This document shows, one piece after another, positions 1 to 64,000 of a stretch of 64,000 bases of DNA. Each line of letters opens with the position of its first letter. Position 1 is the first letter of the stretch. Location of the stretch: assembly GCA_031272025.1 (NCBI GenBank), contig JAISUP010000008.1, positions 654-64,653 of the forward strand. Reading direction: 5' to 3'. The position numbers and the translations under genes are program-made. The notes below the pieces were generated by a model, which was given only the letters and a program-made list of their open reading frames with translations, did no database searches and had not been told where the DNA came from. The stretch is from Bacteroidales bacterium. GTDB lineage: Bacteria > Bacteroidota > Bacteroidia > Bacteroidales > WCHB1-69.

Positions 1-1
1 C

Positions 2-346
2 GACCAAATGACACAGGCGGCAAGATCGGGAAAGGTAAACATTGTCGAAGGGTCGGCGCGGGGTTCTACGTCAAAAGAAACGGAAATGAAACTGACAGAT
101 GTAGCGCGGGCAAGTTTGACAGAGTTGATGAGTGATTACGAAGATTGGCTGTTGAGAAATGATTTAGTTCCTTGGCACACGCAATCTGCCGAGGCGAAGG
201 AAGTGTTCGATGTTTGGCTCGATAAGCCCAATTACTCAACCGACTGGATTCACGATTCTTGCGTACATTTGCTGGCTCGAAAACTCACAAGCAAAACTCG
301 CCTGTCTGCCCGAATTGCGGTAAAACGATGGTTATCAGGAAAGTGA
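2..346 (+). CDS. four-helix-bundle protein (23S rRNA intervening-sequence protein family), C-terminal part; the 5-prime end lies outside the window
   Basis: The frame is open from the first base. QAARSGKVNIVEGSARGSTSKETEMKLTDVARASLTEL is the conserved helical core of this family. The last ~30 codons may be out-of-frame read-through (see 226-429). Confidence 0.6.
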   Translation, partial: DQMTQAARSGKVNIVEGSARGSTSKETEMKLTDVARASLTELMSDYEDWLLRNDLVPWHTQSAEAKEVFDVWLDKPNYSTDWIHDSCVHLLARKLTSKTRLSARIAVKRWLSGK

Positions 347-429
347 AATCGGGGAAAAACGAAGGAGCAGAATTTTGGGGCTGCACGGGGTATCCTGAAT
401 GTAAGGGAGTGGTGAATATTGAAAAATAG
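226..429 (+). pseudogene. orphan C4 zinc-ribbon reading frame (topoisomerase-type zinc finger) with no ATG, overlapping the previous CDS out of frame
   Basis: My own translation of the other frame gives ...THKQNSPVCPNCGKTMVIRKVKSGKNEGAEFWGCTGYPECKGVVNIEK*. It carries two Cys pairs (CPNC, CTGYPEC). The only candidate start is a TTG at 259. It is absent from the supplied ORF track. Confidence 0.45.
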
Positions 430-443
430 AAAATTGAAAGAAT

Positions 444-771
444 ATGAATAAACATCCACAAAAATAAAGACACAATACCCGAAATTCAAAAAACAGAAAA
501 CAACTTGCCAAGTACTGAATATTCAACGCTTTTGCGAGATATAATCGGCGATATAAAATCCACGCGGGTTGTTGTTGCGCGCAAAATTAACTCGGCGATG
601 ATGCAACTTTACCGGAATATTGGCAAACGACTGTCGATGGATGTGGCAGAAAAAGGTTACGGCAGCAGCGTGGTTAAATGGCTTTCGGCTGACTTGATAA
701 TTGATTCGGCTTTGGAATTTGGCTGGACACACGATATTTTGCTCCTTTTGGTTATGAATAATGCAGGCTAA
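444..771 (+). pseudogene. DUF1016/YhcG-family (PDDEXK nuclease) N-terminal remnant
   Basis: STLLRDIIGDIKSTRVVVARKINSAMMQLYRNIGKRLS..EKGYGSSVVKWLSADL resembles the N-terminal helical domain of YhcG-like proteins. The ATG at 444 (MNKHPQK*) is in a different frame. The ORF ends after 88 codons and no nuclease domain follows. Confidence 0.5.
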
Positions 772-880
772 ATCCAAATATACTCCCAATTTACAGTTTT
801 ATCATCGAATGAGGTAACGTATCCTATCAATGTTTTAAGAAAAAAAATAGAGACTCTCGTTTTTTTACAAGAAATTCACG

Positions 881-888
881 TATATTTG
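881..888 (+). promoter_or_regulatory. Bacteroidota -7 promoter box TAtaTTTG(CA)
   Basis: TATATTTGCA lies 30 nt upstream of the ATG at 919 and is preceded by an A/T-rich tract. Confidence 0.55.
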
Positions 889-918
889 CAGCCTGATTTT
901 TATAAAAATGCGAATATC

Positions 919-2610
919 ATGAAACAGTTGATTTTTTCGGGATTTCTTGTGGGTATGCTATGGTCAACCATGGCTCAAAATAAGGTAGAAATTCATGGGA
1001 GAGTAGCCAACAATAAAGAATTTACGCGGGTATCTTTGCTTAGTGTATATGATGACGAGCGCGACACGCTTGCCCGGGCAGAAATTAGTCCGGAGGGGCA
1101 TTTTCATTTACAAGCACCCGTTAAGCGAAGCGATCTCTATCGTCTCGCCTTTTCTCCAAGACAATATTTCGTTTGCGCGTTACACCCCGGAGACAAAATA
1201 AATGTGGAATTAGATGCCGAAAACCTGACCCGCATTGTTTCTACTTCAGGCTCATCTTCTTTTAACACGAGCAAAAAACTTGCCGATTTGTACTTGGAAA
1301 ACCAAAATCTGCTCAATAACGCGAATAACCGGTTACGCGATGACAAAACACAACAATATTGCAGTGCCCTTCTGCAAAAAATCAACGATGCACAACAAAC
1401 AAACAAAAAAATAGACGGGCATGTCTTGGCAATGATAGAGCAGACACAACAGTCTCGACAATGGGTAAACCGGTTCACCGCACGGGGAAAAGTATTGCCC
1501 GACAAAGGCGATTCCCTGCGTTTCATGCTCAACAACTCCTTTAAAGCCACGATAGACAACTATCGACCTTTCAAACTTTACATGCAAGAGGTGCGCGAAT
1601 CGCATGACCTCACGTCTGTTAATAGCCCAAATTTTGCAGATATAAACCCGAGAATAGAACGTTATCATTCCCTTGCCGACACGAGGCAGCAAAAGGCATA
1701 CGATGTTTTACAAAATTACTGCGAGACTTTATCTTCTATCGTGTCCCTGCGCGACAGTTTGACTTTTAACGGGAAAATGGATAACAAAACCACAAAAGAA
1801 AAATTGACCAAACAAATGCAGAATGCCGTACAACAATATGCAGAATCTGTGGAAAATATCAAAGAAGATTATATCAAACAAACGGACGAGGGCAACAAAT
1901 TGTCTGCCGGTATTGAAGCCGATTTAAAGAAAAATCTCACTACTATAGTGCAAACCTATCAACAAAATTTTAATCGAGAATCAGCACTCATCAACGATTC
2001 TATTAAAAATACACTACTTTCCAATAAAGACGACTTATCGGTACTCATGTTTATGGATTATTTTTCACAAGACAGTCATGCTGACTTGCAAAACACGTTG
2101 GTCAATGCTTTGCAGGCGAAATATCCTGACAATCGTATCGTGAAAGAGAAATACGAGCAATTACATACCGCCAAAATCGCATCGTCTTCTAAAAATACCC
2201 CTGCCCCCGAAATCGCGTTCAACAATCCTGAGGGTAAATTGCTCAAATTGTCAGATTTGCGGGGAAAATACGTGCTCGTGGATTTTTGGGCTTCGTGGTG
2301 TGGACCTTGCCGTAGAGAAAACCCGCACGTGGTCAATACTTATGCCAAATATCATGACAAAGGATTTGAAGTATTTAGCGTGTCGTTAGATACCGACAAG
2401 GCACGTTGGCAGCAAGCCATCGTTGCCGATAAATTGACATGGTCGTATCACGTGAGCGACCTCAAAGGCTGGAAATCCGATGCCGCCCGTCTTTATGGGG
2501 TAAATTCTATCCCCTGTACTTTTCTTATAGACAAAGAGGGAAATATCATAGCCAAAGGATTGCGCGGAGAAGAATTAACCCGTGCATTGCAATCTATCTT
2601 TGGGGAATAA
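919..2610 (+). CDS. TlpA/ResA-family thiol:disulfide oxidoreductase, exported, with a long Q/N/K-rich middle region
   Basis: Signal peptide MKQLIFSGFLVGMLWSTMAQ and a C-terminal thioredoxin fold with WASWCGPCRRENP. I chose the ATG at 919 over the TTG at 886 because it sits correctly after the promoter box and starts the signal peptide. Confidence 0.85.
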   Translation: MKQLIFSGFLVGMLWSTMAQNKVEIHGRVANNKEFTRVSLLSVYDDERDTLARAEISPEGHFHLQAPVKRSDLYRLAFSPRQYFVCALHPGDKINVELDAENLTRIVSTSGSSSFNTSKKLADLYLENQNLLNNANNRLRDDKTQQYCSALLQKINDAQQTNKKIDGHVLAMIEQTQQSRQWVNRFTARGKVLPDKGDSLRFMLNNSFKATIDNYRPFKLYMQEVRESHDLTSVNSPNFADINPRIERYHSLADTRQQKAYDVLQNYCETLSSIVSLRDSLTFNGKMDNKTTKEKLTKQMQNAVQQYAESVENIKEDYIKQTDEGNKLSAGIEADLKKNLTTIVQTYQQNFNRESALINDSIKNTLLSNKDDLSVLMFMDYFSQDSHADLQNTLVNALQAKYPDNRIVKEKYEQLHTAKIASSSKNTPAPEIAFNNPEGKLLKLSDLRGKYVLVDFWASWCGPCRRENPHVVNTYAKYHDKGFEVFSVSLDTDKARWQQAIVADKLTWSYHVSDLKGWKSDAARLYGVNSIPCTFLIDKEGNIIAKGLRGEELTRALQSIFGE

Positions 2611-2625
2611 AAAAAACGAAACGAT

Positions 2626-3309
2626 ATGAACACGCGTTTTTCGGATTGGGGTATTATAGATTACATGGAGGCATGGTGTCGACAAGAGAGCATTTTTAAA
2701 TCTCTTGTCGAAGCCAAACAAGGCAAAAAAGACACGAGTATATGGGAACAATTCGTGTTTTGCGAGCATCCTCATGTTTTTACTCTTGGCAAAAATGGAA
2801 ACACGAACAACATGTTAGTGAATAAAGACATGCTTGCCTCTTTGGGGGCATCCTTCTACAAAGTAAATCGCGGGGGCGACATCACTTATCACGGTCCGGG
2901 ACAAATCGTGGGCTATCCTTTACTTGACCTCGAAAATTATCATCTCTCACTCAAACAATATCTTTACTGCTTGGAAGAGACCATCATTAGAGTTCTCGCG
3001 CATTACGGGATTGCCGGAGAGCGATTGCCCGGTGCCACAGGGGTATGGCTCGATGCACACTCGTCAAAACCGCGGAAAATTTGCGCCATGGGTGTACGTG
3101 CCTCTCATTTTGTTACCATGCACGGGTTCGCTTTAAACGTTTGTACAGATTTAAAATACTTTAAACTCATCAACCCCTGCGGGTTCAAAGATAAAGACGT
3201 AACTTCTATTTTCCTCGAAATCAACACTGTTCCTGAAATGGAAGACATAAAAAATACCATTCAACAAGAGTGGACCCGAATGATGGAGACAAAAAACTTA
3301 TTTTTATAA
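2626..3309 (+). CDS. lipB: lipoyl(octanoyl) transferase
   Basis: RGGDITYHGPGQIVGYPLLDL and a KICAMGVR-type catalytic-lysine region. The length is typical for LipB. Confidence 0.9.
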   Translation: MNTRFSDWGIIDYMEAWCRQESIFKSLVEAKQGKKDTSIWEQFVFCEHPHVFTLGKNGNTNNMLVNKDMLASLGASFYKVNRGGDITYHGPGQIVGYPLLDLENYHLSLKQYLYCLEETIIRVLAHYGIAGERLPGATGVWLDAHSSKPRKICAMGVRASHFVTMHGFALNVCTDLKYFKLINPCGFKDKDVTSIFLEINTVPEMEDIKNTIQQEWTRMMETKNLFL

Positions 3310-3312
3310 TAA

Positions 3313-6450
<3,138 letters not shown>

Positions 6451-6497
6451 AAAGTTGAACACTTAACCTGTTTTTTATCATTCAAAATCATTCTATT

Positions 6498-7481
6498 ATG
6501 AAAAATAAAATTTTAGGTATAGGAAATGCCTTGGTTGATGTCATTATCCCCATTGATAACGAAAACTTTATAACTCAATTGGGCTTAAAAAAGGGGGGCA
6601 TGAAAATGATTGATCAGGAGACCAAAAGAAATATCCATACCATGCTAAAAGACTATGCAAAGACCATTGCTACCGGAGGTTCTACCGCCAATACCATACA
6701 CGGCATAGCCCGATTAGGTACGACTGCCGGATACATTGGCAAAATTTCTGATGATGAATTTGGGCATTTTTTTCGACAAGACATGCTCGACAGCCATATC
6801 ATTCCCCATCTTATCATCTCCAAAGATACCGACACGGGTATCGCGACTACGTTAATGACCCAAGAAGGGGAACGAACTTTTGCCACTTGTCTGGGAGCCG
6901 CCGCCACGATGCTACCCGCCGACATCATACCTTCTCTTTTCGATACGTATAGCCACGTGCACGTAGAAGGCTACTTAGTTTTTAATCATGACCTTATATT
7001 GCATGTATGCCAATTAGCCAAAACCCGCGGGCTAACCATCTCTATGGATATGGCAAGTTATAACGTGGTAGAAGCAAATCTTGATTTTATGCAATATCTG
7101 CTTAAAAACTACGTGGACATTATTTTTGCAAACGAAGAAGAGGCAAAGGCATTTACCGGCAAGGAAGAATATGAAGCCCTGTCGTTGCTGTCGAATGACT
7201 GTGCCACATCCATCGTGAAATTAGGGGCACGAGGATCTATCGTGAAACACGGGAACTCCATTACAGACATTCCCGCCGTGAGTGCCCATGCCATTGATAC
7301 CAACGGTGCCGGTGACATTTATGCCTCGGGATTCTTATTTGGCTTAATGAACAATATGCCTATCGACCGTTGTGGCTATATCGCCTCTCTTCTATCCGCT
7401 AAATTGGTAGAAACTACGGGCGCGAAACTATCTGAAAACCAATGGAAACAGGTATTAACTAAATTGTCAAATGAGCAATAA
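6498..7481 (+). CDS. PfkB-family carbohydrate/adenosine kinase
   Basis: N-terminal GNALVD, GGSTANT, and the C-terminal DTNGAGD anion-hole motif. Confidence 0.8.
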   Translation: MKNKILGIGNALVDVIIPIDNENFITQLGLKKGGMKMIDQETKRNIHTMLKDYAKTIATGGSTANTIHGIARLGTTAGYIGKISDDEFGHFFRQDMLDSHIIPHLIISKDTDTGIATTLMTQEGERTFATCLGAAATMLPADIIPSLFDTYSHVHVEGYLVFNHDLILHVCQLAKTRGLTISMDMASYNVVEANLDFMQYLLKNYVDIIFANEEEAKAFTGKEEYEALSLLSNDCATSIVKLGARGSIVKHGNSITDIPAVSAHAIDTNGAGDIYASGFLFGLMNNMPIDRCGYIASLLSAKLVETTGAKLSENQWKQVLTKLSNEQ

Positions 7482-7492
7482 TAATTAAAAAA

Positions 7493-8974
7493 ATGAAAAG
7501 ACAAATCTGGCTATGGCTAATAGGAATAATATGGTCGGGTTATCCCGTGTTTTCCCAAAATTCCACTCCCCAACTGGTGGGTTATTGGCATAATTGGAAC
7601 GATGATTCTGCCCCGATGCTACCTCTTAATCAAGTAGATGACGCTTACGACATCATTTGCGTAGCCTTTGCTACCCCTGCTAGTAACACTCATGCCCACA
7701 TGACTTTCGAGCCGGAGGGTATAACACCCGCTGTCTTTGCTGCTCAAATCAGTGCTTTGCAAAATCAGGGAAAAAAAGTACTGATAAGCATTGGCGGTGC
7801 CACGGGGCTCATCACGCTGGACGATGAAGCCGACAAACTATCCTTTATCAATTCTATGAATCTCATTTTGAGTGCCTATCCTTTTGACGGCATAGACATT
7901 GATATTGAACACGGTAACTGTATAACTATCGAGGGCGGCAATATCAAGAACCCGGCAGAAGGCGGTCAAACACGCTTTATTGCTGCCATAAAAACAATCA
8001 TGCAACAATATCGTACCCTATATCACAAAAAAATGATGCTCACGGCGGCACCGGAAACGGCATATTTGCAAGGGGGCATGTCTTCTTATGGCAGCATTTG
8101 GGGCGGCTACTTACCCTTGTTAGATGCTCTCCGAGACAGTATTGACTATATCTATCCTCAATTATATAATAGTGGCACGATGTACGGGTTAGATGGGAAC
8201 ATTTACGCACAAGGCACTGCCGACTTTATCGTGGCAGAAACGGAGGCTATTATACAAGGTTTTCAAACTCAGGGCGGTAATTTTGCGGGTTTTCCTGCCT
8301 CTAAAATTGCCGTGGGGTTGCCGGCATGTAACGCTGCCGCGGGGGGCGGTTATGCAGATACTTCGGTCGTTGCCGCCGCCATTAGATATTTGCTGGGGCA
8401 CGGACCCCAACCCGGCAATTATACGCTGCAATACACGGGAGGCTACCCGCACTTGGGAGGCATGATGACTTGGAGTGTCAATTGGGACGCGAAACCTACA
8501 TGCAACGGATCTTATAGTTATGCCCGAAACTATGAGCGTATCTTTTCGGATACCTTACCGGCGGGCGGCAAAAATGAAAATAACGATAGCCTCTCTCATG
8601 CCTGTGATACCGTGTATATTATGCAGTACGATACGATATACATACCCGTGTATGACACCGTATATATTCCTGTTTATGTATACGATACAGTTTATATAGA
8701 CACTTGCGACCGTAGCAACGTGCCCATGTTTGCCCCCGAAGACATTTTGCTGTACCCTAATCCCGCGAATAAATACTTAAATTTGAAATCGCGACAACCC
8801 CTGCAAGGAACGGTAGTCATACGCGACCTGTCGGGTAAAAGTCTGCAACATTACGCGTGGAATCGCCGTCAAGGACAAATCGACGTGAGCAATTTGCCCG
8901 AAGGGGTCTATCTTTTAATCATAGAGATAGAACACCACCCTGTATGGACACGTAAGTGGGTAAAAGTCAAATGA
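7493..8974 (+). CDS. GH18 chitinase-like hydrolase with a type-A T9SS C-terminal sorting domain
   Basis: Signal peptide and the GH18 catalytic motif FDGIDIDIEH. The C-terminal ~77 aa (8741-8971), LLYPNPANKYLNLKS...GVYLLIIE...KVK, is a Por secretion tail. A Cys-flanked YDT(V/I)YIP microrepeat linker separates the two domains. Confidence 0.8.
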   Translation: MKRQIWLWLIGIIWSGYPVFSQNSTPQLVGYWHNWNDDSAPMLPLNQVDDAYDIICVAFATPASNTHAHMTFEPEGITPAVFAAQISALQNQGKKVLISIGGATGLITLDDEADKLSFINSMNLILSAYPFDGIDIDIEHGNCITIEGGNIKNPAEGGQTRFIAAIKTIMQQYRTLYHKKMMLTAAPETAYLQGGMSSYGSIWGGYLPLLDALRDSIDYIYPQLYNSGTMYGLDGNIYAQGTADFIVAETEAIIQGFQTQGGNFAGFPASKIAVGLPACNAAAGGGYADTSVVAAAIRYLLGHGPQPGNYTLQYTGGYPHLGGMMTWSVNWDAKPTCNGSYSYARNYERIFSDTLPAGGKNENNDSLSHACDTVYIMQYDTIYIPVYDTVYIPVYVYDTVYIDTCDRSNVPMFAPEDILLYPNPANKYLNLKSRQPLQGTVVIRDLSGKSLQHYAWNRRQGQIDVSNLPEGVYLLIIEIEHHPVWTRKWVKVK

Positions 8975-10176
8975 AAAACTGGAAACGTACTTTTGCCGTC
9001 ATCTGGTCGGGCGAGTTCTTTTCCTCGCTTACAAGTTCTATCACGGGCTTTGCCATCATCTTCTGGATAAGTTTGGAAACACGGTCCCCGCAAGTGCTGG
9101 CACTCGTCTTCCTGACCACCTTTCTGCCGCAACTTATCTTTGGCTTGTTTACAGGCGTTTACGTCGACCGTTGGAATCGCAAATGGGTGATGATTGTCTC
9201 CGATTTATTTATGGGCACCTGCACGGCTGCGCTTTGCGTGTTGTTTTATTTCAATAAAGTTGAAATTTGGCATATTTACCTTTTATCATCTTTACGCTCG
9301 GCGGGTAATGCTTTTTATCAGCCAGCGATGAAGGCATCTGTGCCGCTACTCGCCCCCGAAGACCAACTGATGCGAGTATCGGGGGTCAGTCAGATTATTT
9401 ATTCCATCAGCAATATTGCCGGTCCGGCGATTGCCGCGTTTCTGATAACAGTGCTCCCAATGACTTTTATCTGCGCGAGCGAAGTGTTGGGTGCGGTTAT
9501 GGCTTCTGTCGCGCTACTTTTCGTGGTCATCCCGCGCCCAACAAAAACCAACAATACACGGACTGATTTTTTTAATGAACTAAAAATCGGGTTGCAGGCA
9601 ATTTTTCAGAAAAAAGGAATGAAATGGCTGTTTGTAAGCGATTTAGGTGCAATGTTTTTCATCTTGCCTATTGCTGCCCTTTTTCCCCTGATGACACTCG
9701 ATCATTTTGGAGGCAATACCTATCAAATGAGCATCGTGGAAATTATTTGGTCGGCAGGCATGTTGGCGGGCGGCGCGTTAGTTTCTACCAATCTGCTGAA
9801 AAAATACAACCGAGTGGGAATAATCGCGCTGATGTGCATTATTGATGGCATTGCTTTTTTGTGGTCAGGGTTATTGCCGACAGACGGCTACCTGTGGTTT
9901 GCCGTTTTTACAGCCGTGAGCGGTGTTGCAGCGGCGATATGGAATAGCGCGTTCACGGTCATTATGCAAACAAGCATTGACATAGAAAAACAGGGACGCG
10001 CTTTTTCTACTTACGATTCGCTTTCGCTGTTGCCCTCGATTCCCGGACTGCTCGCCACCGGATTTATTGCCGAAACCATCGGACTGACCAACTCCTTCGT
10101 TGCCGCGGGGGCAGGCATTTTGCTTATCGGGTTTGCCATCTTCTTTATCCCTTCGGTAATGGCGTTGGGAAAATAG
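8971..10176 (+). CDS. MFS transporter
   Basis: About 12 predicted hydrophobic helices and a GVYVDRWNRK loop 2-3 motif. The ATG at 8971 overlaps the upstream stop (ATGA), suggesting translational coupling to the GH18 gene. Confidence 0.8.
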   Translation: MKNWKRTFAVIWSGEFFSSLTSSITGFAIIFWISLETRSPQVLALVFLTTFLPQLIFGLFTGVYVDRWNRKWVMIVSDLFMGTCTAALCVLFYFNKVEIWHIYLLSSLRSAGNAFYQPAMKASVPLLAPEDQLMRVSGVSQIIYSISNIAGPAIAAFLITVLPMTFICASEVLGAVMASVALLFVVIPRPTKTNNTRTDFFNELKIGLQAIFQKKGMKWLFVSDLGAMFFILPIAALFPLMTLDHFGGNTYQMSIVEIIWSAGMLAGGALVSTNLLKKYNRVGIIALMCIIDGIAFLWSGLLPTDGYLWFAVFTAVSGVAAAIWNSAFTVIMQTSIDIEKQGRAFSTYDSLSLLPSIPGLLATGFIAETIGLTNSFVAAGAGILLIGFAIFFIPSVMALGK

Positions 10177-10216
10177 GCTATGTGATTTTTTGAATGTTTA
10201 TGTGAAAACTTTTATG

Positions 10217-10224
10217 TAAATTTG
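10217..10224 (+). promoter_or_regulatory. -7 promoter box TAaaTTTG(CA)
   Basis: TAAATTTGCAACG lies 73 nt upstream of the nagB ATG. Confidence 0.5.
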
Positions 10225-10297
10225 CAACGCGTTATGATGATCTTATATCAAAAAAATAATAAATATTGTATTTATCTGTAATACTGACAATTAAAAC

Positions 10298-12199
10298 ATG
10301 ATGGAAGCCATTATTGAAAAAATTCCTGTATCGGTGTATGGCAACGCGAACGAGGGTTCGGTCGTTGTGGCAAAAGAAATCGCTAACTTTATTCGCCGAC
10401 ACGATGCAGAAAATAAGAAAACCGTTTTAGGATTAGCCACAGGCTCATCTCCCATAAAAGTATATCAAGAGTTAGTAAGATTGCATAAAGAAGAAAACTT
10501 GTCTTTTAAAAATGTGATTACCTTTAACTTAGATGAATATTATCCCATGTCTCCGGAGCATCCTGAAAGTTATGTAAATTTCATGCACAAACATTTGTTC
10601 GACCATGTTGATATTCCTCGCGAGAATATTCATATTCCAAACGGGCAGGTAGAACGTGAACGAGCAGATTGTTATTGTTCTAATTACGAATACGCGATAG
10701 ACGAGGCAGGTGGTATTGATATTCAAATACTTGGAATTGGTCGGTCGGGACATATCGGGTTTAACGAACCGGGAAGTCCTATTTATTCTAAAACTCGGCT
10801 TACTCATTTAGACCGTATCACCCGCAAAGACGCTGCCGCATCTTTTGACGGGATAGAAAATGTTCCCCAACAAGCCATCACCATGGGAATTAGTACGATT
10901 ATGAAAGCCCGAAAAATATTCTTGCTGGCTTGGGGTGCTCATAAAGCGAGTATTATAAAGCAAGCCGTGGAAGGAGAAATACGCGACTATGTTCCGGCAA
11001 CTTTTTTGCAAGAACATAATAATGTAAATTTTATACTCGATACCGCTGCGGCACAACATCTTACCCGCGTTACTTTGCCATGGTTGTTTTCGGAATGCGA
11101 TTGGACAAACCTCCGTCTTGCACGTAAAGCCGTGATATGGTTAAGCCTAACATTAAACAAATCTATCCTGAAATTAACCAATAAAGACTATATTGATAAT
11201 CATTTGAGTAGCCTCTTGAACGTGTATAAAACTTCATACGAATTGAATATCAATATATTCAACGAATTACAGCACACTATCACGGGTTGGCCCGGGGGGA
11301 AGCCACTTGCCGATGATTCACAACGTCCTGAAAGGGCAAAACCTTTCCCTAAAAGAGTAGTCGTGTTTAGTCCTCACCCCGATGACGATGTCATTTCCAT
11401 GGGAGGCACTTTTGCCCGATTGGTTAAACACGGGCACGAAGTACATGTCGCCTATCAAACCAGCGGGCATCATGCCGTATTTGACGATGACCTTATCAAA
11501 TATCTCGAATTTATGGTTGATGTCAAAGATATCGTGGGGATCAACGCGCAAGTACTCCAAACCATGACGCGCCACGTGGATTGTTTCCGTGCAAAAAAAA
11601 CACCTGATACGCGAGTATTAGAACTATTCAAAACATACATTCGCAGAGGTGAAGCCAGAGCCTCTACCCGATATATCGGGGTACCTAACCAACGGGTTCA
11701 TTTTTTAGACATGCCCTTTTACGACAAACAGACCAAATTGAACAAAAGCAACAACGACCTGAGTAAAGAAGATATTCAATTGATTATAGACTTATTACAA
11801 GAAATTAAGCCTCATCAGATATACGCGGCGGGAGATTTCAACGATCCTCATGGTACCCACAAAATTTGCTTTCATGCTATTATAGAGGCATGCCTGCAAT
11901 TGAGGCACGAACCATGGATGAAAGATTGCTATATTTGGCTTTACCGCGGGGCATGGGACGAGTGGAAAATATACGAAGCCGACATGGCTGTACCCCTTAG
12001 CCCCGACGAAGTAAGTGTGAAACGTATGGCTATTTTTAAACATCAAACCCAAAAAGATAGCGTGGTATATCCCGGTACCGACAGCCGCGAATTTTGGCAA
12101 CGTGCCGAAGATAGAAATCATCATACCGCCGTCTTGTACGACACATTGGGTTTGGCAGATTATCAGGCTATTGAACTTTTTGTAAGGTATAGATTATAA
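10298..12199 (+). CDS. nagB: glucosamine-6-phosphate deaminase, long form, with a C-terminal LmbE/PIG-L-like deacetylase domain
   Basis: The N-terminal half has GLATGSSP, FNLDEY and GIGRSGHIGFNEPGS. The C-terminal half has VVVFSPHPDDDVISMGG, a PIG-L signature. Confidence 0.85.
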   Translation: MMEAIIEKIPVSVYGNANEGSVVVAKEIANFIRRHDAENKKTVLGLATGSSPIKVYQELVRLHKEENLSFKNVITFNLDEYYPMSPEHPESYVNFMHKHLFDHVDIPRENIHIPNGQVERERADCYCSNYEYAIDEAGGIDIQILGIGRSGHIGFNEPGSPIYSKTRLTHLDRITRKDAAASFDGIENVPQQAITMGISTIMKARKIFLLAWGAHKASIIKQAVEGEIRDYVPATFLQEHNNVNFILDTAAAQHLTRVTLPWLFSECDWTNLRLARKAVIWLSLTLNKSILKLTNKDYIDNHLSSLLNVYKTSYELNINIFNELQHTITGWPGGKPLADDSQRPERAKPFPKRVVVFSPHPDDDVISMGGTFARLVKHGHEVHVAYQTSGHHAVFDDDLIKYLEFMVDVKDIVGINAQVLQTMTRHVDCFRAKKTPDTRVLELFKTYIRRGEARASTRYIGVPNQRVHFLDMPFYDKQTKLNKSNNDLSKEDIQLIIDLLQEIKPHQIYAAGDFNDPHGTHKICFHAIIEACLQLRHEPWMKDCYIWLYRGAWDEWKIYEADMAVPLSPDEVSVKRMAIFKHQTQKDSVVYPGTDSREFWQRAEDRNHHTAVLYDTLGLADYQAIELFVRYRL

Positions 12200-12208
12200 C
12201 CAAAATTC

Positions 12209-12742
12209 ATGTATTCGTTTATTAAGAATTATTTTCTTCAACAATATATCAAAACCACTCAAAAACCACGGAAACGGGAGGTACATTCTCTTTTTACTGC
12301 TCACAGCATCGGGTATTTGTGGGTTGCCGACAGCAAATCGGCATGGGAACAAATGCTCAACATGCAAAACAAACTGACTGTTTCCCGTACCCGTCTGCAA
12401 GCCCTCGCTTATATCCCCGGGAAAATTATGCCCGAATATTTTCGCCCCCACCCGAACATTATCGTTTTTCAAGATAAAGACATCAATTTCTTCGGGAAAA
12501 TACGTTTGCCGGAGGTTAAGCATTTTATGGAAGAACCTTTTGACCTGCTTATTGATTTTTCTACAAGTTACCTACCCGCGTTCTACGGGGTAGCATCGCT
12601 TTCGTGTGCCCATTTCATTGCCGGAGGCGAAGATATGCATGCTTCTGCATACGATCTCTTGATGAAAAACGAGAAAAAAGTACCCGAAATATTATTTGAA
12701 CAAATAAAATTATACACCTCAAAACTGATAGGATCCGTATGA
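12209..12742 (+). CDS. conserved hypothetical protein, translationally coupled to dapA
   Basis: A 177-aa ORF with protein-like composition. It overlaps the dapA start by 4 nt (ATGA). I recognised no motif with confidence. Confidence 0.5.
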   Translation: MYSFIKNYFLQQYIKTTQKPRKREVHSLFTAHSIGYLWVADSKSAWEQMLNMQNKLTVSRTRLQALAYIPGKIMPEYFRPHPNIIVFQDKDINFFGKIRLPEVKHFMEEPFDLLIDFSTSYLPAFYGVASLSCAHFIAGGEDMHASAYDLLMKNEKKVPEILFEQIKLYTSKLIGSV

Positions 12743-13629
12743 TCACCAATAAATTAAAAGGATTAGGGGTAGCATTGGTTACTCCATTGAAGACAAATAA
12801 CACGATAGATTTCGATGCATTAGCCGCGTTAGTGAATCAAGTCATTGAAGGCGGGGCAAATTATGTCGTTGCCTTGGGAACTACGAGCGAAACCCCCACG
12901 CTGTCGCCCGAAGAAAAAGAAGATATTTGTCGTTGTGTTGTGCAAAGTACGGCAGGACGCGTACCGGTGGTCTTAGGGCTTGGCGGTCCCAATACCCATG
13001 CCATTACCAACCATTTACACCATCGCAACTTTGACGGTATCTCGGCAATCTTATCGGTAACGCCCTATTACAACAAACCCACGCAAACAGGGCTATACGA
13101 ACATTACCGAGAATTGTCTTATCATTCCCCATTGCCACTCATTATCTACAACGTATGCCCGCGAACTGCATGTAATGTAGAAGCAGAAACCACCCTGCGC
13201 CTCGCCGAAGATTGCCCAAATATTATTGCCATCAAAGAAGCGTCAGGCAACATGCAGCAAATTCTAACCCTTATCAGGCACAAACCTGACCATTTTCTCG
13301 TGCTTTCGGGAGACGACGGTATAGCATTACCCCTCATGGCTGTCGGCGCGGATGGTCTTATCTCTGTTGTTGCCAATGCCTTACCAAAACAAGTGAGCCA
13401 AATGATTCGCGAAGCACAAATAGGAAACTATGAACAAGCACAAAAATGGCACAATCTCTTGTTCGACATTACTCATCTCTGCTTTAAAGAAGGAAATCCC
13501 GCGGGGATTAAAGCCATACTCACCCTGCAAGGCAAAATCGAATACTACTTGCGACTGCCCCTAACCCGCGTATCTGCACAACTACAAGAAGATATTAAAA
13601 ACTGTTTGAAACATATAGACTTTCACTAA
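12739..13629 (+). CDS. dapA: 4-hydroxy-tetrahydrodipicolinate synthase
   Basis: GVALVTP, GTTSE, YNVPxRT-like (IYNVCPRTA) and IKEASG (catalytic Lys) motifs. Confidence 0.9.
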   Translation: MITNKLKGLGVALVTPLKTNNTIDFDALAALVNQVIEGGANYVVALGTTSETPTLSPEEKEDICRCVVQSTAGRVPVVLGLGGPNTHAITNHLHHRNFDGISAILSVTPYYNKPTQTGLYEHYRELSYHSPLPLIIYNVCPRTACNVEAETTLRLAEDCPNIIAIKEASGNMQQILTLIRHKPDHFLVLSGDDGIALPLMAVGADGLISVVANALPKQVSQMIREAQIGNYEQAQKWHNLLFDITHLCFKEGNPAGIKAILTLQGKIEYYLRLPLTRVSAQLQEDIKNCLKHIDFH

Positions 13630-14012
13630 CGATGGGATAGCGTATCGCTACACTCGCTTTTCCATTTTTGCTCTCGTTGCATAACATTCTCCTCCACGGT
13701 ATTTAACATCTTCAACGATTGATCTTCATCGGCAAGATAATAGGATAAGGAACTGATAAATTGATCTTTATCTACTCCATAACCCGAAAAAAGCGTAGAA
13801 TACATTTCACGGGAAACGCGTAGCCTATCGCTATCCGGAGGCAAAAGGTATACAATACTTTCCACGAGACTGATATCGGTAACCATTTCCGTTACTTTTT
13901 CATACGACAACAAATTAACCGGCTTTTCCCGTATTTGCTTTTTATGACAAGACATGAAAAAAAAACAGCCTACTACTATCAACAGAATAAGATATTTCGT
14001 GATTTTATACAT
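13626..14012 (-). CDS. small lipoprotein (DUF4296-like)
   Basis: Lipobox FFFMSC. The downstream pattern LLSYEKVTEMVTDISLVES resembles DUF4296 proteins of Bacteroidota. Confidence 0.55.
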   Translation of the reverse strand: MYKITKYLILLIVVGCFFFMSCHKKQIREKPVNLLSYEKVTEMVTDISLVESIVYLLPPDSDRLRVSREMYSTLFSGYGVDKDQFISSLSYYLADEDQSLKMLNTVEENVMQREQKWKSECSDTLSHR

Positions 14013-14317
14013 AATTTATTATTATAATCCCATACTTTATTTTTTGCTAAATCGTTACATAGTTTTTCATCGGGATTGCTTGGGGCTAAGTCACAATCGT
14101 AAGTGTCGTCCGTGTAAAAAGGTTTCCAAAGAGTGGTCTCGGTCAGAACGGCAGCATTTTTCACGGCAAGGCAAAGCATCGGCGGGATGGCTTTACCTAT
14201 TTGATTGCCAAATTTTAGCCTTCGCACGTAAGCACATTTCACGTCTTCTTCGGTTTGAACTTCAACAAGCGAAGACTGAAAAAGTAAGATGTTGTTTTTT
14301 GAAATTTGTCTTACCAT
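13979..14317 (-). CDS. hypothetical small protein (112 aa)
   Basis: It has an ATG start with its own TACATTTGCA box 20 nt upstream. I prefer it to the overlapping plus-strand 136-aa ORF, which has low-complexity composition. Confidence 0.5.
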   Translation of the reverse strand: MVRQISKNNILLFQSSLVEVQTEEDVKCAYVRRLKFGNQIGKAIPPMLCLAVKNAAVLTETTLWKPFYTDDTYDCDLAPSNPDEKLCNDLAKNKVWDYNNKLCIKSRNILFC

Positions 14318-14337
14318 TATTTAGTAATTTTGGAATG

Positions 14338-14345
14338 CAAATGTA
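14338..14345 (-). promoter_or_regulatory. -7 promoter box TAcaTTTG(CA)
   Basis: The reverse complement of CAAATGTA, 20 nt upstream of the ATG at 14317. Confidence 0.5.
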
Positions 14346-14360
14346 CTGTTTTTTTTTATT

Positions 14361-15488
14361 TTAGCATAAAGAAGAATAGATTTTCATTAAGGTCTCGGCA
14401 ATATATTGCTCGTTGAAGCGGGCAACGTATTTTTTTCCTGCCGCGACCATCTTCGTTCGTGTTTCACTATTTTTCAGTATTTTTTGCACTTGTTGTGCCC
14501 ACAGGTACTCATTATCGGGAGGCAAATAAACGCTATCGTGACCCCCCACCTCTTCTAAGCAGGAACCTGTCGCTGCAATCACGGGAATCTCGCTGTTTAG
14601 GGCTTCTATCACGGGAATACCAAAACCTTCAAAAAAAGATGGATATACAAAAATAGATGCCGTTTGGTATAATCCGGGCAAATCCTCGAATGGAATATCG
14701 TTAAAAATATGTATTCTATGGCTAATTTGATGCGACATCGCGAAACTTTCTATCTCGTTCTGATATTTTGTTTTTTTTCCCACGGTTACCCAATGGATGT
14801 GTTCGGGTAGATGTAGGAGTGCTTTCGCGATCAGCAACCCATTTTTGCGCGGTTCGATGGTTCCCACATTCAAAAGGAAGATTTCAGGGAGATGATACTT
14901 TGCCGCGATATTTCTTCTGTCGTTTTCTGTTATTCTTTTGCAAAAATCCGGAGAACAACCCTGATAAACCACAGTAATCTTATCGGCAGGTACCCCAAGA
15001 AACGTGATGATATCTTGTTTGGTACATTCGCTTACCGCGATGATCATCTTCGCCGCACGACAAGATTTTCTTACTTTATAACCATATATCCACCTGTCGA
15101 AAAGAGAATAATATCGAGCAAAGCGCATGAATATCAAATCATGGATAGTTATCACCGCGGGCACACCCGTTCGCCGAATACCCAAGGGCAATTCATTACT
15201 TAATCCATGAAATACATTGATTTTTTGTTTTTTAATATCTTCTTTACAAAAACACAACCGCCATAACGCGGAAAAGAATTTGAACAAACAAGCAGGATAT
15301 AACAAAAAAACATTTTTTCTATCCTGAATAGAAGTGGGCAATACCGATTTTTGGACTTGCTTGGGGCAAAAAAGCACATAATCATTTTCGGGATAAAATC
15401 TCGACAAAATATCAATCACGTAGCGACTATAATTTCCCAGCCCCGTGTTATTTTGTATTGCCCGCTTAGCATCAAATCCTATATTCAT
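14361..15488 (-). CDS. glycosyltransferase family 4 (GT-B fold)
   Basis: C-terminal EGFGIPVIEAL motif (the E-x7-E region) and an N-terminal GLGNYSRY motif. Confidence 0.8.
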   Translation of the reverse strand: MNIGFDAKRAIQNNTGLGNYSRYVIDILSRFYPENDYVLFCPKQVQKSVLPTSIQDRKNVFLLYPACLFKFFSALWRLCFCKEDIKKQKINVFHGLSNELPLGIRRTGVPAVITIHDLIFMRFARYYSLFDRWIYGYKVRKSCRAAKMIIAVSECTKQDIITFLGVPADKITVVYQGCSPDFCKRITENDRRNIAAKYHLPEIFLLNVGTIEPRKNGLLIAKALLHLPEHIHWVTVGKKTKYQNEIESFAMSHQISHRIHIFNDIPFEDLPGLYQTASIFVYPSFFEGFGIPVIEALNSEIPVIAATGSCLEEVGGHDSVYLPPDNEYLWAQQVQKILKNSETRTKMVAAGKKYVARFNEQYIAETLMKIYSSLC

Positions 15489-15493
15489 TTTAC

Positions 15494-16519
15494 TTATATA
15501 ATACTAACCCCTTCTCCGCGAGTTACATGTCCAATAACTACCGGTTTTTCGCCTTGTTGCTGTAAGACACGCAATGTTTCATCTACCGCATCTTCTGCCG
15601 TGAGCAAAATCATCCCGATGCCCATATTAAATACATTAAACATTTGTCTATGAGGAATTTGTCCGTATTTTTCCAGAAAATTGAAAATAGGAGGTTTTGT
15701 CCACGACTTTTCTTCAATTTCAATACCCATTCCTTGTTGTAATACTCTGGGAATATTTTCGTCGAAACCGCCGCCGGTAATATGACATATCGCGTGAATA
15801 TCCACAATTTTAAGGACTTCCAATACCGGTTTCACGTAAATCCGAGTAGGGGTAAGCAAAGTTTCTCCAAGCGTTTTTCCTAACGACTCATTGTATTGGT
15901 CAAGCGGTAATTTGTTGTCTTTCAGTATAATTTTTCGCACTAATGAAAACCCGTTAGAGTGTAACCCTGAAGAAGGCAGCGCGATTAAGATGTCTCCGGC
16001 ACGTACTTTCGAGGCATCAATAAGTTTGGATTTTTCCACGGCACCCACGGTAAATCCGGCAATGTCGTACTCGTCCTCGCCATACATATCCGGCATTTCG
16101 GCAGTTTCTCCCCCAATAAGGGCACAATTCGACTGCACACAACCATCTGCAACCCCTTTCACTATTTGCTCTATCTTTTGTGGACAATTTTTTCCCACAG
16201 CAATATAGTCAAGAAAAAAGAGTGGTGCGGCACCTTGTGCCAGCACGTCATTGACACACATTGCCACTACATCTATCCCGATGGTGTCGTGTTTGTCAAC
16301 AAGAAAAGCCAATTTCAGTTTCGTACCTACCCCGTCCGTGCCACTCACCAATACCGGTTCTTTCATTTGCAATGCCGACAAGTCGAACATGCCCCCAAAA
16401 CTCCCGATATTGCCCAACATTCCTAAACGGTGTGTTCGGGCAATATGTTTCTTAATGCGTGCGACCGATTCATAGCCGGCTTCTAAATTCACACCGGCTT
16501 TCGCGTATAATTCTGACAT
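15494..16519 (-). CDS. purM: phosphoribosylformylglycinamidine cyclo-ligase (AIR synthetase)
   Basis: [11 protein letters not shown] start, then [10 protein letters not shown], and DYIA within the [13 protein letters not shown] region. I prefer the ATG at 16519 to the TTG at 16528. Confidence 0.9.
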
Positions 16520-16543
16520 GAATAACAAGATTTAATTGATACG

Positions 16544-16551
16544 CGAAGATA
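16544..16551 (-). promoter_or_regulatory. -7 promoter box, TTCGCG variant (TAtcTTCGCG)
   Basis: 24 nt upstream of the purM ATG. Confidence 0.45.
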
Positions 16552-16571
16552 AACATTTTTTTGCAATGGGG

Positions 16572-16958
16572 TTACTCCTTTTCTTCCCCGTAATAGTTTT
16601 TAAGGTATTCTATCTGTCGTCTTTCGCGTTTGGTAGGGCGTCCTTCCCCGTGTTCGCGGTACTCGAATTTCGCGTGTAAGGCTTTCACTCTATCGTACTC
16701 TTCCGGTGGGGTTAGGTCTTCATAGTACTGTGGCACCATTGCTGCCCCTATCCTACTTTTAGGGGCAGCAATGGCTTTTACAGTCTTTTCCAAATCGCCC
16801 ACCCTGACATGATATACCTCGCCTGCTTTTACTTCTTTTGACGGTTTGAGACGATTGCCCGCGCATCTTACTTTCCCTGCATTACACGCCTCGGCAGCCA
16901 AAGAACGAGTTTTAAACAACCGGATCATCCACAACCATTTGTCAATCCTGACATCCAC
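16572..16958 (-). CDS. S4-domain RNA-binding protein (Hsp15/HslR-like)
   Basis: MDVRIDKWLWMIRLFKTRSLA is a typical S4 domain start. 128 aa. Confidence 0.8.
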   Translation of the reverse strand: MDVRIDKWLWMIRLFKTRSLAAEACNAGKVRCAGNRLKPSKEVKAGEVYHVRVGDLEKTVKAIAAPKSRIGAAMVPQYYEDLTPPEEYDRVKALHAKFEYREHGEGRPTKRERRQIEYLKNYYGEEKE

Positions 16959-16968
16959 AAGTTAAAAA

Positions 16969-19434
16969 TTAAGAATTTGACTCTTCGGGTAAAAGGTTGT
17001 TCGTGTTCTCGTCAGGAATCGTCGCGGCATTATCTTCCACATCAGGGATGCTCTCCTTTGCCTTATCGGCAATTTCCGTTTCAGACACGGGGTCTTCTTT
17101 TTTATCTTTATCTGACTTCGGGGGATTTTTCATTACCCTAATCCGGTATTCCAAATCTTTCATCTCGGCTTTGGCTGCCTCAATTTTTTTCAAGAATTCC
17201 GATTTCAAAAGGTCGGCGTTTTTGGAATGTACAAAAAAACCTAAATTATTCTCCCACAAACGAATATCTTCTTTCAACTTTTCTACTTTCGAAGTCAAGA
17301 AACGTTTTTCTTTGTCAAGAATTTTTCCCGCGTTAGGGTTGCTGAGTATGGTTTCTATTTTACTCTTAAAACGGTCGTGTCGCAAATCTTCGGGATTAAG
17401 TTTTAACTCGTTAAAACATTTATTGATGGCTTCTCTATAACTGTTATACAGTTTTTCTTTCACTTTTTTAGGTACAAATCCTATTTCAGTCCATTCCCGT
17501 TGAAATGCCTTTAATACTTCAAGATTTTCGGCTTTATTGGTTCCAAAGATATGTGTTTTAATGCGCTCTATCAGGTTTTCCTTTTTTTCAAGATTTTCGG
17601 TTTCCTGTTGTCGTGCATCGGAAAAATAATGGGATTTGGCTTCAAAGAACTTGTCGCAAGCCGTGCGAAAACGTTTCCACACGATTTGCGAATATTTATG
17701 GGGCACCGCACCGATCTCTTTCCATTCTTTTTGCAATTGCAGTAATTCTGTGGTGGCATCCTTCCAATCGGTTCTTATTGACACTGCTTCTGCGCGAATA
17801 GCAATATCAAGTTTGCGATTGTAATTCTGCATTTGCTCATCTTTTACCCCCTGAAAATAATCTTTTTTCTCTTGGAAGAACTTATCCAACGTTTCTCTAA
17901 AACGTTGCCAAATACCCTCATTCAGTTTCACGGGAGCAGGTCCTAAGGTCTTCCACATCTTGAGCAACTCTGTCAATTTATCACTAATTTCCTTGTAGTC
18001 GCGTATGCTTTGACTCTCCGCGCTCACCAGCTCCTCTGCCTGCTCACACAAAACCACCTTTGCATTGTAATTGTTTTGCTGCTCCGCGAATATCCTGTCA
18101 TAAAACTCTTTACGACGAATGTTGATCTGGTCTGAGGCGGTCTTAAAACGTTCCCATATCTCCTCTTTTTTGTCCTCAGGCACGGGTCCTATCTCTTTCC
18201 ATTCGTTATGTAATTCCTGCAACGCCTTAAAAGAATCACTCACCGACTCCAAAAGTAACAACGACTCTGCCTTTTCACACAACTTAATCTTTTGCTCTAA
18301 ATTCTTTTTCAAGTCAAGAGTACGCAACTCTTTGTTTATACGCAAAATATCAAAAAACTTCTCTACATAAAAATGATAATTTTGCCATAAATTTGCAGAT
18401 TCGTTTTGAGGCACAGCACCAATGGATTTCCATTGCTCCTGAAATTCCTTAAAATTATCATTCAGTACTTTGAGATTATTTTCTGTTTCTACTAACTTTT
18501 TCAGTCCTTCTATAATATCTTTCTTGGCTTCCAAATTGCGCTGTTTTTCGGCTTCCAAGGCTTCCATGAAACGATTTTTGTTGTCTTTAAACAACTGCAT
18601 GGCAGCGTTGAAACGATCTTCCCACGCCACGGGCGATGCCTCGAATTCTTCTTTATTGCCTCCTGATTGTAAAAAAGCCGCTAACTGTTCTTGCCTATGG
18701 CTTTTTAACACGTTCAATAGTTTGGATTTCAGTATCCCGACTCGATGTTTAATTTTATTATAGTCAGTATCGGCAACCACTTCGGAAAGCACGGCTACAG
18801 CCTCTTCTGCCGACAAAGCCTCATACTCGGCAGTAATTTTTTCTATGTCGTCCTCGTTTTTAGAGGTGTCATCAGTATCTTCTTCCCCATGCACGAGGTC
18901 GTGCTGTGCCGATTCGATGTCTTCCATCATGGTCTCTGCATTCGTTACCACGGGGTCTTCTTTTATCTCGCCGGCAACTTCTGATGTTATCTCCGAAGGC
19001 TGCTCGGTAATAACGGTATCGACAGTTGCTTCTACTACCGTTTCCGAAGGCTGCTCGGTAATAGCGGTATCGACTGTTGCTTCTACTACCGTCTCTGAAG
19101 GTTGCTCGGTGGTAGCGGTATCAACTGTTGCTTCTACTACCGTCTCCGAAGGCTGCTCGGTGGTAGCGGTATCAACTGTTGCTTCTACTGCCGTCTCCGA
19201 AGGCTGCTCGGTGGTAGCAGTATCAACTATTGCCTCTACTACCGTCTCCGAAGGTTCTTCGGTCGCGATTTCTTCTGCCGTTTCCGTAACACCGGAAGAT
19301 AGCACGACATCATTTTCGACATTCGCGGGGAGTTCTTCTGTCGCATGTCTTTGGGTTTCTTCTGAAACGCCGGAGTTCACCTCTTGAGAAATAATATTCT
19401 CATTTTCAGGGTGAATGAGTTCTTTTGAATCCAT
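16969..19434 (-). CDS. DUF349 repeat protein with an acidic N-terminal 17-aa tandem repeat
   Basis: Multiple ~75-aa repeats of the W..F....F pattern (e.g. EIWERFKTASDQI, GIWQRFRETLDKFF, IVWKRFRTACDKFF). The N-terminus carries TTEQPSETVVEATVDTA about 5-6 times. Confidence 0.75.
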   Translation of the reverse strand: MDSKELIHPENENIISQEVNSGVSEETQRHATEELPANVENDVVLSSGVTETAEEIATEEPSETVVEAIVDTATTEQPSETAVEATVDTATTEQPSETVVEATVDTATTEQPSETVVEATVDTAITEQPSETVVEATVDTVITEQPSEITSEVAGEIKEDPVVTNAETMMEDIESAQHDLVHGEEDTDDTSKNEDDIEKITAEYEALSAEEAVAVLSEVVADTDYNKIKHRVGILKSKLLNVLKSHRQEQLAAFLQSGGNKEEFEASPVAWEDRFNAAMQLFKDNKNRFMEALEAEKQRNLEAKKDIIEGLKKLVETENNLKVLNDNFKEFQEQWKSIGAVPQNESANLWQNYHFYVEKFFDILRINKELRTLDLKKNLEQKIKLCEKAESLLLLESVSDSFKALQELHNEWKEIGPVPEDKKEEIWERFKTASDQINIRRKEFYDRIFAEQQNNYNAKVVLCEQAEELVSAESQSIRDYKEISDKLTELLKMWKTLGPAPVKLNEGIWQRFRETLDKFFQEKKDYFQGVKDEQMQNYNRKLDIAIRAEAVSIRTDWKDATTELLQLQKEWKEIGAVPHKYSQIVWKRFRTACDKFFEAKSHYFSDARQQETENLEKKENLIERIKTHIFGTNKAENLEVLKAFQREWTEIGFVPKKVKEKLYNSYREAINKCFNELKLNPEDLRHDRFKSKIETILSNPNAGKILDKEKRFLTSKVEKLKEDIRLWENNLGFFVHSKNADLLKSEFLKKIEAAKAEMKDLEYRIRVMKNPPKSDKDKKEDPVSETEIADKAKESIPDVEDNAATIPDENTNNLLPEESNS
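18990..19262. repeat. 51-bp tandem repeat, about 5.3 copies, inside the DUF349 gene
   Basis: The TC(C/T)GAAGG(C/T)TGCTCGG anchor recurs at 18992, 19043, 19094, 19145, 19196 and 19247, an exact 51-nt period. Confidence 0.9.
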
Positions 19435-19483
19435 AAAAATTACAAATTTAATTTAATAAAACAACTAAAAAAAATTAATGGGG

Positions 19484-19491
19484 CAAATGTA
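19484..19491 (-). promoter_or_regulatory. -7 promoter box TAcaTTTG
   Basis: 49 nt upstream of the DUF349 ATG at 19434. Confidence 0.45.
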
Positions 19492-19529
19492 CGATATTTT
19501 TTGCAAAAAAAAAGTTTTTCTATCATTGA

Positions 19530-21461
19530 TCAACATATTTTACCATTATCAGACATCCAACGCAATACTTTCAGTATTTTTTCTTCTTCAAATTGGACAG
19601 ATAAAACCTCGACATAGTCTCTTGGAGTAGCACTTCCCGCGTGAAAAGCCTCCACGATAGCAGTTGAAATGCGGTCAAATTCCTGCTTTCGTAAAAAATC
19701 TCGGTGTATAGACACACAAACGTCGCAATGTTCACAAGCCAGACTGTCTTTTTCTCCAAAATAAGATAGCAATATCTGACTGCGGCATTGTTGGGTAGAG
19801 GTTACGTAATGCTCCACGGCTTCTATCCTTCGTGTAGCACTTTTTTTTCGCTGTCGGTAAATCACGGGGTCTAACGACAAATAACGCTCATCAATTCTAT
19901 TTTCCACGAAAAATAAGGTAGGAGTTTCATTACATGGCAAATAACTGAGTACTTTCATCTTATTCATTTTTTGCAAATGCTGCACTACATTAACAGGGGA
20001 CGTGTTCAACCTGCGAGCAATTTCCTGTTCATTAATTTTGACATAATCGTGAAAAAGACCTCCATACGAGCGCAGTAGCATTTGCATCAAGTTCTCCCAT
20101 TCCGGATGTTTTTGATACAATCCGGCAAAATCTGCATGAGGCAATAATACTTGCAACATCGACACTGTTCGTGCCGCCTCCGACAATGCAATATAGCCTC
20201 CTTTTTCTAAAAGCAACAATGCATTGAACAGTAGCACCGGTTTCATTTTCGCGTATTTTATAAATAAATCTATATCAAATTGATACGAAGTATTTGCCCC
20301 CCCGTGGAGCGGAATTTTATAGTAATTGGCGAGGTGATGATACACTTCTCGAATCGTGGCTATGGGGGGGTAACTATTTTCTAAGTTCTCACGCAAATCA
20401 CGGAGGTCGTGTTTGTCGTAAAGCATAATCGCCACGGAGGGCATCCCATCTCTGCCTCCCCTGCCCGCTTCCTGAAAATAGGCTTCCAAACTGTCGGGGA
20501 TATCTATATGTATCACGAAACGTACATCGGGTTTATCTATTCCCATGCCGAAAGCGTTTGTTGCCACGATGACTCTTGTGTTTCCTTTTATCCACGCGGT
20601 TTGTTTCTTGTCTCGTTCGGCAACCGGCAAACCCGCGTGATAATAGTCGGCAACAATATCGTGTTCTCTCAAAAATTCGGCGACTTCACGCGTACGCTTT
20701 CTATTACGCACGTACACGATACCCGTACCTTGATAGCGTCTCATTACACGCAACATCCGCTGCATTTTATTTTCTTCCTCTACAACATAATAGGTCAGGT
20801 TTTCGCGTGCGAAACTCTTTTGAAAACAGTTTTTTGTTCTAAATTTGAGTTTTTCCTGGATATCGTTCACCACTTCGGGAGTTGCCGTAGCCGTTAAAGC
20901 CATGACCGGTATCCCGGGCAACATCTCGCGTGCCTGCGCGATTTCTAAGTATGGCGGTCGAAAATCGTAACCCCATTGTGAAATACAATGGGCTTCATCT
21001 ACCGCGATAAAAGAGACATTCATCAACGGCAAATTGAGTTTTAATAACTTCGTTTTCAATCTTTCAGGAGAAATGTAAAGCAATTTACAGGTTTTATCTA
21101 ATAAAACATGATTCATAGTCAGGTCTATTTCACGCGGGCTCATCCCCGAATAAATCGCCGCCGCCTTAATGCCGCGGGCACGGGCTTGCTCTACCTGATC
21201 CTTCATCAATGCTATCAACGGGGATACCACGATACATATTCCCTCTAAAAATAGAGCAGGAACTTGAAAACAAATAGATTTTCCCCCTCCGGTAGGCAAA
21301 AGTGCCAAAGTATCGTGTCCCGTCAGCAACGAAAGAATAATATCTTCCTGCAACGGGCGAAACTCAGAATACCCCCAATATTTTTTTAAAATCTCTCGTA
21401 TCGATGCGGATAAATGTGCTTGTCGCGACAATGAATTAGTTAGATTCTTATTCTCAGACAT
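19530..21461 (-). CDS. recQ: ATP-dependent DNA helicase RecQ
   Basis: GYSEFRPLQ, TGGGKS (Walker A), DEAHCISQWGYDFRP and ATNAFGMGIDKPDVRFV motifs, plus a zinc-binding Cys cluster. I chose the ATG at 21461 (MSENKN) to avoid overlap with the sigma-factor gene. Confidence 0.9.
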   Translation of the reverse strand: MSENKNLTNSLSRQAHLSASIREILKKYWGYSEFRPLQEDIILSLLTGHDTLALLPTGGGKSICFQVPALFLEGICIVVSPLIALMKDQVEQARARGIKAAAIYSGMSPREIDLTMNHVLLDKTCKLLYISPERLKTKLLKLNLPLMNVSFIAVDEAHCISQWGYDFRPPYLEIAQAREMLPGIPVMALTATATPEVVNDIQEKLKFRTKNCFQKSFARENLTYYVVEEENKMQRMLRVMRRYQGTGIVYVRNRKRTREVAEFLREHDIVADYYHAGLPVAERDKKQTAWIKGNTRVIVATNAFGMGIDKPDVRFVIHIDIPDSLEAYFQEAGRGGRDGMPSVAIMLYDKHDLRDLRENLENSYPPIATIREVYHHLANYYKIPLHGGANTSYQFDIDLFIKYAKMKPVLLFNALLLLEKGGYIALSEAARTVSMLQVLLPHADFAGLYQKHPEWENLMQMLLRSYGGLFHDYVKINEQEIARRLNTSPVNVVQHLQKMNKMKVLSYLPCNETPTLFFVENRIDERYLSLDPVIYRQRKKSATRRIEAVEHYVTSTQQCRSQILLSYFGEKDSLACEHCDVCVSIHRDFLRKQEFDRISTAIVEAFHAGSATPRDYVEVLSVQFEEEKILKVLRWMSDNGKIC

Positions 21462-21480
21462 ATAAAAGTAACCATAGTTT

Positions 21481-22053
21481 TTAAGAACGCGGAGAAACAA
21501 TTTCTGTTTTTCGCCAATCTTCTATTTGTTTTTTGAGTGCATTTTTTGCTTTATACAATTGCGACCGAACCGTAACTTGACTACATTCTAACATTTCTGC
21601 TATTTTTTGAAATTCTAATCCTTCTATTTCACGCAAATTGAATACCATTCGATAACCCATAGGCAATTTATTGATCATCGCGAGCAGGACATCCATCGGT
21701 ATCTCAGGATCGGTAGGAATAGTTACAGGAAGTAAATGCTCTGGAATATCTTCTATCGGGACCATTTCTTCTGCTAAATGATTATGTTTTTTATGATACG
21801 AAATCAAAGTATTAATCGCGATTTTTTTCATCCAATATAAAAGAGAAGACTCGAAACGAAAATGAGAAATATTAAGAAAAATTTTCACGAAAATGTCTTG
21901 CAGTAAATCTTCGGCTTCTTCTTTATTTTTTGCATAACGTTTACAAATGCCAAATAAAGCAGGTGAGAAACGAAGATATAATAAAGATTGATGTCTCGTT
22001 TTCCCGGCAATACAGCCTTTTACCAATTCTTTTTCGGCGATGAATACACTCAT
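21481..22053 (-). CDS. ECF-type RNA polymerase sigma-70 family factor
   Basis: Region 2 (EEAEDLLQDIFVKIF) and region 4 with a helix-turn-helix (FQKIAEMLECSQVTVRSQLYKAKNALKK). Confidence 0.85.
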   Translation of the reverse strand: MSVFIAEKELVKGCIAGKTRHQSLLYLRFSPALFGICKRYAKNKEEAEDLLQDIFVKIFLNISHFRFESSLLYWMKKIAINTLISYHKKHNHLAEEMVPIEDIPEHLLPVTIPTDPEIPMDVLLAMINKLPMGYRMVFNLREIEGLEFQKIAEMLECSQVTVRSQLYKAKNALKKQIEDWRKTEIVSPRS

Positions 22054-22535
22054 GATTTTTCCGGTTTAGATTCTTGATTCGCGACAGCCCTAAACCGGGC
22101 TACTTCTCTTTTTTTTGCCATGAGTACGAGTTCTTTTCCCAAAATCCTGTAAGCGTTAATATTTCCTTGTTTGAATATATTTTGAAACGTTTTCTCGTCT
22201 TGTTGCATTCGCGTATCCATGCATAATTTCTTGGTAGCACCCATATAATCTATGTCTATCCGTTTGCTACTCGCGGTATAAGTCCCATAAAAATAGTTAC
22301 ATCCTGAAAAACCGCGACATTGTGCGGCAGTATCAAACACAATATACAAGGGGATACGCGTACTGTCTATCCTATTAGTGTCGTCGCTCGGGCAAATAAA
22401 TTCCCAACGCGTATGTAGTAAAGGCACCGAACTCACTTCTTTTTTCTGTCGACCGGTAAAAATGCAAGGGCTTCCACACGTTGAGAACACACAAAACAAA
22501 AAAAATAGCATGGGAAACACCTTTTCTTTTCTCAT
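22050..22535 (-). CDS. META-domain (HslJ-like) lipoprotein
   Basis: Signal and lipobox VFSTCG, and the META pattern GCNYFYGTY...ATKKLCMD. Its stop overlaps the sigma-factor ATG (ATGA). The start position is uncertain (22535 versus 22553 or 22583). Confidence 0.65.
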   Translation of the reverse strand: MRKEKVFPMLFFLFCVFSTCGSPCIFTGRQKKEVSSVPLLHTRWEFICPSDDTNRIDSTRIPLYIVFDTAAQCRGFSGCNYFYGTYTASSKRIDIDYMGATKKLCMDTRMQQDEKTFQNIFKQGNINAYRILGKELVLMAKKREVARFRAVANQESKPEKS

Positions 22536-22542
22536 TTTTAAA

Positions 22543-23148
22543 TCATGTTTCATTCTCATGATACTGTGCATTAATGGTTTCAATATAATTCAGTATCTCA
22601 TCGCGACCGGCTGTGGTACGGGCAGAGGAAATAAAAAATTCAGGCAATTCTTCCCATGTCTCCAACAACCTATGCCGGAAAAGGTCTACATGTGTCGCGA
22701 CTTTTTCTTTCCCTAATTTATCACTTTTGGTAAAAATAATCGCGTAAGGTACTCCCATCTCTCCCAAGTTATTGATAAATTCCAAATCTTTACTTTGTGG
22801 CTCTAAGCGTGAATCTATCAAGACAAAGACGAGTTGCAGATTTTCGCGATTGATAAGGTACTCTTCTATCATACGTACCCACATCTCGCGCATAGTCTTA
22901 GAAATAGTGGCATAACCATAACCCGGTAAATCCACGAGATACCATTGACCATCGACCAAAAAATGATTGATAGTTTGTGTCTTTCCCGGTTTAGAAGATG
23001 TCTTTGCCAATCCTTTCCTTTTTGCCAACATATTTATTAAGGACGATTTGCCCACGTTAGAACGCCCAATGAAAGCATATTCCGGCAAGGATTGCGACGG
23101 GCACTTCTTCCAATGGTCAACACTTTGGATAAATTCAACCTTTTTCAT
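22543..23148 (-). CDS. engB: ribosome-biogenesis GTPase YihA/YsxC
   Basis: GRSNVGKSSLIN (G1), DLPGYG (G3) and TKSDK (G4). I chose the ATG at 23148 because the long upstream extension in the track is low complexity and contains the promoter box. Confidence 0.85.
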   Translation of the reverse strand: MKKVEFIQSVDHWKKCPSQSLPEYAFIGRSNVGKSSLINMLAKRKGLAKTSSKPGKTQTINHFLVDGQWYLVDLPGYGYATISKTMREMWVRMIEEYLINRENLQLVFVLIDSRLEPQSKDLEFINNLGEMGVPYAIIFTKSDKLGKEKVATHVDLFRHRLLETWEELPEFFISSARTTAGRDEILNYIETINAQYHENET

Positions 23149-23166
23149 TTGCAAATAATTGGGGTG

Positions 23167-23174
23167 CAAATATA
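23167..23174 (-). promoter_or_regulatory. -7 promoter box TAtaTTTG(CA)
   Basis: 18 nt upstream of the engB ATG. Confidence 0.5.
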
Positions 23175-23203
23175 AGATTTTTTTTTTACATGGACAAAAA
23201 AAA

Positions 23204-25906
23204 TTATTTTTTTTCCAAATAAAATTTTTCAAAAAAATCTTTATATGCAGGTCTATCCGCTGTCGTGTTATAATACGTGGTATAATTTGTTGCCGCGATA
23301 GCATAAATAACGAGAGAGCCATCGCGCACTAACTCCTTAAAATAGTCGTTTCCTGATATGGCATGATAATAATCCATAGATTTATCTTTCCCGTTAAATT
23401 TGGAAACGGTGATCATCTGTTCGTTCTTGCTAATATAAAAACTGTTGACATTGAATTTTTGAAGACTAAAATACTTGGCATTAAAGTTGCTCACTTTGTT
23501 TTTCACGTCCATCACGGCAAGTTTGTCCACGTTAAGAATAAGAATAATGTAGTGCATTTCTAAGGGGTGATTTTCAAAACTGCCTATCATGTTCATAGTT
23601 TCCCCGCTTTTGCCCGAGGGAAAGTCCATGCTACTTGTCCCTGTTTCTCGCGATAATTGTTGATTTTTTGGGGATGGAGGGAGTGTGCTAAGATAAATTT
23701 CTGCCAATGTCGCGACAGGGAGACCTTCGTAATCGGTTTTCAACTGTTTTAAGTGGGCACGTAAGGTGTCGGTGCCCATCTGTTGACCCAATGCCACAGT
23801 CCTCAAATAGTCGTACTTAGACTTTAAAACTATATCGGGGCATACTTGTATTGCATCGGTAGACATCGCTATTACCGTACTCCATTGCTTGTTCGTGTAT
23901 GCCTCATAGACTGTTTCGTAACGAAGAGTCAGTTCTTGCTCTTTCTCCGCGATCTTCTTAAAATAATCGGGGTCTTTGATAATCTGCGCGTATTCGCTAT
24001 CGGGATATTTACTCAATATCTGCTCTTTATATATCAATGCTTTAGCATTTTCCATGCTTTGATAATTTCGATAAAGCATGTATAAAGACGGCAAACACAA
24101 GTCATTGTCGGGATAACGGGCAACCAATTTCTCGAAAGTCTCGCAGGCATGTTTCAAGTCTTTCAACTGGTCGGTATATATCATACCCGCTTGATACATT
24201 GCATTGATTACCATTTTATTGGATGAGTCCATTGCCGCGGGGGTAAGTGGCAAATCTTGGGTATAATAGGCGGGTTTTTTAGGGTCGCTTTCTCTGGGGA
24301 CAATAGGGTTCCCGTCCTCGTCATATTCCACGCTATCGGTTTTGTTGGTGGCATTAGGGTCGTTCATCGCCGAAAGTTCGTCAAAAGAAATCTGTTGTTT
24401 GTTGCTTATACGCCAGTTATCTTCCAACTTCCGATTTCCCCAATAACGATAAAATTCTGTCATACCGGAAGTTACTAATGATTGGTTATAAAAATACCAT
24501 TTCCCGTTAGAGGATTGTGTATTGATATTAGCCATTCCCGCGGTGCTGGCAAGAGCAGCCATACGATTGGCTTCTTCTTCTTGTGCTTTACGCTCGGCTT
24601 CGGTATAAGCGGCAATCATTTTTTGCACCCATTGGTTACGCTCGGCATCGCTCATCTTAGCAATTCGTTGCAAACTATCCTGTTCGGTTACGACATTTAA
24701 ATTTTCTACTAACGAGCGTAACACATTGCCTTTCTCTATCACGGCTTCCCTCCCGGGATAATTGCCCGGTAACGACAACGTTGCCGTGTCGTAATATGCT
24801 TGTGCTTCAATGTATTGCTCTTGATTAAATAAAAGGTCTCCTAATTTTACCGAAGAAAATGTCCTTTGATAATCATTATCTTGATACGAGGCGACCGAAA
24901 GGACCAGATTTTTTATCACGTCTGACGTGTCTTCGTCTATTTCTCCCATTTTTGCCATAGCATAATAAATCTGGTCTTTGTAGTTTAAGTTTTTCTTTTC
25001 TTCAAGCATACGGTGTAATGCTTTTAAGATTTTACCTTTCGAGGCGGCGGTACCGTCATAATTTGTAGCGAGATGCATTACCGCGCTAAATTCCATATCA
25101 TAAGGAGGTGTGCGTCCAATAACTTTTTGAAAACAACGACGTGCTTCCGGAAAATGCTCCGTGTTTTCGTACAATTGTCCTAAAATAAAATATAGTCGTG
25201 TTTTAAAAGCACGTTTTGGGTGATTGCGAATGGCTTCTTGTATATAATCTATCGCCACAGAGATGTCCCCGTCAGGCGCGGTCAATTGATACTCGGCTGC
25301 CGCCGCGTGATACATCGCTTTTAACTTGGGCGACTTCTTTTTCATCAACTCGTATTGTATCTCGTCAAGAGAAGCCAACGCGGTAGAATAATACCCTAAA
25401 CGGATATTGGTACGCACGTTCCATATCATGGCTTCTTCTCTGCAATTCCATTTCTTTTCCTTATAAGTGCTTGACATATAATTAAATATACGCAATGCCT
25501 GCCGATATTCTTGTTTGTAAAAATAGGCTTTTCCCATGAGCAGGTAGGTGTCGTCCATCGTGCGCACGTACTCCTTGCCCCGAAACATCATAGAATGTTT
25601 GTAAATAGACTTCGAGGCTTTGGTAATAGCCAAATCCAAAGAAGGATATGCCGAAGACAAATCGCTCTTCGCGGGATAGTAATAAATCGGCAACGTAGCG
25701 ATATAATTATCTTTGTTTTTCTTGGCTAATTCGGCTTCACCCTCTTTCAATGCCTCTCGCGCGTTAAAGTTCACGTTATACGTAGATACCACCGTATGAT
25801 ACGCCCTATTGATAGGCGTGTTCTTGCGCGTGGAGCACGACAAAACAAAAAATACACCCGACAAAAGCAGGCAACTAAAATAAAAGGTCTTAGCAAGTCG
25901 TTTCAA
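23204..25906 (-). CDS. porW: TPR-repeat outer-membrane lipoprotein, PorW/SprE-like T9SS component
   Basis: Lipobox VLSCSTRKN followed by INRAYHTVVSTYNVNFNAREAL, as in SprE/PorW N-termini. 900 aa with TPR-like repeats throughout. The start codon is TTG. Confidence 0.6.
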   Translation of the reverse strand: MKRLAKTFYFSCLLLSGVFFVLSCSTRKNTPINRAYHTVVSTYNVNFNAREALKEGEAELAKKNKDNYIATLPIYYYPAKSDLSSAYPSLDLAITKASKSIYKHSMMFRGKEYVRTMDDTYLLMGKAYFYKQEYRQALRIFNYMSSTYKEKKWNCREEAMIWNVRTNIRLGYYSTALASLDEIQYELMKKKSPKLKAMYHAAAAEYQLTAPDGDISVAIDYIQEAIRNHPKRAFKTRLYFILGQLYENTEHFPEARRCFQKVIGRTPPYDMEFSAVMHLATNYDGTAASKGKILKALHRMLEEKKNLNYKDQIYYAMAKMGEIDEDTSDVIKNLVLSVASYQDNDYQRTFSSVKLGDLLFNQEQYIEAQAYYDTATLSLPGNYPGREAVIEKGNVLRSLVENLNVVTEQDSLQRIAKMSDAERNQWVQKMIAAYTEAERKAQEEEANRMAALASTAGMANINTQSSNGKWYFYNQSLVTSGMTEFYRYWGNRKLEDNWRISNKQQISFDELSAMNDPNATNKTDSVEYDEDGNPIVPRESDPKKPAYYTQDLPLTPAAMDSSNKMVINAMYQAGMIYTDQLKDLKHACETFEKLVARYPDNDLCLPSLYMLYRNYQSMENAKALIYKEQILSKYPDSEYAQIIKDPDYFKKIAEKEQELTLRYETVYEAYTNKQWSTVIAMSTDAIQVCPDIVLKSKYDYLRTVALGQQMGTDTLRAHLKQLKTDYEGLPVATLAEIYLSTLPPSPKNQQLSRETGTSSMDFPSGKSGETMNMIGSFENHPLEMHYIILILNVDKLAVMDVKNKVSNFNAKYFSLQKFNVNSFYISKNEQMITVSKFNGKDKSMDYYHAISGNDYFKELVRDGSLVIYAIAATNYTTYYNTTADRPAYKDFFEKFYLEKK

Positions 25907-25981
25907 AATTGCAATTCTTTATACGTACATAACACTAATAAAAATTAACGTACAATCGCTTATTTTATTGTATTACCTTTA

Positions 25982-27256
25982 TCACGATTTTAAAATAATG
26001 CCGGCAATATCGCATGATAAGCAACGTTTGGACTGACAATAATGACTATGCAACTCCAAAATGGCTTGCGAATATAATGCCCCCTTGTCGGGAAAACCTG
26101 CCTCCCTATATTTTTTAGTAATATTATTTTCTTCGAAATCAAGATTTTCGAGTAATTGCAACGCGTATTCTTCCACATTTTCATTCCCATGAAAACGTGA
26201 ATACGCCATCAAAATCGTGATTACTGTATTGATAATGAGCAATTGTACGGTACTTTTACCTATCGCCGCCGAACGCGCTCGCGTACATTTGCCAAAATAA
26301 TAATGCGTTTCCCAATACTCGTGAGGCGTACACGCCAATAATTTCTCCGGGAGATGTCTGTCCCTGTTTTGCACTATCATTTGAAAAAGAGAAGGATAAC
26401 GATGCAATATCTCGCTAAATTGGGCTAAGCGTATGCAAGGAAAATTACGCGGGTGCAAACGCAAATAGTTCCAACGGTCAACACCCATCGGAATAAGTCC
26501 ATATTTTTGTTTAAGATATTGATATTCATACTGCAAACTTTTATAATAAGAATCAGTATAGTCTTCTTCTAACATGCCTGCCTGCCCAAAAATGAGCGCG
26601 TAGGTTTGATAGCGAGAATTCGCGTGTCGAGATACGATTTTATAGGGCAAACTTCTCGCCAATAGTTCAAAAGCAGAAGCGTTGGTTTTGAAGCCAAAAT
26701 TGATGGCTAATGTACGAAAGAAAGCCTCTTCCCAGTCGCCTTTGCAATTTTCTACTTGTGTCAATATTGTTTTCAATTTTCGCGACAACCGTTCCATAAC
26801 TTTTCCTGATAATAAAGCCGCGAACTGCAACGAAGTTACTCGATGCAACTGATCGCGACACGGTAAAGTGTCCTTGGCGCGTGTTAAACTCGCGTATGCT
26901 TCTATGGTTTTGTCCGCGATGTATTGTTTTAACGCGAGCGTAGGCATTGCCTCTTTGTTTTCCATGCTAATGTCGATATCGTGTTCAAATACCACATGCA
27001 AAACTACCGTGCGGTAGCGGGCATCTTGCTGATGACCATGCTTGAGCCAATCGGAACTGCGCACGTGTATTTCTACATTACCTGCCCACGTGATATGATC
27101 TATTTGAATAATCGCTTCTTTAAAATCAGGACCGGCATCCTGATGCGGGTAGCCGGGATGAATAACTTTTATCTCCTGACCGGAAATGGTTTGCAATCGA
27201 GTAAATTGATAGAGACGATGCCTCCACACATGATGTAAAAATGCTTCTGTTATCAT
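25982..27256 (-). CDS. DUF2851 family protein
   Basis: The N-terminus MITEAFLHHVWRHRLY is typical of DUF2851. The ATG at 27256 lies 31 nt downstream of a promoter box. Confidence 0.65.
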   Translation of the reverse strand: MITEAFLHHVWRHRLYQFTRLQTISGQEIKVIHPGYPHQDAGPDFKEAIIQIDHITWAGNVEIHVRSSDWLKHGHQQDARYRTVVLHVVFEHDIDISMENKEAMPTLALKQYIADKTIEAYASLTRAKDTLPCRDQLHRVTSLQFAALLSGKVMERLSRKLKTILTQVENCKGDWEEAFFRTLAINFGFKTNASAFELLARSLPYKIVSRHANSRYQTYALIFGQAGMLEEDYTDSYYKSLQYEYQYLKQKYGLIPMGVDRWNYLRLHPRNFPCIRLAQFSEILHRYPSLFQMIVQNRDRHLPEKLLACTPHEYWETHYYFGKCTRARSAAIGKSTVQLLIINTVITILMAYSRFHGNENVEEYALQLLENLDFEENNITKKYREAGFPDKGALYSQAILELHSHYCQSKRCLSCDIAGIILKS

Positions 27257-27287
27257 ATCGTTTGTTCGTTTAGTTTGTATCACGCCG

Positions 27288-27295
27288 CGAAAGTA
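27288..27295 (-). promoter_or_regulatory. -7 promoter box, TTCGCG variant (TActTTCGCG)
   Basis: 31 nt upstream of the ATG at 27256. Confidence 0.45.
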
Positions 27296-27356
27296 CAAAA
27301 AAGTTTTTATCTATCATATAACAATTAAAAGGTATCGTTGTTTTCATTTTTTTTTG

Positions 27357-27364
27357 TATCTTTG
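27357..27364 (+). promoter_or_regulatory. -7 promoter box TAtcTTTG(CA) for the tRNA pair
   Basis: TATCTTTGCAACC lies 34 nt upstream of tRNA-Leu and is preceded by a T-rich tract. Confidence 0.55.
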
Positions 27365-27398
27365 CAACCCGTTTTCGGGAGACTGAAAAAAGGGCGAT

Positions 27399-27482
27399 GC
27401 CTTGGTGGTGGAATGGTAGACACGAGGGACTTAAAATCCCTTGATCATCGCGATCGTGCGGGTTCAAGTCCCGCCCAAGGTA
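27399..27482 (+). tRNA. tRNA-Leu (anticodon TAA), class II with a long variable arm
   Basis: Folded by hand. Acceptor GCCTTGG/CCAAGGT, anticodon stem AGGGA/TCCCT with loop CTTAAAA, T-arm GCGGG TTCAAGT CCCGC. It is close to my recollection of the E. coli tRNA-Leu(UAA) sequence. CCA is not encoded. Confidence 0.9.
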
Positions 27483-27492
27483 CATGAAACAT

Positions 27493-27565
<73 letters not shown>

Positions 27566-27621
27566 CACGAGGTCTCATTTTTATTTTTTAGAAAAAACCT
27601 TCATCAAACGCGATAAATCCC

Positions 27622-28170
27622 ATGAAAAAAAAAATAAGTTATCTATGCCTTTTCGTGACTTTTTTGGGAATCATTGCTTGCCAACCCAAGCCTTCCATCC
27701 CTGATAGTCAACCTGCCCCGACAGAAAAGACTCAAAAATTTCCTGTAACAAACGCCACCACCTTGCCCGAAGAGGATTTAAGTGGGAATGTTGTGGTTAT
27801 CACAGAAGAGGATTTTATTATTCGTATAAGCGACATCAATAACCCCAAAGGATTTCAATACAAAGGCAATACCCCTTGTGTAGTGGATTTTTATGCAAAT
27901 TGGTGTCGTCCTTGTGTTTCGATGAACCCTATTATCATAGAATTGGCTAAAAATTACGCGGGACAAGTGATCTTTTACAAGATAAATGCAGAAAAAGCTC
28001 AACGGGCGTTTTCCGCGTTAGGGGCAGAATATTTGCCTACCTTTTTTCTATTTAAGAAAAATGCTATGCCGGTAAAAATAGAAGGGGCACTCCCGAAAGA
28101 AGACTTCATGAAAGCCATTGAGGAGACATTACTTTATTCATCAACGCATAAAGATAGCAAGGAGAATTAA
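27622..28170 (+). CDS. thioredoxin-family lipoprotein
   Basis: Lipobox LGIIAC and a thioredoxin fold with FYANWCRPC. Confidence 0.8.
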   Translation: MKKKISYLCLFVTFLGIIACQPKPSIPDSQPAPTEKTQKFPVTNATTLPEEDLSGNVVVITEEDFIIRISDINNPKGFQYKGNTPCVVDFYANWCRPCVSMNPIIIELAKNYAGQVIFYKINAEKAQRAFSALGAEYLPTFFLFKKNAMPVKIEGALPKEDFMKAIEETLLYSSTHKDSKEN

Positions 28171-28173
28171 CTT

Positions 28174-29355
28174 GTGTATAAATGGTTGAAAATATGCAGT
28201 ATATTCTTCTTGTGTGAAATGTATTTCTGCATACATGCCCAAGAACCTGTAGATTGCGCGAAAATACGTCAATCGTTAGAAACATGGAAATCCAAAGTAT
28301 TGGCACTCAACCCGCGTGACCCTGAACTTATTCCTTTACATTATCTGCTCGTGTTAGACTATCAGCGAGAAATGCAACAATTTGACCAAAAATACCTACC
28401 TGTCTTGTCTCGATGTTCCACGCTTAACTATCACGAAACGATAGCCGAATTTGATTGGATACACTATCTTTGTCGCCTAAAAATGGATTCCCTTACCCGC
28501 GTAAGTGCCCGCGTGGATTCTCTGTTTTATGAAACTGCCCTGCGTGAAGTCCGGTTCGATAACAAGAATAATGCCTTGTATTTTTTAGACCGTGCATTGC
28601 AATATAACCCTGTTTACCCCGATGCTCTCTTGGAAAAGTGGACCTTATTGTTAGAAAATAAAGAATATGACGAGTGCATGGATATTTTACAAATTCTGTA
28701 TCACGAGTGCGTGTTGTCGCGACAGCACGAAGAGCGTGTGTCCGCTTGCACCATACGCTTTTATGATGTTTTGTACCGCGAAGCCGATTCGCTTACCAAA
28801 GTCGACCTCTTCTCCGATGCCCTTACCCTATTTCAAAAGTTAGAAGTCTTTTGTCAAAATATGCCATCAGGATATTGCAACGATGATTATTATCATGGAA
28901 TTTTACGTTCAAAAAGTGGGGTGTATGAATCTTACGTGCGGGTAGCAAGGGCATCGCGTGAAAGGGGTAACATGGAAATGGAACGTCGTTTTTTAGACTA
29001 CGCGGAAAAATACATGGAAGAAAATGCCCGCGATTTCACAAGCCCCGCAGGCAAATACTCGCGAGTAGAATTACCTGATTTAGAAAATAAAACGGGAACG
29101 CAAGATACCATAAATACTTTTCTATCCCTTCCCGTCCCCGATACGCCCACGAAAAAAGGAAAAAGCCCGGAAGACATGAACAAAGAATATTTGTCGCTCT
29201 TGACAGAAGCCATCTCGCATTGTATCCGCGAAAACATTTCTGCGGCATACGATGCTTTGAAAAAAGCCAAAGAAATGGAAAACTGCAATTGTTTTCCCCC
29301 CGACCCGAGGGTGCAACAACTATACGAATCTATTCAAGAGATAATCAAAAAATAG
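28174..29355 (+). CDS. hypothetical exported helical-repeat protein
   Basis: GTG start 3 nt after the thioredoxin stop, with a hydrophobic N-terminus. The protein is helical and TPR-like (e.g. ALYFLDRALQYNPVYPDALLE). No catalytic motif was recognised. Confidence 0.5.
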   Translation: MYKWLKICSIFFLCEMYFCIHAQEPVDCAKIRQSLETWKSKVLALNPRDPELIPLHYLLVLDYQREMQQFDQKYLPVLSRCSTLNYHETIAEFDWIHYLCRLKMDSLTRVSARVDSLFYETALREVRFDNKNNALYFLDRALQYNPVYPDALLEKWTLLLENKEYDECMDILQILYHECVLSRQHEERVSACTIRFYDVLYREADSLTKVDLFSDALTLFQKLEVFCQNMPSGYCNDDYYHGILRSKSGVYESYVRVARASRERGNMEMERRFLDYAEKYMEENARDFTSPAGKYSRVELPDLENKTGTQDTINTFLSLPVPDTPTKKGKSPEDMNKEYLSLLTEAISHCIRENISAAYDALKKAKEMENCNCFPPDPRVQQLYESIQEIIKK

Positions 29356-29411
29356 CCTGATTTTCTATGGGAAAACGTCGGGTAGTTTTTTTGGGTTCAC
29401 GTCCCCCTTGT

Positions 29412-31178
29412 CTACCGGTACATGTTTTCAATCACTTCCGCGTATTGTTTCATTACCATATTGCGTTTTACTTTGAGCGTGGGAGTTAAAATGTCGGTAA
29501 GTTGAGACCACTCATCGGGAATGAGTACGAATTTTTTAATCTTTTCGTAGTCGCCGAAAAAGGCATTATATTTATCTACTTCTCTTTGAAAACGCTGGAT
29601 AATGTCGGGATTTTTCACGATGTCTTCAGGGGAAGTATAGGTCATGTTGTGTCGCGAGCACCAACCTTTCAGGAAAGCAAAATCGGGAGAAATGAGTGCT
29701 GTAGCAAATTTCTCGTTCTCACCCGCGACTACCATATTTTCTATGAAAGGCGATTCGCTGAATTTTTCTTCTATTGCCTGAGGGTTCACGTATTTTCCAA
29801 AAGAAGTTTTAAAGATATTTTTAAGACGTCCGGTAATCATAAGAGCACCATGCTCGTTAAATTTTCCCTGGTCCCCGGTATGGAACCACCCGTCTGCATC
29901 AATAACTTCTTGGGTAAGTTGGGGTTCTTTGTAATAGCCTAACATCACGTTATGACCTCGACAAAGGATTTCGCCTTTTTCGCCGATTTTGATTTCCACG
30001 CCCGGCAACGCGGGACCTACTGTCCCAGCCTCCCGTTGGTATTTTCCGCGGTTACTTACCGCGATAACAGGAGAGGTTTCGGTAAGCCCGTAGCCCTCGA
30101 AAATGGGCATCTTTATTGCAGAAAAAAAAGAAGCCAATCGCGGCTGTATGCTCGCCGCCCCCGACACCACAATGTCGAAATTACCACCTATGTTTTCCCG
30201 TATCTTACTATATATCAATTTATCAGCAATTTTCAACTTGCAATTATACCACATACCGCGTTCGCTATCTTCAATTTTGTACCTTTGCGCGAGTTTAATT
30301 GCCCAATAATAAATCATGCGCGAAACTCCTGTCAGACTTTTTCCTTTGCTGTAAATCTTGTCGAAGATTTTTTCTAACATCCGGGGTACCGCGCTCATCA
30401 TGGTAGGGTTCACTTCCTTAATATTGTCTCCAATCGTACCCAAATTTTGTGCATAATAAATAGACATCCCTAAATATTGATACAAGAATACCAACATGCG
30501 CTCGTAGGCATGACATAAAGGCAAAAAACTGAATGCAACACGAGAAGTTGGTGATGGAATATTCTCTAAATTAAAAAGTTGTCCTAAAATATTGCCATGC
30601 GAGAGCATCACGCCTTTGGGGGTGCCTGTGGTACCCGAAGTGTAGATTATGGTGGCACAGTCTCCGGTTTTGACTTGTGCCGACCGTGCTTGTAACTCAT
30701 CCGCGTGCGGGTGTTCCTTTCCCAAGTTGACCAACTGCTCTAAATAAGGAAATTTTTCTCTATTAATAAAAGTATAGACATATTTAAGATGCGATAAATT
30801 GGGCATAATATGCTCTATTTTATTCATCACATCTGCCCCTTCTACCACGATAAGTTTGGCTTCACAATGATTGAGAATATAAAGATAGTCTTTTTCGGAT
30901 ATGGTAGGATAGATAGGCACACTAATCGCGCCTGCTTGCATGATTGCCATGTCAAGAATATTCCACTCGGGACGATTCCCTGAAATAATGCCTACTTTTT
31001 CCCCGGGTTGTATTCCCAATTCTATTAAGGCATAACTTATTTGCTTAGTGAGTTCAATATACTCTTTAATGCTATATTTACGCCATTCCCCGTTTTGTTT
31101 GCCCGCTAAGGCAACTTCCTGATTCGACCACCGCTCCTGGTAGCGGGTTAAAATGTCAAAAATTCTTTCTACTTGCAT
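29412..31178 (-). CDS. long-chain fatty acid-CoA ligase (AMP-forming)
   Basis: AMP-binding motif IIYTSGTTGTPKGV, plus GYGLTET and a TGDxG-type motif (WFHTGDQG). Confidence 0.85.
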   Translation of the reverse strand: MQVERIFDILTRYQERWSNQEVALAGKQNGEWRKYSIKEYIELTKQISYALIELGIQPGEKVGIISGNRPEWNILDMAIMQAGAISVPIYPTISEKDYLYILNHCEAKLIVVEGADVMNKIEHIMPNLSHLKYVYTFINREKFPYLEQLVNLGKEHPHADELQARSAQVKTGDCATIIYTSGTTGTPKGVMLSHGNILGQLFNLENIPSPTSRVAFSFLPLCHAYERMLVFLYQYLGMSIYYAQNLGTIGDNIKEVNPTMMSAVPRMLEKIFDKIYSKGKSLTGVSRMIYYWAIKLAQRYKIEDSERGMWYNCKLKIADKLIYSKIRENIGGNFDIVVSGAASIQPRLASFFSAIKMPIFEGYGLTETSPVIAVSNRGKYQREAGTVGPALPGVEIKIGEKGEILCRGHNVMLGYYKEPQLTQEVIDADGWFHTGDQGKFNEHGALMITGRLKNIFKTSFGKYVNPQAIEEKFSESPFIENMVVAGENEKFATALISPDFAFLKGWCSRHNMTYTSPEDIVKNPDIIQRFQREVDKYNAFFGDYEKIKKFVLIPDEWSQLTDILTPTLKVKRNMVMKQYAEVIENMYR

Positions 31179-31197
31179 GATTTTAATAATTGAATTG

Positions 31198-31205
31198 CAA
31201 AGATA
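31198..31205 (-). promoter_or_regulatory. -7 promoter box TAtcTTTG(CA)
   Basis: 19 nt upstream of the ATG at 31178. Confidence 0.5.
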
Positions 31206-31365
31206 ATGGCATTTTTATGTTTCACGAAAAAAAAGGGGTAAATACGATTACGCTTGGGACGAAAATCTATTTTTTTGGGGCGAAAGTTAAAAATACGGGG
31301 TAAAAGATACTCTCCCTTGCTGCTTTTTGCAAGCGACATGATAGGATACTTCTTAAAAAAATCGT

Positions 31366-31373
31366 TACCTTTG
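31366..31373 (+). promoter_or_regulatory. -7 promoter box TAccTTTG(CA)
   Basis: 36 nt upstream of the ATG at 31410. Confidence 0.5.
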
Positions 31374-31409
31374 CAGTCCGGTTTTTCAAATATAAAATAT
31401 AATAATAAT

Positions 31410-33473
31410 ATGATAAATACCAAATTATTAAGTCCAAAAAGTATTGTCGTGGTAGGTGCATCTAACGATTTGCATAAACCTGGGGGCAAGGTACTCAAAA
31501 ATTTATTGGATAGTCCTTTTAAAGGGACCATTTACACGGTAAATCCAAAAGAAACTGAGATACAGGGGATACAATGCTATGCACGGGTAGAAGATTTGCC
31601 TGAGGTAGATTGTGCTATACTCGCTATCGCGGCAAAATATTGTCCGGCAACAGTAGAAATTCTTGCCCGACAAAAATCTACCGGCGGTTTTATTATTATT
31701 TCAGCCGGGTTTGGCGAAGAGAATGCCGAGGGTGCCCGTCTTGAGCAAGATATCGTGCGCACCATTAACGAAGTTGGAGGTAGCCTGATAGGTCCTAATT
31801 GCACGGGTTTTCTCAACATGAACTATTGCGGGGCATTCGATGCCCCTATACCGCCATTAAATGCTAAGGGGGTGGATTTTATCACGGGGTCGGGTGCTAC
31901 TGCCGTTTTTATCAAAGAGTATGGCATATCTAATGGGCTTACTTTCAATAGTGTATGGGCGGTAGGTAATTCGGCACAAATAGGGATAGAAGATGTTCTC
32001 GAACATTTAGATCGAACATTTGACCCGGACAAGAGTTCGCGTGTCATTATGCTTTACATGGAAAATGTGCGTGCTCCCCGTAAATTACTGCAACACGCGT
32101 CTTCTCTTATCAATAAAGGCTGTAAAATTGCCGCCATTAAGTCGGGCAACTCGTCCGCGGGGAGTCGGGCAGCCTCGTCTCACACGGGTGCTTTGGCTTC
32201 GTCTGATGTTGCAGTCGAGGCACTCTTTCGCGAAGCCGGTATCGTGCGCTGTCATAATCGAGAAGAACTCACCACGGTATGCGCTATTTTCATGTATCCT
32301 GAAGTGAAAGGTAAAAATATAGCGATTATCACTCACGCGGGAGGTCCTGCCGTGATGCTTACTGATGTCCTTTCACGACACGGGTTAGAAGTACCTCATT
32401 TGGAAGGAGCCGTCGCCGAAGAACTGCTCTCCAAACTATACCCCGGTTCCTCGACCGGCAATCCTATCGACTTTCTCGCCACGGGTACCGCCGAACAATT
32501 GGGAACCATTATAGATTACGTAGACAATAGATTTGAACAAATTGATGCCATGTGTGTTATCTTTGGTTCCCCCGGTCTCTTTGCCAATTGGGAGGTATAT
32601 AAAGTATTGGACGAAAAAATGAAGACATGCCGTAAGCCCATTTTCCCTATTTTACCTTCTATCGTGAACGTGAAAGATGAAATCGAAGATTTTATAAAGA
32701 TCAAACATCGCATCAATTTTCCCGAAGAATGTGTGTTTGGCAAAGCCCTTGCCAAGATATTAAACACCCCCAAACCAAGACCTGCTACCCCGTGCATGCC
32801 CACGATAGATCATGCCCGCGTACGAAATATCATAGGAGAAGTGGGTAACGGCTACCTCTCGCTCGACCATATTAGAGAATTATTGGATGCCGCCGGTATA
32901 GCACATAAAGAAGAAACAGAGGTTGTTGATGTTGAGCACGCGGTAGATTTTGCCCGAAAAGTAGGCTATCCCTTGGTCATGAAGGTAGTGGGTCCCTTGC
33001 ATAAATCAGACGTGGGCGGCGTGGTACTTAATGTCAAAGATGAGGCTACGGTGAGAAAAGAATTTGAGCGTTTGATTAAAATTAAAGATACTTACGCGGT
33101 AGAGATGTACAAGATGCTATTTGGTACAGAACTCTTTATAGGAGCTTCGCGTGAGCCTACATTCGGACATCAAGTTTTATTTGGCTTAGGCGGCATTTTT
33201 ATTGAAGTCTTAAAAGACGTGCAGGCAGCGCTAACCCCCGTGAGCAAAGAAGAAGCCCTTTCTTTGATTAAGAAATTACACGGTTATAAAATTATTCAGG
33301 GGGTGCGCGGACAAGAACCCGTGAACGAAGATATTTTTGCAGAAACCATCGCCCGAGTATCAGCGTTGGTACAAGTTGCCCCCGAAATTGCCGAAATGGA
33401 CTTAAACCCACTCTTGGGAACCTCTACCTCTCTTACCGCCGTTGATGCAAGAATAAGAATAGAAAAAAGTTAA
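31410..33473 (+). CDS. ADP-forming acetyl/acyl-CoA synthetase family protein (CoA-binding + succinyl-CoA-ligase-like + ATP-grasp domains)
   Basis: LLSPKSIVVVGASND (CoA-binding), SHTGALAS (phospho-His loop) and a C-terminal ATP-grasp domain. I chose the ATG at 31410 after the promoter box; the track extension from 31254 is low complexity. Confidence 0.8.
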   Translation: MINTKLLSPKSIVVVGASNDLHKPGGKVLKNLLDSPFKGTIYTVNPKETEIQGIQCYARVEDLPEVDCAILAIAAKYCPATVEILARQKSTGGFIIISAGFGEENAEGARLEQDIVRTINEVGGSLIGPNCTGFLNMNYCGAFDAPIPPLNAKGVDFITGSGATAVFIKEYGISNGLTFNSVWAVGNSAQIGIEDVLEHLDRTFDPDKSSRVIMLYMENVRAPRKLLQHASSLINKGCKIAAIKSGNSSAGSRAASSHTGALASSDVAVEALFREAGIVRCHNREELTTVCAIFMYPEVKGKNIAIITHAGGPAVMLTDVLSRHGLEVPHLEGAVAEELLSKLYPGSSTGNPIDFLATGTAEQLGTIIDYVDNRFEQIDAMCVIFGSPGLFANWEVYKVLDEKMKTCRKPIFPILPSIVNVKDEIEDFIKIKHRINFPEECVFGKALAKILNTPKPRPATPCMPTIDHARVRNIIGEVGNGYLSLDHIRELLDAAGIAHKEETEVVDVEHAVDFARKVGYPLVMKVVGPLHKSDVGGVVLNVKDEATVRKEFERLIKIKDTYAVEMYKMLFGTELFIGASREPTFGHQVLFGLGGIFIEVLKDVQAALTPVSKEEALSLIKKLHGYKIIQGVRGQEPVNEDIFAETIARVSALVQVAPEIAEMDLNPLLGTSTSLTAVDARIRIEKS

Positions 33474-33997
33474 TCTATCGGCTTTTCAAGTAAATTGTGT
33501 CTGAAAGGATCTAACTCGTGAACTTGCATGTCCGGCGTGAGAAAAAGACAAGTAGGAGTTTCGTTGCCATATAAATAATAATTCACCGAAACCATGTAGA
33601 GTAAAATATCGCGAGTATCAGGAGTATCCGTATCTTTTTGTTGTTGCGTGTAAAATAGAAAATAATCAAGCACATTGTCTATTTCTAACATGGCAGAATC
33701 AATGATATTCATGGTACTGTCATCTCCTAAAAAAACCGCTTCTTTATACTGAAATTCCATTTCTATTCTCATGTTTTCCAAAGTTTCAATCATCAAACGG
33801 GCATATCCTGCCGAAGACAGCGTGTCGATTTTGGTGATACGGAAAGAATCTACCTGCAAGGGCATCAAATACTTGTCAACAGCATCTTTGATTCGTACCT
33901 CCACGGGCTTTAAGGTTGAATTGCAGGCACCCAACAATAAAAACAAGCCCATCACAACCATAAAAAGAGGTTGAAAAAAGAGTTTAATATTTTTCAT
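33470..33997 (-). CDS. hypothetical lipoprotein
   Basis: Lipobox LLLGAC. It is the last gene of a three-gene co-directional cluster. Its stop overlaps the convergent gene's stop (TTAA). Confidence 0.5.
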   Translation of the reverse strand: MKNIKLFFQPLFMVVMGLFLLLGACNSTLKPVEVRIKDAVDKYLMPLQVDSFRITKIDTLSSAGYARLMIETLENMRIEMEFQYKEAVFLGDDSTMNIIDSAMLEIDNVLDYFLFYTQQQKDTDTPDTRDILLYMVSVNYYLYGNETPTCLFLTPDMQVHELDPFRHNLLEKPID

Positions 33998-34012
33998 TTA
34001 CTATATATTTAT

Positions 34013-35137
34013 TTAATAAACAATCACTTTCGACAGGATGTCAAAATGGTCTTCACGGGCGGGCAACGTTTCTATTTTTCCCCATTGTAAGAAAGGCAAT
34101 GTTCCCATTTCTTGCAACACCCGATTATCGCACTGCAAAGAAAGACTCACGGGTACGGGATACCGAACACGATAACCGGCATTTGCTTTGCCTTTGTATT
34201 TTTGCCCGCGCGCACCTGCAATGCCATCTTCAAACTGCCGCGAACATAACATAGGTGTAAATACAAGATAATAATTTTGTTCCGTGTTCATGCTAACGGT
34301 AGGACTAAATCCCGCCTCAGTGTCCAATGAAAAAAGTAAGTGCCGATTTTGTTTTTCATCGGGGAAAATCGTGAAACATATCTTCTCCTCCTCTTCTAAG
34401 GTAAAGCCTGTAAACAATGCTAAATAATTTCTTTCCAACACGTTCAACTCGTCAATCATGCGTGCGAAAGTTCCTTCCGGATAAGCGGCTTCGTCCTCGC
34501 CCGACAGCAAATGATAACGGTCTTTACGAATATTCAAAATAAAATCGGCGGCTTCCTGTGCCTTTTGTCCCAAGGTTTTTGAAACTACTTTTGTTTGACT
34601 TACAGGAACTTGCGAAACAATCCCGTTGACAATACGAGTATCTAAAAAAGAATCGTCAATTTTTGTATAAGCAAAATCAGCATAGTCGCGAAAAAATTCA
34701 GGCATTACCGCCCGAACTACCGTGTAATCTTGCAAGGGAACACGGGTAAATTCTACCCCCCTATTCTCGTGCACGCGCGACAAAAATCCCGACTTTACTT
34801 GTGCTTTTGATAATTCAACCCCGTACACGCGAGTAGTATCAGGCATAGTAGAAACATTAACATGTACATTTTTAAGATTATATGTTATTTTATTATCCGA
34901 GATAACACGGGTCAATCCCAATAATTTTTCAGCATAATCTCCATAATATCCTTTAAACTCTATAGTTTTAGTAAGCGTAACCTCTACCTGTAACGCGGTA
35001 GTGGGCAACATGTAATAAAAATATTGTCCGGTTACGGGCTTTTCGGTGGGAGTATTGGGTAAAACAAAAACTTTTTCCTGCGCGAACAAACGGGTACCGG
35101 TCATCACGAGCAAACACAATATCAATAACTTTTTCAT
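34013..35137 (-). CDS. hypothetical exported protein (possibly DUF4831-like)
   Basis: Signal peptide MKKLLILCLLVMTGTRLFAQ. 374 aa with no catalytic motif recognised. The family name is from memory only. Confidence 0.45.
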   Translation of the reverse strand: MKKLLILCLLVMTGTRLFAQEKVFVLPNTPTEKPVTGQYFYYMLPTTALQVEVTLTKTIEFKGYYGDYAEKLLGLTRVISDNKITYNLKNVHVNVSTMPDTTRVYGVELSKAQVKSGFLSRVHENRGVEFTRVPLQDYTVVRAVMPEFFRDYADFAYTKIDDSFLDTRIVNGIVSQVPVSQTKVVSKTLGQKAQEAADFILNIRKDRYHLLSGEDEAAYPEGTFARMIDELNVLERNYLALFTGFTLEEEEKICFTIFPDEKQNRHLLFSLDTEAGFSPTVSMNTEQNYYLVFTPMLCSRQFEDGIAGARGQKYKGKANAGYRVRYPVPVSLSLQCDNRVLQEMGTLPFLQWGKIETLPAREDHFDILSKVIVY

Positions 35138-35168
35138 AATTTAATCATTTTATGGATTTTTGCAATGG

Positions 35169-36146
35169 TTATTCTACCTTAACAAACTTCGCTAATGGAG
35201 ACATCCGTGCACGATGCAATACAAGCACGTTGTTCTCTATCAAATAACTGTCTGTAAGATTTAATACTTTGGATAATTCGGTTTCCGTGTTCATGACATC
35301 TTTGTTCAGGCATGCCATTTTGGTTTGCACCAGCCCGGGAAAAGCAATCCTGTTTCCTTCTTTCAAAACATACGTACCACTCACATTATTACAACCCAAA
35401 TTGCCATTCATGGTACCATCTTCGTTCAAGAAAATAAAGATTTCTTTTTTGTTTTCTTGTTCGGGGAAGGCTTTGCCATTGAGTTCTATCAATTTCCAAC
35501 GATGTCCCAACAAAGGATTTTCGTTTTGTTGTTTTCCTTTTCCTACCGGTTGCGCGAGAAGGGCTTCTCCATGAAAACCCAACAATTTTTTAATCTGTTC
35601 TCTGTCAATATTTCCCAAAGACACCGTATGCAATCCTTCGGAGGCACAAAACAAGTGCACGTTTTGAGTTACATTTCCGCAATCGGTAGCCCCGTACAAA
35701 GTCGCCGCGGTCTCGTCCATACCCGGCATCTTGTCCCTATTGGCAACATATACCAACACCAGTGGAGCCGTATGTGCGAAGTCATTTCGTGCCGACATTT
35801 TACGGGCATCTCCTGCCTTCACGAGTTTTAATACATGAGACGGGGCTTCGTAAAGATAAATCGCGTCTGATGTAAATACATAAATATCAATTTCTTGCAT
35901 ATTTCTTGCCGAGGGTGCCGTGCGTCTCCCGTCCTGACGATTTACCCCATTGGCTGCCCACAAAAGATTAGACAACTGCTGCAAAGGCAACTTCTCGGAC
36001 GAGAAATCCCGGTACGATTTGCGCGCCCAAAGCGTTTCCATAAAAGGCTTGCCTCCGGTTTTATCGGGCGGTAATAATTGAATATCCTGCGCGTTCATGC
36101 TGATTATCACGATACTTGCTAAAAAATTTAAACATAACTTTTTCAT
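35169..36146 (-). CDS. exported nitroreductase-family (SagB/ThcOx-like) protein fused to a C-terminal META domain
   Basis: Signal peptide MKKLCLNFLASIVIISMNAQ. The nitroreductase part has RKSYRDFSSEKLPLQQLSNLLWAANGVNR...RTAPSARNMQEIDIYV. The C-terminal ~110 aa, LLGHRWKLIELNG...GCNNVSGTY...TKMAC, is META-like. Confidence 0.7.
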   Translation of the reverse strand: MKKLCLNFLASIVIISMNAQDIQLLPPDKTGGKPFMETLWARKSYRDFSSEKLPLQQLSNLLWAANGVNRQDGRRTAPSARNMQEIDIYVFTSDAIYLYEAPSHVLKLVKAGDARKMSARNDFAHTAPLVLVYVANRDKMPGMDETAATLYGATDCGNVTQNVHLFCASEGLHTVSLGNIDREQIKKLLGFHGEALLAQPVGKGKQQNENPLLGHRWKLIELNGKAFPEQENKKEIFIFLNEDGTMNGNLGCNNVSGTYVLKEGNRIAFPGLVQTKMACLNKDVMNTETELSKVLNLTDSYLIENNVLVLHRARMSPLAKFVKVE

Positions 36147-36203
36147 ATCAAATTTTCTTATTTTATACATAAAAGAATGGTCATATTTCAACGATTCGTG
36201 TCG

Positions 36204-36211
36204 CGAAAATA
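36204..36211 (-). promoter_or_regulatory. -7 promoter box, TTCGCG variant (TAttTTCGCG)
   Basis: 57 nt upstream of the ATG at 36146. It lies 12 nt upstream of the track's TTG start at 36191, which argues for the shorter gene model. Confidence 0.45.
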
Positions 36212-36285
36212 CAATTTTTTATCTTAGAAACTATGAAAATCTTAAAAAAAACGTTTTTTTTTAACTTTAATCAAAAAAAATACCT

Positions 36286-36293
36286 TACATTTG
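36286..36293 (+). promoter_or_regulatory. -7 promoter box TAcaTTTG(CA)
   Basis: 27 nt upstream of the ATG at 36321. Confidence 0.5.
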
Positions 36294-36320
36294 CAACGTT
36301 TTTTTTTAATTTTTTTAATT

Positions 36321-37721
36321 ATGAAAATATCGTTTTTAGGTGCGACATCTGAAGTTACGGGGAGTAAGTTTTTGCTTACAACCGTAGAAGGAAAGAAAAT
36401 CTTGTTGGATTGTGGGATGTATCAAGGGAAAGGCTTAGAGACCGATGCCATGAATCGTGATTTAGGATTCGAGGCACGGGATATTGACTACTTGTTACTT
36501 TCGCATGCCCATATCGACCATTCGGGTCTCATTCCCTATCTTTATAAGAGAGGTTTTCGGGGTACTGTATTTTGTACTCCGGCTACCCGTGATTTATGCT
36601 CTATCATGTTGCTGGATTCGGGAAAAATACAGGAGATAGATACCGCCCAATTTAATAAAAAAAGAGTCATGCAGGGATTACCCACCGTACAACCTATTTA
36701 TACCATGCAAGACGCGGCATTTTGCATGCGCTATTTTGTAAGTATTCCCTACGATCTCTCTTTTGAAATTACCCCCGGTTTTAAGGTGCAATTTATAGAT
36801 ACCGGGCATATCTTAGGCGGAGGTGCCATTTATATGACTATTAAAGAAGATGGAGTAGAAAAAACGCTTTGTTATACCGGAGATATAGGGCGTTACGACA
36901 AGCCTTTGTTGCCCGACCCGAAACCTTTCCCTCAGGCAGATTTTATTATTACCGAATCTACTTATGGCGACCGGTTGCACGATGCATTGCCTCACGCGGA
37001 AGAGGAGTTGGCACTCGCGGTAAAAGATGCGATATTGCAGCGCAAAGGAAAACTCATTATCCCCACTTTTGCCATTGGACGCACGCAAGATCTTGTCTAT
37101 GCCCTTCATCGACTCAAAACCGCGAAGATGCTACCCGACGTGGAAATCTTCGTGGATAGCCCCTTAGCCGTTTCGGCAACAGATATCTTTCGTCTTCACG
37201 CCGACTGTTTTGATGAAGAGATGCAAACATTCATGGACACTCATCCGGATCCTTTCGGGTTCAATAAATTACATTATGTAAGAACCATAGAAGACTCTAA
37301 GCGACTGAATACTTACAATCGTCCTTGCATTATTCTATCGGCTTCGGGTATGATGGAAGCCGGACGCGTAAAACATCATCTCGCTAATAACATAGAAAAC
37401 CCGCGAACTACAATATTGGCAGTAGGCTACTGCTCACCTTCTACCCTTGGTGCCAAAATATTGCGGGGCGACAAAAAGGTCTCCATTTTTGGGAATCTGT
37501 ATCATGTACGGGCTAAAGTTGCCTGCATAGATGCCTTTTCTGGACATGGCGACTACAAGGAAATGATACGCTACCTCTCGTGCCAAGAACCGGACAAAGT
37601 AAAACATATCTTCGTGGTACACGGGGAAGATGCTGCCCGCGAAACTTACACGAAACATCTCGCACAGGCAGGCTTTCAACAAGTGATTGTCCCCTCTTTC
37701 AGAAAAGAATATACAATTTAA
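36321..37721 (+). CDS. MBL-fold metallo-hydrolase with a beta-CASP/RNA-metabolising domain
   Basis: The HAHIDHSG motif, then beta-CASP and a C-terminal His (VHGE) arrangement. Confidence 0.8.
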   Translation: MKISFLGATSEVTGSKFLLTTVEGKKILLDCGMYQGKGLETDAMNRDLGFEARDIDYLLLSHAHIDHSGLIPYLYKRGFRGTVFCTPATRDLCSIMLLDSGKIQEIDTAQFNKKRVMQGLPTVQPIYTMQDAAFCMRYFVSIPYDLSFEITPGFKVQFIDTGHILGGGAIYMTIKEDGVEKTLCYTGDIGRYDKPLLPDPKPFPQADFIITESTYGDRLHDALPHAEEELALAVKDAILQRKGKLIIPTFAIGRTQDLVYALHRLKTAKMLPDVEIFVDSPLAVSATDIFRLHADCFDEEMQTFMDTHPDPFGFNKLHYVRTIEDSKRLNTYNRPCIILSASGMMEAGRVKHHLANNIENPRTTILAVGYCSPSTLGAKILRGDKKVSIFGNLYHVRAKVACIDAFSGHGDYKEMIRYLSCQEPDKVKHIFVVHGEDAARETYTKHLAQAGFQQVIVPSFRKEYTI

Positions 37722-37730
37722 TCACGAAAA

Positions 37731-38753
37731 TTACGATGTCGCTTGCCCGTATTCCATCTTGTAGATTTTTAAAAGAAGTAAAAAACAGGAAATTAAAAGC
37801 GGTCCAAAAATAATGCCCCAAAACCCGAAAAGGGGTATCCCTAAAATAACCCCAAATATCACGATAAGCGGGTGCACGTTTGCCATCATCTTCATTAACG
37901 CTAACTGACAGCCATAGGCAGAATTAGTAACTAATACCACACTATAAATCAGGAGAAATATTCCACTACCGATATGGTTGGTAGACAGGAGATAGATAGA
38001 GAGTGGCAACCACGCGGCTGCCGTCCCCACGATAGGAATCAACCCAAAAATAGCGGTAAGGAAAGCCCAGAAAACAACCCGGTCTAACCCTGCAATCCAA
38101 TAGCCTATCCCCGACACTATCCCCTGAACAATCATGATCAGCGGGATACCAATGGCATTACTTAAAATGATTTTTTTGATTTCCGATTTGAGCATAAGTA
38201 GGTGGTTTCCATCAAAAGGCATGTATAGCAGCAACATGCGCTCCATTGCCCGTCCCCCTATGAGCATGAAATAAAGCACGAGCACCATCATCACCAAATT
38301 AATAACCACGCTATAAGTAGAATTGAGCAATAAAGATACGATAGTGGCAATCAGTCCCTTAGAATCTACGATAAGTTGGGTAGATACGACAGGAAAGCCT
38401 ACCAAATCATTTATTTTTTGAGACAGTTCGAGCAATTCATTAGAGATGTAATGAATGTCTATGGAGGCGATTTCGGGGGCAACAATAACAAAAACGAACC
38501 ATCCTACCCCAACTAATGCCAAAATAGTGAGCAAGAGCAATCCCAAGGCAGTAGCCCATCGAGGCCATTTTTCGCGTTCGGTAAGAAAGAATAAGGGATA
38601 GCGCAATACCGCGTAAAGGGTAATCGCCCCCAACAACGCACTAATAAAGCCGGATAGTTTCCAAAAAATAAGTCCTCCCATACCGGCAAGCAGGAAAACA
38701 AAAAGCCACTGTCGCACAGGCGACACATCGGAACGATAACCCTGTTGATTCAT
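37731..38753 (-). CDS. AI-2E family (PerM-like) transporter
   Basis: An 8-TM-like hydrophobic profile. The C-terminal GIPLFGFWGIIFGPLL is typical of the family. Confidence 0.8.
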   Translation of the reverse strand: MNQQGYRSDVSPVRQWLFVFLLAGMGGLIFWKLSGFISALLGAITLYAVLRYPLFFLTEREKWPRWATALGLLLLTILALVGVGWFVFVIVAPEIASIDIHYISNELLELSQKINDLVGFPVVSTQLIVDSKGLIATIVSLLLNSTYSVVINLVMMVLVLYFMLIGGRAMERMLLLYMPFDGNHLLMLKSEIKKIILSNAIGIPLIMIVQGIVSGIGYWIAGLDRVVFWAFLTAIFGLIPIVGTAAAWLPLSIYLLSTNHIGSGIFLLIYSVVLVTNSAYGCQLALMKMMANVHPLIVIFGVILGIPLFGFWGIIFGPLLISCFLLLLKIYKMEYGQATS

Positions 38754-38792
38754 ATTTGTTTATAGTTCATTAATGTTTCCATAATTATATCG

Positions 38793-38800
38793 CGAAAATA
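38793..38800 (-). promoter_or_regulatory. -7 promoter box, TTCGCG variant (TAttTTCGCG)
   Basis: 39 nt upstream of the ATG at 38753. Confidence 0.45.
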
Positions 38801-38863
38801 CGGAAAATTATACATAGAAAAATAAAATGCAAGAAAAAAATATGCTGTTTTAAAAAAAAATAT

Positions 38864-38871
38864 TATTTTTG
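38864..38871 (+). promoter_or_regulatory. -7 promoter box TAttTTTG(CA) for the giant ORF
   Basis: TATTTTTGCAAG lies 35 nt upstream of the ATG at 38907 and is preceded by long A-runs. Confidence 0.5.
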
Positions 38872-38906
38872 CAAGATTTTTTAGCAAATACAAAAACAGA
38901 TAAGAT

Positions 38907-41900
38907 ATGAAAAAGTTCCTATTTGTTATCGCGTTATGGGCGATAGTTCCGGCGGCGGTTTTCGCGCAGTTGTTGGACTCTACGTGGATTTATTATGAGA
39001 ATTTTAACGGGACAACAAGCAAAATTACTACCAGAGTAAAAGAAACCGATGTAACAGGCACCGAAGGTCGCACATGGGCTATAACCCAGCCTGCATGGGC
39101 TGCCAATAAATGTATGCGTGCTTATCACACGAAAGCCAGTGGAGACTACCAAATCGCTTACACCAAGCCGATTCCTTACAACCGGTCTACCCCGTTCACC
39201 TATTTGCAGTTTGATCATATTTGTAAAGTATATGGACTATCCGACGGTGACAATAATCCTGCTTATATTTTGATTCAATTCTCGTCAGATACCAACGCGG
39301 TCAACGCGTGGTCTTCGGAAACGTACCTGATGGGAAATTCGGTATTGTCGTTTAATGCTACTTCCGAAACCTACTTTGGAAATGCCACCACGATATTACA
39401 AGCCACAGCATATTATCCCAGCCTGATCACGTATGCTTCATTTTCAGATAAATCTTACAGCACGTGGGTCAATGGTAGTCCCACTACGATACCTACGGCA
39501 AGTTGGTGGAAAAACGAAACCATTAGAATAGACAACGAGTTACAGCAAGCAGCAGCCAATATCACGTTTTTCAGGGTAGCATTTATTTACTCCGTTTATT
39601 CGCCTACCACTGGCAACAATAATAATATGGCAGGATGGTTCGTGGACAACATCCGGGTTATCAATTCCAATGCCGACATCAACCCGCCCAAGATTACTTT
39701 GCAAAGCCCGTATAAAGTCAATGATCTTAAGCAAGATAGTGTAAATAATTATTACGAGATAAAGGCGTTGATTTCAGATTGGGGCAATGATACCCTTAAC
39801 CTCAATAGCATTTCTTTTAAATACAAGAATGGAAAAAATGCCTCGTGGATTACCTTGCCGGCATACAATTCTACCACTAATCGGACAACAACAGGGCACA
39901 AGGAACATCAATACACCGGGTTTTGGCGTGTTCCCAAACATTGTATCGGGGACACGATTTATTACACGATTTCAGCCACAGACATGCATGGGAACACGGC
40001 TACATTAGATACTAATTTTCGCTTGGTATCCAATTTCACTAATAATGTAACGAGCAATGATGCGTGGATGCGCAAATTTCACGATTTTCCATTTGCCTTA
40101 ACCACGGGGCAGTCTCATCCTGTTAAGGTGTCATTTGCCAACCGTTCCCAAAATCTCATGACTTCTTTGCAAATAGGGTGGAGTCATAACGGGGTGCAGA
40201 AAACTACATACAATTGGACCGCGCCGCCCGCGACTGCCCTTTGCATGGAAGAGCGGGACACGGTAATCTTGGGCAATATCGTGCCTGTAAATGGGCATAA
40301 CTATATCAAAGCATGGGTAATAAAGCGAAACGGGGCAAATGACAACGGCACGTTGAATAACGACACGATTTATGCCGATGTCTATTCTTGCGACAGCGCG
40401 CTCAACGGTACTTATACCGTAGGAGATGCCACCGCAGATTTCCCCACGATAGCCGCCTTAAAAGACAAACTCGCGAATTGTGGTATCGGTGGCAATGTGG
40501 TCATCAATCTCAAACCGGGGACTTATAGCGACTTCACATTCGACCAAACCTATAACGGGCAGTCGCAAGCCCACAGGATTACTTTCCAAGCCGAAAACGG
40601 CAACCGGAATGCCGTTATTATACAAGATAATAGCACTTCAGGAACGGGGGCTATCGTGCTCAACGGGGTGGGTTTTTATACTTTCCACAATCTCACCATT
40701 AAGGGAAAAACAACAGGAACCAGTTCCAGAGGGGTAACCTTTTTAAACAAAGCAACCACATCTTCCGACATCGTGATGAATCAATATATTACCATCTCTA
40801 ATTGCAAAATAGAAGTCAATACTCCGGCAACTCCCGGGACCGCGGATACTTATACTGGCATTTATCGTCTATTGAGCACGGCAAATAAAATAGATCGGCA
40901 TATCACGATCAAAGATAATATCATTACCGGCGGCAACTATGGCATTAACTATAAAGGAACAGGAACCGCCACTTGTCGCAATCAATTAGATGAAGTAACC
41001 GGAAACGAGATTAGCGCGGCAACACTTGGTATCGTGCTTTTTTACGACACAGTGAGCACGGTGTCGCACAACACGATAACACAAATCGGCACCACGGCAG
41101 GTTTTAGAGGTATTGACTTGGAAAATATTTACTTATGTCAGCAAGTTTCGGGAAACACGGTAAAAAACACGTCCACCGCGATTAAGGGCATTTATTTAGC
41201 GACAGTAGCCGGCACATCTTCTCTCCCGCTTAAAGTGGCTAATAATGAAGTAAATATATGTGTATCAGGGAGTTCTCCTACAGGGATAGAATTAGCCAAT
41301 GCCAGTAATAACGTGCAATTGTTGCACAATTCGGTACGGTTGTATGCCACGGCGAACCTAACTTCGCGCAGTGCCGGAGTAAAAACTACCGGAACAGGAA
41401 ACAACCAAATTGTCAATCTGGTTTTAAAAAATAATATCTTAGTTAACGAAGTCAATGGTTCCACCGAAACGTATCATGGTTGTCCGATTGAACTCGCGAA
41501 TCTTACCACTACATCATCTTTAACAGCAGATTATAATTTATTTTACTCTCCCAACGGGGTTGTAGGTTATTATAAGGCAAACCGGTCTTCGTTAGAGCAA
41601 TGGTGTTGGTATGTCAACGCGGACATGCAAGGCGGTAGCGTGGAAGATCATGGCATGGTACGCGACCCCGGTTTTGCTCATACCGACAGTTGCTTAGAAC
41701 TTTCGATATACGATGGATTAGAGGTTCCTATGATACCCGGTATAACCGAGGATATTAGAGGTATACAGAGAAAAACGCTCACCTATTTTGGAGCCTATAC
41801 CATTGTTTTGCCGGATGTGAATATCGCCTTGATAGAATTAGTGTCGCCACTTCCTGCTTCATGCCCGCAAAATACTGCCAATATCACGTTGAAAATAAGA

Positions 41901-44900
41901 AATGTAGGAGGTGAATCCATTAATTTTAACAGCACGACATCCAAACTAACCATACAAGCCGACATTTCGGGTGGTTACGAATTTCACCAGCCCGTTACCG
42001 TTACTACCGGTTCTTTAAATCCATTGGAAACACGAGATGTAATCATCAAGACAAACGCGCCGTTAGGGGTAAACGATCCTATCTATTTTAAGTTTGTCGC
42101 GAGCATCGCGGGCGATACCATCCATAGAAACGACACGTTAGAGCATGTTTTCTTACAAGAAAATGTAATCTTAAATATTACGGCTAATCCCAACGAGTAT
42201 GACCAAACGTTTTCTGCCCCAACCCTCTCGGACCTTTCTCCTGCATGGAAATCCGAACAAATCAGTGGGCTGGGCAATTGGAAAATAGAAAGTGGCACGG
42301 GGAGCAATCCTACCCTTGACCCAACATACGGGGGGGGACGGCTTTTCTTAGATTTAAAGAATTCGTCTCTTACCACCACTAACACTACCTTAGTCCTTTC
42401 GCGCGCCATTATGCCTGCCTTTTCTTTGGTAGGTAGCGAAAATCCTACCTTAAACGTGTGGTTCGCGCACGACAAAGTAGGGACAACCTCTATCGTTTCC
42501 GGTATAGTAGTTAAAGTATCCATTGATGGAGGTAACACGTTTACAGCGTTGAGAGCCACGGAATTTACAAATCAACAAGACACCTTAATCAAACGGTATC
42601 ACGCCTCTTACACTACCGCCGCCTTCAAACGCTATATCTTTAACCTTAACCCGTATATAGGGCAACAATGCGTGATTATTGCTATTGACGGACGCGGACT
42701 CGGCGCGGTAGCCAGCAATAGCAACTTGAATATTGACAGAGTATATATCAATAATGTCCGTTCCGATGATTTTAGTCTTACTGATTTATATTCATGGAGT
42801 GAGGCACCCACTAAAGCCAACATGTCCATGAAAACCAAAGTGCGAGTGGTTAACGTTGGAGCAGAAGAAAAAACGCACGATATCACGCTGAAAGTATCGG
42901 GAGCAAACACGTATACAGAAACCGTGAGCAACGTAACGCTTCCTTTTCTTGGAGAAACGGTTATTAGTTTCAACGGGACACATTTGAATAACAACGGGAA
43001 CAATGTAGTAACCGTGTTCGTGTCTGGCGGCGACAACAACAAGCAAAACGACACGATACGAAAACCTTTGACTACCTATGATTATAGAGTAAATTTCGCG
43101 GACACTTCTACCAATCTCAAAGCCATTGGCGGTACGGCGGGAACCCGTCTCGCGAATCGTTATAACGTGGCAGAAGAAATCATTACCAATGCCGTACGTT
43201 TTTATCCCGTGAGTATCACAGATAATCCTGTGGGGAAAAAAGTATATGCTTTCGTGTCGGATCTCGCGGGTAACGTGATTGCCCAATCCGATACCCTTAC
43301 CCTCACCGCCGGGCATGTGAACACTTGGGTAGAGTTACCCATGAACCAATCCATATTGAGTAACGTGAGCGACTGTTTTTTCGCGGGAATACATCTCATG
43401 GATGCCGGTAATTACATCGGGGCACAAGTGGAGGCACCCATGCGCGATTCGGCATACTATACCTTGGGAACCAATAAACAATATACCCCGCAGGTTAATG
43501 GCAGGGCAATGATTGGGGCAGTAGTAGAAAAAGCCATATTGAACGACATGGCATTACTTTCGTATGTTTCACCGGTATCAAATTGCGACTTGGGACACGA
43601 GAATGTTACATTGAACTTGACTAACTACGGGTCGCAAACCATTCCCGCGGGCACAGTTTTTCACTTGTCGGTCAATAATTCGCACGTAGCACAACAAACC
43701 ATGACTGAGCCTTTGCCTCGTTTGGGGACGACTACATTCACGTTCTCCTACAAACCCGACTTTACCAACACGCAAGTTGGTGTAGACGACAACTATCAGT
43801 TAAAAGTATGGATAGAAAAGTTAACGGCAGACCGTGTTCCCGGCAACGACACGTTAGAATACGATTTTATTTCGCGGGGTAAAGCCAACATGCCCACGGT
43901 TAGTACGCCAATAAACGTACCATATAGTACTTCGGGGACGCTTACGGCAACCTTTCCTCCTGCCATACCTGCAAACAATGGAGTGCTTTCGTGGTACCAA
44001 AATGTGGGCGTGGAGCAATGGCAATTATTGGGACAAGGCAATACATTCCTAACCCCTGAAATTTTGTGGGATACAGCCTATTATGTCAATGTGGCTCAGG
44101 GAGGAATTGATGAAGCCATTTGTGGCACCGGCACCGTCTCAAACTCTTACATGTTTAACCTCATCAATAACTATTCCAAAGCCCGTGCCCTTTACCGTGC
44201 CATAGATTTAGGTAATAAAAATGGCTATGTTGCTAAAATCTTCGTTAACGTGGAATTACCTACTACACCGGTAGAAAACGTGGCTAATATAAAGATATAT
44301 CTTAAAAATACAGACCTGACCGCATTGACTGTACATGCTGTAAGTTCTTGGACAGATGAAATATCGGGTGCCTTATTAGTGTACGATGGTCCGTCTTCGA
44401 TATTTAACAAGGCGGGGTGGAACGAATTGGTATTGCCCGAACTCTTTAAATACACGGGACAAAGTTTGATGATTTTAACAGAGAGCACAGGAACCGTGGG
44501 AACGGCTACCAATATTTGTAAATTTATTTCTACCAATGTAACTAATACGCAGGATTATAGGACTGCCGCAGATGCTTTTAACTCGGCAACCTTTTCAACC
44601 AGCTCTGCCCGTATGAATGTTAAGTTTTCTTTTGCCGATATTTTGTGCCCCAGTGAAAAAGTGCCCATTCAAATTCTTATGACCGGAGCACCTAATTATG
44701 ACTTAGAAACGATGAAATTTTTACCCCCAACAGGTGCTTACGGCAATTACTGTACCTTAGAAAACGAGCATCCCGTCGTTATCTTAAAAAACCGGATGAA
44801 CTCGACTATTCCTGCTAATAAAGTGAAAATTACGGCGATATTTAATGGTACCCCCATTACCTATACCGTGGATAGACCTATTTTAGCGTCTTCTATCGAT

Positions 44901-47900
44901 ACCATTACATTCCCCAATACTTTCGATTTTAAAGCAACCACTGCCGATATTACATGGAATTACACTATTTTTACCGACCTGCTTGGAGAAAGCATTGTTT
45001 TTAGAAATGACGATACGATTAAGGGTAATTTTAAAGCGGAACAAACCGATTGGTTCCCCGATGAAATAGATTCTATCAATCACCCGTTTGCCACAGACTT
45101 TAAATTACAACTACGCGAAACTAACGGGAACTATAACGCGTCACGCAGATATTGGGTATACAATAACCCCGAAGGAACCGGTACCCCCTTAGCCAGCAAC
45201 GTGGCTTCGTTCACTACCCCCGTGCTATATGACGACATTACTTACTGGGTAAAATCTATCAACTTACAAACTGCCGCTCCCCGTTGTAGCACGAAAATGG
45301 TGAAATATACCATACATCTGCTCGCTCCTCAGCACGACTTGAAAGCCGTTTCGTACAATAGCCCGAATAACTACGAATGCGGTTTGACTAATGCCCATTT
45401 TAATGTAGATGTACAAAATACCCGTGTGGGCGTTATTCCCGCTAACACGTTCAAAATCAATGCAAATCTTACAGGGACAAGCACAAAGACAGGCTCTCAA
45501 ACCATTACCGTACCCATTGACAGTTTGGCTACTCACAAGGTAATTTTCAATACAGCAATAGACCTAACCTCACCCACACAAAACAATATATATAACTATG
45601 TCATCACGGTACAGCCTACGGGGAATATGCCCAACGACTATAAAAATAATGATACCCTAACGGGCGTGTTGAAAGTGCCTGCACTACCCAATGCTCCTAC
45701 TCCCATTTCCAGATCTGTAACCTTTGGAAATGAAGAACACATTGTTCCCTCCGAGTCATATCTTAATTATTTCTATTTTTATGATCAAAATGTTGGTGGT
45801 AATGTTATAGGCGAGGGAACTTCTTTTACCACTCCCCCCATTCGTACCAATACCACTTATTACTATTCGGGACGTATTCGGCAACCCGAATTTGCCGCAC
45901 AGCCCATTTGTGGGACAGGAACAACTCAGAATGTTTCTACTTTCAGTTTTACCACGGGAACCAATGCCACGAAATTGGGACAAGCAATACAATTGTATGA
46001 GGCAGCCGAATTAAACGATGGTTACGCGGGATATATAGATACCGTATCTATTCCTATCACGCATATCGCGGGTTCGCCTTTCCCCGTGAAGTTTTATATC
46101 CTTAACGACAGTACTACCTCCCTTGCTACAGCAGGAGCCTATCCTTGGGCAACGCTCGTGTCAAAGGCGACCTTAATTTTTGATGGAGAAACTGATTTTG
46201 GAAATACAGAGAACATTGACGGTATCGCGTGGTTTAAAATGCCCGTGCAAGGAGGTTTCTATTACACGGGACACAATATCTTATTGCTCATCGTACAAGA
46301 TTGTAATGGAGAATCTTGTTACACGATGGTAGGGAATAGCAGCAATACCACCCCGAATTTTAGATGCACGAGCAAAGCCAATTTCGCTGTGAACCGGCTC
46401 AATAGCACCACGGGAACAGAGAATTTTGCTAAGATTACAAACCGGATCAATACTCGATTCTCTTTCACGTACACCTGCCCATCTCCTCGTTCGCCCATCA
46501 CGCTAACCACGGTACAACCCGCTTGCGACCTGCAAGTAGCAAATATCACTGCCCCCATCACCCCGAATGATAATTACAGTACGAGCGAACAAGTAACGGT
46601 ATCTATCAAAAACTGGGGAACAACGGCGGCTTCCAATTTCCCGGTTACTTATTGTTTGGAAGGAAAAACACCGGTAACAGAGACTTACACGAATACGATA
46701 GCCGCGGGAGGAACGGGCATTTTTACCTTCGCTGCCCCCATAGACCTCACAGATATATATTTCCCCGAAAAATTGACGGTGAGCGTAAGATTAGCCTGTG
46801 ATAATATCACCAAAGACGATACCCTGATTTTGGAAGTCCAAAAACCGTCTCCTTGCAAATCGTATCCCTTAGAAGCCGATAAAGCAGATATTTCTAATGT
46901 TACCATTGCCGACCTTAATAATGGTCCGGGACTACCCTTGTTCAACTATAATCCTAACCCCAACAACGGACGTTATACAAACTATACGCAGACAGTGCCC
47001 CCTGTAAACGTGGTGCGGGGACAATCTCACGATTTTTCCATTACCAATTCCTTTACTACCACCGCAGGTTCGTCTATTTATCGCTATATTTACGTAGATT
47101 TAAACCGCGATAACACACTTGCTACCAATGAAAATCTATTTTCATCTACGGCACAAACCCCCACGGCAAACAATGGATACGCCACGATTAGCGGGTCAAT
47201 TTATATCCCGGATACGGCAGCCTTGGGGTTAACTCTAATGCGAATAATCACGGCAAGTACAACACAAACTTCACCCTGCGCGATTTATACCAGCGGGGAA
47301 ACCGAAGATTATGCCATGATTATTCACGAACCATATAACATAGACCCCGGTATTGTAGAAATCGTACACCCTTCAGGCGAGGTATGTCCTGATTCGTCAG
47401 GTAGAGTACGTGTGCGTATCAAAAACCACGGTACCTCTCCCATAACTTTCTCGGAAACCATGCCCATGACCTTAACAGCAACCCTGAGAACAGCCACAGA
47501 CACCGTTTCTTACACACAAGATTATACTTCGGGTACCATCTTGCCGGACGAAACAACCATGTTCGCGGTGGATCATGTCAACTGGCGTAAAGCAGGCACG
47601 TATGCCGTGAGCGTGAGTATGACATACCCCCCGGATGAATACGTGTATAATAATGTTAAATCCGGAACCGTGGCTACCGTGAAGGCGAACACGAAAGTCA
47701 TAGAAATGTCGGACAAGAAAGCCTACGAACGATTTGACTACGAAAAACAATTGTATTCAGGGGAAGAAATTGATGAATTTTTACTTGATACTGCCTTGTG
47801 GACAGCAACGACAACGCCAACCACTGTTACCAACTTTAAGTGGTCGGTATTTATGAGTAAAACCGACAACGCGCCTAACGCGGGACCATTGCACGACCAC

Positions 47901-48953
47901 ACTACCGGTGTACCCTCCAGGGGGATGCCCGAAGGGTGGTTCGCGGCAGTATCGGCACCAAGTAATGCATCGACAACCGCGGTGGCATATCTCACCACTG
48001 CATGTCTAAACCTGCATTATGAAAACGGATACCCCAAAAAAGTATCCTATTGGGAACATATCTATGCCAAAGATACTACCGCGAGCGTGCGCGTAAGAGT
48101 AGAGGTTGGCTCCGGCAATAACTTTATCCCCATAGACGAATTTACCGGTCCTACCCAATCGTATGATACCTCTGCATGGCTCAATCGTTATGTCATGCTC
48201 AACGAATTTGACGAAATTGCAAAGGTGCGTTTCATCGCCGACAAGCATAGCAAAATGATAGATCCCGCCCTCGACGACATTCGTTTTGGTTACGGCTACC
48301 CCGACTTAGGTATAGATTCCATTCTCTTCCCCAAATCATATAAAAACGTATCAAACAGAGATAAAGATTGTATTAGTTACAACGATACCATATATCCCGT
48401 GATACTGATCCATAACTATGGAACAGAAGCAGTATATGAATATGATATACAGGCAAGTGCATCCGTTGGAGATTATGATAACACGATAACCGAACACGTG
48501 AGTCAAGTTCTCATGCCGGGAGATACCATGTATTATACCCTGAAAACAGCGTTAGTGGCTCCATCAAAATACAGTCATTGTGAAATCGTGGTTCGGGTAT
48601 ATACCGACTTTGATGAAAACTCGAAAAATGACGAACAATGGATTATTTCCTGCATTGATGTAGGGGTAGGCGTAGAAGATATTCTCGTGAGAAAAGGGTA
48701 CTCGTTAGGACAAAATATACCTAATCCTGCCAATGGACTTACCCAAATACCATTCTCGCTGCCGGAACCTGGACAGGTTACTTTCCAAATACATACCATA
48801 GAAGGACAAACCTTGTACAACGAAACACAATTTTATAACGGGGGCGAACAAAGATGGAACTATAACACTGCCTCCTTACCATCGGGCATTTATCTCTATA
48901 CCATGCATTGTAAAGACGTGATACTTACCCGAAAAATGGTCGTGGAACGTTAG
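38907..48953 (+). CDS. giant (3,348 aa) mosaic secreted/surface protein, T9SS cargo
   Basis: An uninterrupted 10,047-nt ORF with signal peptide MKKFLFVIALWAIVPAAVFAQ. It carries a beta-helix-like region, repeated CARDB-like modules, a GEVED domain, a MAM-like domain and a type-A T9SS CTD (sub-features below). Confidence 0.85.
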   Translation: MKKFLFVIALWAIVPAAVFAQLLDSTWIYYENFNGTTSKITTRVKETDVTGTEGRTWAITQPAWAANKCMRAYHTKASGDYQIAYTKPIPYNRSTPFTYLQFDHICKVYGLSDGDNNPAYILIQFSSDTNAVNAWSSETYLMGNSVLSFNATSETYFGNATTILQATAYYPSLITYASFSDKSYSTWVNGSPTTIPTASWWKNETIRIDNELQQAAANITFFRVAFIYSVYSPTTGNNNNMAGWFVDNIRVINSNADINPPKITLQSPYKVNDLKQDSVNNYYEIKALISDWGNDTLNLNSISFKYKNGKNASWITLPAYNSTTNRTTTGHKEHQYTGFWRVPKHCIGDTIYYTISATDMHGNTATLDTNFRLVSNFTNNVTSNDAWMRKFHDFPFALTTGQSHPVKVSFANRSQNLMTSLQIGWSHNGVQKTTYNWTAPPATALCMEERDTVILGNIVPVNGHNYIKAWVIKRNGANDNGTLNNDTIYADVYSCDSALNGTYTVGDATADFPTIAALKDKLANCGIGGNVVINLKPGTYSDFTFDQTYNGQSQAHRITFQAENGNRNAVIIQDNSTSGTGAIVLNGVGFYTFHNLTIKGKTTGTSSRGVTFLNKATTSSDIVMNQYITISNCKIEVNTPATPGTADTYTGIYRLLSTANKIDRHITIKDNIITGGNYGINYKGTGTATCRNQLDEVTGNEISAATLGIVLFYDTVSTVSHNTITQIGTTAGFRGIDLENIYLCQQVSGNTVKNTSTAIKGIYLATVAGTSSLPLKVANNEVNICVSGSSPTGIELANASNNVQLLHNSVRLYATANLTSRSAGVKTTGTGNNQIVNLVLKNNILVNEVNGSTETYHGCPIELANLTTTSSLTADYNLFYSPNGVVGYYKANRSSLEQWCWYVNADMQGGSVEDHGMVRDPGFAHTDSCLELSIYDGLEVPMIPGITEDIRGIQRKTLTYFGAYTIVLPDVNIALIELVSPLPASCPQNTANITLKIRNVGGESINFNSTTSKLTIQADISGGYEFHQPVTVTTGSLNPLETRDVIIKTNAPLGVNDPIYFKFVASIAGDTIHRNDTLEHVFLQENVILNITANPNEYDQTFSAPTLSDLSPAWKSEQISGLGNWKIESGTGSNPTLDPTYGGGRLFLDLKNSSLTTTNTTLVLSRAIMPAFSLVGSENPTLNVWFAHDKVGTTSIVSGIVVKVSIDGGNTFTALRATEFTNQQDTLIKRYHASYTTAAFKRYIFNLNPYIGQQCVIIAIDGRGLGAVASNSNLNIDRVYINNVRSDDFSLTDLYSWSEAPTKANMSMKTKVRVVNVGAEEKTHDITLKVSGANTYTETVSNVTLPFLGETVISFNGTHLNNNGNNVVTVFVSGGDNNKQNDTIRKPLTTYDYRVNFADTSTNLKAIGGTAGTRLANRYNVAEEIITNAVRFYPVSITDNPVGKKVYAFVSDLAGNVIAQSDTLTLTAGHVNTWVELPMNQSILSNVSDCFFAGIHLMDAGNYIGAQVEAPMRDSAYYTLGTNKQYTPQVNGRAMIGAVVEKAILNDMALLSYVSPVSNCDLGHENVTLNLTNYGSQTIPAGTVFHLSVNNSHVAQQTMTEPLPRLGTTTFTFSYKPDFTNTQVGVDDNYQLKVWIEKLTADRVPGNDTLEYDFISRGKANMPTVSTPINVPYSTSGTLTATFPPAIPANNGVLSWYQNVGVEQWQLLGQGNTFLTPEILWDTAYYVNVAQGGIDEAICGTGTVSNSYMFNLINNYSKARALYRAIDLGNKNGYVAKIFVNVELPTTPVENVANIKIYLKNTDLTALTVHAVSSWTDEISGALLVYDGPSSIFNKAGWNELVLPELFKYTGQSLMILTESTGTVGTATNICKFISTNVTNTQDYRTAADAFNSATFSTSSARMNVKFSFADILCPSEKVPIQILMTGAPNYDLETMKFLPPTGAYGNYCTLENEHPVVILKNRMNSTIPANKVKITAIFNGTPITYTVDRPILASSIDTITFPNTFDFKATTADITWNYTIFTDLLGESIVFRNDDTIKGNFKAEQTDWFPDEIDSINHPFATDFKLQLRETNGNYNASRRYWVYNNPEGTGTPLASNVASFTTPVLYDDITYWVKSINLQTAAPRCSTKMVKYTIHLLAPQHDLKAVSYNSPNNYECGLTNAHFNVDVQNTRVGVIPANTFKINANLTGTSTKTGSQTITVPIDSLATHKVIFNTAIDLTSPTQNNIYNYVITVQPTGNMPNDYKNNDTLTGVLKVPALPNAPTPISRSVTFGNEEHIVPSESYLNYFYFYDQNVGGNVIGEGTSFTTPPIRTNTTYYYSGRIRQPEFAAQPICGTGTTQNVSTFSFTTGTNATKLGQAIQLYEAAELNDGYAGYIDTVSIPITHIAGSPFPVKFYILNDSTTSLATAGAYPWATLVSKATLIFDGETDFGNTENIDGIAWFKMPVQGGFYYTGHNILLLIVQDCNGESCYTMVGNSSNTTPNFRCTSKANFAVNRLNSTTGTENFAKITNRINTRFSFTYTCPSPRSPITLTTVQPACDLQVANITAPITPNDNYSTSEQVTVSIKNWGTTAASNFPVTYCLEGKTPVTETYTNTIAAGGTGIFTFAAPIDLTDIYFPEKLTVSVRLACDNITKDDTLILEVQKPSPCKSYPLEADKADISNVTIADLNNGPGLPLFNYNPNPNNGRYTNYTQTVPPVNVVRGQSHDFSITNSFTTTAGSSIYRYIYVDLNRDNTLATNENLFSSTAQTPTANNGYATISGSIYIPDTAALGLTLMRIITASTTQTSPCAIYTSGETEDYAMIIHEPYNIDPGIVEIVHPSGEVCPDSSGRVRVRIKNHGTSPITFSETMPMTLTATLRTATDTVSYTQDYTSGTILPDETTMFAVDHVNWRKAGTYAVSVSMTYPPDEYVYNNVKSGTVATVKANTKVIEMSDKKAYERFDYEKQLYSGEEIDEFLLDTALWTATTTPTTVTNFKWSVFMSKTDNAPNAGPLHDHTTGVPSRGMPEGWFAAVSAPSNASTTAVAYLTTACLNLHYENGYPKKVSYWEHIYAKDTTASVRVRVEVGSGNNFIPIDEFTGPTQSYDTSAWLNRYVMLNEFDEIAKVRFIADKHSKMIDPALDDIRFGYGYPDLGIDSILFPKSYKNVSNRDKDCISYNDTIYPVILIHNYGTEAVYEYDIQASASVGDYDNTITEHVSQVLMPGDTMYYTLKTALVAPSKYSHCEIVVRVYTDFDENSKNDEQWIISCIDVGVGVEDILVRKGYSLGQNIPNPANGLTQIPFSLPEPGQVTFQIHTIEGQTLYNETQFYNGGEQRWNYNTASLPSGIYLYTMHCKDVILTRKMVVER
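40401..41600 (+). other. right-handed parallel beta-helix-like region of the giant protein (about aa 499-898)
   Basis: The entry motif LNGTYTVGDATADFPTIAALKDKLANCGIGGNVVINLKPGTYSD is followed by about 20-25-residue repeats rich in N/G/I/T (ITIKDNIITGGNYGINYKG, NNEVNI, LKNNILVN). Confidence 0.5.
44115..44680 (+). other. paralogous Cys-bounded module, copy 1 (about aa 1737-1925)
   Basis: ICGTGTVSNS...ALYRAIDL...IKIYLKNT...LLVYDG...GWNEL...FKYTGQSLMIL...RMNVKFSF..CPSEKVPI. The same ordered motif set appears in copy 2. Confidence 0.5.
45903..46510 (+). other. paralogous Cys-bounded module, copy 2 (about aa 2333-2535)
   Basis: ICGTGTTQNV...IQLYEAAEL...VKFYILND...TLIFDG...AWFKM...FYYTGHNILLL...RINTRFSF..CPSPRSPI. 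Confidence 0.5.
46854..47330 (+). other. GEVED-type domain of the giant protein
   Basis: It ends with SPCAIYTSGETEDYAMII (the GE[VT]EDY signature, G at 47295). Upstream, YVDLNRDNTL corresponds to the WIDWNxDG position of the family. Confidence 0.55.
47835..48296 (+). other. MAM-like domain of the giant protein
   Basis: FKWSV...GPLHDHTTG...GWFAAVSAPSN..TAVAYLTTACLNL...VRFIADK...ALDDIRFGYG follows the usual MAM motif order (DHT.G, then a large-block L.SP-like motif, then a terminal DDI.F). Confidence 0.5.
48672..48950 (+). other. type-A T9SS C-terminal sorting domain of the giant protein
   Basis: GQNIPNPANGLTQIPFSLPEPGQVTFQIHTIEGQTLY...LPSGIYLYTMHCKDVILTRKMVVER, the same architecture as the GH18 tail at 8741-8971. 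Confidence 0.8.
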
Positions 48954-48959
48954 TGGAAA

Positions 48960-49667
48960 ATGGAATACTATTATTGCCCCGATTTAACAACGGCTATGGT
49001 ATGGCTCTCGGAAGAGGAGAGTAAACATTGTGCTATGGTAAAGCATCGCCGCGTTGGAGATACCCTCATGCTCATAGATGGTCGCGGGACTCGTGTCACA
49101 GCAATGCTAACCGACATTAATCGTCATCGAGTGGGGTTGCAGGTGCTAAGCAAAGAATCCCAATGGGGAAAGCGTTCGCGTGCGTTTCATTTAGCAATCG
49201 CACCCACCAAACAACGAGAACGAATGGAATGGATGCTCGAAAAAACCGTGGAAATAGGTATAGAAAAAATTACTTTCTTAATTTGTGAACGCTCAGAGCG
49301 ACAACAAATAGACCTGTCGCGCATGTCGCGCATCGCTATTGCTGCCATCAAACAATCGGGAACCGCATTTTTGCCACAAATAACATGTCTCCCTTTCGAT
49401 GATTTCTTAAAAACAATACCCGAAAATACCCCCCTTGTAGAAAAATATATTGCATGGTGCGAAACCCCTGAAGATACTCCACTATTACAACATATCCCCA
49501 TGACCGCGGTTGAAATGACCGTACTCGTGGGACCGGAAGGAGATTTTACCTACATAGAAGTAGAAAAAGCAAAAAATGCCGGATTCAAGGAAATTTCGTT
49601 GGGCAAAAAACGATTACGTACAGAAACCGCGGGGCTATTTGCTTGTTGCCTCGCCGCTAAAGAATAA
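48960..49667 (+). CDS. rsmE: 16S rRNA (uracil1498-N3)-methyltransferase
   Basis: H..VKRxRVGD-like N-terminus (HCAMVKHRRVGD), a SPOUT C-terminus with LVGPEGDFT and the LG...LRTETA motif. Confidence 0.85.
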   Translation: MEYYYCPDLTTAMVWLSEEESKHCAMVKHRRVGDTLMLIDGRGTRVTAMLTDINRHRVGLQVLSKESQWGKRSRAFHLAIAPTKQRERMEWMLEKTVEIGIEKITFLICERSERQQIDLSRMSRIAIAAIKQSGTAFLPQITCLPFDDFLKTIPENTPLVEKYIAWCETPEDTPLLQHIPMTAVEMTVLVGPEGDFTYIEVEKAKNAGFKEISLGKKRLRTETAGLFACCLAAKE

Positions 49668-49701
49668 CTGCAACATACTTGTTAACAAATCAATTTGTGA
49701 A

Positions 49702-49781
49702 GAGGCTGTCTCAAAAGTAGAAAAACTGCGTCATTCCGGCGAAAGCCGGAATCCCCTTATAATCGTTAAATATTAATATAC
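49702..49781 (+). repeat. 80-bp REP/MITE-like repeat, copy A (head GAGGCTGTCTCAAAAG + GNRA-capped hairpin)
   Basis: 76/80 identical to the reverse complement of 52755-52834. It contains the hairpin ATTCCGGC-GAAA-GCCGGAAT. It generates the spurious track ORF 49576-49776. Confidence 0.85.
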
Positions 49782-49879
49782 ATTCATATCCATAGAAAGA
49801 CTGGTTGAGCAACAAATCTAACATAACCCGCTCAATAAAATCGCATATTGACTTGTTTGTCAATAACTTGCTCTCTTTG

Positions 49880-50972
49880 CTAAACAGTGCCCCCGTATGA
49901 CATTAAGTATGCTTTGATAAAGTCATCAAGGTCGCCATCCATGACCGCTGCGACGTTAGAAGTCTCGTAACGAGTACGTAAATCTTTGACCATTTTGTAA
50001 GGATGCATCACGTAACTCCGTATTTGCGATCCCCATTCAATGCGTTTTTTGTTACTTTCTATCTCGTTTATTTTTTCCCGTTTTTTTTCTTGTTCTAATT
50101 GATAGAGCCTTGATTTGAGCATTTGCATGGCTTTTTCTCTATTTTGCAGTTGTGAACGGGTTTCCTGACATTCGACTACGATGCCTGAAGGTAAATGATG
50201 TAGTCGTACGGCGGTTTCTACTTTATTGACATTTTGACCACCCGGACCGCTCGACCGGTAAGTATCCCACTCGATGTCTGCCGGGTTGACCACGATTTCT
50301 ATGTCATCGTCCACGATAGGGTAGGCAAAAACCGAAGCAAAAGAGGTATGACGCTTGTTGGCAGAATCGAAAGGCGACAATCGCACGAGACGATGTACTC
50401 CATTCTCGCTCTTAAGATTACCATAACCATAATAACCTGAGAGTTCAATAGTCATTGACTTAATGCCGACAACGTCTCCTTCTTGACGGTCAAGAATTTT
50501 TATCGCGAAACCATGTTTCTCGCCCCAGCGAATATACATACGTGAAAGCATATCTGCCCAATCGCAACTTTCGGTACCCCCGGCCCCGGAATTGATTGTC
50601 AGGATTACCCCCAACCGGTCTTCTTCATGACGCATCATGTTCCGAAATTCTAATTTTTCTACCGACTTTAACGCCGTTTCGTAATGCATATCTAACTCAA
50701 TTTCTGATGCATCGCCCGATAAGAAAAAATCGTGCATCACCAAAAAATCGTCTGCAAGCCCACGGGTATTTTCATACGCATCTACCCACGACTTCACGAA
50801 ACTAATGTCTTTCAACAACTTCTCAGCCATTTTCGGGTCGTTCCAAAAATCAGGTTCCCGAGTTATTTTCTCTTTTTCTGATATTTCCTGCTTTTTTCCA
50901 TCCACGTCAAAGGCACCTCCTTAGCTCATCGAGCCGGTAAGCAAGATCCTTGATTTGTTCGTTATTGACCAT
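49880..50972 (-). CDS. prfB: peptide chain release factor 2, requiring a programmed +1 frameshift
   Basis: ORF0 [21 protein letters not shown] stops at TGA. The +1 frame continues DVDGKKQEI... for 341 codons and contains SPF (LSPFDS) and GGQ ([11 protein letters not shown]). Confidence 0.9.
50906..50921 (-). promoter_or_regulatory. RF2 autoregulatory +1 frameshift site (AGGAGG-TGC-CTT TGA C)
   Basis: The minus strand reads CTA AGG AGG TGC CTT TGA C. An internal SD-like AGGAGG sits 3 nt before the CTT-TGA-C slippery/stop context, the same layout as I recall for E. coli prfB. Confidence 0.9.
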
Positions 50973-51019
50973 GATATGATAATTTTACTATTTATTAAAC
51001 GTGTTAAAATACGTGCCCG

Positions 51020-51027
51020 CGAAGATA
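51020..51027 (-). promoter_or_regulatory. -7 promoter box, TTCGCG variant (TAtcTTCGCG)
   Basis: 47 nt upstream of the prfB ATG at 50972. Confidence 0.45.
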
Positions 51028-51038
51028 CTATAAAATAA

Positions 51039-52502
51039 TCAATTCTGCTTTTCTTCTTCCCAAACTTTACAATGTTTGATAGATAGGCTCCCCGGATTGA
51101 ATTTTGGGGCTTTTATGCCTCTTTTTGTTTGTTGTTCGTAGTCGGCAAAAGTTTTCAGTGCCGTTTTTTGCAACAAGAGTAGTGCCACAATATTGAACCA
51201 TGCCATCAATGCAACCCCGATATCTGCAATATCCCAAGCGGTTTGCATGGAGGAGATGGAGGTGAAATACATGCATATTAAAAATAGCAAACGAATAGAT
51301 AGTAGTGCTGCTTTTTGTTTTTTTTCTTTTCTAAAAAGAAAATAGATGTTGCTTTCTGCTTGAAAATAATAACTCATTAAAGTAGTAAAGGCAAACAAAG
51401 CCAAGACAATGGCTACGAAAGGTGCCCCAAAGCCGGGAAAATGTAAATCTAATCCCATTTGTGTATATATAGGACCATGTTCAACGATTGTAGATGGAAG
51501 ATTGCCCCCGCTGAGAATAACTTGTCCTTTCGCGTCGAACACATCATACATACCGGTAGATAAAATGATGAAGGCAGTAGCAGAACAAACGAGAAGGGTA
51601 TCGGTATACACGGAAAAGGCTTGAACTAATCCTTGTTTTGAAGGATGTGAAACATCAGCCGCTGCCGCCGCGTGAACAGCAGAGCCTTGTCCTGCTTCGT
51701 TTGAATATATGCCGCGCTTTACCCCCATGGCAATCGCCGCTCCTGCTATTCCACTCAAAGCAGGCTCCAAGCCGAAAGCAGATCTGATTATCAGGGTAAA
51801 AACTTCAGGTATCTCTGTATAATGTATGCCTACAACAATAAGAGCCACAATGATATATAATAATGCCATGAATGGTGTGATAAACTCTGCAATTTTAGCA
51901 ATACGTTTTATTCCTCCGAAAATAATAATAGCCAATAAAACTAAAATCGCGGCTCCCGTTATTTTTAAATCTACCCCAAAAGCATGTTGAAAGGCATAAC
52001 CCACATTGTTGGCTTGGACACCGGGGCATAGAATGCCTTCTGCCACAATAGTAATGAGCGCAAATACCATGGCAAAGTATTTGTTTTGCAAACCGTGAAG
52101 AATATAAAAAGCAGGACCTCCACGAAAATGTCCGTCAATTTGTTCTTTGTAAATCTGTCCTAAACTTGCTTCCATATAAGCGGTACTTGCTCCTAAAAAA
52201 GCCGTTAACCACATCCAGAAAACAGCACCGGGACCTCCTAAGGCTATTGCTGTGGCAACCCCCGCGATATTTCCGGTGCCTACTCTTCCTGCTAACGCTA
52301 ACATGAAGGCTTGAAAAGAAGATATGCCCACTTTTGATGATTTACTCACAAAGAGCATTTTTGCCATGCTTTTTAAATAGCGAATTTGTAAAAATCGAGT
52401 ACGAATCGAAAAATATAAGCCTACACATAAGCATAGTAAGACTAATCCCATCCCCATAAGATGCGAACTTAGAAAGGTAATGAACTCAGAGAAAGTATTC
52501 AT
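51039..52502 (-). CDS. alanine/glycine:cation (sodium:alanine) symporter family protein
   Basis: 487 aa with about 11 hydrophobic helices. GGPGAVFWMW and SNEAGQGS motifs are typical of the AGCS family. Confidence 0.85.
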   Translation of the reverse strand: MNTFSEFITFLSSHLMGMGLVLLCLCVGLYFSIRTRFLQIRYLKSMAKMLFVSKSSKVGISSFQAFMLALAGRVGTGNIAGVATAIALGGPGAVFWMWLTAFLGASTAYMEASLGQIYKEQIDGHFRGGPAFYILHGLQNKYFAMVFALITIVAEGILCPGVQANNVGYAFQHAFGVDLKITGAAILVLLAIIIFGGIKRIAKIAEFITPFMALLYIIVALIVVGIHYTEIPEVFTLIIRSAFGLEPALSGIAGAAIAMGVKRGIYSNEAGQGSAVHAAAAADVSHPSKQGLVQAFSVYTDTLLVCSATAFIILSTGMYDVFDAKGQVILSGGNLPSTIVEHGPIYTQMGLDLHFPGFGAPFVAIVLALFAFTTLMSYYFQAESNIYFLFRKEKKQKAALLSIRLLFLICMYFTSISSMQTAWDIADIGVALMAWFNIVALLLLQKTALKTFADYEQQTKRGIKAPKFNPGSLSIKHCKVWEEEKQN

Positions 52503-52547
52503 AATCCATACATAAAATAATAATTATCTTGTTGTTTAAATTTTGTA

Positions 52548-52555
52548 CAAAGATA
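52548..52555 (-). promoter_or_regulatory. -7 promoter box TAtcTTTG
   Basis: 45 nt upstream of the symporter ATG at 52502 and outside the repeat element. Confidence 0.5.
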
Positions 52556-52566
52556 ACAATTTTTTG

Positions 52567-52886
52567 GTTAATATTTTTTTGAGGTGCTATATCCTTTTGA
52601 ATTTCATAGTTCCGCATGGTCGGTTGTAAAAAATTGCCATGTTGATTTGAAAGTTCTTTTTACAAAATTTCCAGTTGTTCTGAGGCTGTCTCAAAAGCTC
52701 GTCATGGCGGCCTTGATCCGCCATCTCCCGAAGACCGCCAAATGCTAAATAATTGTATATTAATTTTTAACGATTAGAAGGGGATTCCGGCTTTCGCCGG
52801 AATGATGCAGCTTTTCTACTTTTGAGACAGCCTCTTAATAAAGCGTTTTCCCCGCGGGAAAAATAGCACCTCAAAAAAATATTAAC
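52567..52886. mobile_element. 320-bp MITE-like element bounded by perfect 24-bp terminal inverted repeats
   Basis: GTTAATATTTTTTTGAGGTGCTAT at 52567-52590 has its exact reverse complement at 52863-52886. There is no coding capacity and no obvious target-site duplication. Confidence 0.4.
52682..52834. repeat. 153-bp palindromic REP-like pair (copy C, plus strand, 52682-52764; copy B, minus strand, 52755-52834) nested in the MITE-like element
   Basis: The 16-bp termini are perfect: GAGGCTGTCTCAAAAG at 52682-52697 and CTTTTGAGACAGCCTC at 52819-52834. The two units are joined tail to tail at TATATTAAT. Each unit carries a hairpin of different sequence. Confidence 0.8.
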
Positions 52887-52928
52887 GAAAAGAAACTTAT
52901 CAAACATGATGCCAAATCTGCCGAAATT

Positions 52929-53066
52929 ATACGACCGTTTTTTATAGACATCTTCTTTTTCTAATAATTTTTCTTTTAATGTTTTTCACGGTGCAAAAAT
53001 ACAACTTTTAACCGAATAAGCACACATTTTTTTTTTTCATTTTCTGTCTATAACAAACGGTCGTAT
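52929..53066. promoter_or_regulatory. candidate invertible promoter: a 22-bp inverted repeat flanking a 94-bp segment with a central promoter box
   Basis: ATACGACCGTTTTTTATAGACA (52929-52950) against TGTCTATAACAAACGGTCGTAT (53045-53066) gives 21/22 complementary positions. The TATTTTTGCAC box sits exactly mid-segment. Confidence 0.3.
52994..53001 (-). promoter_or_regulatory. orphan -7 promoter box TAttTTTG(CA) pointing away from the methyltransferase gene
   Basis: The reverse complement of GTGCAAAAATA. No annotated gene starts within 400 nt downstream on the minus strand. Confidence 0.4.
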
Positions 53067-53116
53067 TTTCACGACAATTACGATAATATTTTAAAAATTA
53101 AAAAATAAATGCAACC

Positions 53117-53839
53117 ATGTTAAGTAGAAAAGTTACCAATGCCATCCGGTTTGTAATGGACGAATTACTGCCGCCAATAATCAGAGATAACAAATATTTT
53201 ATGTATCCGTTCTTCTTTTTTTGGTTCAAGGGTAAAAATACAAAAGCATGGATGAATATAAAATCTGTCTTTTATAAACTATCTGATAAAGAATATGTTT
53301 CATTTTATGATCTTTATGAAAATGGCGCGTACATATCTAAACGCGTAACTGATTTGAGCGAGCGCACCATTTCATTTATTATTAACAGTTTGAATGAATA
53401 TGAGGTATTGCACCATGAATATAGTATACTTGACGTTGGTTGTGGAAAAGGATATTTGCTCAAACGATTGCATGATGCTGGCTTTCATAATTTAACAGGT
53501 GTTGATTTAGCAACGTCATCTCTATATAATGAAATAGAAATAATAAACGGTAATGTAGAAGATTTACCCTTTGATAATAAATCTTTTGATGTTGTTCTTT
53601 GTAGCCATACATTAGAACATGTTTTAAATTTAACACAAGCCATATCTGAATTAAAGAGAGTTGCAAGAAAGATATTAATCATTACGGTGCCGAGACAGCG
53701 TTACTACCATTATACATTAGATGGGCATATAAATTTTTTCCCCGAAAAGTCTTATCTACTAAAAGCACTTGATATAACGGATGAAAAAACAACTTGTAAA
53801 AATATCAGCGGGGATTGGACTGTAATAATTGAACTCTAA
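53117..53839 (+). CDS. class I SAM-dependent methyltransferase (Methyltransf_11-like)
   Basis: Motif I ILDVGCGKGYLLKRL, a post-I acidic residue (GVDL), and FDVVLCSHTLEHV. The gene is visibly more AT-rich than its neighbours. Confidence 0.75.
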   Translation: MLSRKVTNAIRFVMDELLPPIIRDNKYFMYPFFFFWFKGKNTKAWMNIKSVFYKLSDKEYVSFYDLYENGAYISKRVTDLSERTISFIINSLNEYEVLHHEYSILDVGCGKGYLLKRLHDAGFHNLTGVDLATSSLYNEIEIINGNVEDLPFDNKSFDVVLCSHTLEHVLNLTQAISELKRVARKILIITVPRQRYYHYTLDGHINFFPEKSYLLKALDITDEKTTCKNISGDWTVIIEL

Positions 53840-53999
53840 CCTTGAGCAGTTCGGCGGTTTCGCGGGTGACTTCGGCATCGTGCCATGTGTTGTTAATTTT
53901 GATAAATATCAATTCTTCAATGATTTACGTATTTTGGGGAAATGTTAGGGGTTAAGAAGAATGAACCGTGGGATTTATAGAAGAAAGATACGGAAAAAT

Positions 54000-54635
54000 T
54001 TAGTTTTTCTCGTTTTTGTCGCAAATGGGTTCCAAGCCACAGGATGTACATTTGGGTTTTTTGGCGGTACAAACGTAGCGACCGTGCAAAATAAGCCAAT
54101 GATGGGCTTTGTGTATCAGTGCTTTTGGGAAATGTTGGGTCAGTTGTTTTTCTACTTCTAATGGGGTGTCGGCGTGTTGTACGATGCCCAGCCGGTTGGC
54201 TACCCTGAACACGTGGGTATCTACTGCCATTGCCGGCTGATGAAACCATACCGATAGCATGACATTCGCGGTTTTGCGTCCTACCCCGGGTAACGATTCC
54301 AACCCTTCTCGGGTAGAGGGCACTTCTCCATGAAACTCACGGGATATTTTCTCCGCTAATCCTTTCAAATGAGCGCTTTTACTGTTGGGATAGGAGACTG
54401 ATTTTACGATATGAAAGATGTCTTCTAATGAAGCAGCGGCAAGTTGAGTGGGAGTAGGATAGTGCTCGAAAAGGACCGGGGTTATCATGTTTACTCGCTT
54501 GTCGGTACATTGTGCCGACAGTACCACGGCAACGAGCAATTGAAACGCGCTATTATAGTGTAACTCAGAAGTAGCGTTAGGTCGTTCTGCTTCAAAATAA
54601 CGAATCAGGTAATCGTATTTTTGTTTCAGTGTCAT
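54000..54635 (-). CDS. nth: endonuclease III
   Basis: HhH-GPD with LPGVGRKTANV, the catalytic region DTHVFRV, and a C-terminal 4Fe-4S cluster C-x6-C-x2-C-x5-C (CTAKKPKCTSCGLEPIC). The ATG at 54635 is 8 nt after the lysA stop. Confidence 0.9.
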   Translation of the reverse strand: MTLKQKYDYLIRYFEAERPNATSELHYNSAFQLLVAVVLSAQCTDKRVNMITPVLFEHYPTPTQLAAASLEDIFHIVKSVSYPNSKSAHLKGLAEKISREFHGEVPSTREGLESLPGVGRKTANVMLSVWFHQPAMAVDTHVFRVANRLGIVQHADTPLEVEKQLTQHFPKALIHKAHHWLILHGRYVCTAKKPKCTSCGLEPICDKNEKN

Positions 54636-54642
54636 ATCATGT

Positions 54643-55824
54643 TTATTTGTGATGGAATATTTCTTCAGAGGTGTGGCTGGTGGGCAACGCGCGCAGGTTG
54701 TATCCCGATGCCATTGCTTCCCCGTAGGCACCGGTAGAGCGTAACGCGAGCAAGTCCCCTCGACAAGTCGTCGCGAGTGGAAAGTCGCGTGCAAAAAGAT
54801 CGCTACTTTCGCATACCGGTCCTACTACATCATATACGCGTGCCTCAGTAGAAACGGACGTGATGTTCTCTATCCTATGATAGGCTTGATAAAGTGCGGG
54901 GCGTAAAAGGTCGGTCATGGCGGCATCTACAATGGCAAAGGTTTTTTGTTCTCCTTCTTTTACATATAAAACTTTGGTAATGAGTGTCCCGCAGGCTGCC
55001 ACTAATGAACGACCCAACTCAAAATGCAGTTTTTGCCCTTCTCGAAGGTGTAAATGTTCGCGAAATATCCTAAAATATGCTTCAAAATCGGCAACGGGGT
55101 GATGATTGGGGTGTTCGTAGTTGATGCCCAAACCGCCGCCCACGTTGATATGCTTTAAATAAATGCCGCATGCCGCCATGCTATCCTGCAAGTCGTTCAA
55201 AACCCTGCATAAGTCTTTAAATGGGCTAAATTCAACAATTTGAGAACCTATATGGGCGTGGATTCCTTCCAGCGACAAATGAGGGTAGTGAAGGGAGGTA
55301 TCTATTGCCGCGGACAATGCCGATAGCGGGATACCGAATTTATTTTCCGTGAGACCGGTAGTGATATAGTGATGGGTGTGGGCGTTCACGTTGGGATTTA
55401 CGCGCAGGGCTATTCTTGCCGTTTTGCCTGCACGTGCGGCAATTTCTCCAATGACTTGTATTTCAGGAATAGATTCTACATTGAAACAGGCAATGTCGTG
55501 TTGTAGTGCTAATTCTATTTCCCAATCGGCTTTACCTACCCCGGCAAACAAGATACGTGCCGGAGCGATTCCCGCGGCGAGCGCGGCGAGAATCTCGTTC
55601 CCGCTCACGCAGTCGGCTCCAAGGTTAGCACGTGATACGCGAGAAAGAATTTGAGCATGTGCGTTGGCTTTCAGGGCATAATGTATCAAAAATGACACAT
55701 CAGATACCGACATCAGTGCCCGCGACAACGTGTGCTCCAACAATTCTAAATCGTAATAATAAAAAGGGGTGCTCCATGTTTTAAATTGTTCCACGGGAAA
55801 ACTCCCCCGCATAATGATTGACAT
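54643..55824 (-). CDS. lysA: diaminopimelate decarboxylase
   Basis: PLP-lysine region YALKAN, HIGSQ, GGGLGI, and GPVCESSD with a C-terminal GAYG. Confidence 0.9.
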   Translation of the reverse strand: MSIIMRGSFPVEQFKTWSTPFYYYDLELLEHTLSRALMSVSDVSFLIHYALKANAHAQILSRVSRANLGADCVSGNEILAALAAGIAPARILFAGVGKADWEIELALQHDIACFNVESIPEIQVIGEIAARAGKTARIALRVNPNVNAHTHHYITTGLTENKFGIPLSALSAAIDTSLHYPHLSLEGIHAHIGSQIVEFSPFKDLCRVLNDLQDSMAACGIYLKHINVGGGLGINYEHPNHHPVADFEAYFRIFREHLHLREGQKLHFELGRSLVAACGTLITKVLYVKEGEQKTFAIVDAAMTDLLRPALYQAYHRIENITSVSTEARVYDVVGPVCESSDLFARDFPLATTCRGDLLALRSTGAYGEAMASGYNLRALPTSHTSEEIFHHK

Positions 55825-55878
55825 CTTAAATGTTCTTGTTTCAAAAAAAAGTTAACCCTATACTATAAAAAATGGTCG

Positions 55879-55886
55879 CGAAGGTA
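55879..55886 (-). promoter_or_regulatory. -7 promoter box, TTCGCG variant (TAccTTCGCG)
   Basis: 54 nt upstream of the lysA ATG at 55824. Confidence 0.45.
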
Positions 55887-55893
55887 CAAAAAA

Positions 55894-57006
55894 TTATTCA
55901 TTGTTATCCTCGTCTAATACTCTGTACTTGATATAATGTCTCCATTTTTCGATGACTGTTTGGAAGTCTTCGGGTAAAATGGAGTCAAAAAAGACGTGTT
56001 CTTCTGTCGCGGGGTGAATAAACCCTAAAGATTTGGCATGTAAAGCTTGTCTGGGCATGATCTTGAAACAATTGTGAATAAATTGCTTATATTTCGAGTA
56101 GGTGGTACCTTTCAATATTTCGTTACCGCCGTACGTGCTATCGTTAAAGAGAGGGTGCCCGATATGTCGCATGTGTACGCGAATTTGATGGGTACGTCCT
56201 GTTTCTAATGTACACTCTACTAAGGTAACGTATCCGAATCTTTCCAATACTTTATAATGGGTTACGGCGTATTTTCCTTTTTCGCTGTCTGCACACACGG
56301 TGCGTATGGTACGGTCTATGGGGTGTCGCCCTATATATCCTTCTATGGTACCGGCATCTTCTTTGAGGTCGCCCCATACCAATGCCCAATACGAACGGTC
56401 TATGTCGTGGTCGAAAAAGTGCTTCGACAGTCTCAATTGGGCTAATTCTGTCTTGGCTACGACCATGACACCTGAGGTATTTTTGTCAATGCGATGCACG
56501 AGTAGGGGACGATAGGGTTCCCCTTCTGGAGAATATTTATTTTCGAGATGGTAAAGCAAAGCATTGAGTAAAGTGCCCGTGTAATTGGCGTAAGCAGGAT
56601 GCACCACCAACCCCGGCTGTTTGTTTACCACCAAAAGATGGTCGTCTTCGTAGGCAATGTCTATAGGAATATCTTCTGCCACGAGTTCTAACTCTTTGGG
56701 AGGGTTAGGCAAAAGTACGGTAATTACATCGCTGGGTTTTACCCGATAGTTTTGTTTTTCAGATGTCCCGTTGACCAAAATACAGCCTGCCTTTGCTGCT
56801 TGTTGTACTTTCGTCCGCGAAACGTTAGGTATTAAATTTTGCAAATACTTGTCTATCCGAATTAAAGCAGTCCCTTTGTCTACTTCAAAACGAAAATGTT
56901 CAAATAGTTCTTCTTTGTCGTCTTGTCCTATAAGGCATTCGTCTTCGTGTACTTCCTGTTGAACAATATCGGGGGTTTCTTTGGGGATTATCTCTTCTGT
57001 TTTCAT
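55894..57006 (-). CDS. rluD: RluA-family 23S rRNA pseudouridine synthase (RluD-like)
   Basis: An N-terminal S4 domain (RIDKYL), the catalytic HRIDKNTSGVMVVAKT, and GRTHQIRVH. Confidence 0.85.
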   Translation of the reverse strand: MKTEEIIPKETPDIVQQEVHEDECLIGQDDKEELFEHFRFEVDKGTALIRIDKYLQNLIPNVSRTKVQQAAKAGCILVNGTSEKQNYRVKPSDVITVLLPNPPKELELVAEDIPIDIAYEDDHLLVVNKQPGLVVHPAYANYTGTLLNALLYHLENKYSPEGEPYRPLLVHRIDKNTSGVMVVAKTELAQLRLSKHFFDHDIDRSYWALVWGDLKEDAGTIEGYIGRHPIDRTIRTVCADSEKGKYAVTHYKVLERFGYVTLVECTLETGRTHQIRVHMRHIGHPLFNDSTYGGNEILKGTTYSKYKQFIHNCFKIMPRQALHAKSLGFIHPATEEHVFFDSILPEDFQTVIEKWRHYIKYRVLDEDNNE

Positions 57007-57021
57007 GCGAATGATTTTATT

Positions 57022-58011
57022 TTAAACATATACTTCTAATAAAGTAGAAGGTAGCACGGGGACGAGATTTAAGGTTTCCATGATTGCCGGTTTGAGAATG
57101 ACATCGCCCGCGCGGGCAATTTCTATGTTATTGTCGTACAAGAAGTGGACTTCTCCTGCCGTGCACATGTAAATCACGAAAGAATCTATGGTAGTATAAT
57201 TTTTTTGTAAGGGGCGGTCGAGGTGTAGGTAATTGATATTAAAGTAGCGGTCGCGCAGTAGCGGCACGCTTTGATTTGTCAATGGTTTATAATTGATTTT
57301 CAGTGGTTCATGCTGATTAAAGTGAATGGCATCCACGGCTTCTTCGAGGTGGAGTTCGCGGGGGAGCCCGTGCTCGTCTTTTCTGTTCCAATCAAATACG
57401 CGATAAGTAATGTCGGAGGCTTCCTGAATTTCTGCTAATAAAACGCCTTTTCCTATGGCATGTAATGTGCCTGCCGGGATATAGAACGTGTCTCCCTCCG
57501 TGACAGGGTAAAATTGCAAGAGTGTATTTACGTTTCCCGCGCTCACGGCATGGAGGTAGTCGGCTTTCGATATATCCGGTTTCAATCCCACGTATAATCC
57601 CGCCCCGGGGTCGGCGTGCACCACGTGCCATAACTCACTTTTCCCGTTAAGACCGTGTCTTTGTTGCGCGAGGTCATCATCAGGGTGTACTTGCACCGAT
57701 AGCGCATCTGCCGCGTCTATCCACTTAATGAGCAAGGGAAAGCCTAACCCGAACTTTTGAAATACACTGTCGCCAACTAAGTCGTCCATGTATATTTCTA
57801 TCAATTCATTAAGATCGTTTTCGGCGAGAAAACCATGTTCTACAACAGATACGGCATCTTCCATCCCCGACAATTCCCAACTTTCCCCACAATTGGGCAA
57901 TGGAGAAAAATCTTTGTGTAAATAGCATTTCATTTTTTGTCCACCCCATACTTTATCCTTAAAAATAGGGATAAATTTTAGCGGGTACAACCTGTTTTCG
58001 GTATGATTCAT
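57022..58011 (-). CDS. manA: class I mannose-6-phosphate isomerase
   Basis: GESWELSG, LSVQVHPDD and a cupin core YIPAGTLHAIG. Confidence 0.8.
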   Translation of the reverse strand: MNHTENRLYPLKFIPIFKDKVWGGQKMKCYLHKDFSPLPNCGESWELSGMEDAVSVVEHGFLAENDLNELIEIYMDDLVGDSVFQKFGLGFPLLIKWIDAADALSVQVHPDDDLAQQRHGLNGKSELWHVVHADPGAGLYVGLKPDISKADYLHAVSAGNVNTLLQFYPVTEGDTFYIPAGTLHAIGKGVLLAEIQEASDITYRVFDWNRKDEHGLPRELHLEEAVDAIHFNQHEPLKINYKPLTNQSVPLLRDRYFNINYLHLDRPLQKNYTTIDSFVIYMCTAGEVHFLYDNNIEIARAGDVILKPAIMETLNLVPVLPSTLLEVYV

Positions 58012-58040
58012 TATATTTAAAACTTATTTCTTCTGTATAA

Positions 58041-59123
58041 TTATTTAGATAGATAAAAATCTCTATGTTTCACGGGATGCGGTACAATAACCCGTTTGTC
58101 GGTCTTGTCGCGGGCTTCCACGTTAGGAATATATACCCATTTGTAATTTTGATATATAAAACCTTGATTTAAACTGGTTTCAGGAACCATAAACGCGGGA
58201 ATTTCCGGCATTTTATTGTCCATGGGAATCAATTGATTAAAAACAATCATGTCGTTTTCCACGGGTTCTTCTACCGCCCGATGCGTTTTTGGGTCTTTCT
58301 TCTCGCTTTTGACCTTATAAATTTGTTTGTCATAACGAAGGGTTAATGTAGATAATTTATTATAATTTAGTAAAATACGAGATACTCTTGGGGTGGATTT
58401 GTTGGGCGAATCATAGTCGGCTAAGGGGCGTCGCTCTTCTGTTTTGGGTGGCCAGTCTTTGAATACTTTTGCTCCAAAAACAGGCTTGTCATTTTTAAAA
58501 TGCAATATTTCAATTAGTTTTTGATTCGTGAAAAAATCGTTACTATTCCAACCCAGCAAAGCATAATAGGTCGTGGCGTTTAGTTCAAAGGGGACAATGG
58601 CATAATAAATCGCCCCGTACCAAAAGTTATGGTCCCCAATAAAGGTAGTAGGATTGTCAATATGAGCACGTTTGTCGTAAAGAGGAAAAATGAAATTGCG
58701 ATGCTTTTCAATAAATTTTGCCCGTTGTTTTCCTTTGATATTCGGGGGATATCGCACGAGTTGTTCGGGTACGTGATATTGTATAAAACCGTAACATTCC
58801 ATACTTTGGTCTGGTTTGGGCAAAGCCCATGTAAACAATCGTAGCCGGTTGTCGGGGGCAGCAATGACCGTGAAATTACGTACCGAATCCCACGAGAAAG
58901 CGAAAGATTGCGGCAAACGCAATACTTGCTCTAACAAACTCATGAACTGTTCGTTGAGCAATGCCCGTTCCGACTCTCCCGTGGCATTGATAACTTGTCC
59001 GCGTACCCGAATAAGAGAATCCTCCCATGCCCGAAAATTGACCTTTTCCATAGATTGAGAGAAAACAATACCACCAAAGCACGTAAAACTCACGTATACA
59101 AATATTTTAGATATTCTTAACAT
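58041..59123 (-). CDS. hypothetical exported protein
   Basis: Signal peptide MLRISKIFVYVSFTCFGGIVFSQS. 360 aa with no motif recognised. It is the first gene of a co-directional hyp-manA-rluD string. Confidence 0.5.
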   Translation of the reverse strand: MLRISKIFVYVSFTCFGGIVFSQSMEKVNFRAWEDSLIRVRGQVINATGESERALLNEQFMSLLEQVLRLPQSFAFSWDSVRNFTVIAAPDNRLRLFTWALPKPDQSMECYGFIQYHVPEQLVRYPPNIKGKQRAKFIEKHRNFIFPLYDKRAHIDNPTTFIGDHNFWYGAIYYAIVPFELNATTYYALLGWNSNDFFTNQKLIEILHFKNDKPVFGAKVFKDWPPKTEERRPLADYDSPNKSTPRVSRILLNYNKLSTLTLRYDKQIYKVKSEKKDPKTHRAVEEPVENDMIVFNQLIPMDNKMPEIPAFMVPETSLNQGFIYQNYKWVYIPNVEARDKTDKRVIVPHPVKHRDFYLSK

Positions 59124-59128
59124 CTACG

Positions 59129-59136
59129 CGAAAATA
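59129..59136 (-). promoter_or_regulatory. -7 promoter box, TTCGCG variant (TAttTTCGCG)
   Basis: Only 5 nt upstream of the ATG at 59123, implying a leaderless or near-leaderless mRNA. Confidence 0.4.
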
Positions 59137-59163
59137 CAAAAAATATTATTAAGAAAAAAAACG

Positions 59164-59171
59164 TATTTTTG
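59164..59171 (+). promoter_or_regulatory. -7 promoter box TAttTTTG
   Basis: 22 nt upstream of the ATG at 59194. Confidence 0.45.
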
Positions 59172-59193
59172 TTGCCGATAAATTAAAATATTC

Positions 59194-60636
59194 ATGTTAT
59201 CAAAATCACAATTTAATGACCGGTTACACGAAGAACTTGGTTTTGTCCCTACTGCCGAGCAAATAGAAACCATGCGTTTGCTTACCGATTTTGTATTTGA
59301 CCATAATCAAAATCAATTATTCATACTTAAAGGTTACGCGGGCACGGGGAAAACTACCACGATTAGTGCATTGGTCAGAACTTTGCGCGTTTGTAGAATA
59401 AAGTCGGTATTGTTGGCACCCACGGGACGGGCGGCAAAAGTTTTTTCCAATTACGCGCGCAAAAAGGCTTTCACTATTCATAAACATATTTATAAAGTAG
59501 AAACCGAAAATGGACAGTCGCGGTTTGCCCGAAAAGAAAACAAATTGAAACATACACTTTTTATCGTAGACGAGGTTTCTATGATTGCTCACACTTCTAC
59601 CGAAGGGACTTTTTTCGCGAGGCAACAATTGCTTTCCGATCTCATGCACTTTGTCTTTGATGGGGAATCGTGCAAATTGCTTTTTATGGGCGATGAGGCG
59701 CAGTTGCCTCCCGTGCATTTGAACTTTAGCCCAGCGTTGGATATCGAGTATCTCAAATGTCAGTTTTATTTGAATGTGGTAGGCTATCAATTGACGGAGG
59801 TAGTGAGACAAGCCTTACATTCAGGCATCTTGTTCAACGCGACGCGTTTGCGCGAAAAAATATCAAACGCGGACGCGACTTTTCCTTTTTTTTCGGGTAA
59901 GATATTTCCTGATTTCAAAAATATCGCGGGTAGCGATGTTGAAGAACTTTATCATACGCTTTACGGGAAACTCGACTGTGATGACATCGTTACCATTACC
60001 CGTAGCAACAAACGTGCCTGTCGTTTCAATATGGAAATCCGACAGCGAATCTTGTTTAGAGAAGACCGAATTGCCGCCGGAGACTATCTCATGATCGTGA
60101 AAAATAATTATTATTGGGTAGATGATCGCTCAGAAGTGGGATTTCTTGCCAACGGGGAAATGATAGAGTTGCTTTCTATACAAAAGACCGAAACCTTGTA
60201 TGGCTTTTGTTTTGCCGATGTAACTGTGCGCTTGTGTGATTATCCCGAACATCCTGACCTGAGCGTGAAGATTCTGTTAGATAGCATAGAAAGCGACACG
60301 CCCGCGCTCTCGCCCGAACAAAACCGGAAACTCTATGATGAAATTGCCTTAGACTATGCAGACATCGCCGACCCGCTATCACGTTTTCTCAAAATCAAGA
60401 ATGACCCGTATTTAAACGCGTTACAAGTGAAATTTGGCTACGCGCTTACTTGTCATAAAACTCAGGGAGGACAATGGCAAAATGTAGTTGTGGATTGCTG
60501 TTTCAGGGACGAGCCTCAGCAGGAAATAGAGACCCTTCGTTGGTTATACACGGCAATTACTCGTGCTTCACGACAAGTATATTTGCTCAATTTTCCCCGG
60601 CGTGCTTTCGAGAGTGAAGGTCTAATAGTGCTCTAA
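59194..60636 (+). CDS. SF1 RecD/Pif1-like ATP-dependent DNA helicase
   Basis: Walker [10 protein letters not shown], Walker [10 protein letters not shown], and the C-terminal [13 protein letters not shown], a UvrD_C_2-type motif. Confidence 0.75.
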
Positions 60637-62113
60637 AATATCCTATGGACTCGCCTATTCCTGAAAATGGATTTTCCATGTTTTTCTCGTGTTCGAGAGA
60701 GCAAACCCCGGCGTACCCGGTTTGTCGCAAGGCTTTTATAAAAGAACGAAAGTCAATAACACCTCGTCCTATTTCCACAGAATAACCTCTTTTGTTGCTG
60801 TCGGTTACGTCTTTGAGGTGGATATCGAAGACCCGGCTACTATATTTTAGTAAATCAGCGGCAGGGTCCTTGCCGTTTCGAGTGTCGTGTCCAATGTCTA
60901 AACACATACCTACACGAGGATCTAAATCTTTGACATGCTTCCACACGTCCTCGGCATCGGGATACTTGTCGGGCATGTCAGGTCCATGTAAATGAATGGC
61001 AAATTTCATGTCATATTCTTTTACTTTTTTATTCACGTAAGGCAAAAGAGAGTGAAGGGGAACCCCTACAATCAATTTTACCCCTACTTTTCTGGCATAT
61101 TCAAAAGCCTGATCTACTTCTTTTTCGCTATTCATATAAATAGGACCTACCCCGTAGCCGATCACGTGGGCACGGGCAAGTTTTGCTTTAAAATGGGCAA
61201 TTTGTGCCTCTGTTGCATCCAATGGAAGATGAAAATTCTTGATACAGAGATAGTGTATGTTCATTTTTTGCATCATGTCGAGCGTAGTCTCTATATCAAA
61301 ATTTACAAAAGTATAACCCGCCATGCCGAGTTTGAAAGTTTCCCTCGTCTCAGGGGGAAGTCTTTCGGCATTTAATTCTTTAATTTTTATGTTTTTAAAA
61401 AATACATTATCGCCATGATCCTGCAAAAGGATATGCCCCGATAGGGCGTTACCAAAGTTTTGGCGGTCTTTGTATTTGCTATGAGCAACGAGCGCGTTAA
61501 ATGCTTGCGTGTTTCGGGTATATTCTACGATTTTTACATCATTGAGAAAATGCTGCACTTTGTTGTCTTGCACCACGATAGTAGCGGTATTAAAGTCGTG
61601 CTCGTTAAAACGATAGTTGGGATTTGACCGGTCTGGGGGGATTAGGTCGTAAAGGGCACCAAGCGTTCTATTGCCGTTCAACCCTTGTTGGGCATCAGGG
61701 TGATTTTTGTCATCAAGAATTTGAAATTCACAGCCAATTGCCGAGCCTTCTCCTTGATTGATGTCCGTATCTACGAAATATTTGATGCCACTGTTTGCCC
61801 CGCGGGTAATCTTAAAGTCTACTTTCAGGATAAAATTTCGGTATTGTTTTAGGGTAACGATATCTCCCCCGTTAGCAGATTCTTTGCCCTCGGCGGCATT
61901 GACATTGAGTATACCATCTTTGATAGTCCATCCCTGAGGCGGGAAATCCGTTAATTTTGCTCCTCGCCAGCCCTCCGTGCTCTTCCCGTCCCACAGCAAT
62001 TGCCAACCATCGATAATTTCTTGTCGCGTGAGCGTGTTGTCCTGCGCGTGAGTGCCTGACAAAAACAGCAAACAAAGACATGCGGTTGCTGTCATTCGTG
62101 ATAAATTTTTCAT
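60587..62113 (-). CDS. exported fusion protein: DUF1080 (3-keto-disaccharide hydrolase-like lectin fold) + xylose-isomerase-like TIM barrel
   Basis: Signal peptide. The N-terminal half has [16 protein letters not shown]...GILNV...[24 protein letters not shown]. The C-terminal half has a sugar-phosphate isomerase/epimerase-like pattern (IHLHG, DIGH, IHLKD, LEHE). Confidence 0.75.
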
Positions 62114-62123
62114 GATTTAAATT

Positions 62124-63551
62124 TTAAAGTTCGTAAAATGTTTCCCAATTTTTTCGCGGGGGTTCTTGCGTGAGCATGGCATTGGCAAAAGCGTTGTTGG
62201 TAATTTGCTTGGTTCTGTTGTCGAAGTAAAGAACTTTGTTAAGTCTTTGTGCAATGACTCCCAGCGAGAAGACCTGACTGAGTGTACCATGAATTTCGAA
62301 GGGGGAACGTGTTTTTTCTTTGCCTTGACAGGCGAGTAAGAAATTGGCGAAGTGATTGGAAGGACTTGTCGGCACTTCGGGCAAGCGCGAAGCCATATCT
62401 TTGGCTTTGTCTTCGGGAATGATAGAAAGTGTGCTCCCGTGCGAGCCTCCTTTAAAAATGAGATCTTTGCTGTAAATAATTTTCCCCGGGTTGAGTGCTT
62501 GTCGGGTTATTTCGCCGGCACCGGAGGGGGGGATGTCGGCGGCTAATTCCGACTGCCCGTATCCTTGTGGCAAAGGCGGCAAATTATCTATCCCGTCATA
62601 CCAGGTTAAGTCAAGCGGGGGCATGTTCTCGCGGGCAGGAAATCGAAACAGCAAGGTAGATGCCATAGGATAGAAATAATCGTTATGTCCGGTCAGTTTC
62701 AATGGATTGATCTCGTAGGGCAATCCTAATTTCAAAAATTCGTGTACCGTATCCACGATGTGCGCCCCCCAGTCACCTAAGGCTCCCATGCCCAAGTCGT
62801 ACCACGACCGCCATTCTCCTTGATGGTATTTTTCGTTGTAGTCGCGATAGGGACGGGTAGTAAGCCATAAATCCCAGTCTAATGTAGTGGGTAAGGGCTG
62901 GCTTTCAGGCAAATGTTTTATGTTCGGGTCCCAGTTGTGCCACCGTCTGTCGTTGTTCATGTGGGCACTCACAGCGGTAACATCTTTGATAATGCCCGCC
63001 TCTAACCATGTCTTAAATTGAAAATAGTTTGCCTCAGAATGTCCCTGATTTCCAACCTGCGTAACGACATGAGGATGTTCGCGTGCGGCTTTCATCATCA
63101 GTTCGGCTTCCCAAAAGGTACGTGCCATGGGTTTTTCCACGTACACGTGTTTTCCCAAAGAAATCGCTAACATGGACACGGGAAAATGCGCGAAGTCGGG
63201 AATAGCTATGCAAACCGCCTCGATAGCATTGCCCATTTTGTCAAACATCTCGCGAAAATCTTTGAAAGTCTTCGCTTCGGGATATTTTTTGAGAATATTG
63301 AGCGTTTGCCGATTTCCTAAATCTACATCGCAAAGAGCAACAATATGGGCTAAACCCGTGCGCTCAAAGTCTTCAATGATTTGCTCGCCCCTGTTGCCAA
63401 TGCCAACACAAGCAAGATTCACCTTTTGTGATGTAACAGGGGATACCGACGGTACTCGTATCGCCTTCGCGCTCGCCGGTACGATGCCTTTGACTAATAA
63501 CCCGGCAGTGGCGGCCCCACTAATTTTTAAAAAATCTCTCCTTGAAATCAT
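62124..63551 (-). CDS. TAT-exported Gfo/Idh/MocA-family oxidoreductase
   Basis: Twin-arginine signal MISRRDFLKISGAATAGLLV, a Rossmann motif VGIGNRG, and EKP (VYVEKPMA). Confidence 0.85.
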   Translation of the reverse strand: MISRRDFLKISGAATAGLLVKGIVPASAKAIRVPSVSPVTSQKVNLACVGIGNRGEQIIEDFERTGLAHIVALCDVDLGNRQTLNILKKYPEAKTFKDFREMFDKMGNAIEAVCIAIPDFAHFPVSMLAISLGKHVYVEKPMARTFWEAELMMKAAREHPHVVTQVGNQGHSEANYFQFKTWLEAGIIKDVTAVSAHMNNDRRWHNWDPNIKHLPESQPLPTTLDWDLWLTTRPYRDYNEKYHQGEWRSWYDLGMGALGDWGAHIVDTVHEFLKLGLPYEINPLKLTGHNDYFYPMASTLLFRFPARENMPPLDLTWYDGIDNLPPLPQGYGQSELAADIPPSGAGEITRQALNPGKIIYSKDLIFKGGSHGSTLSIIPEDKAKDMASRLPEVPTSPSNHFANFLLACQGKEKTRSPFEIHGTLSQVFSLGVIAQRLNKVLYFDNRTKQITNNAFANAMLTQEPPRKNWETFYEL

Positions 63552-63600
63552 CGTTACTTAATTTTTATTTAAAAAAACAAACTCTCCTTGAAAATCAGTG

Positions 63601-63608
63601 CAAATGTA
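63601..63608 (-). promoter_or_regulatory. -7 promoter box TAcaTTTG(CA)
   Basis: 49 nt upstream of the ATG at 63551. Confidence 0.5.
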
Positions 63609-63670
63609 CAAATATTTTTTGAAAAGATTTACTCCGATTAAACAAGATAAAATGGATAAAAAAAAATCGT

Positions 63671-63678
63671 TACCTTCG
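63671..63678 (+). promoter_or_regulatory. -7 promoter box, TTCGCG variant (TAccTTCGCG)
   Basis: 26 nt upstream of the ATG at 63705. Confidence 0.45.
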
Positions 63679-63704
63679 CGGCATAATTTTATTGCCAAAA
63701 CATC

Positions 63705-64000
63705 ATGAACACGATAAGAAAAATGCCGGTAGGCATACAGGATTTTGAGGATTTACGCACGAACGGTTACGTGTATGTGGACAAAACACGGTATGTATAT
63801 CAATTGGCAACACAGGGCAAACCATACTTTCTCGGTCGTCCGCGCCGGTTTGGCAAAAGTCTGTTCTTGTCCACGCTTAAAGCCTATTTTGAAGGTAAAC
63901 GCGAACTTTTTGAAGGACTTGCCATCGCGGAATTGGAAAAAGAATGGACGAGATACCCCGTGATTTATTTGGATTTTAACAAAGAAGGCTACCGCGATTT
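63705..64000 (+). CDS. AAA-ATPase-like / PD-(D/E)XK family protein, N-terminal part; the 3-prime end lies outside the window
   Basis: My own translation gives MNTIRKMPVGIQDFEDLRTNGYVYVDKTRYVYQLATQGKPYFLGRPRRFGKSLFLSTLKAYFEGKRELFEGL... This matches the very common Bacteroidales AAA-ATPase_like N-terminus. The frame is still open at the window end, so it is absent from the ORF track. Confidence 0.6.
   Translation, partial: MNTIRKMPVGIQDFEDLRTNGYVYVDKTRYVYQLATQGKPYFLGRPRRFGKSLFLSTLKAYFEGKRELFEGLAIAELEKEWTRYPVIYLDFNKEGYRD

Follow-up and report, generated by a model that had tools for sequence, protein, structure and literature searches.

An exported nitroreductase-META fusion protein beside a conserved DUF4831-lipoprotein gene pair in an uncultured gut Bacteroidales bacterium

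Three adjacent genes in a 64,000-nucleotide stretch of DNA (the window) from an uncultured gut Bacteroidales bacterium probably represent two independent units that happen to lie side by side. One is an exported fusion of a nitroreductase-fold domain with a META domain (g1), and the other is an envelope cassette consisting of an exported DUF4831 protein (g2) and a lipoprotein (g3). The initial annotation of this DNA had joined all three into one envelope redox module, a reading contradicted by the absence of g1 homologs from 41 of 41 DUF4831 loci. Coordinates of all features are given in Table 1.

Table 1. Positions in the window of the three genes and their features (a slash marks predicted cleavage).
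Feature	Position	Strand	Basis or remark
g1, 325-aa exported nitroreductase-fold and META fusion protein	35169..36146	-	Pfam, PDB relatives
g1 Sec (SPase I) signal peptide, aa 1-19	36090..36146	-	cleavage predicted at MNA/Q
g1 nitroreductase-fold domain, aa 41-203	35538..36026	-	PF00881, E 4.7e-24
g1 META (HslJ-like) domain, aa 211-321	35184..35516	-	PF03724, E 2.1e-23
Candidate Bacteroidetes -7 promoter box	36204..36211	-	TATTTTCG, one mismatch to TAnnTTTG
g2, 374-aa exported DUF4831 protein, signal aa 1-19	34013..35137	-	PF16115; cleavage predicted at LFA/Q
g3, 175-aa lipoprotein, lipobox LLGA/C25	33470..33997	-	conserved partner of DUF4831

All three genes lie on the minus strand, and the open reading frame coordinates bear out the gaps originally described, 31 nt between g1 and g2 and 15 nt between g2 and g3. 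Neither gap contains a terminator-like hairpin, nor a match to TAnnTTTG even with one mismatch. The locus thus has the shared strand, short spacing and lack of internal terminators by which operons are recognized, and because the 31-nt gap has no terminator, the g2-g3 cassette is probably co-transcribed with g1 in this genome. The "single promoter box" reported upstream of g1 is no more than a candidate: TATTTTCG is a weak consensus match, one of four one-mismatch matches in the 184-nt AT-rich leader, and it provides no evidence for one shared promoter. No exact TAnnTTTG box occurs anywhere in 33440-36330, and sigma-70-type matches were no more frequent than in shuffled sequence. Besides the DUF4831 and lipoprotein genes, the genes around g1 encode a beta-CASP RNase, an AI-2E transporter and an ADP-forming acyl-CoA synthetase; no paralogs, rnfA, FloA or NfeD were found within the window.

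These features, together with the export signals on all three products, are those expected if g1, g2 and g3 formed one co-transcribed envelope redox module for a periplasmic or surface substrate. Gene neighborhoods in other genomes argue otherwise. DUF4831 loci were located from an alignment of 11 DUF4831 sequences; when the ±7 kb flanks of these loci in 41 genomes were searched by tblastn with parts of g1, neither a nitroreductase nor a META homolog turned up. By contrast, 34 of 38 close loci have a g3 homolog immediately downstream of DUF4831, separated from it by -17 to +56 nt. The genes upstream of this pair vary, being Rnf-Nqr (rnfA) in 12 loci, an SSF symporter in 7, Zn_peptidase_2 in 6 and others elsewhere, and the pair lies as close behind these unrelated genes as it does behind g1. 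Likewise, seven loci of the closest relatives of g1 have no DUF4831, g3 or META homolog beside them. Conservation of the triad in gene neighborhoods was the test that the initial annotation had set for its own proposal, and the three-gene reading fails because only g2 and g3 travel together; we now regard it as unlikely, although proximity and export in common may still mark a functional tie of g1 to the g2-g3 pair that is peculiar to this lineage. We instead read g1, from this comparison of loci, as a lineage-specific neighbor of a conserved two-gene cassette that trails different genes elsewhere and would trail g1 here by happenstance. From the same comparison, DUF4831 has a regular companion in a lipoprotein not named before, a pairing that is added here.

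Signal peptides were called by a crude heuristic of hydrophobicity and charge, which also flags the over-long TTG-start open reading frame of the neighboring beta-CASP gene. By this heuristic, the N-terminus of g1 reads MKKLCLNFLASIVIISMNA with cleavage before QD and that of g2 reads MKKLLILCLLVMTGTRLFA with cleavage before QE, while a pattern-based call places MKNIKLFFQPLFMVVMGLFLLLGA before the lipobox cysteine (Cys25) of g3. Both g1 and g2 have the positive n-region, hydrophobic h-region, small residue at -1 and glutamine at +1 of a Sec/SPase I substrate; cleavage before glutamine is the "Q-rule" of Bacteroidetes. Conservation in homologs agrees with the heuristic in supporting the original claim of N-terminal export signals on all three products. 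In alignments, the nitroreductase family of g1 shows almost no variation at A19 and Q20, Q20 is nearly invariant in DUF4831 homologs (signal conserved in 62 of 64), and Cys25 of g3 is aligned in 27 of 29 homologs. A doubt had been raised that the true start of g1 might lie where the signal peptide is lost, but the start appears sound: the open reading frame was counted from an ATG, and the in-frame upstream starts (TTG at 36191, ATG at 36170) merely extend the n-region and retain the signal peptide.

A search with g1 returned 7739 matches, the best 120 of which were inspected. A Sec signal ending in A/Q is present in 95 of these 120, and the other 25 start within that signal (for example MNAQEK..) and are therefore taken as truncated gene calls. 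Tat export of g1 was rejected for want of an RR motif, and the twin-arginine pattern was matched in 1 of the 120. Predicted Sec export is thus the rule across this subfamily of several thousand sequences, as judged from the best 120 of 7739. Export of a nitroreductase, which had been considered odd, is therefore the usual state in the subfamily; the oddity that stands is the fusion to META.

Pfam confirmed the proposed architecture of g1, a nitroreductase fold followed by a C-terminal META domain. The nitroreductase part scores 85.9 bits against a curated cutoff of 23.5, which places g1 in the Nitroreductase superfamily, and the META part, with 82.8 bits where 24 would suffice, covers profile positions 3-108 of 109. 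The two are joined by the linker KQQNENPLLG. Sequence relatives of g1 in the PDB are 3hj9, 8cqs and 3hoi (E 1e-33 to 8e-40), and the META part matches 2kts, HslJ, at E 1.8e-4. FMN-contact residues were judged by invariance in the family and by the general motif R-x-S-x-R, which we take to be typical of the FMN-phosphate site. On this measure the FMN-binding residues appear intact, with g1 retaining 38 of the 38 columns invariant across 20 aligned family members, including R42-K-S44-Y-R46, an instance of R-x-[ST]-x-R.

The description of g1 as "SagB/ThcOx-type" is partly right, in that TIGR03605 (SagB/ThcOx) is its best NCBIfam match (E 8.8e-14), but the score of 51.4 bits falls short of the curated cutoff of 78.4. 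The SagB/ThcOx/McbC azoline dehydrogenases of TIGR03605 belong to the same superfamily as g1. These enzymes of RiPP pathways are cytoplasmic and encoded beside cyclodehydratase genes, whereas g1 is predicted to be exported and is flanked by genes for DUF4831, the beta-CASP RNase and the ADP-forming acyl-CoA synthetase. No YcaO/cyclodehydratase or precursor peptide was found among the neighbors of g1 or in the neighborhoods of its relatives that were examined. The ThcOx paper mentions 3HJ9 as a search model with which molecular replacement failed (PMC5108345).

The closer kin of g1 are small exported nitroreductase-fold proteins with a mature length of about 185 aa, among them 3HOI (Bacteroides fragilis BF3017), 8CQS and 3HJ9 (Ralstonia eutropha), which are 50-63% identical to g1 aa 1-205. 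They share with g1 the Sec signal ending in A/Q, an N-terminal LPxPxKxGGKP segment and the invariant residues. All 119 best non-self relatives (of 7739 matches) consist of one domain, are 186-224 aa long and have no META; they stop at QPVG[YF]PK, the point at which the linker of g1 begins. Family members occur in Bacteroidales and some Proteobacteria, where NCBI names them "SagB/ThcOx family dehydrogenase" or "nitroreductase family protein", and the genes for the closest stand-alone homologs follow NfeD-FloA or a hut/FTCD cluster. Literature searches on 3HOI, BF3017 or the phrase "periplasmic nitroreductase" found no paper, nor did "nitroreductase-like protein" with "signal peptide", and 8CQS returned only unrelated papers.

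The fusion to META appears to be the sole unusual feature of g1 and, among the matches listed, a one-off in one lineage. When aa 150-325 were searched with phmmer against 1.84e9 representative proteins, g1 alone among the matches listed spanned the junction, and the other 149 matched the META part only. A Pfam scan of ten short META-part matches found NlpE_N with META in 7 and META alone in 3, with a nitroreductase domain in none of the ten. In the HslJ, META1 and NlpE_N-META envelope lipoproteins (PF03724), the partners of META that were seen are further META repeats or an NlpE N-terminal domain. The closest relatives of the g1 META domain are HslJ-like lipoproteins of 143-157 aa ending in NRARM[SA]PLAKF, to which it is 47-54% identical, including its C-terminal NRARMSPLAKF. 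These lipoproteins keep their own signal peptide and lipid anchor, whereas the META domain of g1 has neither and is joined to an enzyme-like domain. In this one lineage g1 has acquired, at its C-terminus, a copy of the META domain of an HslJ-like lipoprotein, minus the signal peptide and lipobox of that protein. The second, free-standing META gene noted earlier at 22050-22535 (minus strand) is real (META E 1.2e-14). Recent duplication of that gene was rejected as the origin of the g1 domain because the two META domains are only 25% identical.

A fusion known from one organism only, with no other junction-spanning protein among the matches listed from 1.84e9 representatives or among the best 120 of 7739, could be a functionless accident that is tolerated and not selected, whether a recent deletion joining neighbors or an artefact of assembly or sequencing. 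We consider this quite unlikely. A 6978-bp stretch of a second, separately built assembly is identical to the window and carries the same fusion. The open reading frame is intact, the two parts meet precisely where one domain ends and are bridged by a short polar linker, and the donor signal peptide left no remnant; both domains are strong in Pfam, and all family-invariant residues are retained.

Within the preferred reading of two separate units, g1 belongs to a large unstudied family of small nitroreductase-fold proteins with signals for Sec export and cleavage before glutamine. We infer a redox role, with mature g1 acting as a periplasmic homodimeric FMN enzyme. Since, to our knowledge, the periplasm lacks NAD(P)H, g1 is less likely to be a classical NAD(P)H nitroreductase than a dehydrogenase or oxidase, or an enzyme fed by a small or membrane-soluble electron carrier. 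The META fold has been described as a cracked barrel that contains a hydrophobic cavity (PMC3270026), and in g1 this pocket might hold the enzyme at the membrane surface or bring a hydrophobic ligand up to the flavin.

An alternative is that the exported nitroreductase-fold domain is not a flavoenzyme, and that the fold binds another ligand or partner to which META adds a second pocket. Sec transports unfolded chains, and we know of no periplasmic flavin-loading route for the nitroreductase fold. The lack of a twin-arginine signal in g1 and in nearly all of its nearest matches means that cofactor-loaded Tat export is not used, and the presumed lack of periplasmic NAD(P)H and the failure to find a periplasmic nitroreductase in the literature point the same way. 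Across the family, however, R-x-[ST]-x-R is strictly conserved, as are the remaining invariant residues, and the depositors of 3HOI titled it "FMN-dependent nitroreductase BF3017", so we judge this alternative unlikely. An FMN enzyme remains our preferred reading for g1. More broadly, and only as a tentative suggestion of rather low probability, the whole Sec-exported family may be a periplasmic flavoenzyme class that acquires flavin after export and takes up or gives off electrons via a membrane-soluble carrier. If so, the META fusion and the recurrent NfeD-FloA (flotillin) neighborhood would point to a hydrophobic, membrane-associated substrate. The direct importance of the window is modest, as it holds a singleton fusion beside an unrelated conserved pair. 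The wider question raised by Sec export being usual in a very common Bacteroidales nitroreductase-fold family is that of flavin and electron supply outside the cytoplasm.

The second unit, g2 and g3, is a conserved envelope cassette of a predicted exported protein and a predicted lipoprotein. Although g2 had been described as having no recognizable motif, it belongs to DUF4831 (PF16115, E 1.8e-31; 109.9 bits, cutoff 27) and is an ordinary member among the DUF4831 proteins of Bacteroidales, with nothing to distinguish it from its 64 non-self relatives (22-47% identity). The description of g3 as a lipoprotein without a known motif was accurate: the lipobox is present, no Pfam or NCBIfam family matches g3, and a Pfam scan of 29 homologs, collected from DUF4831 loci, gave no consistent family. 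Lipoprotein partners of this type are 162-188 aa long. The AF2 model of g2, which is of high confidence (pLDDT 85, pTM 0.75), had no significant Foldseek match in the PDB (best E 0.09), the g3 model, built from a single sequence with moderate confidence (pLDDT 71), had no PDB match, and profile searches of both against PDB sequences gave nothing below E 0.008. Long beta-hairpins together with an alpha-helical hairpin make up both predicted folds, and neither has a relative of solved structure. We do not claim a likeness of DUF4831 to periplasmic adaptor proteins, as the Foldseek matches concerned (MexA, helical hairpins) were non-significant. DUF4831 and its constant, unnamed lipoprotein represent a two-protein envelope system accessible to study in cultivable Bacteroides, Parabacteroides and Tannerella, and a DUF4831 protein has been detected by proteomics in outer membrane vesicles of Tannerella forsythia (PMC10682907).

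The initial annotation had placed three co-directional genes in one envelope redox module: g1, an exported fusion of a nitroreductase fold to a META domain, g2, which encodes a DUF4831 (PF16115) protein, and g3, which encodes a lipoprotein. The ORFs and the gaps of 31 and 15 nt between them were found as claimed, no terminator-like hairpin occurs in either gap, and co-transcription of the three genes is plausible from spacing alone. Co-conservation is absent, however, an outcome that the initial annotation had itself listed as refuting the module. A scan based on the DUF4831 alignment, with one genome per species, gave 41 loci with flanks of up to 7 kb per side, and tblastn with g1 (whole, nitroreductase part, or META part) found no match in any of them. 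With the same method g3 was directly downstream of DUF4831 in 26 of the 41, and ORF extraction with a profile from those matches placed it there in 34 of 38 close loci, at gaps of -17 to +56 nt. Of the 4 close loci without g3, two are contig ends, and no g3 partner was found in the three most distant of the 41. Homologs of DUF4831, g3, and META were likewise not found in seven loci around the closest stand-alone relatives of g1, which are single-domain proteins without META. Therefore, the conserved unit is g2 with g3, and g1 is its lineage-specific neighbor. That all three genes form a lineage-specific module, as their close spacing would allow, is improbable given these distributions.

Features of the g1-g2-g3 locus and of other genes in the window
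Feature	Position	Strand	Description
g1 ORF	35169-36146	minus	counted from ATG; Pfam Nitroreductase + META
g1 Nitroreductase domain	aa 41-203		Pfam, E 4.7e-24
g1 META domain	aa 211-321		Pfam, E 2.1e-23
g2 ORF	34013-35137	minus	Pfam DUF4831, E 1.8e-31
g3 ORF	33470-33997	minus	Pfam: nothing
Candidate promoter box	36211-36204	minus	reads TATTTTCG; TAnnTTTG with one mismatch
ADP-forming acyl-CoA synthetase gene, 739 aa	31254-33473	convergent to g3	CoA_binding + Succ_CoA_lig + ATP-grasp_5
Free-standing META protein, probable lipoprotein	22050-22535	minus	sequence MRKEKVFPMLFFLFCVFSTC..
ECF-type sigma-70 gene	21481-22053	minus	start overlapped 4 nt by META gene
GTPase gene	22543-23322	minus	META gene comes 7 nt after
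3348-aa ORF	38907-48953	plus	GEVED, Ig_7, C-terminal Por_Secre_tail (T9SS sorting) domain

The promoter box said to serve all three genes is present as a near-match, but it is inexact and one of four, since the AT-rich leader of g1 holds three further one-mismatch TAnnTTTG matches; no exact box occurs in 33440-36330. In-frame alternative starts of g1 lie upstream, at 36170 (ATG) and 36191 (TTG). The g3 stop overlaps the end of the acyl-CoA synthetase gene by 4 nt (33470-33473), which leaves no space for a terminator between them.

The gene 5' of the DUF4831 pair varies by clade, with an SSF symporter in 7 loci, and Zn_peptidase_2 in 6; other loci have Metallophos_2, NlpC/P60, or a further gene there. 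An rnfA-like Rnf-Nqr membrane subunit (PF02508, E 3e-55) occupies this position in 12 of the 41 genomes (loci L006, L007, L010, L012, L016, L018, L021, L025, L026, L029, L032, and L033), 26-83 nt from DUF4831 in ten of them and >600 nt away in L006 and L033. This may reflect clade synteny or a true link to the Rnf complex.

All three N-termini are signal-like by a charge and hydrophobicity heuristic, as had been claimed for all three products; the heuristic yields false positives and is triggered as well by an over-long TTG ORF in a neighboring beta-CASP gene. In both g1 and g2 the predicted signal closes with A|Q, the Bacteroidetes "Q-rule" pattern, and g3 has a lipobox pattern, LLGA|C25. Conservation of the cleavage-site residues in homologs supports these predictions: A19 and Q20 hardly vary across the nitroreductase family, nor does Q20 in DUF4831, and the lipobox Cys aligns in 27 of 29 g3 homologs. 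The public JGI call of g2 (P0001, 363 aa) begins 11 codons after the ATG chosen here, which removes most of the signal peptide; many public calls in the nitroreductase family are shortened likewise.

Although g2 had been described as lacking a recognizable motif, Pfam assigns it to DUF4831, with its nearest relatives only 46-47% identical; for g3 the description stands, since neither Pfam nor NCBIfam returns a family. Self matches of the proteins (P0001, P0066, and P0186) indicate that the window is a contig from the metagenome of an uncultured Bacteroidales bacterium. The confident g2 model (pLDDT 85, pTM 0.75) has very long beta-hairpins and an alpha-helical hairpin, without significant Foldseek match in the PDB (best MexA, E 0.09, TM 0.14-0.20). 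The g3 model, folded without an alignment (pLDDT 71), consists of a helix, a strand, a long helical hairpin, and a beta-hairpin, and also had no Foldseek match in the PDB. Searching PDB sequences and Pfam with profiles of the two families added nothing. A DUF4831 protein among the Tannerella forsythia outer-membrane-vesicle proteome entries (PMC10682907) agrees with an envelope location, and g2 and g3 may form a separate envelope complex.

By curated cutoffs g1 is placed in the nitroreductase superfamily and the META family. Its SagB/ThcOx-type assignment was not upheld: the sole NCBIfam addition across the three proteins is a SagB-domain match below the family cutoff (51.4 versus 78.4 bits), and, unlike SagB/RiPP systems, g1 lacks RiPP gene context. 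The nitroreductase part has 7739 database matches, and the best 119 non-self ones are 50-63% identical, all single-domain, and 186-224 aa long. A Sec signal like that of g1 is found in 95 of the best 120; the other 25 start inside the signal ("MNAQEK..", "MLTLSMNAQ..") and are therefore truncated gene calls. Only one of the 120 has an RR pattern, which rules out Tat and argues for Sec export. Predicted Sec export is thus a trait of the whole, unstudied family, and of the oddity originally seen in g1 only the META fusion is unusual. The PDB entries 3HJ9, 8CQS, and 3HOI fall in this family (E 8e-40 to 1e-33), their chains beginning at the end of the signal peptide. Our literature search found no paper that studies them or uses the phrase "periplasmic nitroreductase"; the single mention of 3HJ9 is as a molecular-replacement model that failed for ThcOx (PMC5108345).

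Degenerate FMN-binding residues had been raised as a concern, and g1 keeps every invariant residue of a 20-member family alignment, including R42-x-S44-x-R46. That the exported fold instead binds a non-flavin ligand or has a partner role is unlikely; 3HOI was deposited as "FMN-dependent nitroreductase BF3017". We would expect g1 to be a periplasmic homodimeric FMN enzyme. To our knowledge NAD(P)H is absent outside the cytoplasm, and for this reason nitro reduction with NAD(P)H would be the less probable role; more probably g1 would oxidize a substrate or swap electrons with a carrier that is small or membrane-soluble. The META fold is a cracked barrel with a hydrophobic cavity (PMC3270026), and might tether the enzyme at the membrane or present a hydrophobic ligand.

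The fusion is real in the data and is a singleton. Stand-alone homologs end in QPVG[YF]PK, where g1 reads QPVGKG, followed by the linker KQQNENPLLG and META. When residues 150-325 of g1 were searched with phmmer in 1.84 billion representative proteins, the only junction-spanning match listed was g1 itself. The other listed matches cover only META and belong to multi-META repeat proteins or to HslJ-like lipoproteins (143-162 aa, 43-54% identity); among ten shorter matches (245-384 aa), Pfam found NlpE_N+META in seven and META alone in three. The HslJ-like lipoproteins, the closest META relatives, share a C-terminal NRARMSPLAKF with g1 but have their own signal peptide and lipobox, both absent from its META domain. 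The architecture is a new combination of known parts. An accidental, unselected fusion or an artefact, which its uniqueness might suggest, is improbable: the intact ORF recurs on a second, separately built assembly, where the 6978-bp stretch read is identical to the window, and the fusion looks functional.

The questions that outweigh this locus are at family level, namely how a flavin fold comes to be exported by Sec, the NfeD-FloA neighborhood of the g1 relatives, and the DUF4831-lipoprotein pair. In 5 of 6 distinct neighborhoods read (L048, L050/L051, L053, L054, and L055), the closest stand-alone homologs of g1, at 56-61% identity, are found downstream of NfeD-FloA (flotillin) genes, directly in four and after one 268-aa gene in L053, often with tyrS upstream. 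In the sixth (L047) the relative follows a hut/FTCD cluster. FloA, NfeD, and TyrS were not found in the window.

The second META protein noted initially is present, and is ruled out as donor of the g1 domain because the two are only 25% identical. The 4-nt overlap and 7-nt gap suggest one transcript for the GTPase, META, and ECF sigma genes (21481-23322). The 3348-aa ORF, judging by its domains, encodes a predicted giant surface or secreted protein.

Follow-up and report, generated by a model that had tools for sequence, protein, structure and literature searches.

Short palindromic repeats that cluster between genes were reportedly described in enterobacteria by Gilson et al. as REP clusters and BIMEs, and the REPIN doublets of Pseudomonas are said to have been defined by Bertels and Rainey in 2011. 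A 320-bp feature in the genome of an uncultured member of the Bacteroidales shares several properties with these elements: short, GC-rich, extragenic hairpins that are dispersed, occur as inverted doublets and form mosaics with other motifs, compensatory variation within the hairpin stems, and a frequent location at the ends of genes, where the hairpins can act as barriers. It differs from them in that the copy number in the DNA searched was apparently low, that no RAYT was seen and that the host belongs to the Bacteroidales. Moreover, the hairpin units have a 16-nt non-palindromic head, and the outer 31-nt arm, which is also non-palindromic, has no described counterpart in a BIME.

A second group of related systems consists of miniature transposable elements. 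The Correia elements of Neisseria are small intergenic MITE-like repeats. In Porphyromonas gingivalis, BrickBuilt and MITE464/PgRS are MITEs derived from IS5 (PMC4596501). The window (the whole 64-kb stretch of DNA that was analyzed, 64,000 nt in length) has in common with the Porphyromonas MITEs and the Neisseria Correia/ATR elements a small, AT-rich, non-coding, intergenic element with terminal inverted repeats, nesting with other repeats, a potential to carry or create promoters, and many one-ended fragments. However, no convincing target-site duplication, second full copy or parent insertion sequence was found for the 320-bp feature, and the two halves of its inner repeat pair are homologous to one another, an arrangement that is REPIN-like and atypical of MITEs derived from the ends of an insertion sequence.

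The invertases of the Bacteroidales often act at a distance. The invertible promoters, or invertons, of this order (PMC11892184, PMC11602134) resemble the locus in having perfect inverted repeats of ~20-25 bp that enclose a few hundred bp upstream of a gene with a TAnnTTTG box, and in that the recombinase is not necessarily encoded nearby. In contrast, the interior of the 320-bp feature is dominated not by a dedicated promoter but by dispersed hairpin repeats, its arm occurs singly in another genome, no orientation polymorphism was present among the contigs searched, and no known class of inverted repeat motif was matched. To our knowledge, intergenic REP/MITE-like repeats are poorly catalogued in termite-gut Bacteroidales. 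Such repeats break assemblies and can mimic invertons or MITEs by the geometry of their inverted repeats alone. If the interpretation proposed below is right, the present analysis documents a small REP/MITE-like repeat family, and a 31-nt motif associated with it, in uncultured Bacteroidales of the termite gut.

Organization of the divergent spacer

The window derives from a 64.7-kb contig of an uncultured gut Bacteroidales MAG, and its proteins were 100% identical to the GenBank entries MDR1757496.1 and MDR1757497.1. The same organism is represented in IMG/JGI sample 3300005723, where it was assembled from 53251 onward only. An apparent 70-nt indel between locus L024 and the window was rejected as a polymorphism, since it corresponded to a scaffold gap of Ns. 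The GC content is ~42% for the whole window and 35% near the 320-bp element, which lies inside a 614-bp spacer between a symporter gene and a divergently transcribed methyltransferase gene (Table 1). The promoters of the host are of the Bacteroidetes type, with a TAnnTTTG -7 box; the box was enriched 4-fold in the intergenic DNA of the window and was located 9-75 nt upstream of many first genes. The -7 box of the symporter is beyond the perfect 24-nt arm, yet within the 39-nt extended repeat described below. Judging from the position of this box, the left arm would cover the symporter promoter from about -20 to -45. The box is downstream of the element, which is therefore outside the symporter leader.

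Table 1. Positions of the repeats, promoter boxes and genes in and around the divergent spacer, in window coordinates.
Feature	Position	Strand	Description
Solo copy of unit B	49700-49782	+	Between convergent rsmE-like and prfB genes; 95% identity, 83 nt
AGCS Na/alanine symporter	51039-52502	-	Pfam scan/ORF context
Symporter -7 box TATCTTTG	52548-52555	-	Bacteroidetes-type; 46 nt upstream of ATG; 11 nt outside left arm
Left arm	52567-52590	+	Perfect 24 nt; conserved motif ~31 nt (52561-52591); imperfect similarity to 52552
Left spacer	52591-52674	.	Unique 84 nt with local hairpins
Unit A	52675-52752	+	Head GAGGCTGTCTCAAAAG 52682-52697, GTCAT, hairpin ATGGCGG/CCGCCAT 52704-52724
Unit B	52754-52836	-	Head 52819-52834; hairpin ATTCCGGC/GCCGGAAT 52784-52803
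-7-like box TACTTTTG in unit B	52817-52824	+	TAnnTTTG; faces methyltransferase
Small GC-rich hairpin UUUUCCC-GCG-GGGAAAA	52846-52862	-	Terminator-like for leftward transcription, tail CGCTTTATTA
Right arm	52863-52886	-	Perfect 24 nt; imperfect similarity to 52901
Segment B	52929-53066	.	22-nt arms (21/22) 52929-52950 / 53045-53066; 94-nt interior; absent from the original prediction
Segment B -7 box TATTTTTG	52994-53001	-	Exact centre of 94-nt interior; now faces left
Class I SAM methyltransferase	53117-53839	+	Pfam scan/ORF context

The original prediction, made from the sequence of the window, described a perfect 24-bp terminal inverted repeat, and this was confirmed: the two copies of GTTAATATTTTTTTGAGGTGCTAT were identical (24/24) in opposite orientations and enclosed 272 bp. 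No other match was found in the 64 kb, even when 3 mismatches were allowed, and the arm was matched in none of 100 dinucleotide-preserving shuffles. The repeat could be extended outward to 29/30 and then to 34/39 (52552-52590 / 52863-52901). The 5 mismatches of the 39-nt repeat were confined to its outer 15 nt, the inner 24 being free of them (Fisher p = 0.005), with 2 mismatches between the right and left arms in the 7 nt just outside the perfect core. The restriction of the mismatches to the outer 15 nt indicates that a core of 24-31 nt is the conserved unit and that the repeat is not a simple local duplication. The best conserved stretch of the outer arms is internal, not terminal. The arm sequence lacks dyad symmetry and, since it is non-palindromic, it is not a REP. 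Its interpretation as a sigma-54, sigma-70, dif, hix-type or IHF consensus was dropped on informal inspection by eye because of the poor fit. Allowing for indels, a degenerate form of the motif can be written as TTTTKGGTTAAWATTTTTTTGAGGTGCTAT. A profile search of the window and all fetched loci with nhmmer revealed no further diverged arms or units.

The 153-bp pair of REP-like units that had been proposed within the arms was also present, with GAGGCTGTCTCAAAAG at both ends (16/16, or 20/23 when extended) around 121 bp. A third copy of GAGGCTGTCTCAAAAG, which the original prediction did not mention, was found at 49702-49717, so that there were 3 matches in the window compared with an expected 0.03. 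Units A and B aligned over their full length, with the same 16-nt head, GTCAT, hairpin and C-rich tail, and the differences between the two hairpin stems (Table 1) were compensatory. The stem is 7 bp in unit A and 8 bp, with a GAAA loop, in unit B. As the solo copy at 49700-49782 demonstrates, the inner units are members of a dispersed family, which is represented by three hairpin units at two intergenic loci of the window. Judged by these alignments, the inner pair is two diverged members of a family of dispersed REP-like hairpins, ~80 nt in length. The TAnnTTTG box in unit B, TACTTTTG, is outward-facing, 62 nt in from the right arm, and recurs in the solo copy. Read as the minus strand, this copy consists of a hairpin with a T-rich tail, a possible terminator for prfB, and was not among the calls of a terminator scan of 49500-53300.

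The Porphyromonas MITEs use IS5-family ends, for which the published sequences are GAGACTGTTGCA (ISPg4/MITE464) and GAGACCTTTGCAAAA (ISNme1) (PMC4596501). Compared with the ISPg4/MITE464 end in that table, the inner head, GAGGCTGTCTCA, matched at 9/12 positions, and the likeness of the 16-nt head to IS5-family ends is recorded as a lead only. The head sequence was otherwise matched in the literature by unrelated primer or adapter strings only.

The 84-nt left spacer had no similar sequence in the rest of the window or in the retrieved loci. The 9-bp inverted repeat that had been placed in this spacer is located at 52624-52632 / 52657-52665, and the 7-bp GC-rich hairpin was found next to the right arm as described. 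The element is non-coding, as predicted, with ORFs of no more than 54 aa. A 46-aa ORF that includes the right arm shared words with no protein cluster, and when it was used as a protein query, as a means of catching copies mis-called as genes, there were zero matches.

Relatives of the arms and hairpin units in other genomes

The exact 24-mer of the arm was scanned against one genome per species, 185,579 species in all, and gave a single match, locus L009, on contig JAISKN010000272 of a termite-gut MAG labelled Prevotellaceae bacterium Hs463_bin52. Positions 1029-1059 of this 7.6-kb contig are identical, 31/31, to 52561-52591 of the window (TTTTTGGTTAATATTTTTTTGAGGTGCTATA). No second arm was found in the contig at <=3 mismatches; a degenerate candidate that matched at 18/31 positions was rejected because many T-rich positions of the contig score equally well. 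The L009 arm abuts, at a distance of 0-30 nt, an inverted hairpin doublet, GTCATTCCCGCG(C/A)AGGCGGGAATCCC, that can be aligned with units A and B. Both hairpin units of the doublet have 8-bp stems and carry GTCATTCC(C/G)GCG...GGAATCCC, and the order is the same as in the window: the arm, a head-first unit and an inverted unit. On the other side of the L009 arm is a TAnnTTTG box followed by a histidine-kinase gene. Their joint occurrence in two genomes points to a link between the arm and the hairpin family, which could be parts of one composite module, or insertion next to the arm could be preferred.

The L009 contig is rich in other repeats, located at 1916-1940, 2279-2364, 4685-5018, 5391-5560, 5847-5934 and 6897-6921. 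These include 8-nt periodic runs of ATCAACAA within a UPF0004/radical-SAM gene, a GC-rich palindrome in two identical copies (GTAGGGGCAGGGCGCGCCCTGCCCC) and a number of AT-rich palindromic blocks, mostly in spacers.

A scan of the JGI metagenome contigs with a 20-mer of the arm identified 6 loci, where, by a rough estimate, ~4 hits are expected by chance for a T-rich 20-mer in this collection. Three of the loci were clearly chance matches, one in the context of a Shine-Dalgarno sequence and ATG (L003), one inside a gene (L005) and one in a GC-rich, sigma-70-like context (L006), and a fourth, at a duplicated contig end (L004), was probably so. The other two, L002 and L001, are possible relatives of the arm but, given the number of hits expected, may also be chance. 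L002 carries GGTTAA[A]TATTTTTTTGAGGTGCTATAA, with a 1-nt indel relative to the arm. In both loci the motif is solo and points at a -7 box and a gene, the product of which is an SDR protein for L002 and an amino-acid permease for L001. Beside the possible arm relative of L001, at 1750-2060, is a cluster of CATAGGGCGATGCCCCATGCTATTGCTATCAGGCTTTCAGCC units that belong to another palindromic repeat family.

The arm gave 0 hits in IMG/VR and only chance-level matches in plasmids and phages. When IMG/VR was scanned with the 16-nt head, there were 14 hits, most of them in unrelated coding-like sequence or terminator hairpins. One IMG/VR contig (L015) has a 99-bp element at 994-1092 bounded by inverted copies of the 16-mer GAGGCTGTCTCAAAAG.

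Interpretation of the 320-bp feature

The preferred, though tentative, interpretation of the feature is a BIME/MITE-like mosaic of selfish, dispersed intergenic repeats that serves as a passive hairpin barrier, rather than one gene-like or transposon-like unit. Its GC-rich hairpins and the extragenic, dispersed copies that form inverted doublets combined with another motif are those of REP/BIME elements, while the terminal inverted repeats, small size and absence of coding capacity are those of a MITE. In this mosaic, two inverted copies of a ~31-nt motif bracket the 84-nt spacer, the REP-like doublet and the small hairpin. The repeats would be selfish, presumably mobile DNA that spread through recombination, or through an enzyme encoded elsewhere and acting in trans, and that accreted within an unusually long divergent spacer. 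The nested hairpin, on DNA or RNA, would block transcription across the spacer, and one source of the blocked transcription could be the leftward-facing promoter of segment B. Leftward transcripts from segment B would first encounter the terminator-like hairpin, 52862-52846, and then the nested hairpins. The symporter promoter, for which the left arm would provide the -20 to -45 region, may thus be shielded from these transcripts.

The original prediction had offered, as one of three possibilities, a MITE into which another small element had inserted. The nested part of that proposal is supported in a broad sense by the dispersed family, the 95% identical solo copy and the relatives elsewhere, but the outer MITE was not borne out. 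A second full copy was found in none of the collections searched (the 64-kb window, JGI metagenome contigs, GTDB species genomes, IMG/VR, plasmids and phages), where scans by exact match would miss diverged copies; the only other arm is solo and the candidate target-site duplications are within chance. The counts for the 64 kb are very low: a single composite, three hairpin units and two arms. The composite is single-copy and without relatives in the DNA searched, while its parts have relatives. It had been noted that no target-site duplication could be found, and the best candidates, CAAA (52552-52900) and TTTCC (52673-52846), which require offset boundaries and emerged from ~280-400 boundary combinations, are indeed at chance level.

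Five homologues of the symporter with 72-75% identity, on contigs that are not syntenic with the window, have upstream regions of 42-141 nt with neither an arm nor a unit. These short, bare upstream regions fit the accretion of extra DNA at the window locus, although none is a true empty site and no orthologous locus was found. If the mosaic interpretation is right, the locus has little import beyond annotation. There are two observations, however, that could be read differently: 1) a perfect 24-bp inverted repeat beside a Bacteroidales promoter also has the look of an inverton and 2) the left arm, L009, L002 and L001 have the same orientation toward a -7 box, which could mean that the motif functions as a promoter-distal site and is not selfish DNA.

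With regard to the first, a site-specific recombinase encoded elsewhere might flip 52591-52862 between the 24-bp arms. The flip would redirect the unit B box TACTTTTG to the symporter, or reverse a polar terminator cassette, and would make a double switch with segment B. A second invertible segment had been among the possibilities originally put forward, and its geometry is as described for Bacteroidales invertons (PMC11892184): an inverted repeat pair around a segment within the ~100-700-bp range next to a gene start, in this case perfect 24-bp arms and a 272-bp interior just upstream of the -7 box. The single outward-facing TAnnTTTG box inside the right arm and the identity of the inner 24 nt, while the outer flank has diverged, are also consistent with inversion.

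The neighboring segment B resembles a textbook invertible promoter. With its -7 box at the centre of the interior, it looks like a candidate classical Bacteroidales invertible promoter that now points away from the methyltransferase, a gene for which no box is present on the + strand up to 290 nt from the start. If so, invertases probably act in this genome. Segment B fits the inverton family far better than the 320-bp element does.

The recombinase and the alternative orientation that inversion of the 320-bp element would call for were not found. Pfam scans of the 43 ORFs of the 64-kb window revealed no recombinase, transposase or RAYT, and there was neither a Y1/HUH transposase nor an IS element; a cognate invertase was therefore lacking within 64 kb, though one could be encoded at a distance. 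No contig with the opposite orientation, and no paired arms, were present in the JGI metagenome contigs, the GTDB genomes or IMG/VR, and the sole certain copy of the arm in another genome, that in L009, is solo. The arm has no dyad symmetry and could be matched to no published inverted repeat motif or known invertase motif class, substrings of the arm being absent from the searched supplementary tables of an inverton catalogue. Furthermore, the interior is nearly symmetric in function, with hairpins on both strands, the promoter-like box is intrinsic to the dispersed repeat unit B, and a separate box, beyond the segment, serves the symporter. Inversion of the 320-bp element is accordingly considered rather unlikely. 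If it were true, the spacer would have a compact pair of adjacent switches over a transporter and a methyltransferase, and dispersed repeats would have been co-opted as inverton cargo.

A broader proposal, which we regard as doubtful, is that the spacer is a two-switch region, in which segment B is an invertible promoter, the 320-bp element is a second, independently invertible cassette and the arms are recombinase sites shared in termite-gut Bacteroidales, or else that the 31-nt arm is the operator of a new regulon. Flipping of the cassette would switch a repeat-borne promoter and a polar terminator from one of the divergent genes to the other.

With regard to the second observation, the arms might be two copies of a promoter-distal site, operator or UP-like, one for each of the divergent genes, so that the inverted repeat would be a by-product and the REP-like units filler that ends at the edge of the functional promoter region. 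Several features of the motif point in this direction, 1) the left arm, L009, L002 (with the 1-nt indel) and L001 all read ATAGCACCTC... toward a downstream TAnnTTTG box and gene, 2) the spacings from CACCTC to the box, 31, 52, 54 and 33 nt, fall into two classes about two helical turns apart, 3) the similarity breaks off sharply at its distal end (GCTAT|), and REP-like repeats start there in the window, L009 and L001, 4) two of the downstream genes encode amino-acid transporters and 5) a convincing target-site duplication is absent. However, a binding site would not usually be 31/31 identical at non-orthologous loci of two genomes, no -7 box is found at a similar distance from the right arm, and the motif is found at no other promoter of the window and upstream of none of the five symporter homologues. 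Moreover, L001 and L002 are among 6 hits of which ~4 are expected by chance, and the agreement in orientation of four cases has a p of about 0.1. A binding site is for these reasons regarded as quite improbable.

The last of the original suggestions, a large structured RNA or DNA locus, was upheld only as far as the strength of the fold. The 320 bp were predicted to fold at -126 kcal/mol (z = -9.8) on one strand and at -119 kcal/mol (z = -8.7) on the other, values that are nearly equal and follow trivially from the nesting of the DNA repeats. In Rfam searches, the window contained only two tRNAs at gathering thresholds, and 52300-53300 gave only chance-level hits (E > 3) at permissive thresholds. 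That the 320 bp encode a discrete structured non-coding RNA or a cis-acting leader is thus very improbable, in spite of the strong fold and of the compensatory changes by which the hairpins of units A and B and L009 keep their pairing, as the stability is explained by the repeats, Rfam gave no match and no full-length homologues were found for covariation.

Other features of the window

Several observations concern parts of the window away from the spacer. The prfB gene has, at about 50905-50975 on the minus strand, the classical site of RF2 programmed +1 frameshifting, AGGAGGTGCCTTTGAC, with an SD-like AGGAGG upstream, and the apparent start of its short first frame is an ATG near 50972. Two long-range inverted repeats, a 22-nt repeat (91%) with arms 2.7 kb apart (5188-5209 / 7898-7919) and a perfect 16-nt repeat with arms 1.6 kb apart (13586-13601 / 15229-15244), have their arms in or beside ORFs and are probably due to chance. 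A tandem array with a 51-nt period occupies 18939-19314, where six 121-nt matches overlap and share 60-91% identity with the reference copy, and lies within the gene of a DUF349-repeat protein (16969-19434, minus strand). Finally, 38907-48953 is an ORF of 3348 aa whose product, a giant secreted or surface protein, carries GEVED and Ig-like domains together with a C-terminal T9SS sorting domain.

Follow-up and report, generated by a model that had tools for sequence, protein, structure and literature searches.

The 614-bp intergenic region (52503-53116) that separates a sodium:alanine symporter gene from a divergently transcribed methyltransferase gene includes a 138-bp element (52929-53066, both arms included), for which the favoured reading is an orphan invertible promoter, or inverton, captured in the OFF state with respect to the methyltransferase. 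This assignment is tentative and derives from the nucleotide sequence of the window, the term used here for the whole 64-kb stretch of DNA that was analysed. The features of the region are listed below in the order in which they occur.

51039-52502, minus strand: sodium:alanine symporter gene (Pfam Na_Ala_symp, 4.7e-150)
52548-52555, minus strand: -7 box of the symporter gene, TATCTTTG, 46 nt upstream of its ATG
52552-52901: nested palindromic repeat element of 350 bp, located 27 bp to the left of the 138-bp element
52929-52950: left arm of the 138-bp element, ATACGACCGTTTTTTATAGACA, 22 nt
52951-53044: bracketed segment or putative invertible core, 94 bp, AT-rich
52994-53001, minus strand: Bacteroidota -7 box, TATTTTTG, in the context GAAAATGAAAAAAAAAAATGTGTGCTTATTCGGTTAAAAGTTG-TATTTTTG-CACCGT
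53045-53066: right arm, TGTCTATAACAAACGGTCGTAT, complementary to the left arm at 21 of 22 positions
53060-53075: small local hairpin, GTCGTATTTTCACGAC, made up of the outer end of the right arm and its flank
53117-53839, plus strand: class I SAM-dependent methyltransferase gene, 240 amino acids (Pfam Methyltransf_11, 2.2e-19)

The inverted repeat

The original prediction described a 22-nt inverted repeat with a single mismatch whose arms enclose 94 nt, and we found it precisely where it had been placed. The sole difference between the arms is a T/G mismatch at arm position 13. When at most one mismatch and a loop of 20-600 nt are allowed, the pair of arms is the second-longest local inverted repeat of the window, and the longest inverted repeat in each of 30 windows simulated with a Markov-1 model reached only 14-17 nt as compared to the 22 nt observed. 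The arm sequence is found twice in the 64-kb window with up to three mismatches allowed, while 100 shuffles gave an expectation of zero copies. The 22-nt inverted repeat is far beyond what chance would produce. The core enclosed by the arms (52951-53044) has no ORF of at least 50 amino acids, and it showed no similarity to any other part of the window or to the fetched relative loci, plasmids, phages and viral contigs.

Visual inspection of the DNA around each arm for hix-like sites and tyrosine recombinase cores revealed weak dyad symmetry and candidate 8-bp spacers that are unlike on the two sides. The possibility of an integron attC site, also considered by eye, was discarded: the RYYYAAC and GTTRRRY cores are missing, and the element is located upstream of an ORF instead of downstream.

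Immediately to the right of the right arm there is a series of ACGAY motifs with a spacing of about 10 nt (GTCGT at 53060, ACGAC at 53071 and ACGAT at 53081). Since motifs containing CG are otherwise rare in the surrounding AT-rich stretch, the motifs at 53060-53085 may constitute a protein-binding array.

A further sequence resembling the arm, CTATAAAAAATGGTCG, occupies nucleotides 55863-55878 and matches it at 15 of 16 positions (BLAST E value 0.4). It adjoins, on the downstream side, the -7 box TACCTTCG (55879-55886, minus strand) of a lysA-like gene. In view of its E value and its overlap with the lysA promoter region we did not accept it as a third copy of the arm, and it is probably a chance match; if real, it would add a third site for recombination or binding, 2.8 kb from the element.

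The central promoter-like site and the genes around it

The presence of a -7 box on the minus strand at the exact centre of the segment was borne out: the midpoint of TATTTTTG, at 52997.5, is also the midpoint of the element. The 11-mer that had been quoted for this site, TATTTTTGCAC, spans nucleotides 52991-53001 instead, and its coordinates had to be corrected while the box and its place were retained. Because the box is exactly central, an inversion of the segment 52951-53044 would map it to the same coordinates on the plus strand and, as was originally proposed, aim it at the methyltransferase ATG at 53117.

The sequence TAnnTTTG occurs 88 times in the window, and 20 of these occurrences are within the 4,210 nt of intergenic DNA. 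With intergenic boxes this dense, a box in a 94-bp core is unremarkable by itself; our own estimate from composition, which was not computed by a tool, is about 0.13 boxes by chance in an AT-rich core of this size. The promoters of the window share a more extended pattern, an upstream A-tract followed by TAnnTTTGCA, and a position matrix was trained on nine other promoters of the same window. This matrix generalises, as its top matches outside the training set include sites located right before gene starts. The TATTTTTG box, which fits this extended pattern, obtained a score of 14.5, which ranks 20 among 127,938 positions, as opposed to 8.4 for the best plus-strand site within nucleotides 52503-53110. 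By these measures the core holds one good promoter-like site of the sigma-AB type, on the minus strand.

The earlier statement that neither TAnnTTTG nor TAnnTTCG is found between the right arm and the methyltransferase ATG held when nucleotides 53067-53116 were scanned. The sole other plus-strand TAnnTTTG upstream of the methyltransferase gene is TACTTTTG at 52817-52824, 293 nt before the ATG. It is a part of the neighbouring repeated element, recurs in the other copy of that element at 49712-49719, and has a matrix score below 5.7. The genes downstream of the methyltransferase gene, which are endonuclease III-like, diaminopimelate/ornithine decarboxylase-like and RluD-like, are all on the minus strand. 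As a lone plus-strand gene between minus-strand genes, the methyltransferase gene needs a promoter of its own; judged by the matrix and the motif scans it is without a recognisable one in the present arrangement, and the sole good site nearby points away from it.

NCBI lists a protein with 100% identity to the methyltransferase, MDR1757497.1, annotated as a class I SAM-dependent methyltransferase from a Bacteroidales MAG; the closest other homologues are at most 58% identical. NCBIfam returned generic matches only, all of them below threshold. The G+C content of the gene is 0.29-0.32 (about 0.30) compared with 0.42-0.48 in the flanks, defining an AT-rich island that was probably acquired horizontally. 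In four of the relative loci (L002-L005) the homologous gene is found within GT2-methyltransferase-PMT_2/TPR operons, and in a fifth one (L006, NCBI GCA_031553535.1) it is opposite a PMT-family gene. The adjacency of these relatives to GT2 or PMT-type glycosyltransferase genes suggests that the substrate of the enzyme is a glycan or a lipid-linked sugar, and that the gene was acquired separately in this genome. The domain content identifies the enzyme as a UbiE/Methyltransf_11-type methyltransferase and not as a DNA-modification methylase, so that the analogy with switched modification genes, which had been drawn in general terms, applies to glycan or lipid modification and had to be given up for DNA modification. 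Genes for surface modification such as these are often phase-variable. At the fifth locus, which has no inverted repeat, a fixed TATCTTTG box precedes the orthologous ATG by 99-106 nt; this is roughly the place that the flipped box would take in the window, 116-123 nt before the methyltransferase ATG.

On the other side of the intergenic region, the symporter gene has its own box TATCTTTG on the minus strand 46 nt before its ATG, in agreement with the original prediction. The matrix score of this box is 23.4, a value that is circular, as is its rank, because the box is one of the nine training sites. The encoded protein aligns over its full length with homologues of 481-490 amino acids. The box in the core now points toward the symporter gene, which is 492 nt away.

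Between the symporter box and the 138-bp element is the 350-bp nested palindromic element. Its arms of 39 nt are 87% identical (29 nt with one mismatch) and 272 nt apart, and no other local inverted repeat in the window is as strong. It includes an inner repeat, GAGGCTGTCTCAAAAG / CTTTTGAGACAGCCTC, and GC hairpins such as GGATTCCGGCTTTCGCCGGAATG, and when folded as RNA it reaches -120 kcal/mol with a z value of -8.1. A portion of 83-101 nt recurs in reverse complement at 49687-49787, between two convergent genes. The left arm of this neighbouring element extends into the upstream portion of the symporter promoter, and the window-trained matrix found no good promoter within the element. A search of nucleotides 52000-54000 against Rfam, with E values up to 1, gave no match. 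The element looks REP- or MITE-like.

Recombinases, relatives and known invertible switches

No recombinase, integrase, resolvase or transposase domain was detected by a Pfam scan of the 44 large ORFs, which agrees with the earlier remark that the window has no recombinase gene. At the level of that scan, the stretch free of recombinases around the element extends 53 kb to the left and 11 kb to the right.

The ORFs of the window show other peculiarities. The DUF349 protein gene at 16969-19434 includes six tandem copies of a 51-nt unit (18939-19314), an array that was reported as overlapping 121-nt repeats with 60-91% identity. The ORF at 38907-48953 codes for 3,348 amino acids with GEVED, Ig-like (CHU_C-associated) and type IX secretion C-terminal sorting domains, and judging by these domains it specifies a giant secreted or surface protein.

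The same strain was found in a second metagenome (JGI 3300005723) as a 985-bp scaffold with one SNP in 985 nt. This scaffold corresponds to nucleotides 53251-54305 of the window, and the right arm lies 185 nt to the left of its start. In it a run of Ns replaces nucleotides 53858-53992, the spacer between the methyltransferase gene and the endonuclease III-like gene. The core is on record in a single orientation, the putative OFF one, from one assembly.

The arm pattern TACGACCGTTTNTTATAGAC had no matches in 185,579 species genomes, the JGI metagenomes and the viral contigs, and blastn analysis of nucleotides 52900-53116 against plasmids and phages gave no match either. A gapped pattern, TACGACCGTTTN{100,130}AAACGGTCGTA, matched two genomes (Streptomyces and Butyrivibrio) and three metagenome sequences; these five were rejected as relatives of the element, being unrelated palindromes with only an 11-13-mer in common. 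The match in Butyrivibrio hungatei NK4A153 is in a region of four nested inverted repeats of 28-43 nt (nucleotides 4187-4707 of the locus), and that in Streptomyces diastatochromogenes is a multi-layer palindrome with a 66-nt arm (nucleotides 1-191); both have only TACGACCGTTTTT in common with the window element. That the arms found no match in these collections is weak evidence against a multi-copy family. The closest symporter homologues, with 72-75% identity, are found in unrelated gene contexts, and the regions upstream of the methyltransferase homologues showed no comparable or strong inverted repeat nearby. The lineage is thinly sampled, with identities of 58% to the next methyltransferase homologue and 75% to the next symporter homologue.

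Promoters flanked by inverted repeats are common in Bacteroidales. The capsular polysaccharide (CPS) invertons of B. intestinalis are 183-186 bp long with the 10-bp repeat GTTCGTTTAA, which has an overlap with ARACGTTCGTN, the repeat of the B. fragilis promoters under Mpi control (PMC8375218). When set against the Mpi core ARACGTTCGT as quoted there, ATACGACCGT agrees at 7 of 10 positions, an agreement to which we assign a chance of about 0.09 by our own estimate, not computed by a tool. The arm (ATACGACCGTTT...) thus departs from the Mpi-class consensus in the form quoted in that source, and the ACG-NN-CGTTT skeleton common to both is a lead, not a sign of membership. As in the Mpi-class invertons (the PS loci of B. 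fragilis and PVR7-12 of B. intestinalis), the host belongs to the Bacteroidales and a short intergenic promoter segment lies between inverted repeats; in that class the recombinase may be encoded far off and acts globally. The differences are that the core of 94 bp is about half the 183-186 bp of B. intestinalis, that a single methyltransferase gene is found downstream in place of an upxY-led CPS operon, and that the candidate described here is known from its sequence alone, with no Mpi homologue known for this genome.

A second point of comparison is the flagellar switch of C. difficile (Cdi4), a segment of 154 bp between 21-bp imperfect repeats that is inverted by RecV, with both orientations present in sequenced strains and confirmed experimentally (PMC5386303). 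The gene for RecV is located away from this switch, and RecV acts on several switches that have no repeat consensus in common (PMC5386303). A recombinase located far from its switch is therefore plausible, and since RecV acts on switches with unrelated repeats there is a precedent for combining a distant recombinase with a private repeat sequence. Both Cdi4 and our element are small 5'-region switches, actual or putative, with arms of similar size (22 nt with one mismatch here, 21 bp and imperfect there). Cdi4 belongs to another phylum, its segment is 154 bp instead of 94 bp, and two orientations are known for it while one is on record here. Indeed, 94 bp is less than in any of the documented Bacteroides and Clostridioides switches compared (154-186 bp). 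The element is small yet within range: among 10,983 read-supported PhaseFinder invertons, more than 75% have a length below 300 nt (PMC11602134).

The 138-bp element can also be compared with fimS: in both, a promoter on an invertible segment, here a putative one, would switch an adjacent gene, and the OFF state reads away from that gene. The fimS segment of E. coli, inverted by FimB and FimE, is 314 bp long, has 9-bp repeats and is adjacent to its recombinase genes. The segment described here is much shorter, and there is no recombinase gene nearby.

Invertible promoter, foldback element or fixed structure

If the element is an inverton, a site-specific recombinase whose gene lies in another part of the genome would pair the arms and exchange strands within them, and the 94-bp core would flip, which would move the central box to the plus strand without changing its coordinates. 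In the flipped state, transcription would start near 53006-53010 and run through the right arm into the methyltransferase gene, so that the 5' UTR would measure about 110 nt. As the core is oriented now, the promoter would read leftwards across the left arm and then across the structured repeat element in the direction of the symporter gene. The predictions of this reading that can be made at the level of the sequence, namely the repeat, the inner site, the lack of a rival plus-strand promoter and a Bacteroidales host, all stood, while agreement with the Mpi-class consensus did not. The lack of a target duplication of at least 3 bp and of a second copy in the window or in the collections searched also speaks for an inverton. 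Against it stand the single recorded orientation, the lack of recombinase domains among the 44 large ORFs scanned and the nested palindromic element 27 bp away. A distance of 94 bp between crossover sites would also be very short for synapsis and would need sharp bending of the DNA, and comparative support is wanting, as a homologous inverted-repeat element is absent from the genome and metagenome collections searched.

The same arms and core could also be what is left of a non-autonomous transposon, a MITE-like foldback element whose AT-rich core lies between terminal repeats of 20-22 nt; it would have been inserted in the divergent promoter region and would not flip. We consider this somewhat unlikely. 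Such an element may carry an outward or internal promoter by happenstance, by analogy with the Correia elements of Neisseria. Correia-type and IS630-related MITEs are 100-160 bp long, have an AT-rich core between terminal repeats of 20-26 nt, insert next to genes, and can have promoter activity and TA target duplications; the 138-bp element resembles them in size, terminal repeats, AT-rich core and gene-adjacent position. As would be the case for a MITE, it has terminal inverted repeats and no coding capacity, its core is AT-rich, and its site is intergenic. If the element is taken to be CGACCG...CGGTCG (52932-53063), there is a TA on either side, and because TA is self-complementary a TA duplication of the IS630/Tc1 type would only lengthen the apparent repeat. 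The surroundings are also suitable, as the region of the methyltransferase gene is rich in AT and was probably gained by horizontal transfer, and small repeats gather here: the adjoining 350-bp palindromic element has a partial copy 3 kb away. The location of that element at a distance of only 27 bp indicates that foldback-type repeats accumulate in this intergenic region, which keeps a MITE-like origin of the 138-bp element in play. On the other hand, in contrast to the Correia-type MITEs, the element is found only once in the 64 kb and is without relatives in the collections searched. Its arms were unmatched, with the exact as well as the relaxed pattern, in the 185,579 species genomes, JGI metagenomes, viral contigs, plasmids and phages, a search of limited power. 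Furthermore, there is no unambiguous target duplication of at least 3 bp in spite of the 21/22 identity of the arms, and no transposase is encoded in the window among the 44 large ORFs scanned with Pfam.

A static cis-regulatory structure, in which the arms are paired regulator sites through which the promoter between them is looped out and silenced, or form a 22-bp stem in a transcript, is unlikely on the whole. The arm centres are 116 bp apart, or about 11 helical turns, which would put them in phase as in gal-type repressor loops, and the ACGAY motifs that follow the right arm at their spacing of about 10 nt hint at a protein-binding array by the methyltransferase start. However, neither arm is dyad-symmetric by itself, as operators of dimeric regulators typically are, no regulator gene is adjacent to the element, and no further copies of the arm site are found in the window. 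The first 12 nt of the arm coincide with the operator ATACGACCGTTTCTGTCGCA of Caulobacter DriD (PMC9186387), but this likeness involves one half-site only and is of near-chance significance, and the partner half-site is 124 nt away instead of 6-7 nt; a DriD/WYL operator was therefore dismissed and the resemblance treated as a coincidence. As RNA the element folds with -32.5 kcal/mol and a z value of -5.6, as a transcript stem might, but such a stem needs an upstream promoter, and neither flanking gene has a known promoter from which transcription would cross both arms. The repeat could also be functionless, a local inverted duplication that arose neutrally, for instance by template switching, around a leftward promoter of the ordinary kind; in our judgement this is decidedly improbable. 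The leftward promoter could in that case be a distal second promoter of the symporter gene, or the promoter of a small RNA ending at 52846-52862. The box does face the symporter gene and, about 140 nt downstream on the minus strand, a terminator-like hairpin (52846-52862), so that it might produce a short leftward RNA, and boxes of its kind are dense in intergenic DNA (20 in 4.2 kb). This hairpin is weak, with three G-C pairs and a poor T tail, and the symporter gene is already served by a stronger proximal promoter. The 21/22 identity of the arms in otherwise unique AT-rich DNA points to a recent origin or to maintenance, and a neutral duplication leaves the methyltransferase gene without a recognisable promoter.

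An extension of the inverton hypothesis would make the whole intergenic region a compound switch, in which two adjacent invertible modules, one of 272 bp within 39-nt arms and the other of 94 bp within 22-nt arms, re-route promoters between the divergent genes under the control of one or more recombinases encoded elsewhere. We regard this arrangement as very improbable; if it were true, the 94-bp module would be among the shortest invertible promoters known.

Should the 138-bp element be a MITE or a static palindrome, there would be nothing unusual about its presence next to an AT-rich gene that was probably acquired. As an inverton it would be a small addition to a well-known kind, contributed by an unsampled lineage. 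If the flipping is real, a 94-bp core would be near the lower size limit for synapsis and would bear on how recombinases bend DNA. Promoter inversion would then extend to a deep-branching uncultured lineage of the Bacteroidales, and to a lone methyltransferase of the glycan or lipid type in place of a capsule operon, where the switch would give on/off heterogeneity of surface modification.

Follow-up and report, generated by a model that had tools for sequence, protein, structure and literature searches.

Glycosidic bonds are cleaved by oxidation, elimination and hydration in the BT2156-BT2160 system of B. thetaiotaomicron and the AL1-AL5 system of Alistipes (Liu 2021, PMC8121099; Nasseri 2024, bioRxiv 10.1101/2024.03.25.586180 / Nature 631:199). 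In Agrobacterium tumefaciens, AtOGE (PDB 8BVK) is a Mn2+-dependent 3-keto-O-beta-glucoside beta-eliminase (Bitter et al. 2023, PMC10628242). This enzyme is unfused and acts together with a glycoside 3-dehydrogenase of the FAD type and a second TIM-barrel protein, the hydratase AtHYD, and with no DUF1080 enzyme. The systems DgpA/DgpB-C, for C-glycoside cleavage, and LgdA/LgdB, for levoglucosan, resemble the locus described here in following a Gfo/Idh/MocA C3-oxidase with a xylose-isomerase-like TIM-barrel eliminase/hydratase, but they are cytoplasmic, exchange free NAD(H) and have no DUF1080 component. Liou 2020 is reportedly a further source for the BT2156-BT2160/AL1-AL5 system. The pathway type has been known since 2020-2024, and the gene pair analysed here is known chemistry in a new arrangement, with the two downstream enzymes in one protein, and not a new kind of system. 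It is most likely a compact periplasmic version of this recently described oxidise/eliminate/hydrate route for cleaving sugar linkages.

Within the 64,000-nt window (the whole stretch of Bacteroidales DNA that was analysed), genes A and B are neighbors on the minus strand (Table 1). The ORF list reproduces exactly the limits given in an earlier note on this DNA, which had described two co-directional genes separated by 10 nt. Gene A, at the higher coordinates, is the gene that the note called the first. Given their spacing and conserved adjacency, genes A and B are presumably transcribed together. In the region 5' of gene A a combined -33/-7 pattern search gave no match, and a sigma-70 promoter scan does not apply to the host phylum.

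Table 1. Features of the gene pair, in window coordinates.
Feature	Position	Strand	Basis
Gene B, secreted DUF1080 + TIM-barrel fusion, 508 aa	60587..62113	-	ORF, Pfam, AlphaFold2
TIM barrel, xylose-isomerase-like (3lmz subfamily), residues 259-499; candidate 3-keto-glycoside beta-eliminase, metal-dependent	60617..61339	-	PDB, alignment
Gene B interdomain linker, short, residues 248-258	61340..61372	-	comparison with unfused relatives, model
DUF1080 (PF06439) jelly-roll domain, residues 26-247; candidate 3-keto-glycoside 1,2-lyase and 3-keto-2-hydroxyglycal hydratase	61373..62038	-	Pfam, PDB
Gene B Sec-type signal peptide, residues 1-23, cleavage THA/QDN	62045..62113	-	inspection
Intergenic spacer, 10 nt, AATTTAAATC on coding strand	62114..62123	-	ORF limits, sequence
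Gene A, 475 aa, Tat-exported Gfo/Idh/MocA oxidoreductase; candidate glycoside 3-dehydrogenase of the AL3/BT2158 type	62124..63551	-	ORF, Pfam, NCBIfam, PDB
Gene A NAD-binding Rossmann domain, residues 45-164	63060..63419	-	PF01408 (GFO_IDH_MocA), 67.5 bits
Gene A Tat signal peptide, residues 1-30, MISRRDFLKISGAATAGLLVKGIVPASAKA	63462..63551	-	Pfam TAT_signal, TIGR01409
Possible Bacteroidota -7 promoter box TACATTTG (TAnnTTTG), ~50 nt 5' of gene A start codon	63601..63608	-	inspection, weak

The Tat signal and Gfo/Idh/MocA core that the earlier note had read in gene A are both recovered by profile searches. Pfam TAT_signal matches residues 1-19 (MISRRDFLK; 28 bits, cut-off 22.7), TIGR01409 scores above its cut-off, and the RRxF[LIM] motif is present in 41 of 44 orthologs; by inspection, the signal is likely cleaved after AKA. 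Besides the Rossmann domain the protein contains a GFO_IDH_MocA_C2 domain (58 bits). The top NCBIfam match, over the full length, is BT_2158_fam "glycoside 3-dehydrogenase" (279 bits; IolG 48 bits, levoglucosan dehydrogenase 38 bits), and the top PDB match is AL3 (8tdf/8tdh; 194 bits, ~40% identity as estimated by eye from the alignment), with any other solved structure at 47 bits or less. The same ceiling holds for inositol dehydrogenases, GFOR, DgpA (40 bits) and LgdA (28 bits), the last two being only distant relatives. By sequence, gene A therefore groups with the Tat-exported AL3/BT2158 glycoside 3-dehydrogenases and not with inositol or other non-glycoside dehydrogenases; its 279 bits, far under the BT_2158_fam equivalog cut-off of 750, mark it as a paralog, not an ortholog, of the characterised enzymes. 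The catalytic AL3 residues Gln161, Asp248 and His252, which contact NAD and substrate, align with Q169, D260 and H264 of gene A, none of which varies among the 44 orthologs, and an invariant RRW motif occupies the position of AL3 R192/W195. Tyr349 of AL3, which binds the substrate OH-2, is replaced by an invariant His in the gene A subfamily.

Gene B carries the two domains that had been proposed to share one chain, with PF06439 covering residues 36-245 as a complete profile (152 bits) and PF01261 matching the barrel (76 bits), whose limits of approximately residues 254-499 come from the model and PDB matches. Its Sec signal, also claimed earlier, is seen by inspection, and the mature N-terminus QDNTLT is conserved among homologs. 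Public gene callers start the protein at Met7, giving 502 aa. Where gene B has the linker, the frame of unfused relatives ends in a stop codon, and the TIM gene then starts with a signal peptide of its own. The AlphaFold2 model contains two folded domains (mean pLDDT 82), and its pTM of 0.63 establishes no fixed interdomain interface.

Co-conservation of the two genes is strong. In 10 of 10 independent contexts the dehydrogenase lies immediately 5' of the fusion in the same order and orientation, and the other flanking genes are unrelated; because of this recurrence the pairing exceeds chance. More widely, of 80 species-representative loci, 41 have a gene A ortholog next to the orthologous DUF1080 gene. 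Most of these orthologous pairs lack a TIM barrel within 8 kb, and the barrel may therefore be accessory. Where TIM partners are free-standing, their genes immediately adjoin the DUF1080 gene and encode a Sec or Tat signal. At least four different fusion arrangements of the two domains exist, and fusion has occurred several times: DUF-TIM, TIM-DUF and DUF-DUF-TIM orders are found, the reverse-order TIM-DUF fusion also adjoins a gene-A-type dehydrogenase, and in Chitinophagaceae DUF1080 is joined to a true BT1/AL1-type lyase barrel. By the Rosetta-stone argument, this repeated fusion supports functional coupling of DUF1080 and TIM. For this locus the analysis establishes which domains are present, that both proteins carry export signals, and that the active-site residues and the pairing of the genes are conserved.

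The DUF1080 half is closest to the structures 4jqt (330 bits) and 3hbk (227 bits), followed by AL2 (126 bits) and BT2 (118 bits), and Foldseek matches include AL2, BT2 and the "3-keto-glycoside eliminase/hydratase" entries 8rr2/9fbe. At ~35% identity to AL2/BT2 it is a paralog of these enzymes and not an ortholog. All eight active-site channel residues of the secreted BT2157 enzyme are kept, BT2 E103, N134, E164, Q166, Y190, K245, Q273 and H275 being E78, N107, E129, Q131, Y155, K213, Q231 and H233 of gene B; across 34 fusions seven of the eight are invariant and E78 is at least 90% conserved. The earlier note had taken DUF1080 to be a hydrolase family, which needs revision: Nasseri et al. (bioRxiv 10.1101/2024.03.25.586180) describe the pathway DUF1080 enzymes as 3-keto-alpha-glycoside lyases and 3-keto-2-hydroxyglucal hydratases instead of hydrolases.

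The TIM half, which the earlier note had compared with the partner lyases or isomerases of such pathways, is not of the BT2156/AL1 type: on sequence it belongs to the uncharacterised 3lmz subfamily, with AtOGE its nearest characterised relative, and is a paralog of the characterised enzymes and not an ortholog. Its closest homolog is 3LMZ (P. distasonis "putative sugar isomerase"; 373 bits, 63% identity, TM 0.95), and this structure and the other close relatives 4kw2 and 3p6l are all uncharacterised. The match to AtOGE (8bvk, E 1.3e-6) is of low similarity; it scores 31 bits and spans only the beta5-beta8 region. In gene B, H374, D406, H432 and E474 take the places of the AtOGE metal ligands H132, D163, H189 and E233, and H376 that of its catalytic base His134; all five are invariant in 34 fusions. 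A phmmer search of the TIM half against AL1/BT1 gave no match even at E <= 10; the subfamily profile aligns collinearly with these secreted metal-type barrels over the H-x-H, D and H motifs, with spacing identical to BT1. The BT1 Trp217 position is an invariant His409. With both AL3 Tyr349 and BT1 Trp217 replaced by His, the preferred sugar of the module may therefore differ from glucose.

We consider it probable that genes A and B make up a self-contained module in the periplasm, one that breaks glycosidic bonds through successive oxidation, elimination, hydration and reduction and not through a classical glycosidase mechanism. We infer every chemical step, the assignment of steps to the two halves, the NAD recycling and the substrate from homology, the biochemistry of unfused homologs having been published (Liu 2021, PMC8121099; Nasseri 2024, bioRxiv 10.1101/2024.03.25.586180; Bitter 2023, PMC10628242). 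Gene A would be exported folded through Tat with NAD+ bound and would oxidise the C3 hydroxyl of the non-reducing-end sugar to a ketone, making H-2 more acidic. Gene B would then release the aglycone by 1,2-elimination to leave a 2-hydroxy-3-keto-glycal; with beta-linked substrates the metal-dependent TIM half is the likelier to catalyse this step, with alpha-linked substrates the DUF1080 half. The DUF1080 half would add water to the glycal to give the free 3-keto-sugar, which the NADH form of gene A would reduce to the sugar, restoring NAD+, so that the cycle would be redox-neutral and require no further partner. This chemistry, and the periplasmic placing of every component of the set, would be shared with BT2156-BT2160/AL1-AL5. 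There, however, four enzyme genes and a regulator stand against two genes here, DUF1080 and TIM are separate proteins, and a cytoplasmic second oxidoreductase (BT2159/AL4), a SusR-like regulator and a PUL context are present that the gene pair lacks. The earlier proposal of C3 oxidation of a glycoside followed by cleavage or elimination of the aglycone is thus supported at the level of sequence.

A different division of labor within the same pathway is unlikely. In it the DUF1080 half would perform the elimination, as BT2/AL2-type enzymes already do together with hydration, and the TIM half would be an AtHYD-like 2-hydroxy-3-keto-glycal hydratase or an isomerase/epimerase for the released 3-keto-sugar. 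AtHYD (8ro4) is among the 50 Foldseek matches listed, AtOGE and BT1/AL1 are not among these, and beyond the uncharacterised closest relatives the next structural neighbors are ketose 3-epimerases and UlaE; the many pairs with no nearby barrel also fit. Against this, the barrel sequence that matches AtOGE finds no AtHYD match even at E <= 10, the AtOGE catalytic His and metal ligands are invariant, and a BT1/AL1-type lyase barrel fills the same position in the Chitinophagaceae fusions.

It is very improbable that the pair instead processes periplasmic cyclitols or other polyols that are not glycosides, in the manner of IolG and the TIM-barrel keto-inositol dehydratase IolE, with no glycosidic bond cut. 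IolE (myo-inosose-2 dehydratase) is the top NCBIfam match of the TIM half (48.6 bits) and IolE-like structures occur among the Foldseek matches, but this score and the weak IolG match of gene A are far under the curated cut-offs (290 and 355), BT_2158_fam and AL3 match gene A far better, inositol pathways are cytoplasmic whereas both products here carry export signals, and the invariant BT2157-type active site and universal DUF1080 pairing would be left unexplained.

The B. thetaiotaomicron protein BT3469 (4JQT) has two DUF1080 domains, with a second DUF1080 domain where gene B has its TIM barrel, and its domain 2 is 66% identical to the DUF1080 half; like 3LMZ and 3HBK (a P. distasonis DUF1080 protein), it is an unfused structural-genomics orphan. 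BT3469 adjoins BT_3470, a "dehydrogenase", and the two are probably the counterpart of the gene pair. Although BT_3470 is listed under GH109 in a proteomics paper (PMC12834350), and the DUF1080 fold is GH16-like with one family member an endo-xanthanase/lichenase (PMC9007349), which counts against the module reading, there is little chance that gene A acts by itself as a GH109/GH4-like NAD-dependent glycosidase, with oxidation, elimination, hydration and reduction all in one active site, beside an independent gene B product such as a GH16-like glycanase or carbohydrate-binding protein, given that no GH109 structure is among the best 60 PDB matches of gene A (down to E = 0.023), that AL3/BT3 depend on separate lyases, that gene B lacks the catalytic motif of GH16 and has invariant BT2-type residues, and that the constant adjacency and repeated downstream fusions point to coupling.

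We thus favor the periplasmic cleavage module. Its fusion, thought unusual in the earlier note, is a minority architecture but not a rare one, being common to more than 100 clusters (90% identity), and represents a populous, poorly annotated family. In gene B, fusion would fix the stoichiometry of the two downstream activities, make a single signal peptide sufficient, and set the two active sites next to one another for handling the reactive glycal intermediate.

The window carries, as neighbouring genes, a Tat-signal Gfo/Idh/MocA oxidoreductase (gene A) and a secreted fusion of a DUF1080 domain with a TIM barrel (gene B). The two ORFs are found at exactly the limits reported in the earlier note, adjacent, co-directional and 10 nt apart, and the sole correction concerns the strand, which is minus. 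The twin-arginine signal and Gfo/Idh/MocA core ascribed to gene A are borne out by the Pfam and TIGR01409 matches, and the presence of DUF1080 and a xylose-isomerase-like TIM barrel in a single gene B chain by Pfam PF06439 and PF01261. The Sec signal ascribed to gene B is retained as putative, the N-terminus being Sec-like by inspection.

Positions of the gene pair, its protein features and related features; nucleotide positions refer to the window except where a homologous locus in another genome (L number) is named, and residue numbers to the gene product
Feature	Location	Strand	Evidence or remarks
Gene A	62124..63551	minus	ORF, 475 aa
Spacer between genes A and B	62114..62123	minus	10 nt
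Gene B	60587..62113	minus	ORF, 508 aa
PIF1/RecD-like helicase gene	59194..60636	plus	convergent with gene B
Giant ORF	38907-48953	plus	3348 aa
Gene A Tat signal	residues 1-19		PF10518, 28 bits vs cut-off 22.7
Gene A GFO_IDH_MocA Rossmann domain	residues 45-164		PF01408, 67.5 bits, over cut-off
Gene A GFO_IDH_MocA_C2 domain			PF19051, 58 bits, over cut-off
Gene B putative Sec signal peptide	N-terminus, 23 residues		cleavage before QDN; by inspection
Gene B DUF1080 domain ('3-keto-disaccharide hydrolase')	residues 36-245		PF06439, 152 bits vs cut-off 26.8, full profile 1-187
Gene B xylose-isomerase-like TIM barrel	residues ~254-499		PF01261, 76 bits vs cut-off 31.1; bounds from PDB matches and AlphaFold2
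In-frame stop codons between DUF1080 and TIM genes	L004:7490-7492; L005:8766-8768; L006:8652-8654; L007:8700-8702		
Trio beside gene A orthologs	L032:4910-10208; L085:9496-13246; L089:1-3497		
Chitinophagaceae DUF1080 + BT1/AL1-type barrel fusions	L056:7923-9545; L072:997-2541		

Gene B and the convergent helicase gene overlap by 50 nt at their 3' ends (60587-60636), leaving no space for an intergenic terminator. Upstream of gene A there is an AT-rich spacer of ~150 nt, followed by a divergent gene that is truncated by the window end. About 50 nt ahead of the gene A start codon, a lone TACATTTG fits the Bacteroidota -7 consensus TAnnTTTG by eye, and is a weak candidate for the -7 element of a gene A promoter. 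Searching upstream of gene A with a combined Bacteroidota -33/-7 pattern gave no match, and in this phylum a sigma-70 promoter scan carries no information. Beside the gene pair there is no SusC/D pair, transporter or regulator; tblastn of the 64-kb window detected no second Gfo paralog, no ApbE and no additional DUF1080 or TIM gene, and the only Rfam elements are two tRNAs at ~27.4 kb. This absence of PUL or regulator context suggests that the gene pair functions as a stand-alone unit, which is possibly constitutive. Elsewhere the window encodes a giant ORF.

The product of gene A most closely resembles known glycoside 3-dehydrogenases. Its top NCBIfam model, matched over the full length, is NF058561 (BT_2158_fam, 'glycoside 3-dehydrogenase') at 279 bits; since the equivalog cut-off of this model is 750 bits, we place gene A as a member of the BT_2158_fam clade and not as an equivalog. 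The closest solved structure is AL3 (8tdf/8tdh), the periplasmic glycoside 3-dehydrogenase of Alistipes, at 194 bits, while no other PDB match exceeds 47 bits (DgpA 40, inositol dehydrogenases at most 34, LgdA 28, GFOR 26). AL3 residues Gln161, Asp248 and His252 correspond to Q169, D260 and H264 of gene A, all invariant in an alignment of 44 orthologs, and a further invariant motif, RRW (residues 202-204), falls in the gap-ambiguous loop bearing AL3 Arg192 and Trp195. The position of AL3 Tyr349, a residue that binds the substrate OH-2, is occupied in gene A by His371, again invariant across the 44 orthologs. The Tat motif SRRDFLK (N-terminus MISRRDFLK) scores 18.4 bits with TIGR01409 against a cut-off of 16.7, and RRxF[LIM] is present in 41 of the 44 orthologs.

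Two other identities can be set aside. That gene A is a self-sufficient glycosidase of family GH109 is rejected on similarity; no entry named as an alpha-N-acetylgalactosaminidase occurs among its 60 best PDB matches (down to E = 0.023), and the GH109 label of BT_3470 ('dehydrogenase') comes solely from a table in PMC12834350. A periplasmic cyclitol pathway of the IolG/IolE type is rejected on the scores of both components (IolG 48 vs 355 bits, IolE 48.6 vs 290).

The DUF1080 half of gene B has as its top structural matches two uncharacterised structural-genomics proteins, 4jqt (the second domain of BT3469) at 330 bits and 3hbk at 227 bits, compared with 126 bits and 118 bits for the characterised DUF1080 enzymes AL2 of Alistipes and BT2157 (BT2) of B. 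thetaiotaomicron. The BT2157 channel residues E103, N134, E164, Q166, Y190, K245, Q273 and H275 correspond to gene B E78, N107, E129, Q131, Y155, K213, Q231 and H233, in a mapping run via the AL2 alignment that takes AL2 and BT2 residue spacing as equal. Seven of these eight residues are invariant among 34 fusions, and the eighth, E78, has a conservation of at least 90%. Gene B has no match to the catalytic motif of GH16, E-[ILV]-D-[IVAF]-[VILMF]0-1-E, and a GH16-like hydrolase role for this half is therefore rejected; the point is relevant as one DUF1080 member is an endo-xanthanase/lichenase (PMC9007349). BT3469 (PDB 4jqt) is an ortholog of the DUF1080 half with 66% identity, and BT3469/BT3470 are likely the B. 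thetaiotaomicron counterpart of the window pair. Our literature search found these two proteins only in proteomics tables, which label BT_3469 as KEGG K26288 'alpha-3'-ketoglucosidase', and returned no functional work on either.

The AlphaFold2 model of gene B (mean pLDDT 82, pTM 0.63) has the alternating strands and helices of a barrel in the TIM half. This half matches the orphan structure 3lmz at 373 bits, with a Foldseek TM of 0.95, and we assign it to the uncharacterised 3lmz/4kw2/3p6l subfamily. Among characterised proteins its closest relative is AtOGE (8BVK; E 1.3e-6, 31 bits, over ~105 residues only), an A. tumefaciens enzyme that acts as a Mn2+-dependent 3-keto-O-beta-glucoside beta-eliminase (PMC10628242). 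In gene B, H374, D406, H432 and E474 align with the metal ligands of AtOGE (His132, Asp163, His189 and Glu233), and H376 with its catalytic base His134; all five gene B residues are invariant in the 34 fusions. The H-x-H / D / H spacing of the TIM half also matches His182/His184/Asp214/His240 of the B. thetaiotaomicron lyase BT2156 (BT1), and the subfamily profile aligns with BT1/AL1 fragments in a collinear, weak manner (14-19 bits, in a five-sequence target set). A BT2156/AL1-type identity of the TIM half is rejected, as phmmer against the PDB gives no such match even at E <= 10, and the link to these lyases comes from motifs, spacing and weak profile alignment only. BT1 Trp217 is replaced in the 3lmz-type barrel by an invariant His.

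Conservation of the gene pair could be followed in ten independent contexts (the window and the homologous loci L001-L003, L082-L084 and L088-L090), in all of which a Gfo gene of 474-505 aa, mostly 475 aa, lies directly upstream of the fusion on the same strand. The co-occurrence of dehydrogenase and fusion that the earlier note proposed to survey therefore holds. The remaining neighbours are unrelated among the ten contexts (ribosomal proteins, GroEL, YidC, an efflux pump, DnaG and others), and we detected no synteny between the genes around the pair in the window and those of other loci, so the gene pair recurs in different neighbourhoods. The closest fused homologs (L001-L003, L082 and related) come from MAG or single-cell assemblies named Pcl387, Im510, FACS... 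and AGMMS..., names that hint at datasets from termite or cockroach guts; one termite-gut paper contains the name 'Pcl387'. The window organism stems from Logan run SRR14710912.

In a wider set, the 80 best-scoring species-representative loci, 41 have a gene A ortholog (58-80% identity) next to the orthologous DUF1080 gene, on its upstream side; they come from Bacteroides, Prevotella, Alistipes, Dysgonomonas, Flavobacterium and Parapedobacter, and 21 of these 41 have a double DUF1080 (BT3469-like). The TIM barrel is fused in L001-L003, encoded separately and directly after the DUF1080 gene in L004-L007, and directly before it in L008, L009 and L066; none was found within the 8-kb flanks of the remaining loci. 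Where the separate TIM gene follows the DUF1080 gene it has its own export signal, of the Sec/lipoprotein type in L004 and Tat in L005-L007. These four loci represent four distant lineages, and in every one of them the DUF1080 gene and the TIM gene after it share one reading frame with a single stop between them; in L004 the next ATG comes right after the stop. We reject a pseudogene or read-through explanation, since the TIM genes all have start codons of their own and a Sec or Tat signal. The arrangement is one mutation short of a fusion.

Beside gene A orthologs we also observed a recurring trio of genes: a second Gfo/Idh/MocA paralog of about 420-430 aa that shares 25-28% identity with gene A, an ORF of 79-81 aa (L085/L086, L089) and an ApbE-family FMN transferase. 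One possible role for the trio is re-oxidation of the NAD-bound dehydrogenase, as its redox partner in the periplasm. All three members are absent from the 64-kb window.

The earlier note called the fusion unusual, which is true in that it is a minority architecture, but the architecture has a wide distribution and has formed several times. The window-type arrangement is common to more than 100 clusters at 90% identity, with 53-73% identity, under the annotations 'sugar phosphate isomerase/epimerase', 'hypothetical protein' or 'DUF1080 domain-containing protein'. The reverse order, TIM-DUF1080, occurs in the relatives P0105, P0109, P0116 and P0119, and P0116, whose TIM half shares 43% identity with that of the window, has a gene-A-type dehydrogenase directly downstream. 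DUF-DUF-TIM fusions of about 700 aa also exist. In Chitinophagaceae, DUF1080 is fused to a true BT1/AL1-type barrel (8tct 84 bits, 8tcs 72, 8tcd 72, AtOGE 54), which is an independent joining of the same two activities with a barrel of a different subfamily. The TIM subfamily itself has 118 representatives at E <= 1e-30 in a 50%-identity library, most of them free-standing proteins of ~280-300 aa, a length that could accommodate an N-terminal signal; multi-domain proteins account for about 10 of the 150 best relatives. A Pfam scan of nine multi-domain relatives and a 411-aa match identified DUF1080, GH88, GH31/melibiase-like, glucuronoyl-esterase-like and extra barrel copies as partners, with non-DUF1080 partners or arrays of two or three barrels in P0122, P0124, P0151, P0185, P0222 and P0237. 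This variety suggests that the subfamily has wider roles in carbohydrate breakdown. No triple fusion including a dehydrogenase was present in the ten proteins checked among the best 150 TIM-half relatives.

The best model for the function of the pair is provided by BT2156-2158 of B. thetaiotaomicron and AL1-3 of Alistipes. In these systems BT2158/AL3 oxidises C3 with a tightly bound NAD (PMC8121099; bioRxiv 10.1101/2024.03.25.586180), the Co2+-containing TIM barrel BT2156/AL1 eliminates beta-aglycones, and the DUF1080 protein BT2157/AL2 carries out both alpha-aglycone elimination and 2-hydroxy-3-keto-glucal hydration; AL3-NADH is recycled probably via reduction of the 3-ketoglucose product (bioRxiv 10.1101/2024.03.25.586180). 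The window system would work in the same way, with genes A and B forming a self-contained, redox-neutral, two-polypeptide periplasmic glycoside-cleaving module in which gene B joins the lyase and hydratase functions. It differs in that each of its parts is a paralog, two of the enzymes are fused, the barrel comes from another subfamily and the accessory genes are missing. The suggestion in the earlier note that the pair may oxidise a glycoside at C3 in the periplasm and then cleave or eliminate the aglycone is supported by every computational test available. Direct support extends to the domains, the export signals, the conservation of the active sites and of the gene pair, and the repeated fusion, and from the comparison with BT2156-2158 and AL1-3 we infer every chemical step, the split between the two halves, the recycling of NAD and the substrate.

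The invariant Tyr-to-His exchange in gene A and Trp-to-His exchange in the barrel suggest a sugar preference that may differ from that of the BT2156-58 system. On the basis of the same two residues, His for the OH-2-binding Tyr349 of AL3 and His for BT1 Trp217, it is conceivable, and we put this forward tentatively, that gene A, the 4jqt-type DUF1080 and the 3lmz-type TIM barrel make up a distinct, uncharacterised branch of the 3-keto pathway that has a sugar specificity of its own. If so, the 3lmz-type barrel would be a new class of periplasmic 3-keto-glycoside lyase, the window pair would be the smallest natural self-recycling, broad-specificity glycosidase of its type, and a function would be assigned to BT3469/BT3470, 3LMZ, 3HBK, 4JQT, 4KW2 and 3P6L.

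Oxidation-elimination-hydration was recognised only recently as an alternative to the classical glycosidases; it acts on alpha-, beta- and thio-glycosides and on pseudo-glycosides, with substrates including glucosinolates and acarbose. The window pair represents known chemistry, with nothing chemically new. We found no description of a DUF1080 + TIM fusion in the literature searched; the preprint of Nasseri et al. does not mention fusions, and its authors foresee 'varied architectures' (bioRxiv 10.1101/2024.03.25.586180). The repeated, independent fusion of DUF1080 with two different TIM subfamilies is comparative evidence for interchangeable modules, as those authors proposed. A natural two-polypeptide version with fused lyase and hydratase would be the simplest to reconstitute, crystallise or engineer, and the reading of the pair as a 3-keto-glycoside module offers a testable function for a large, poorly annotated family, for several orphan crystal structures and for BT3469/BT3470 of a model gut bacterium.
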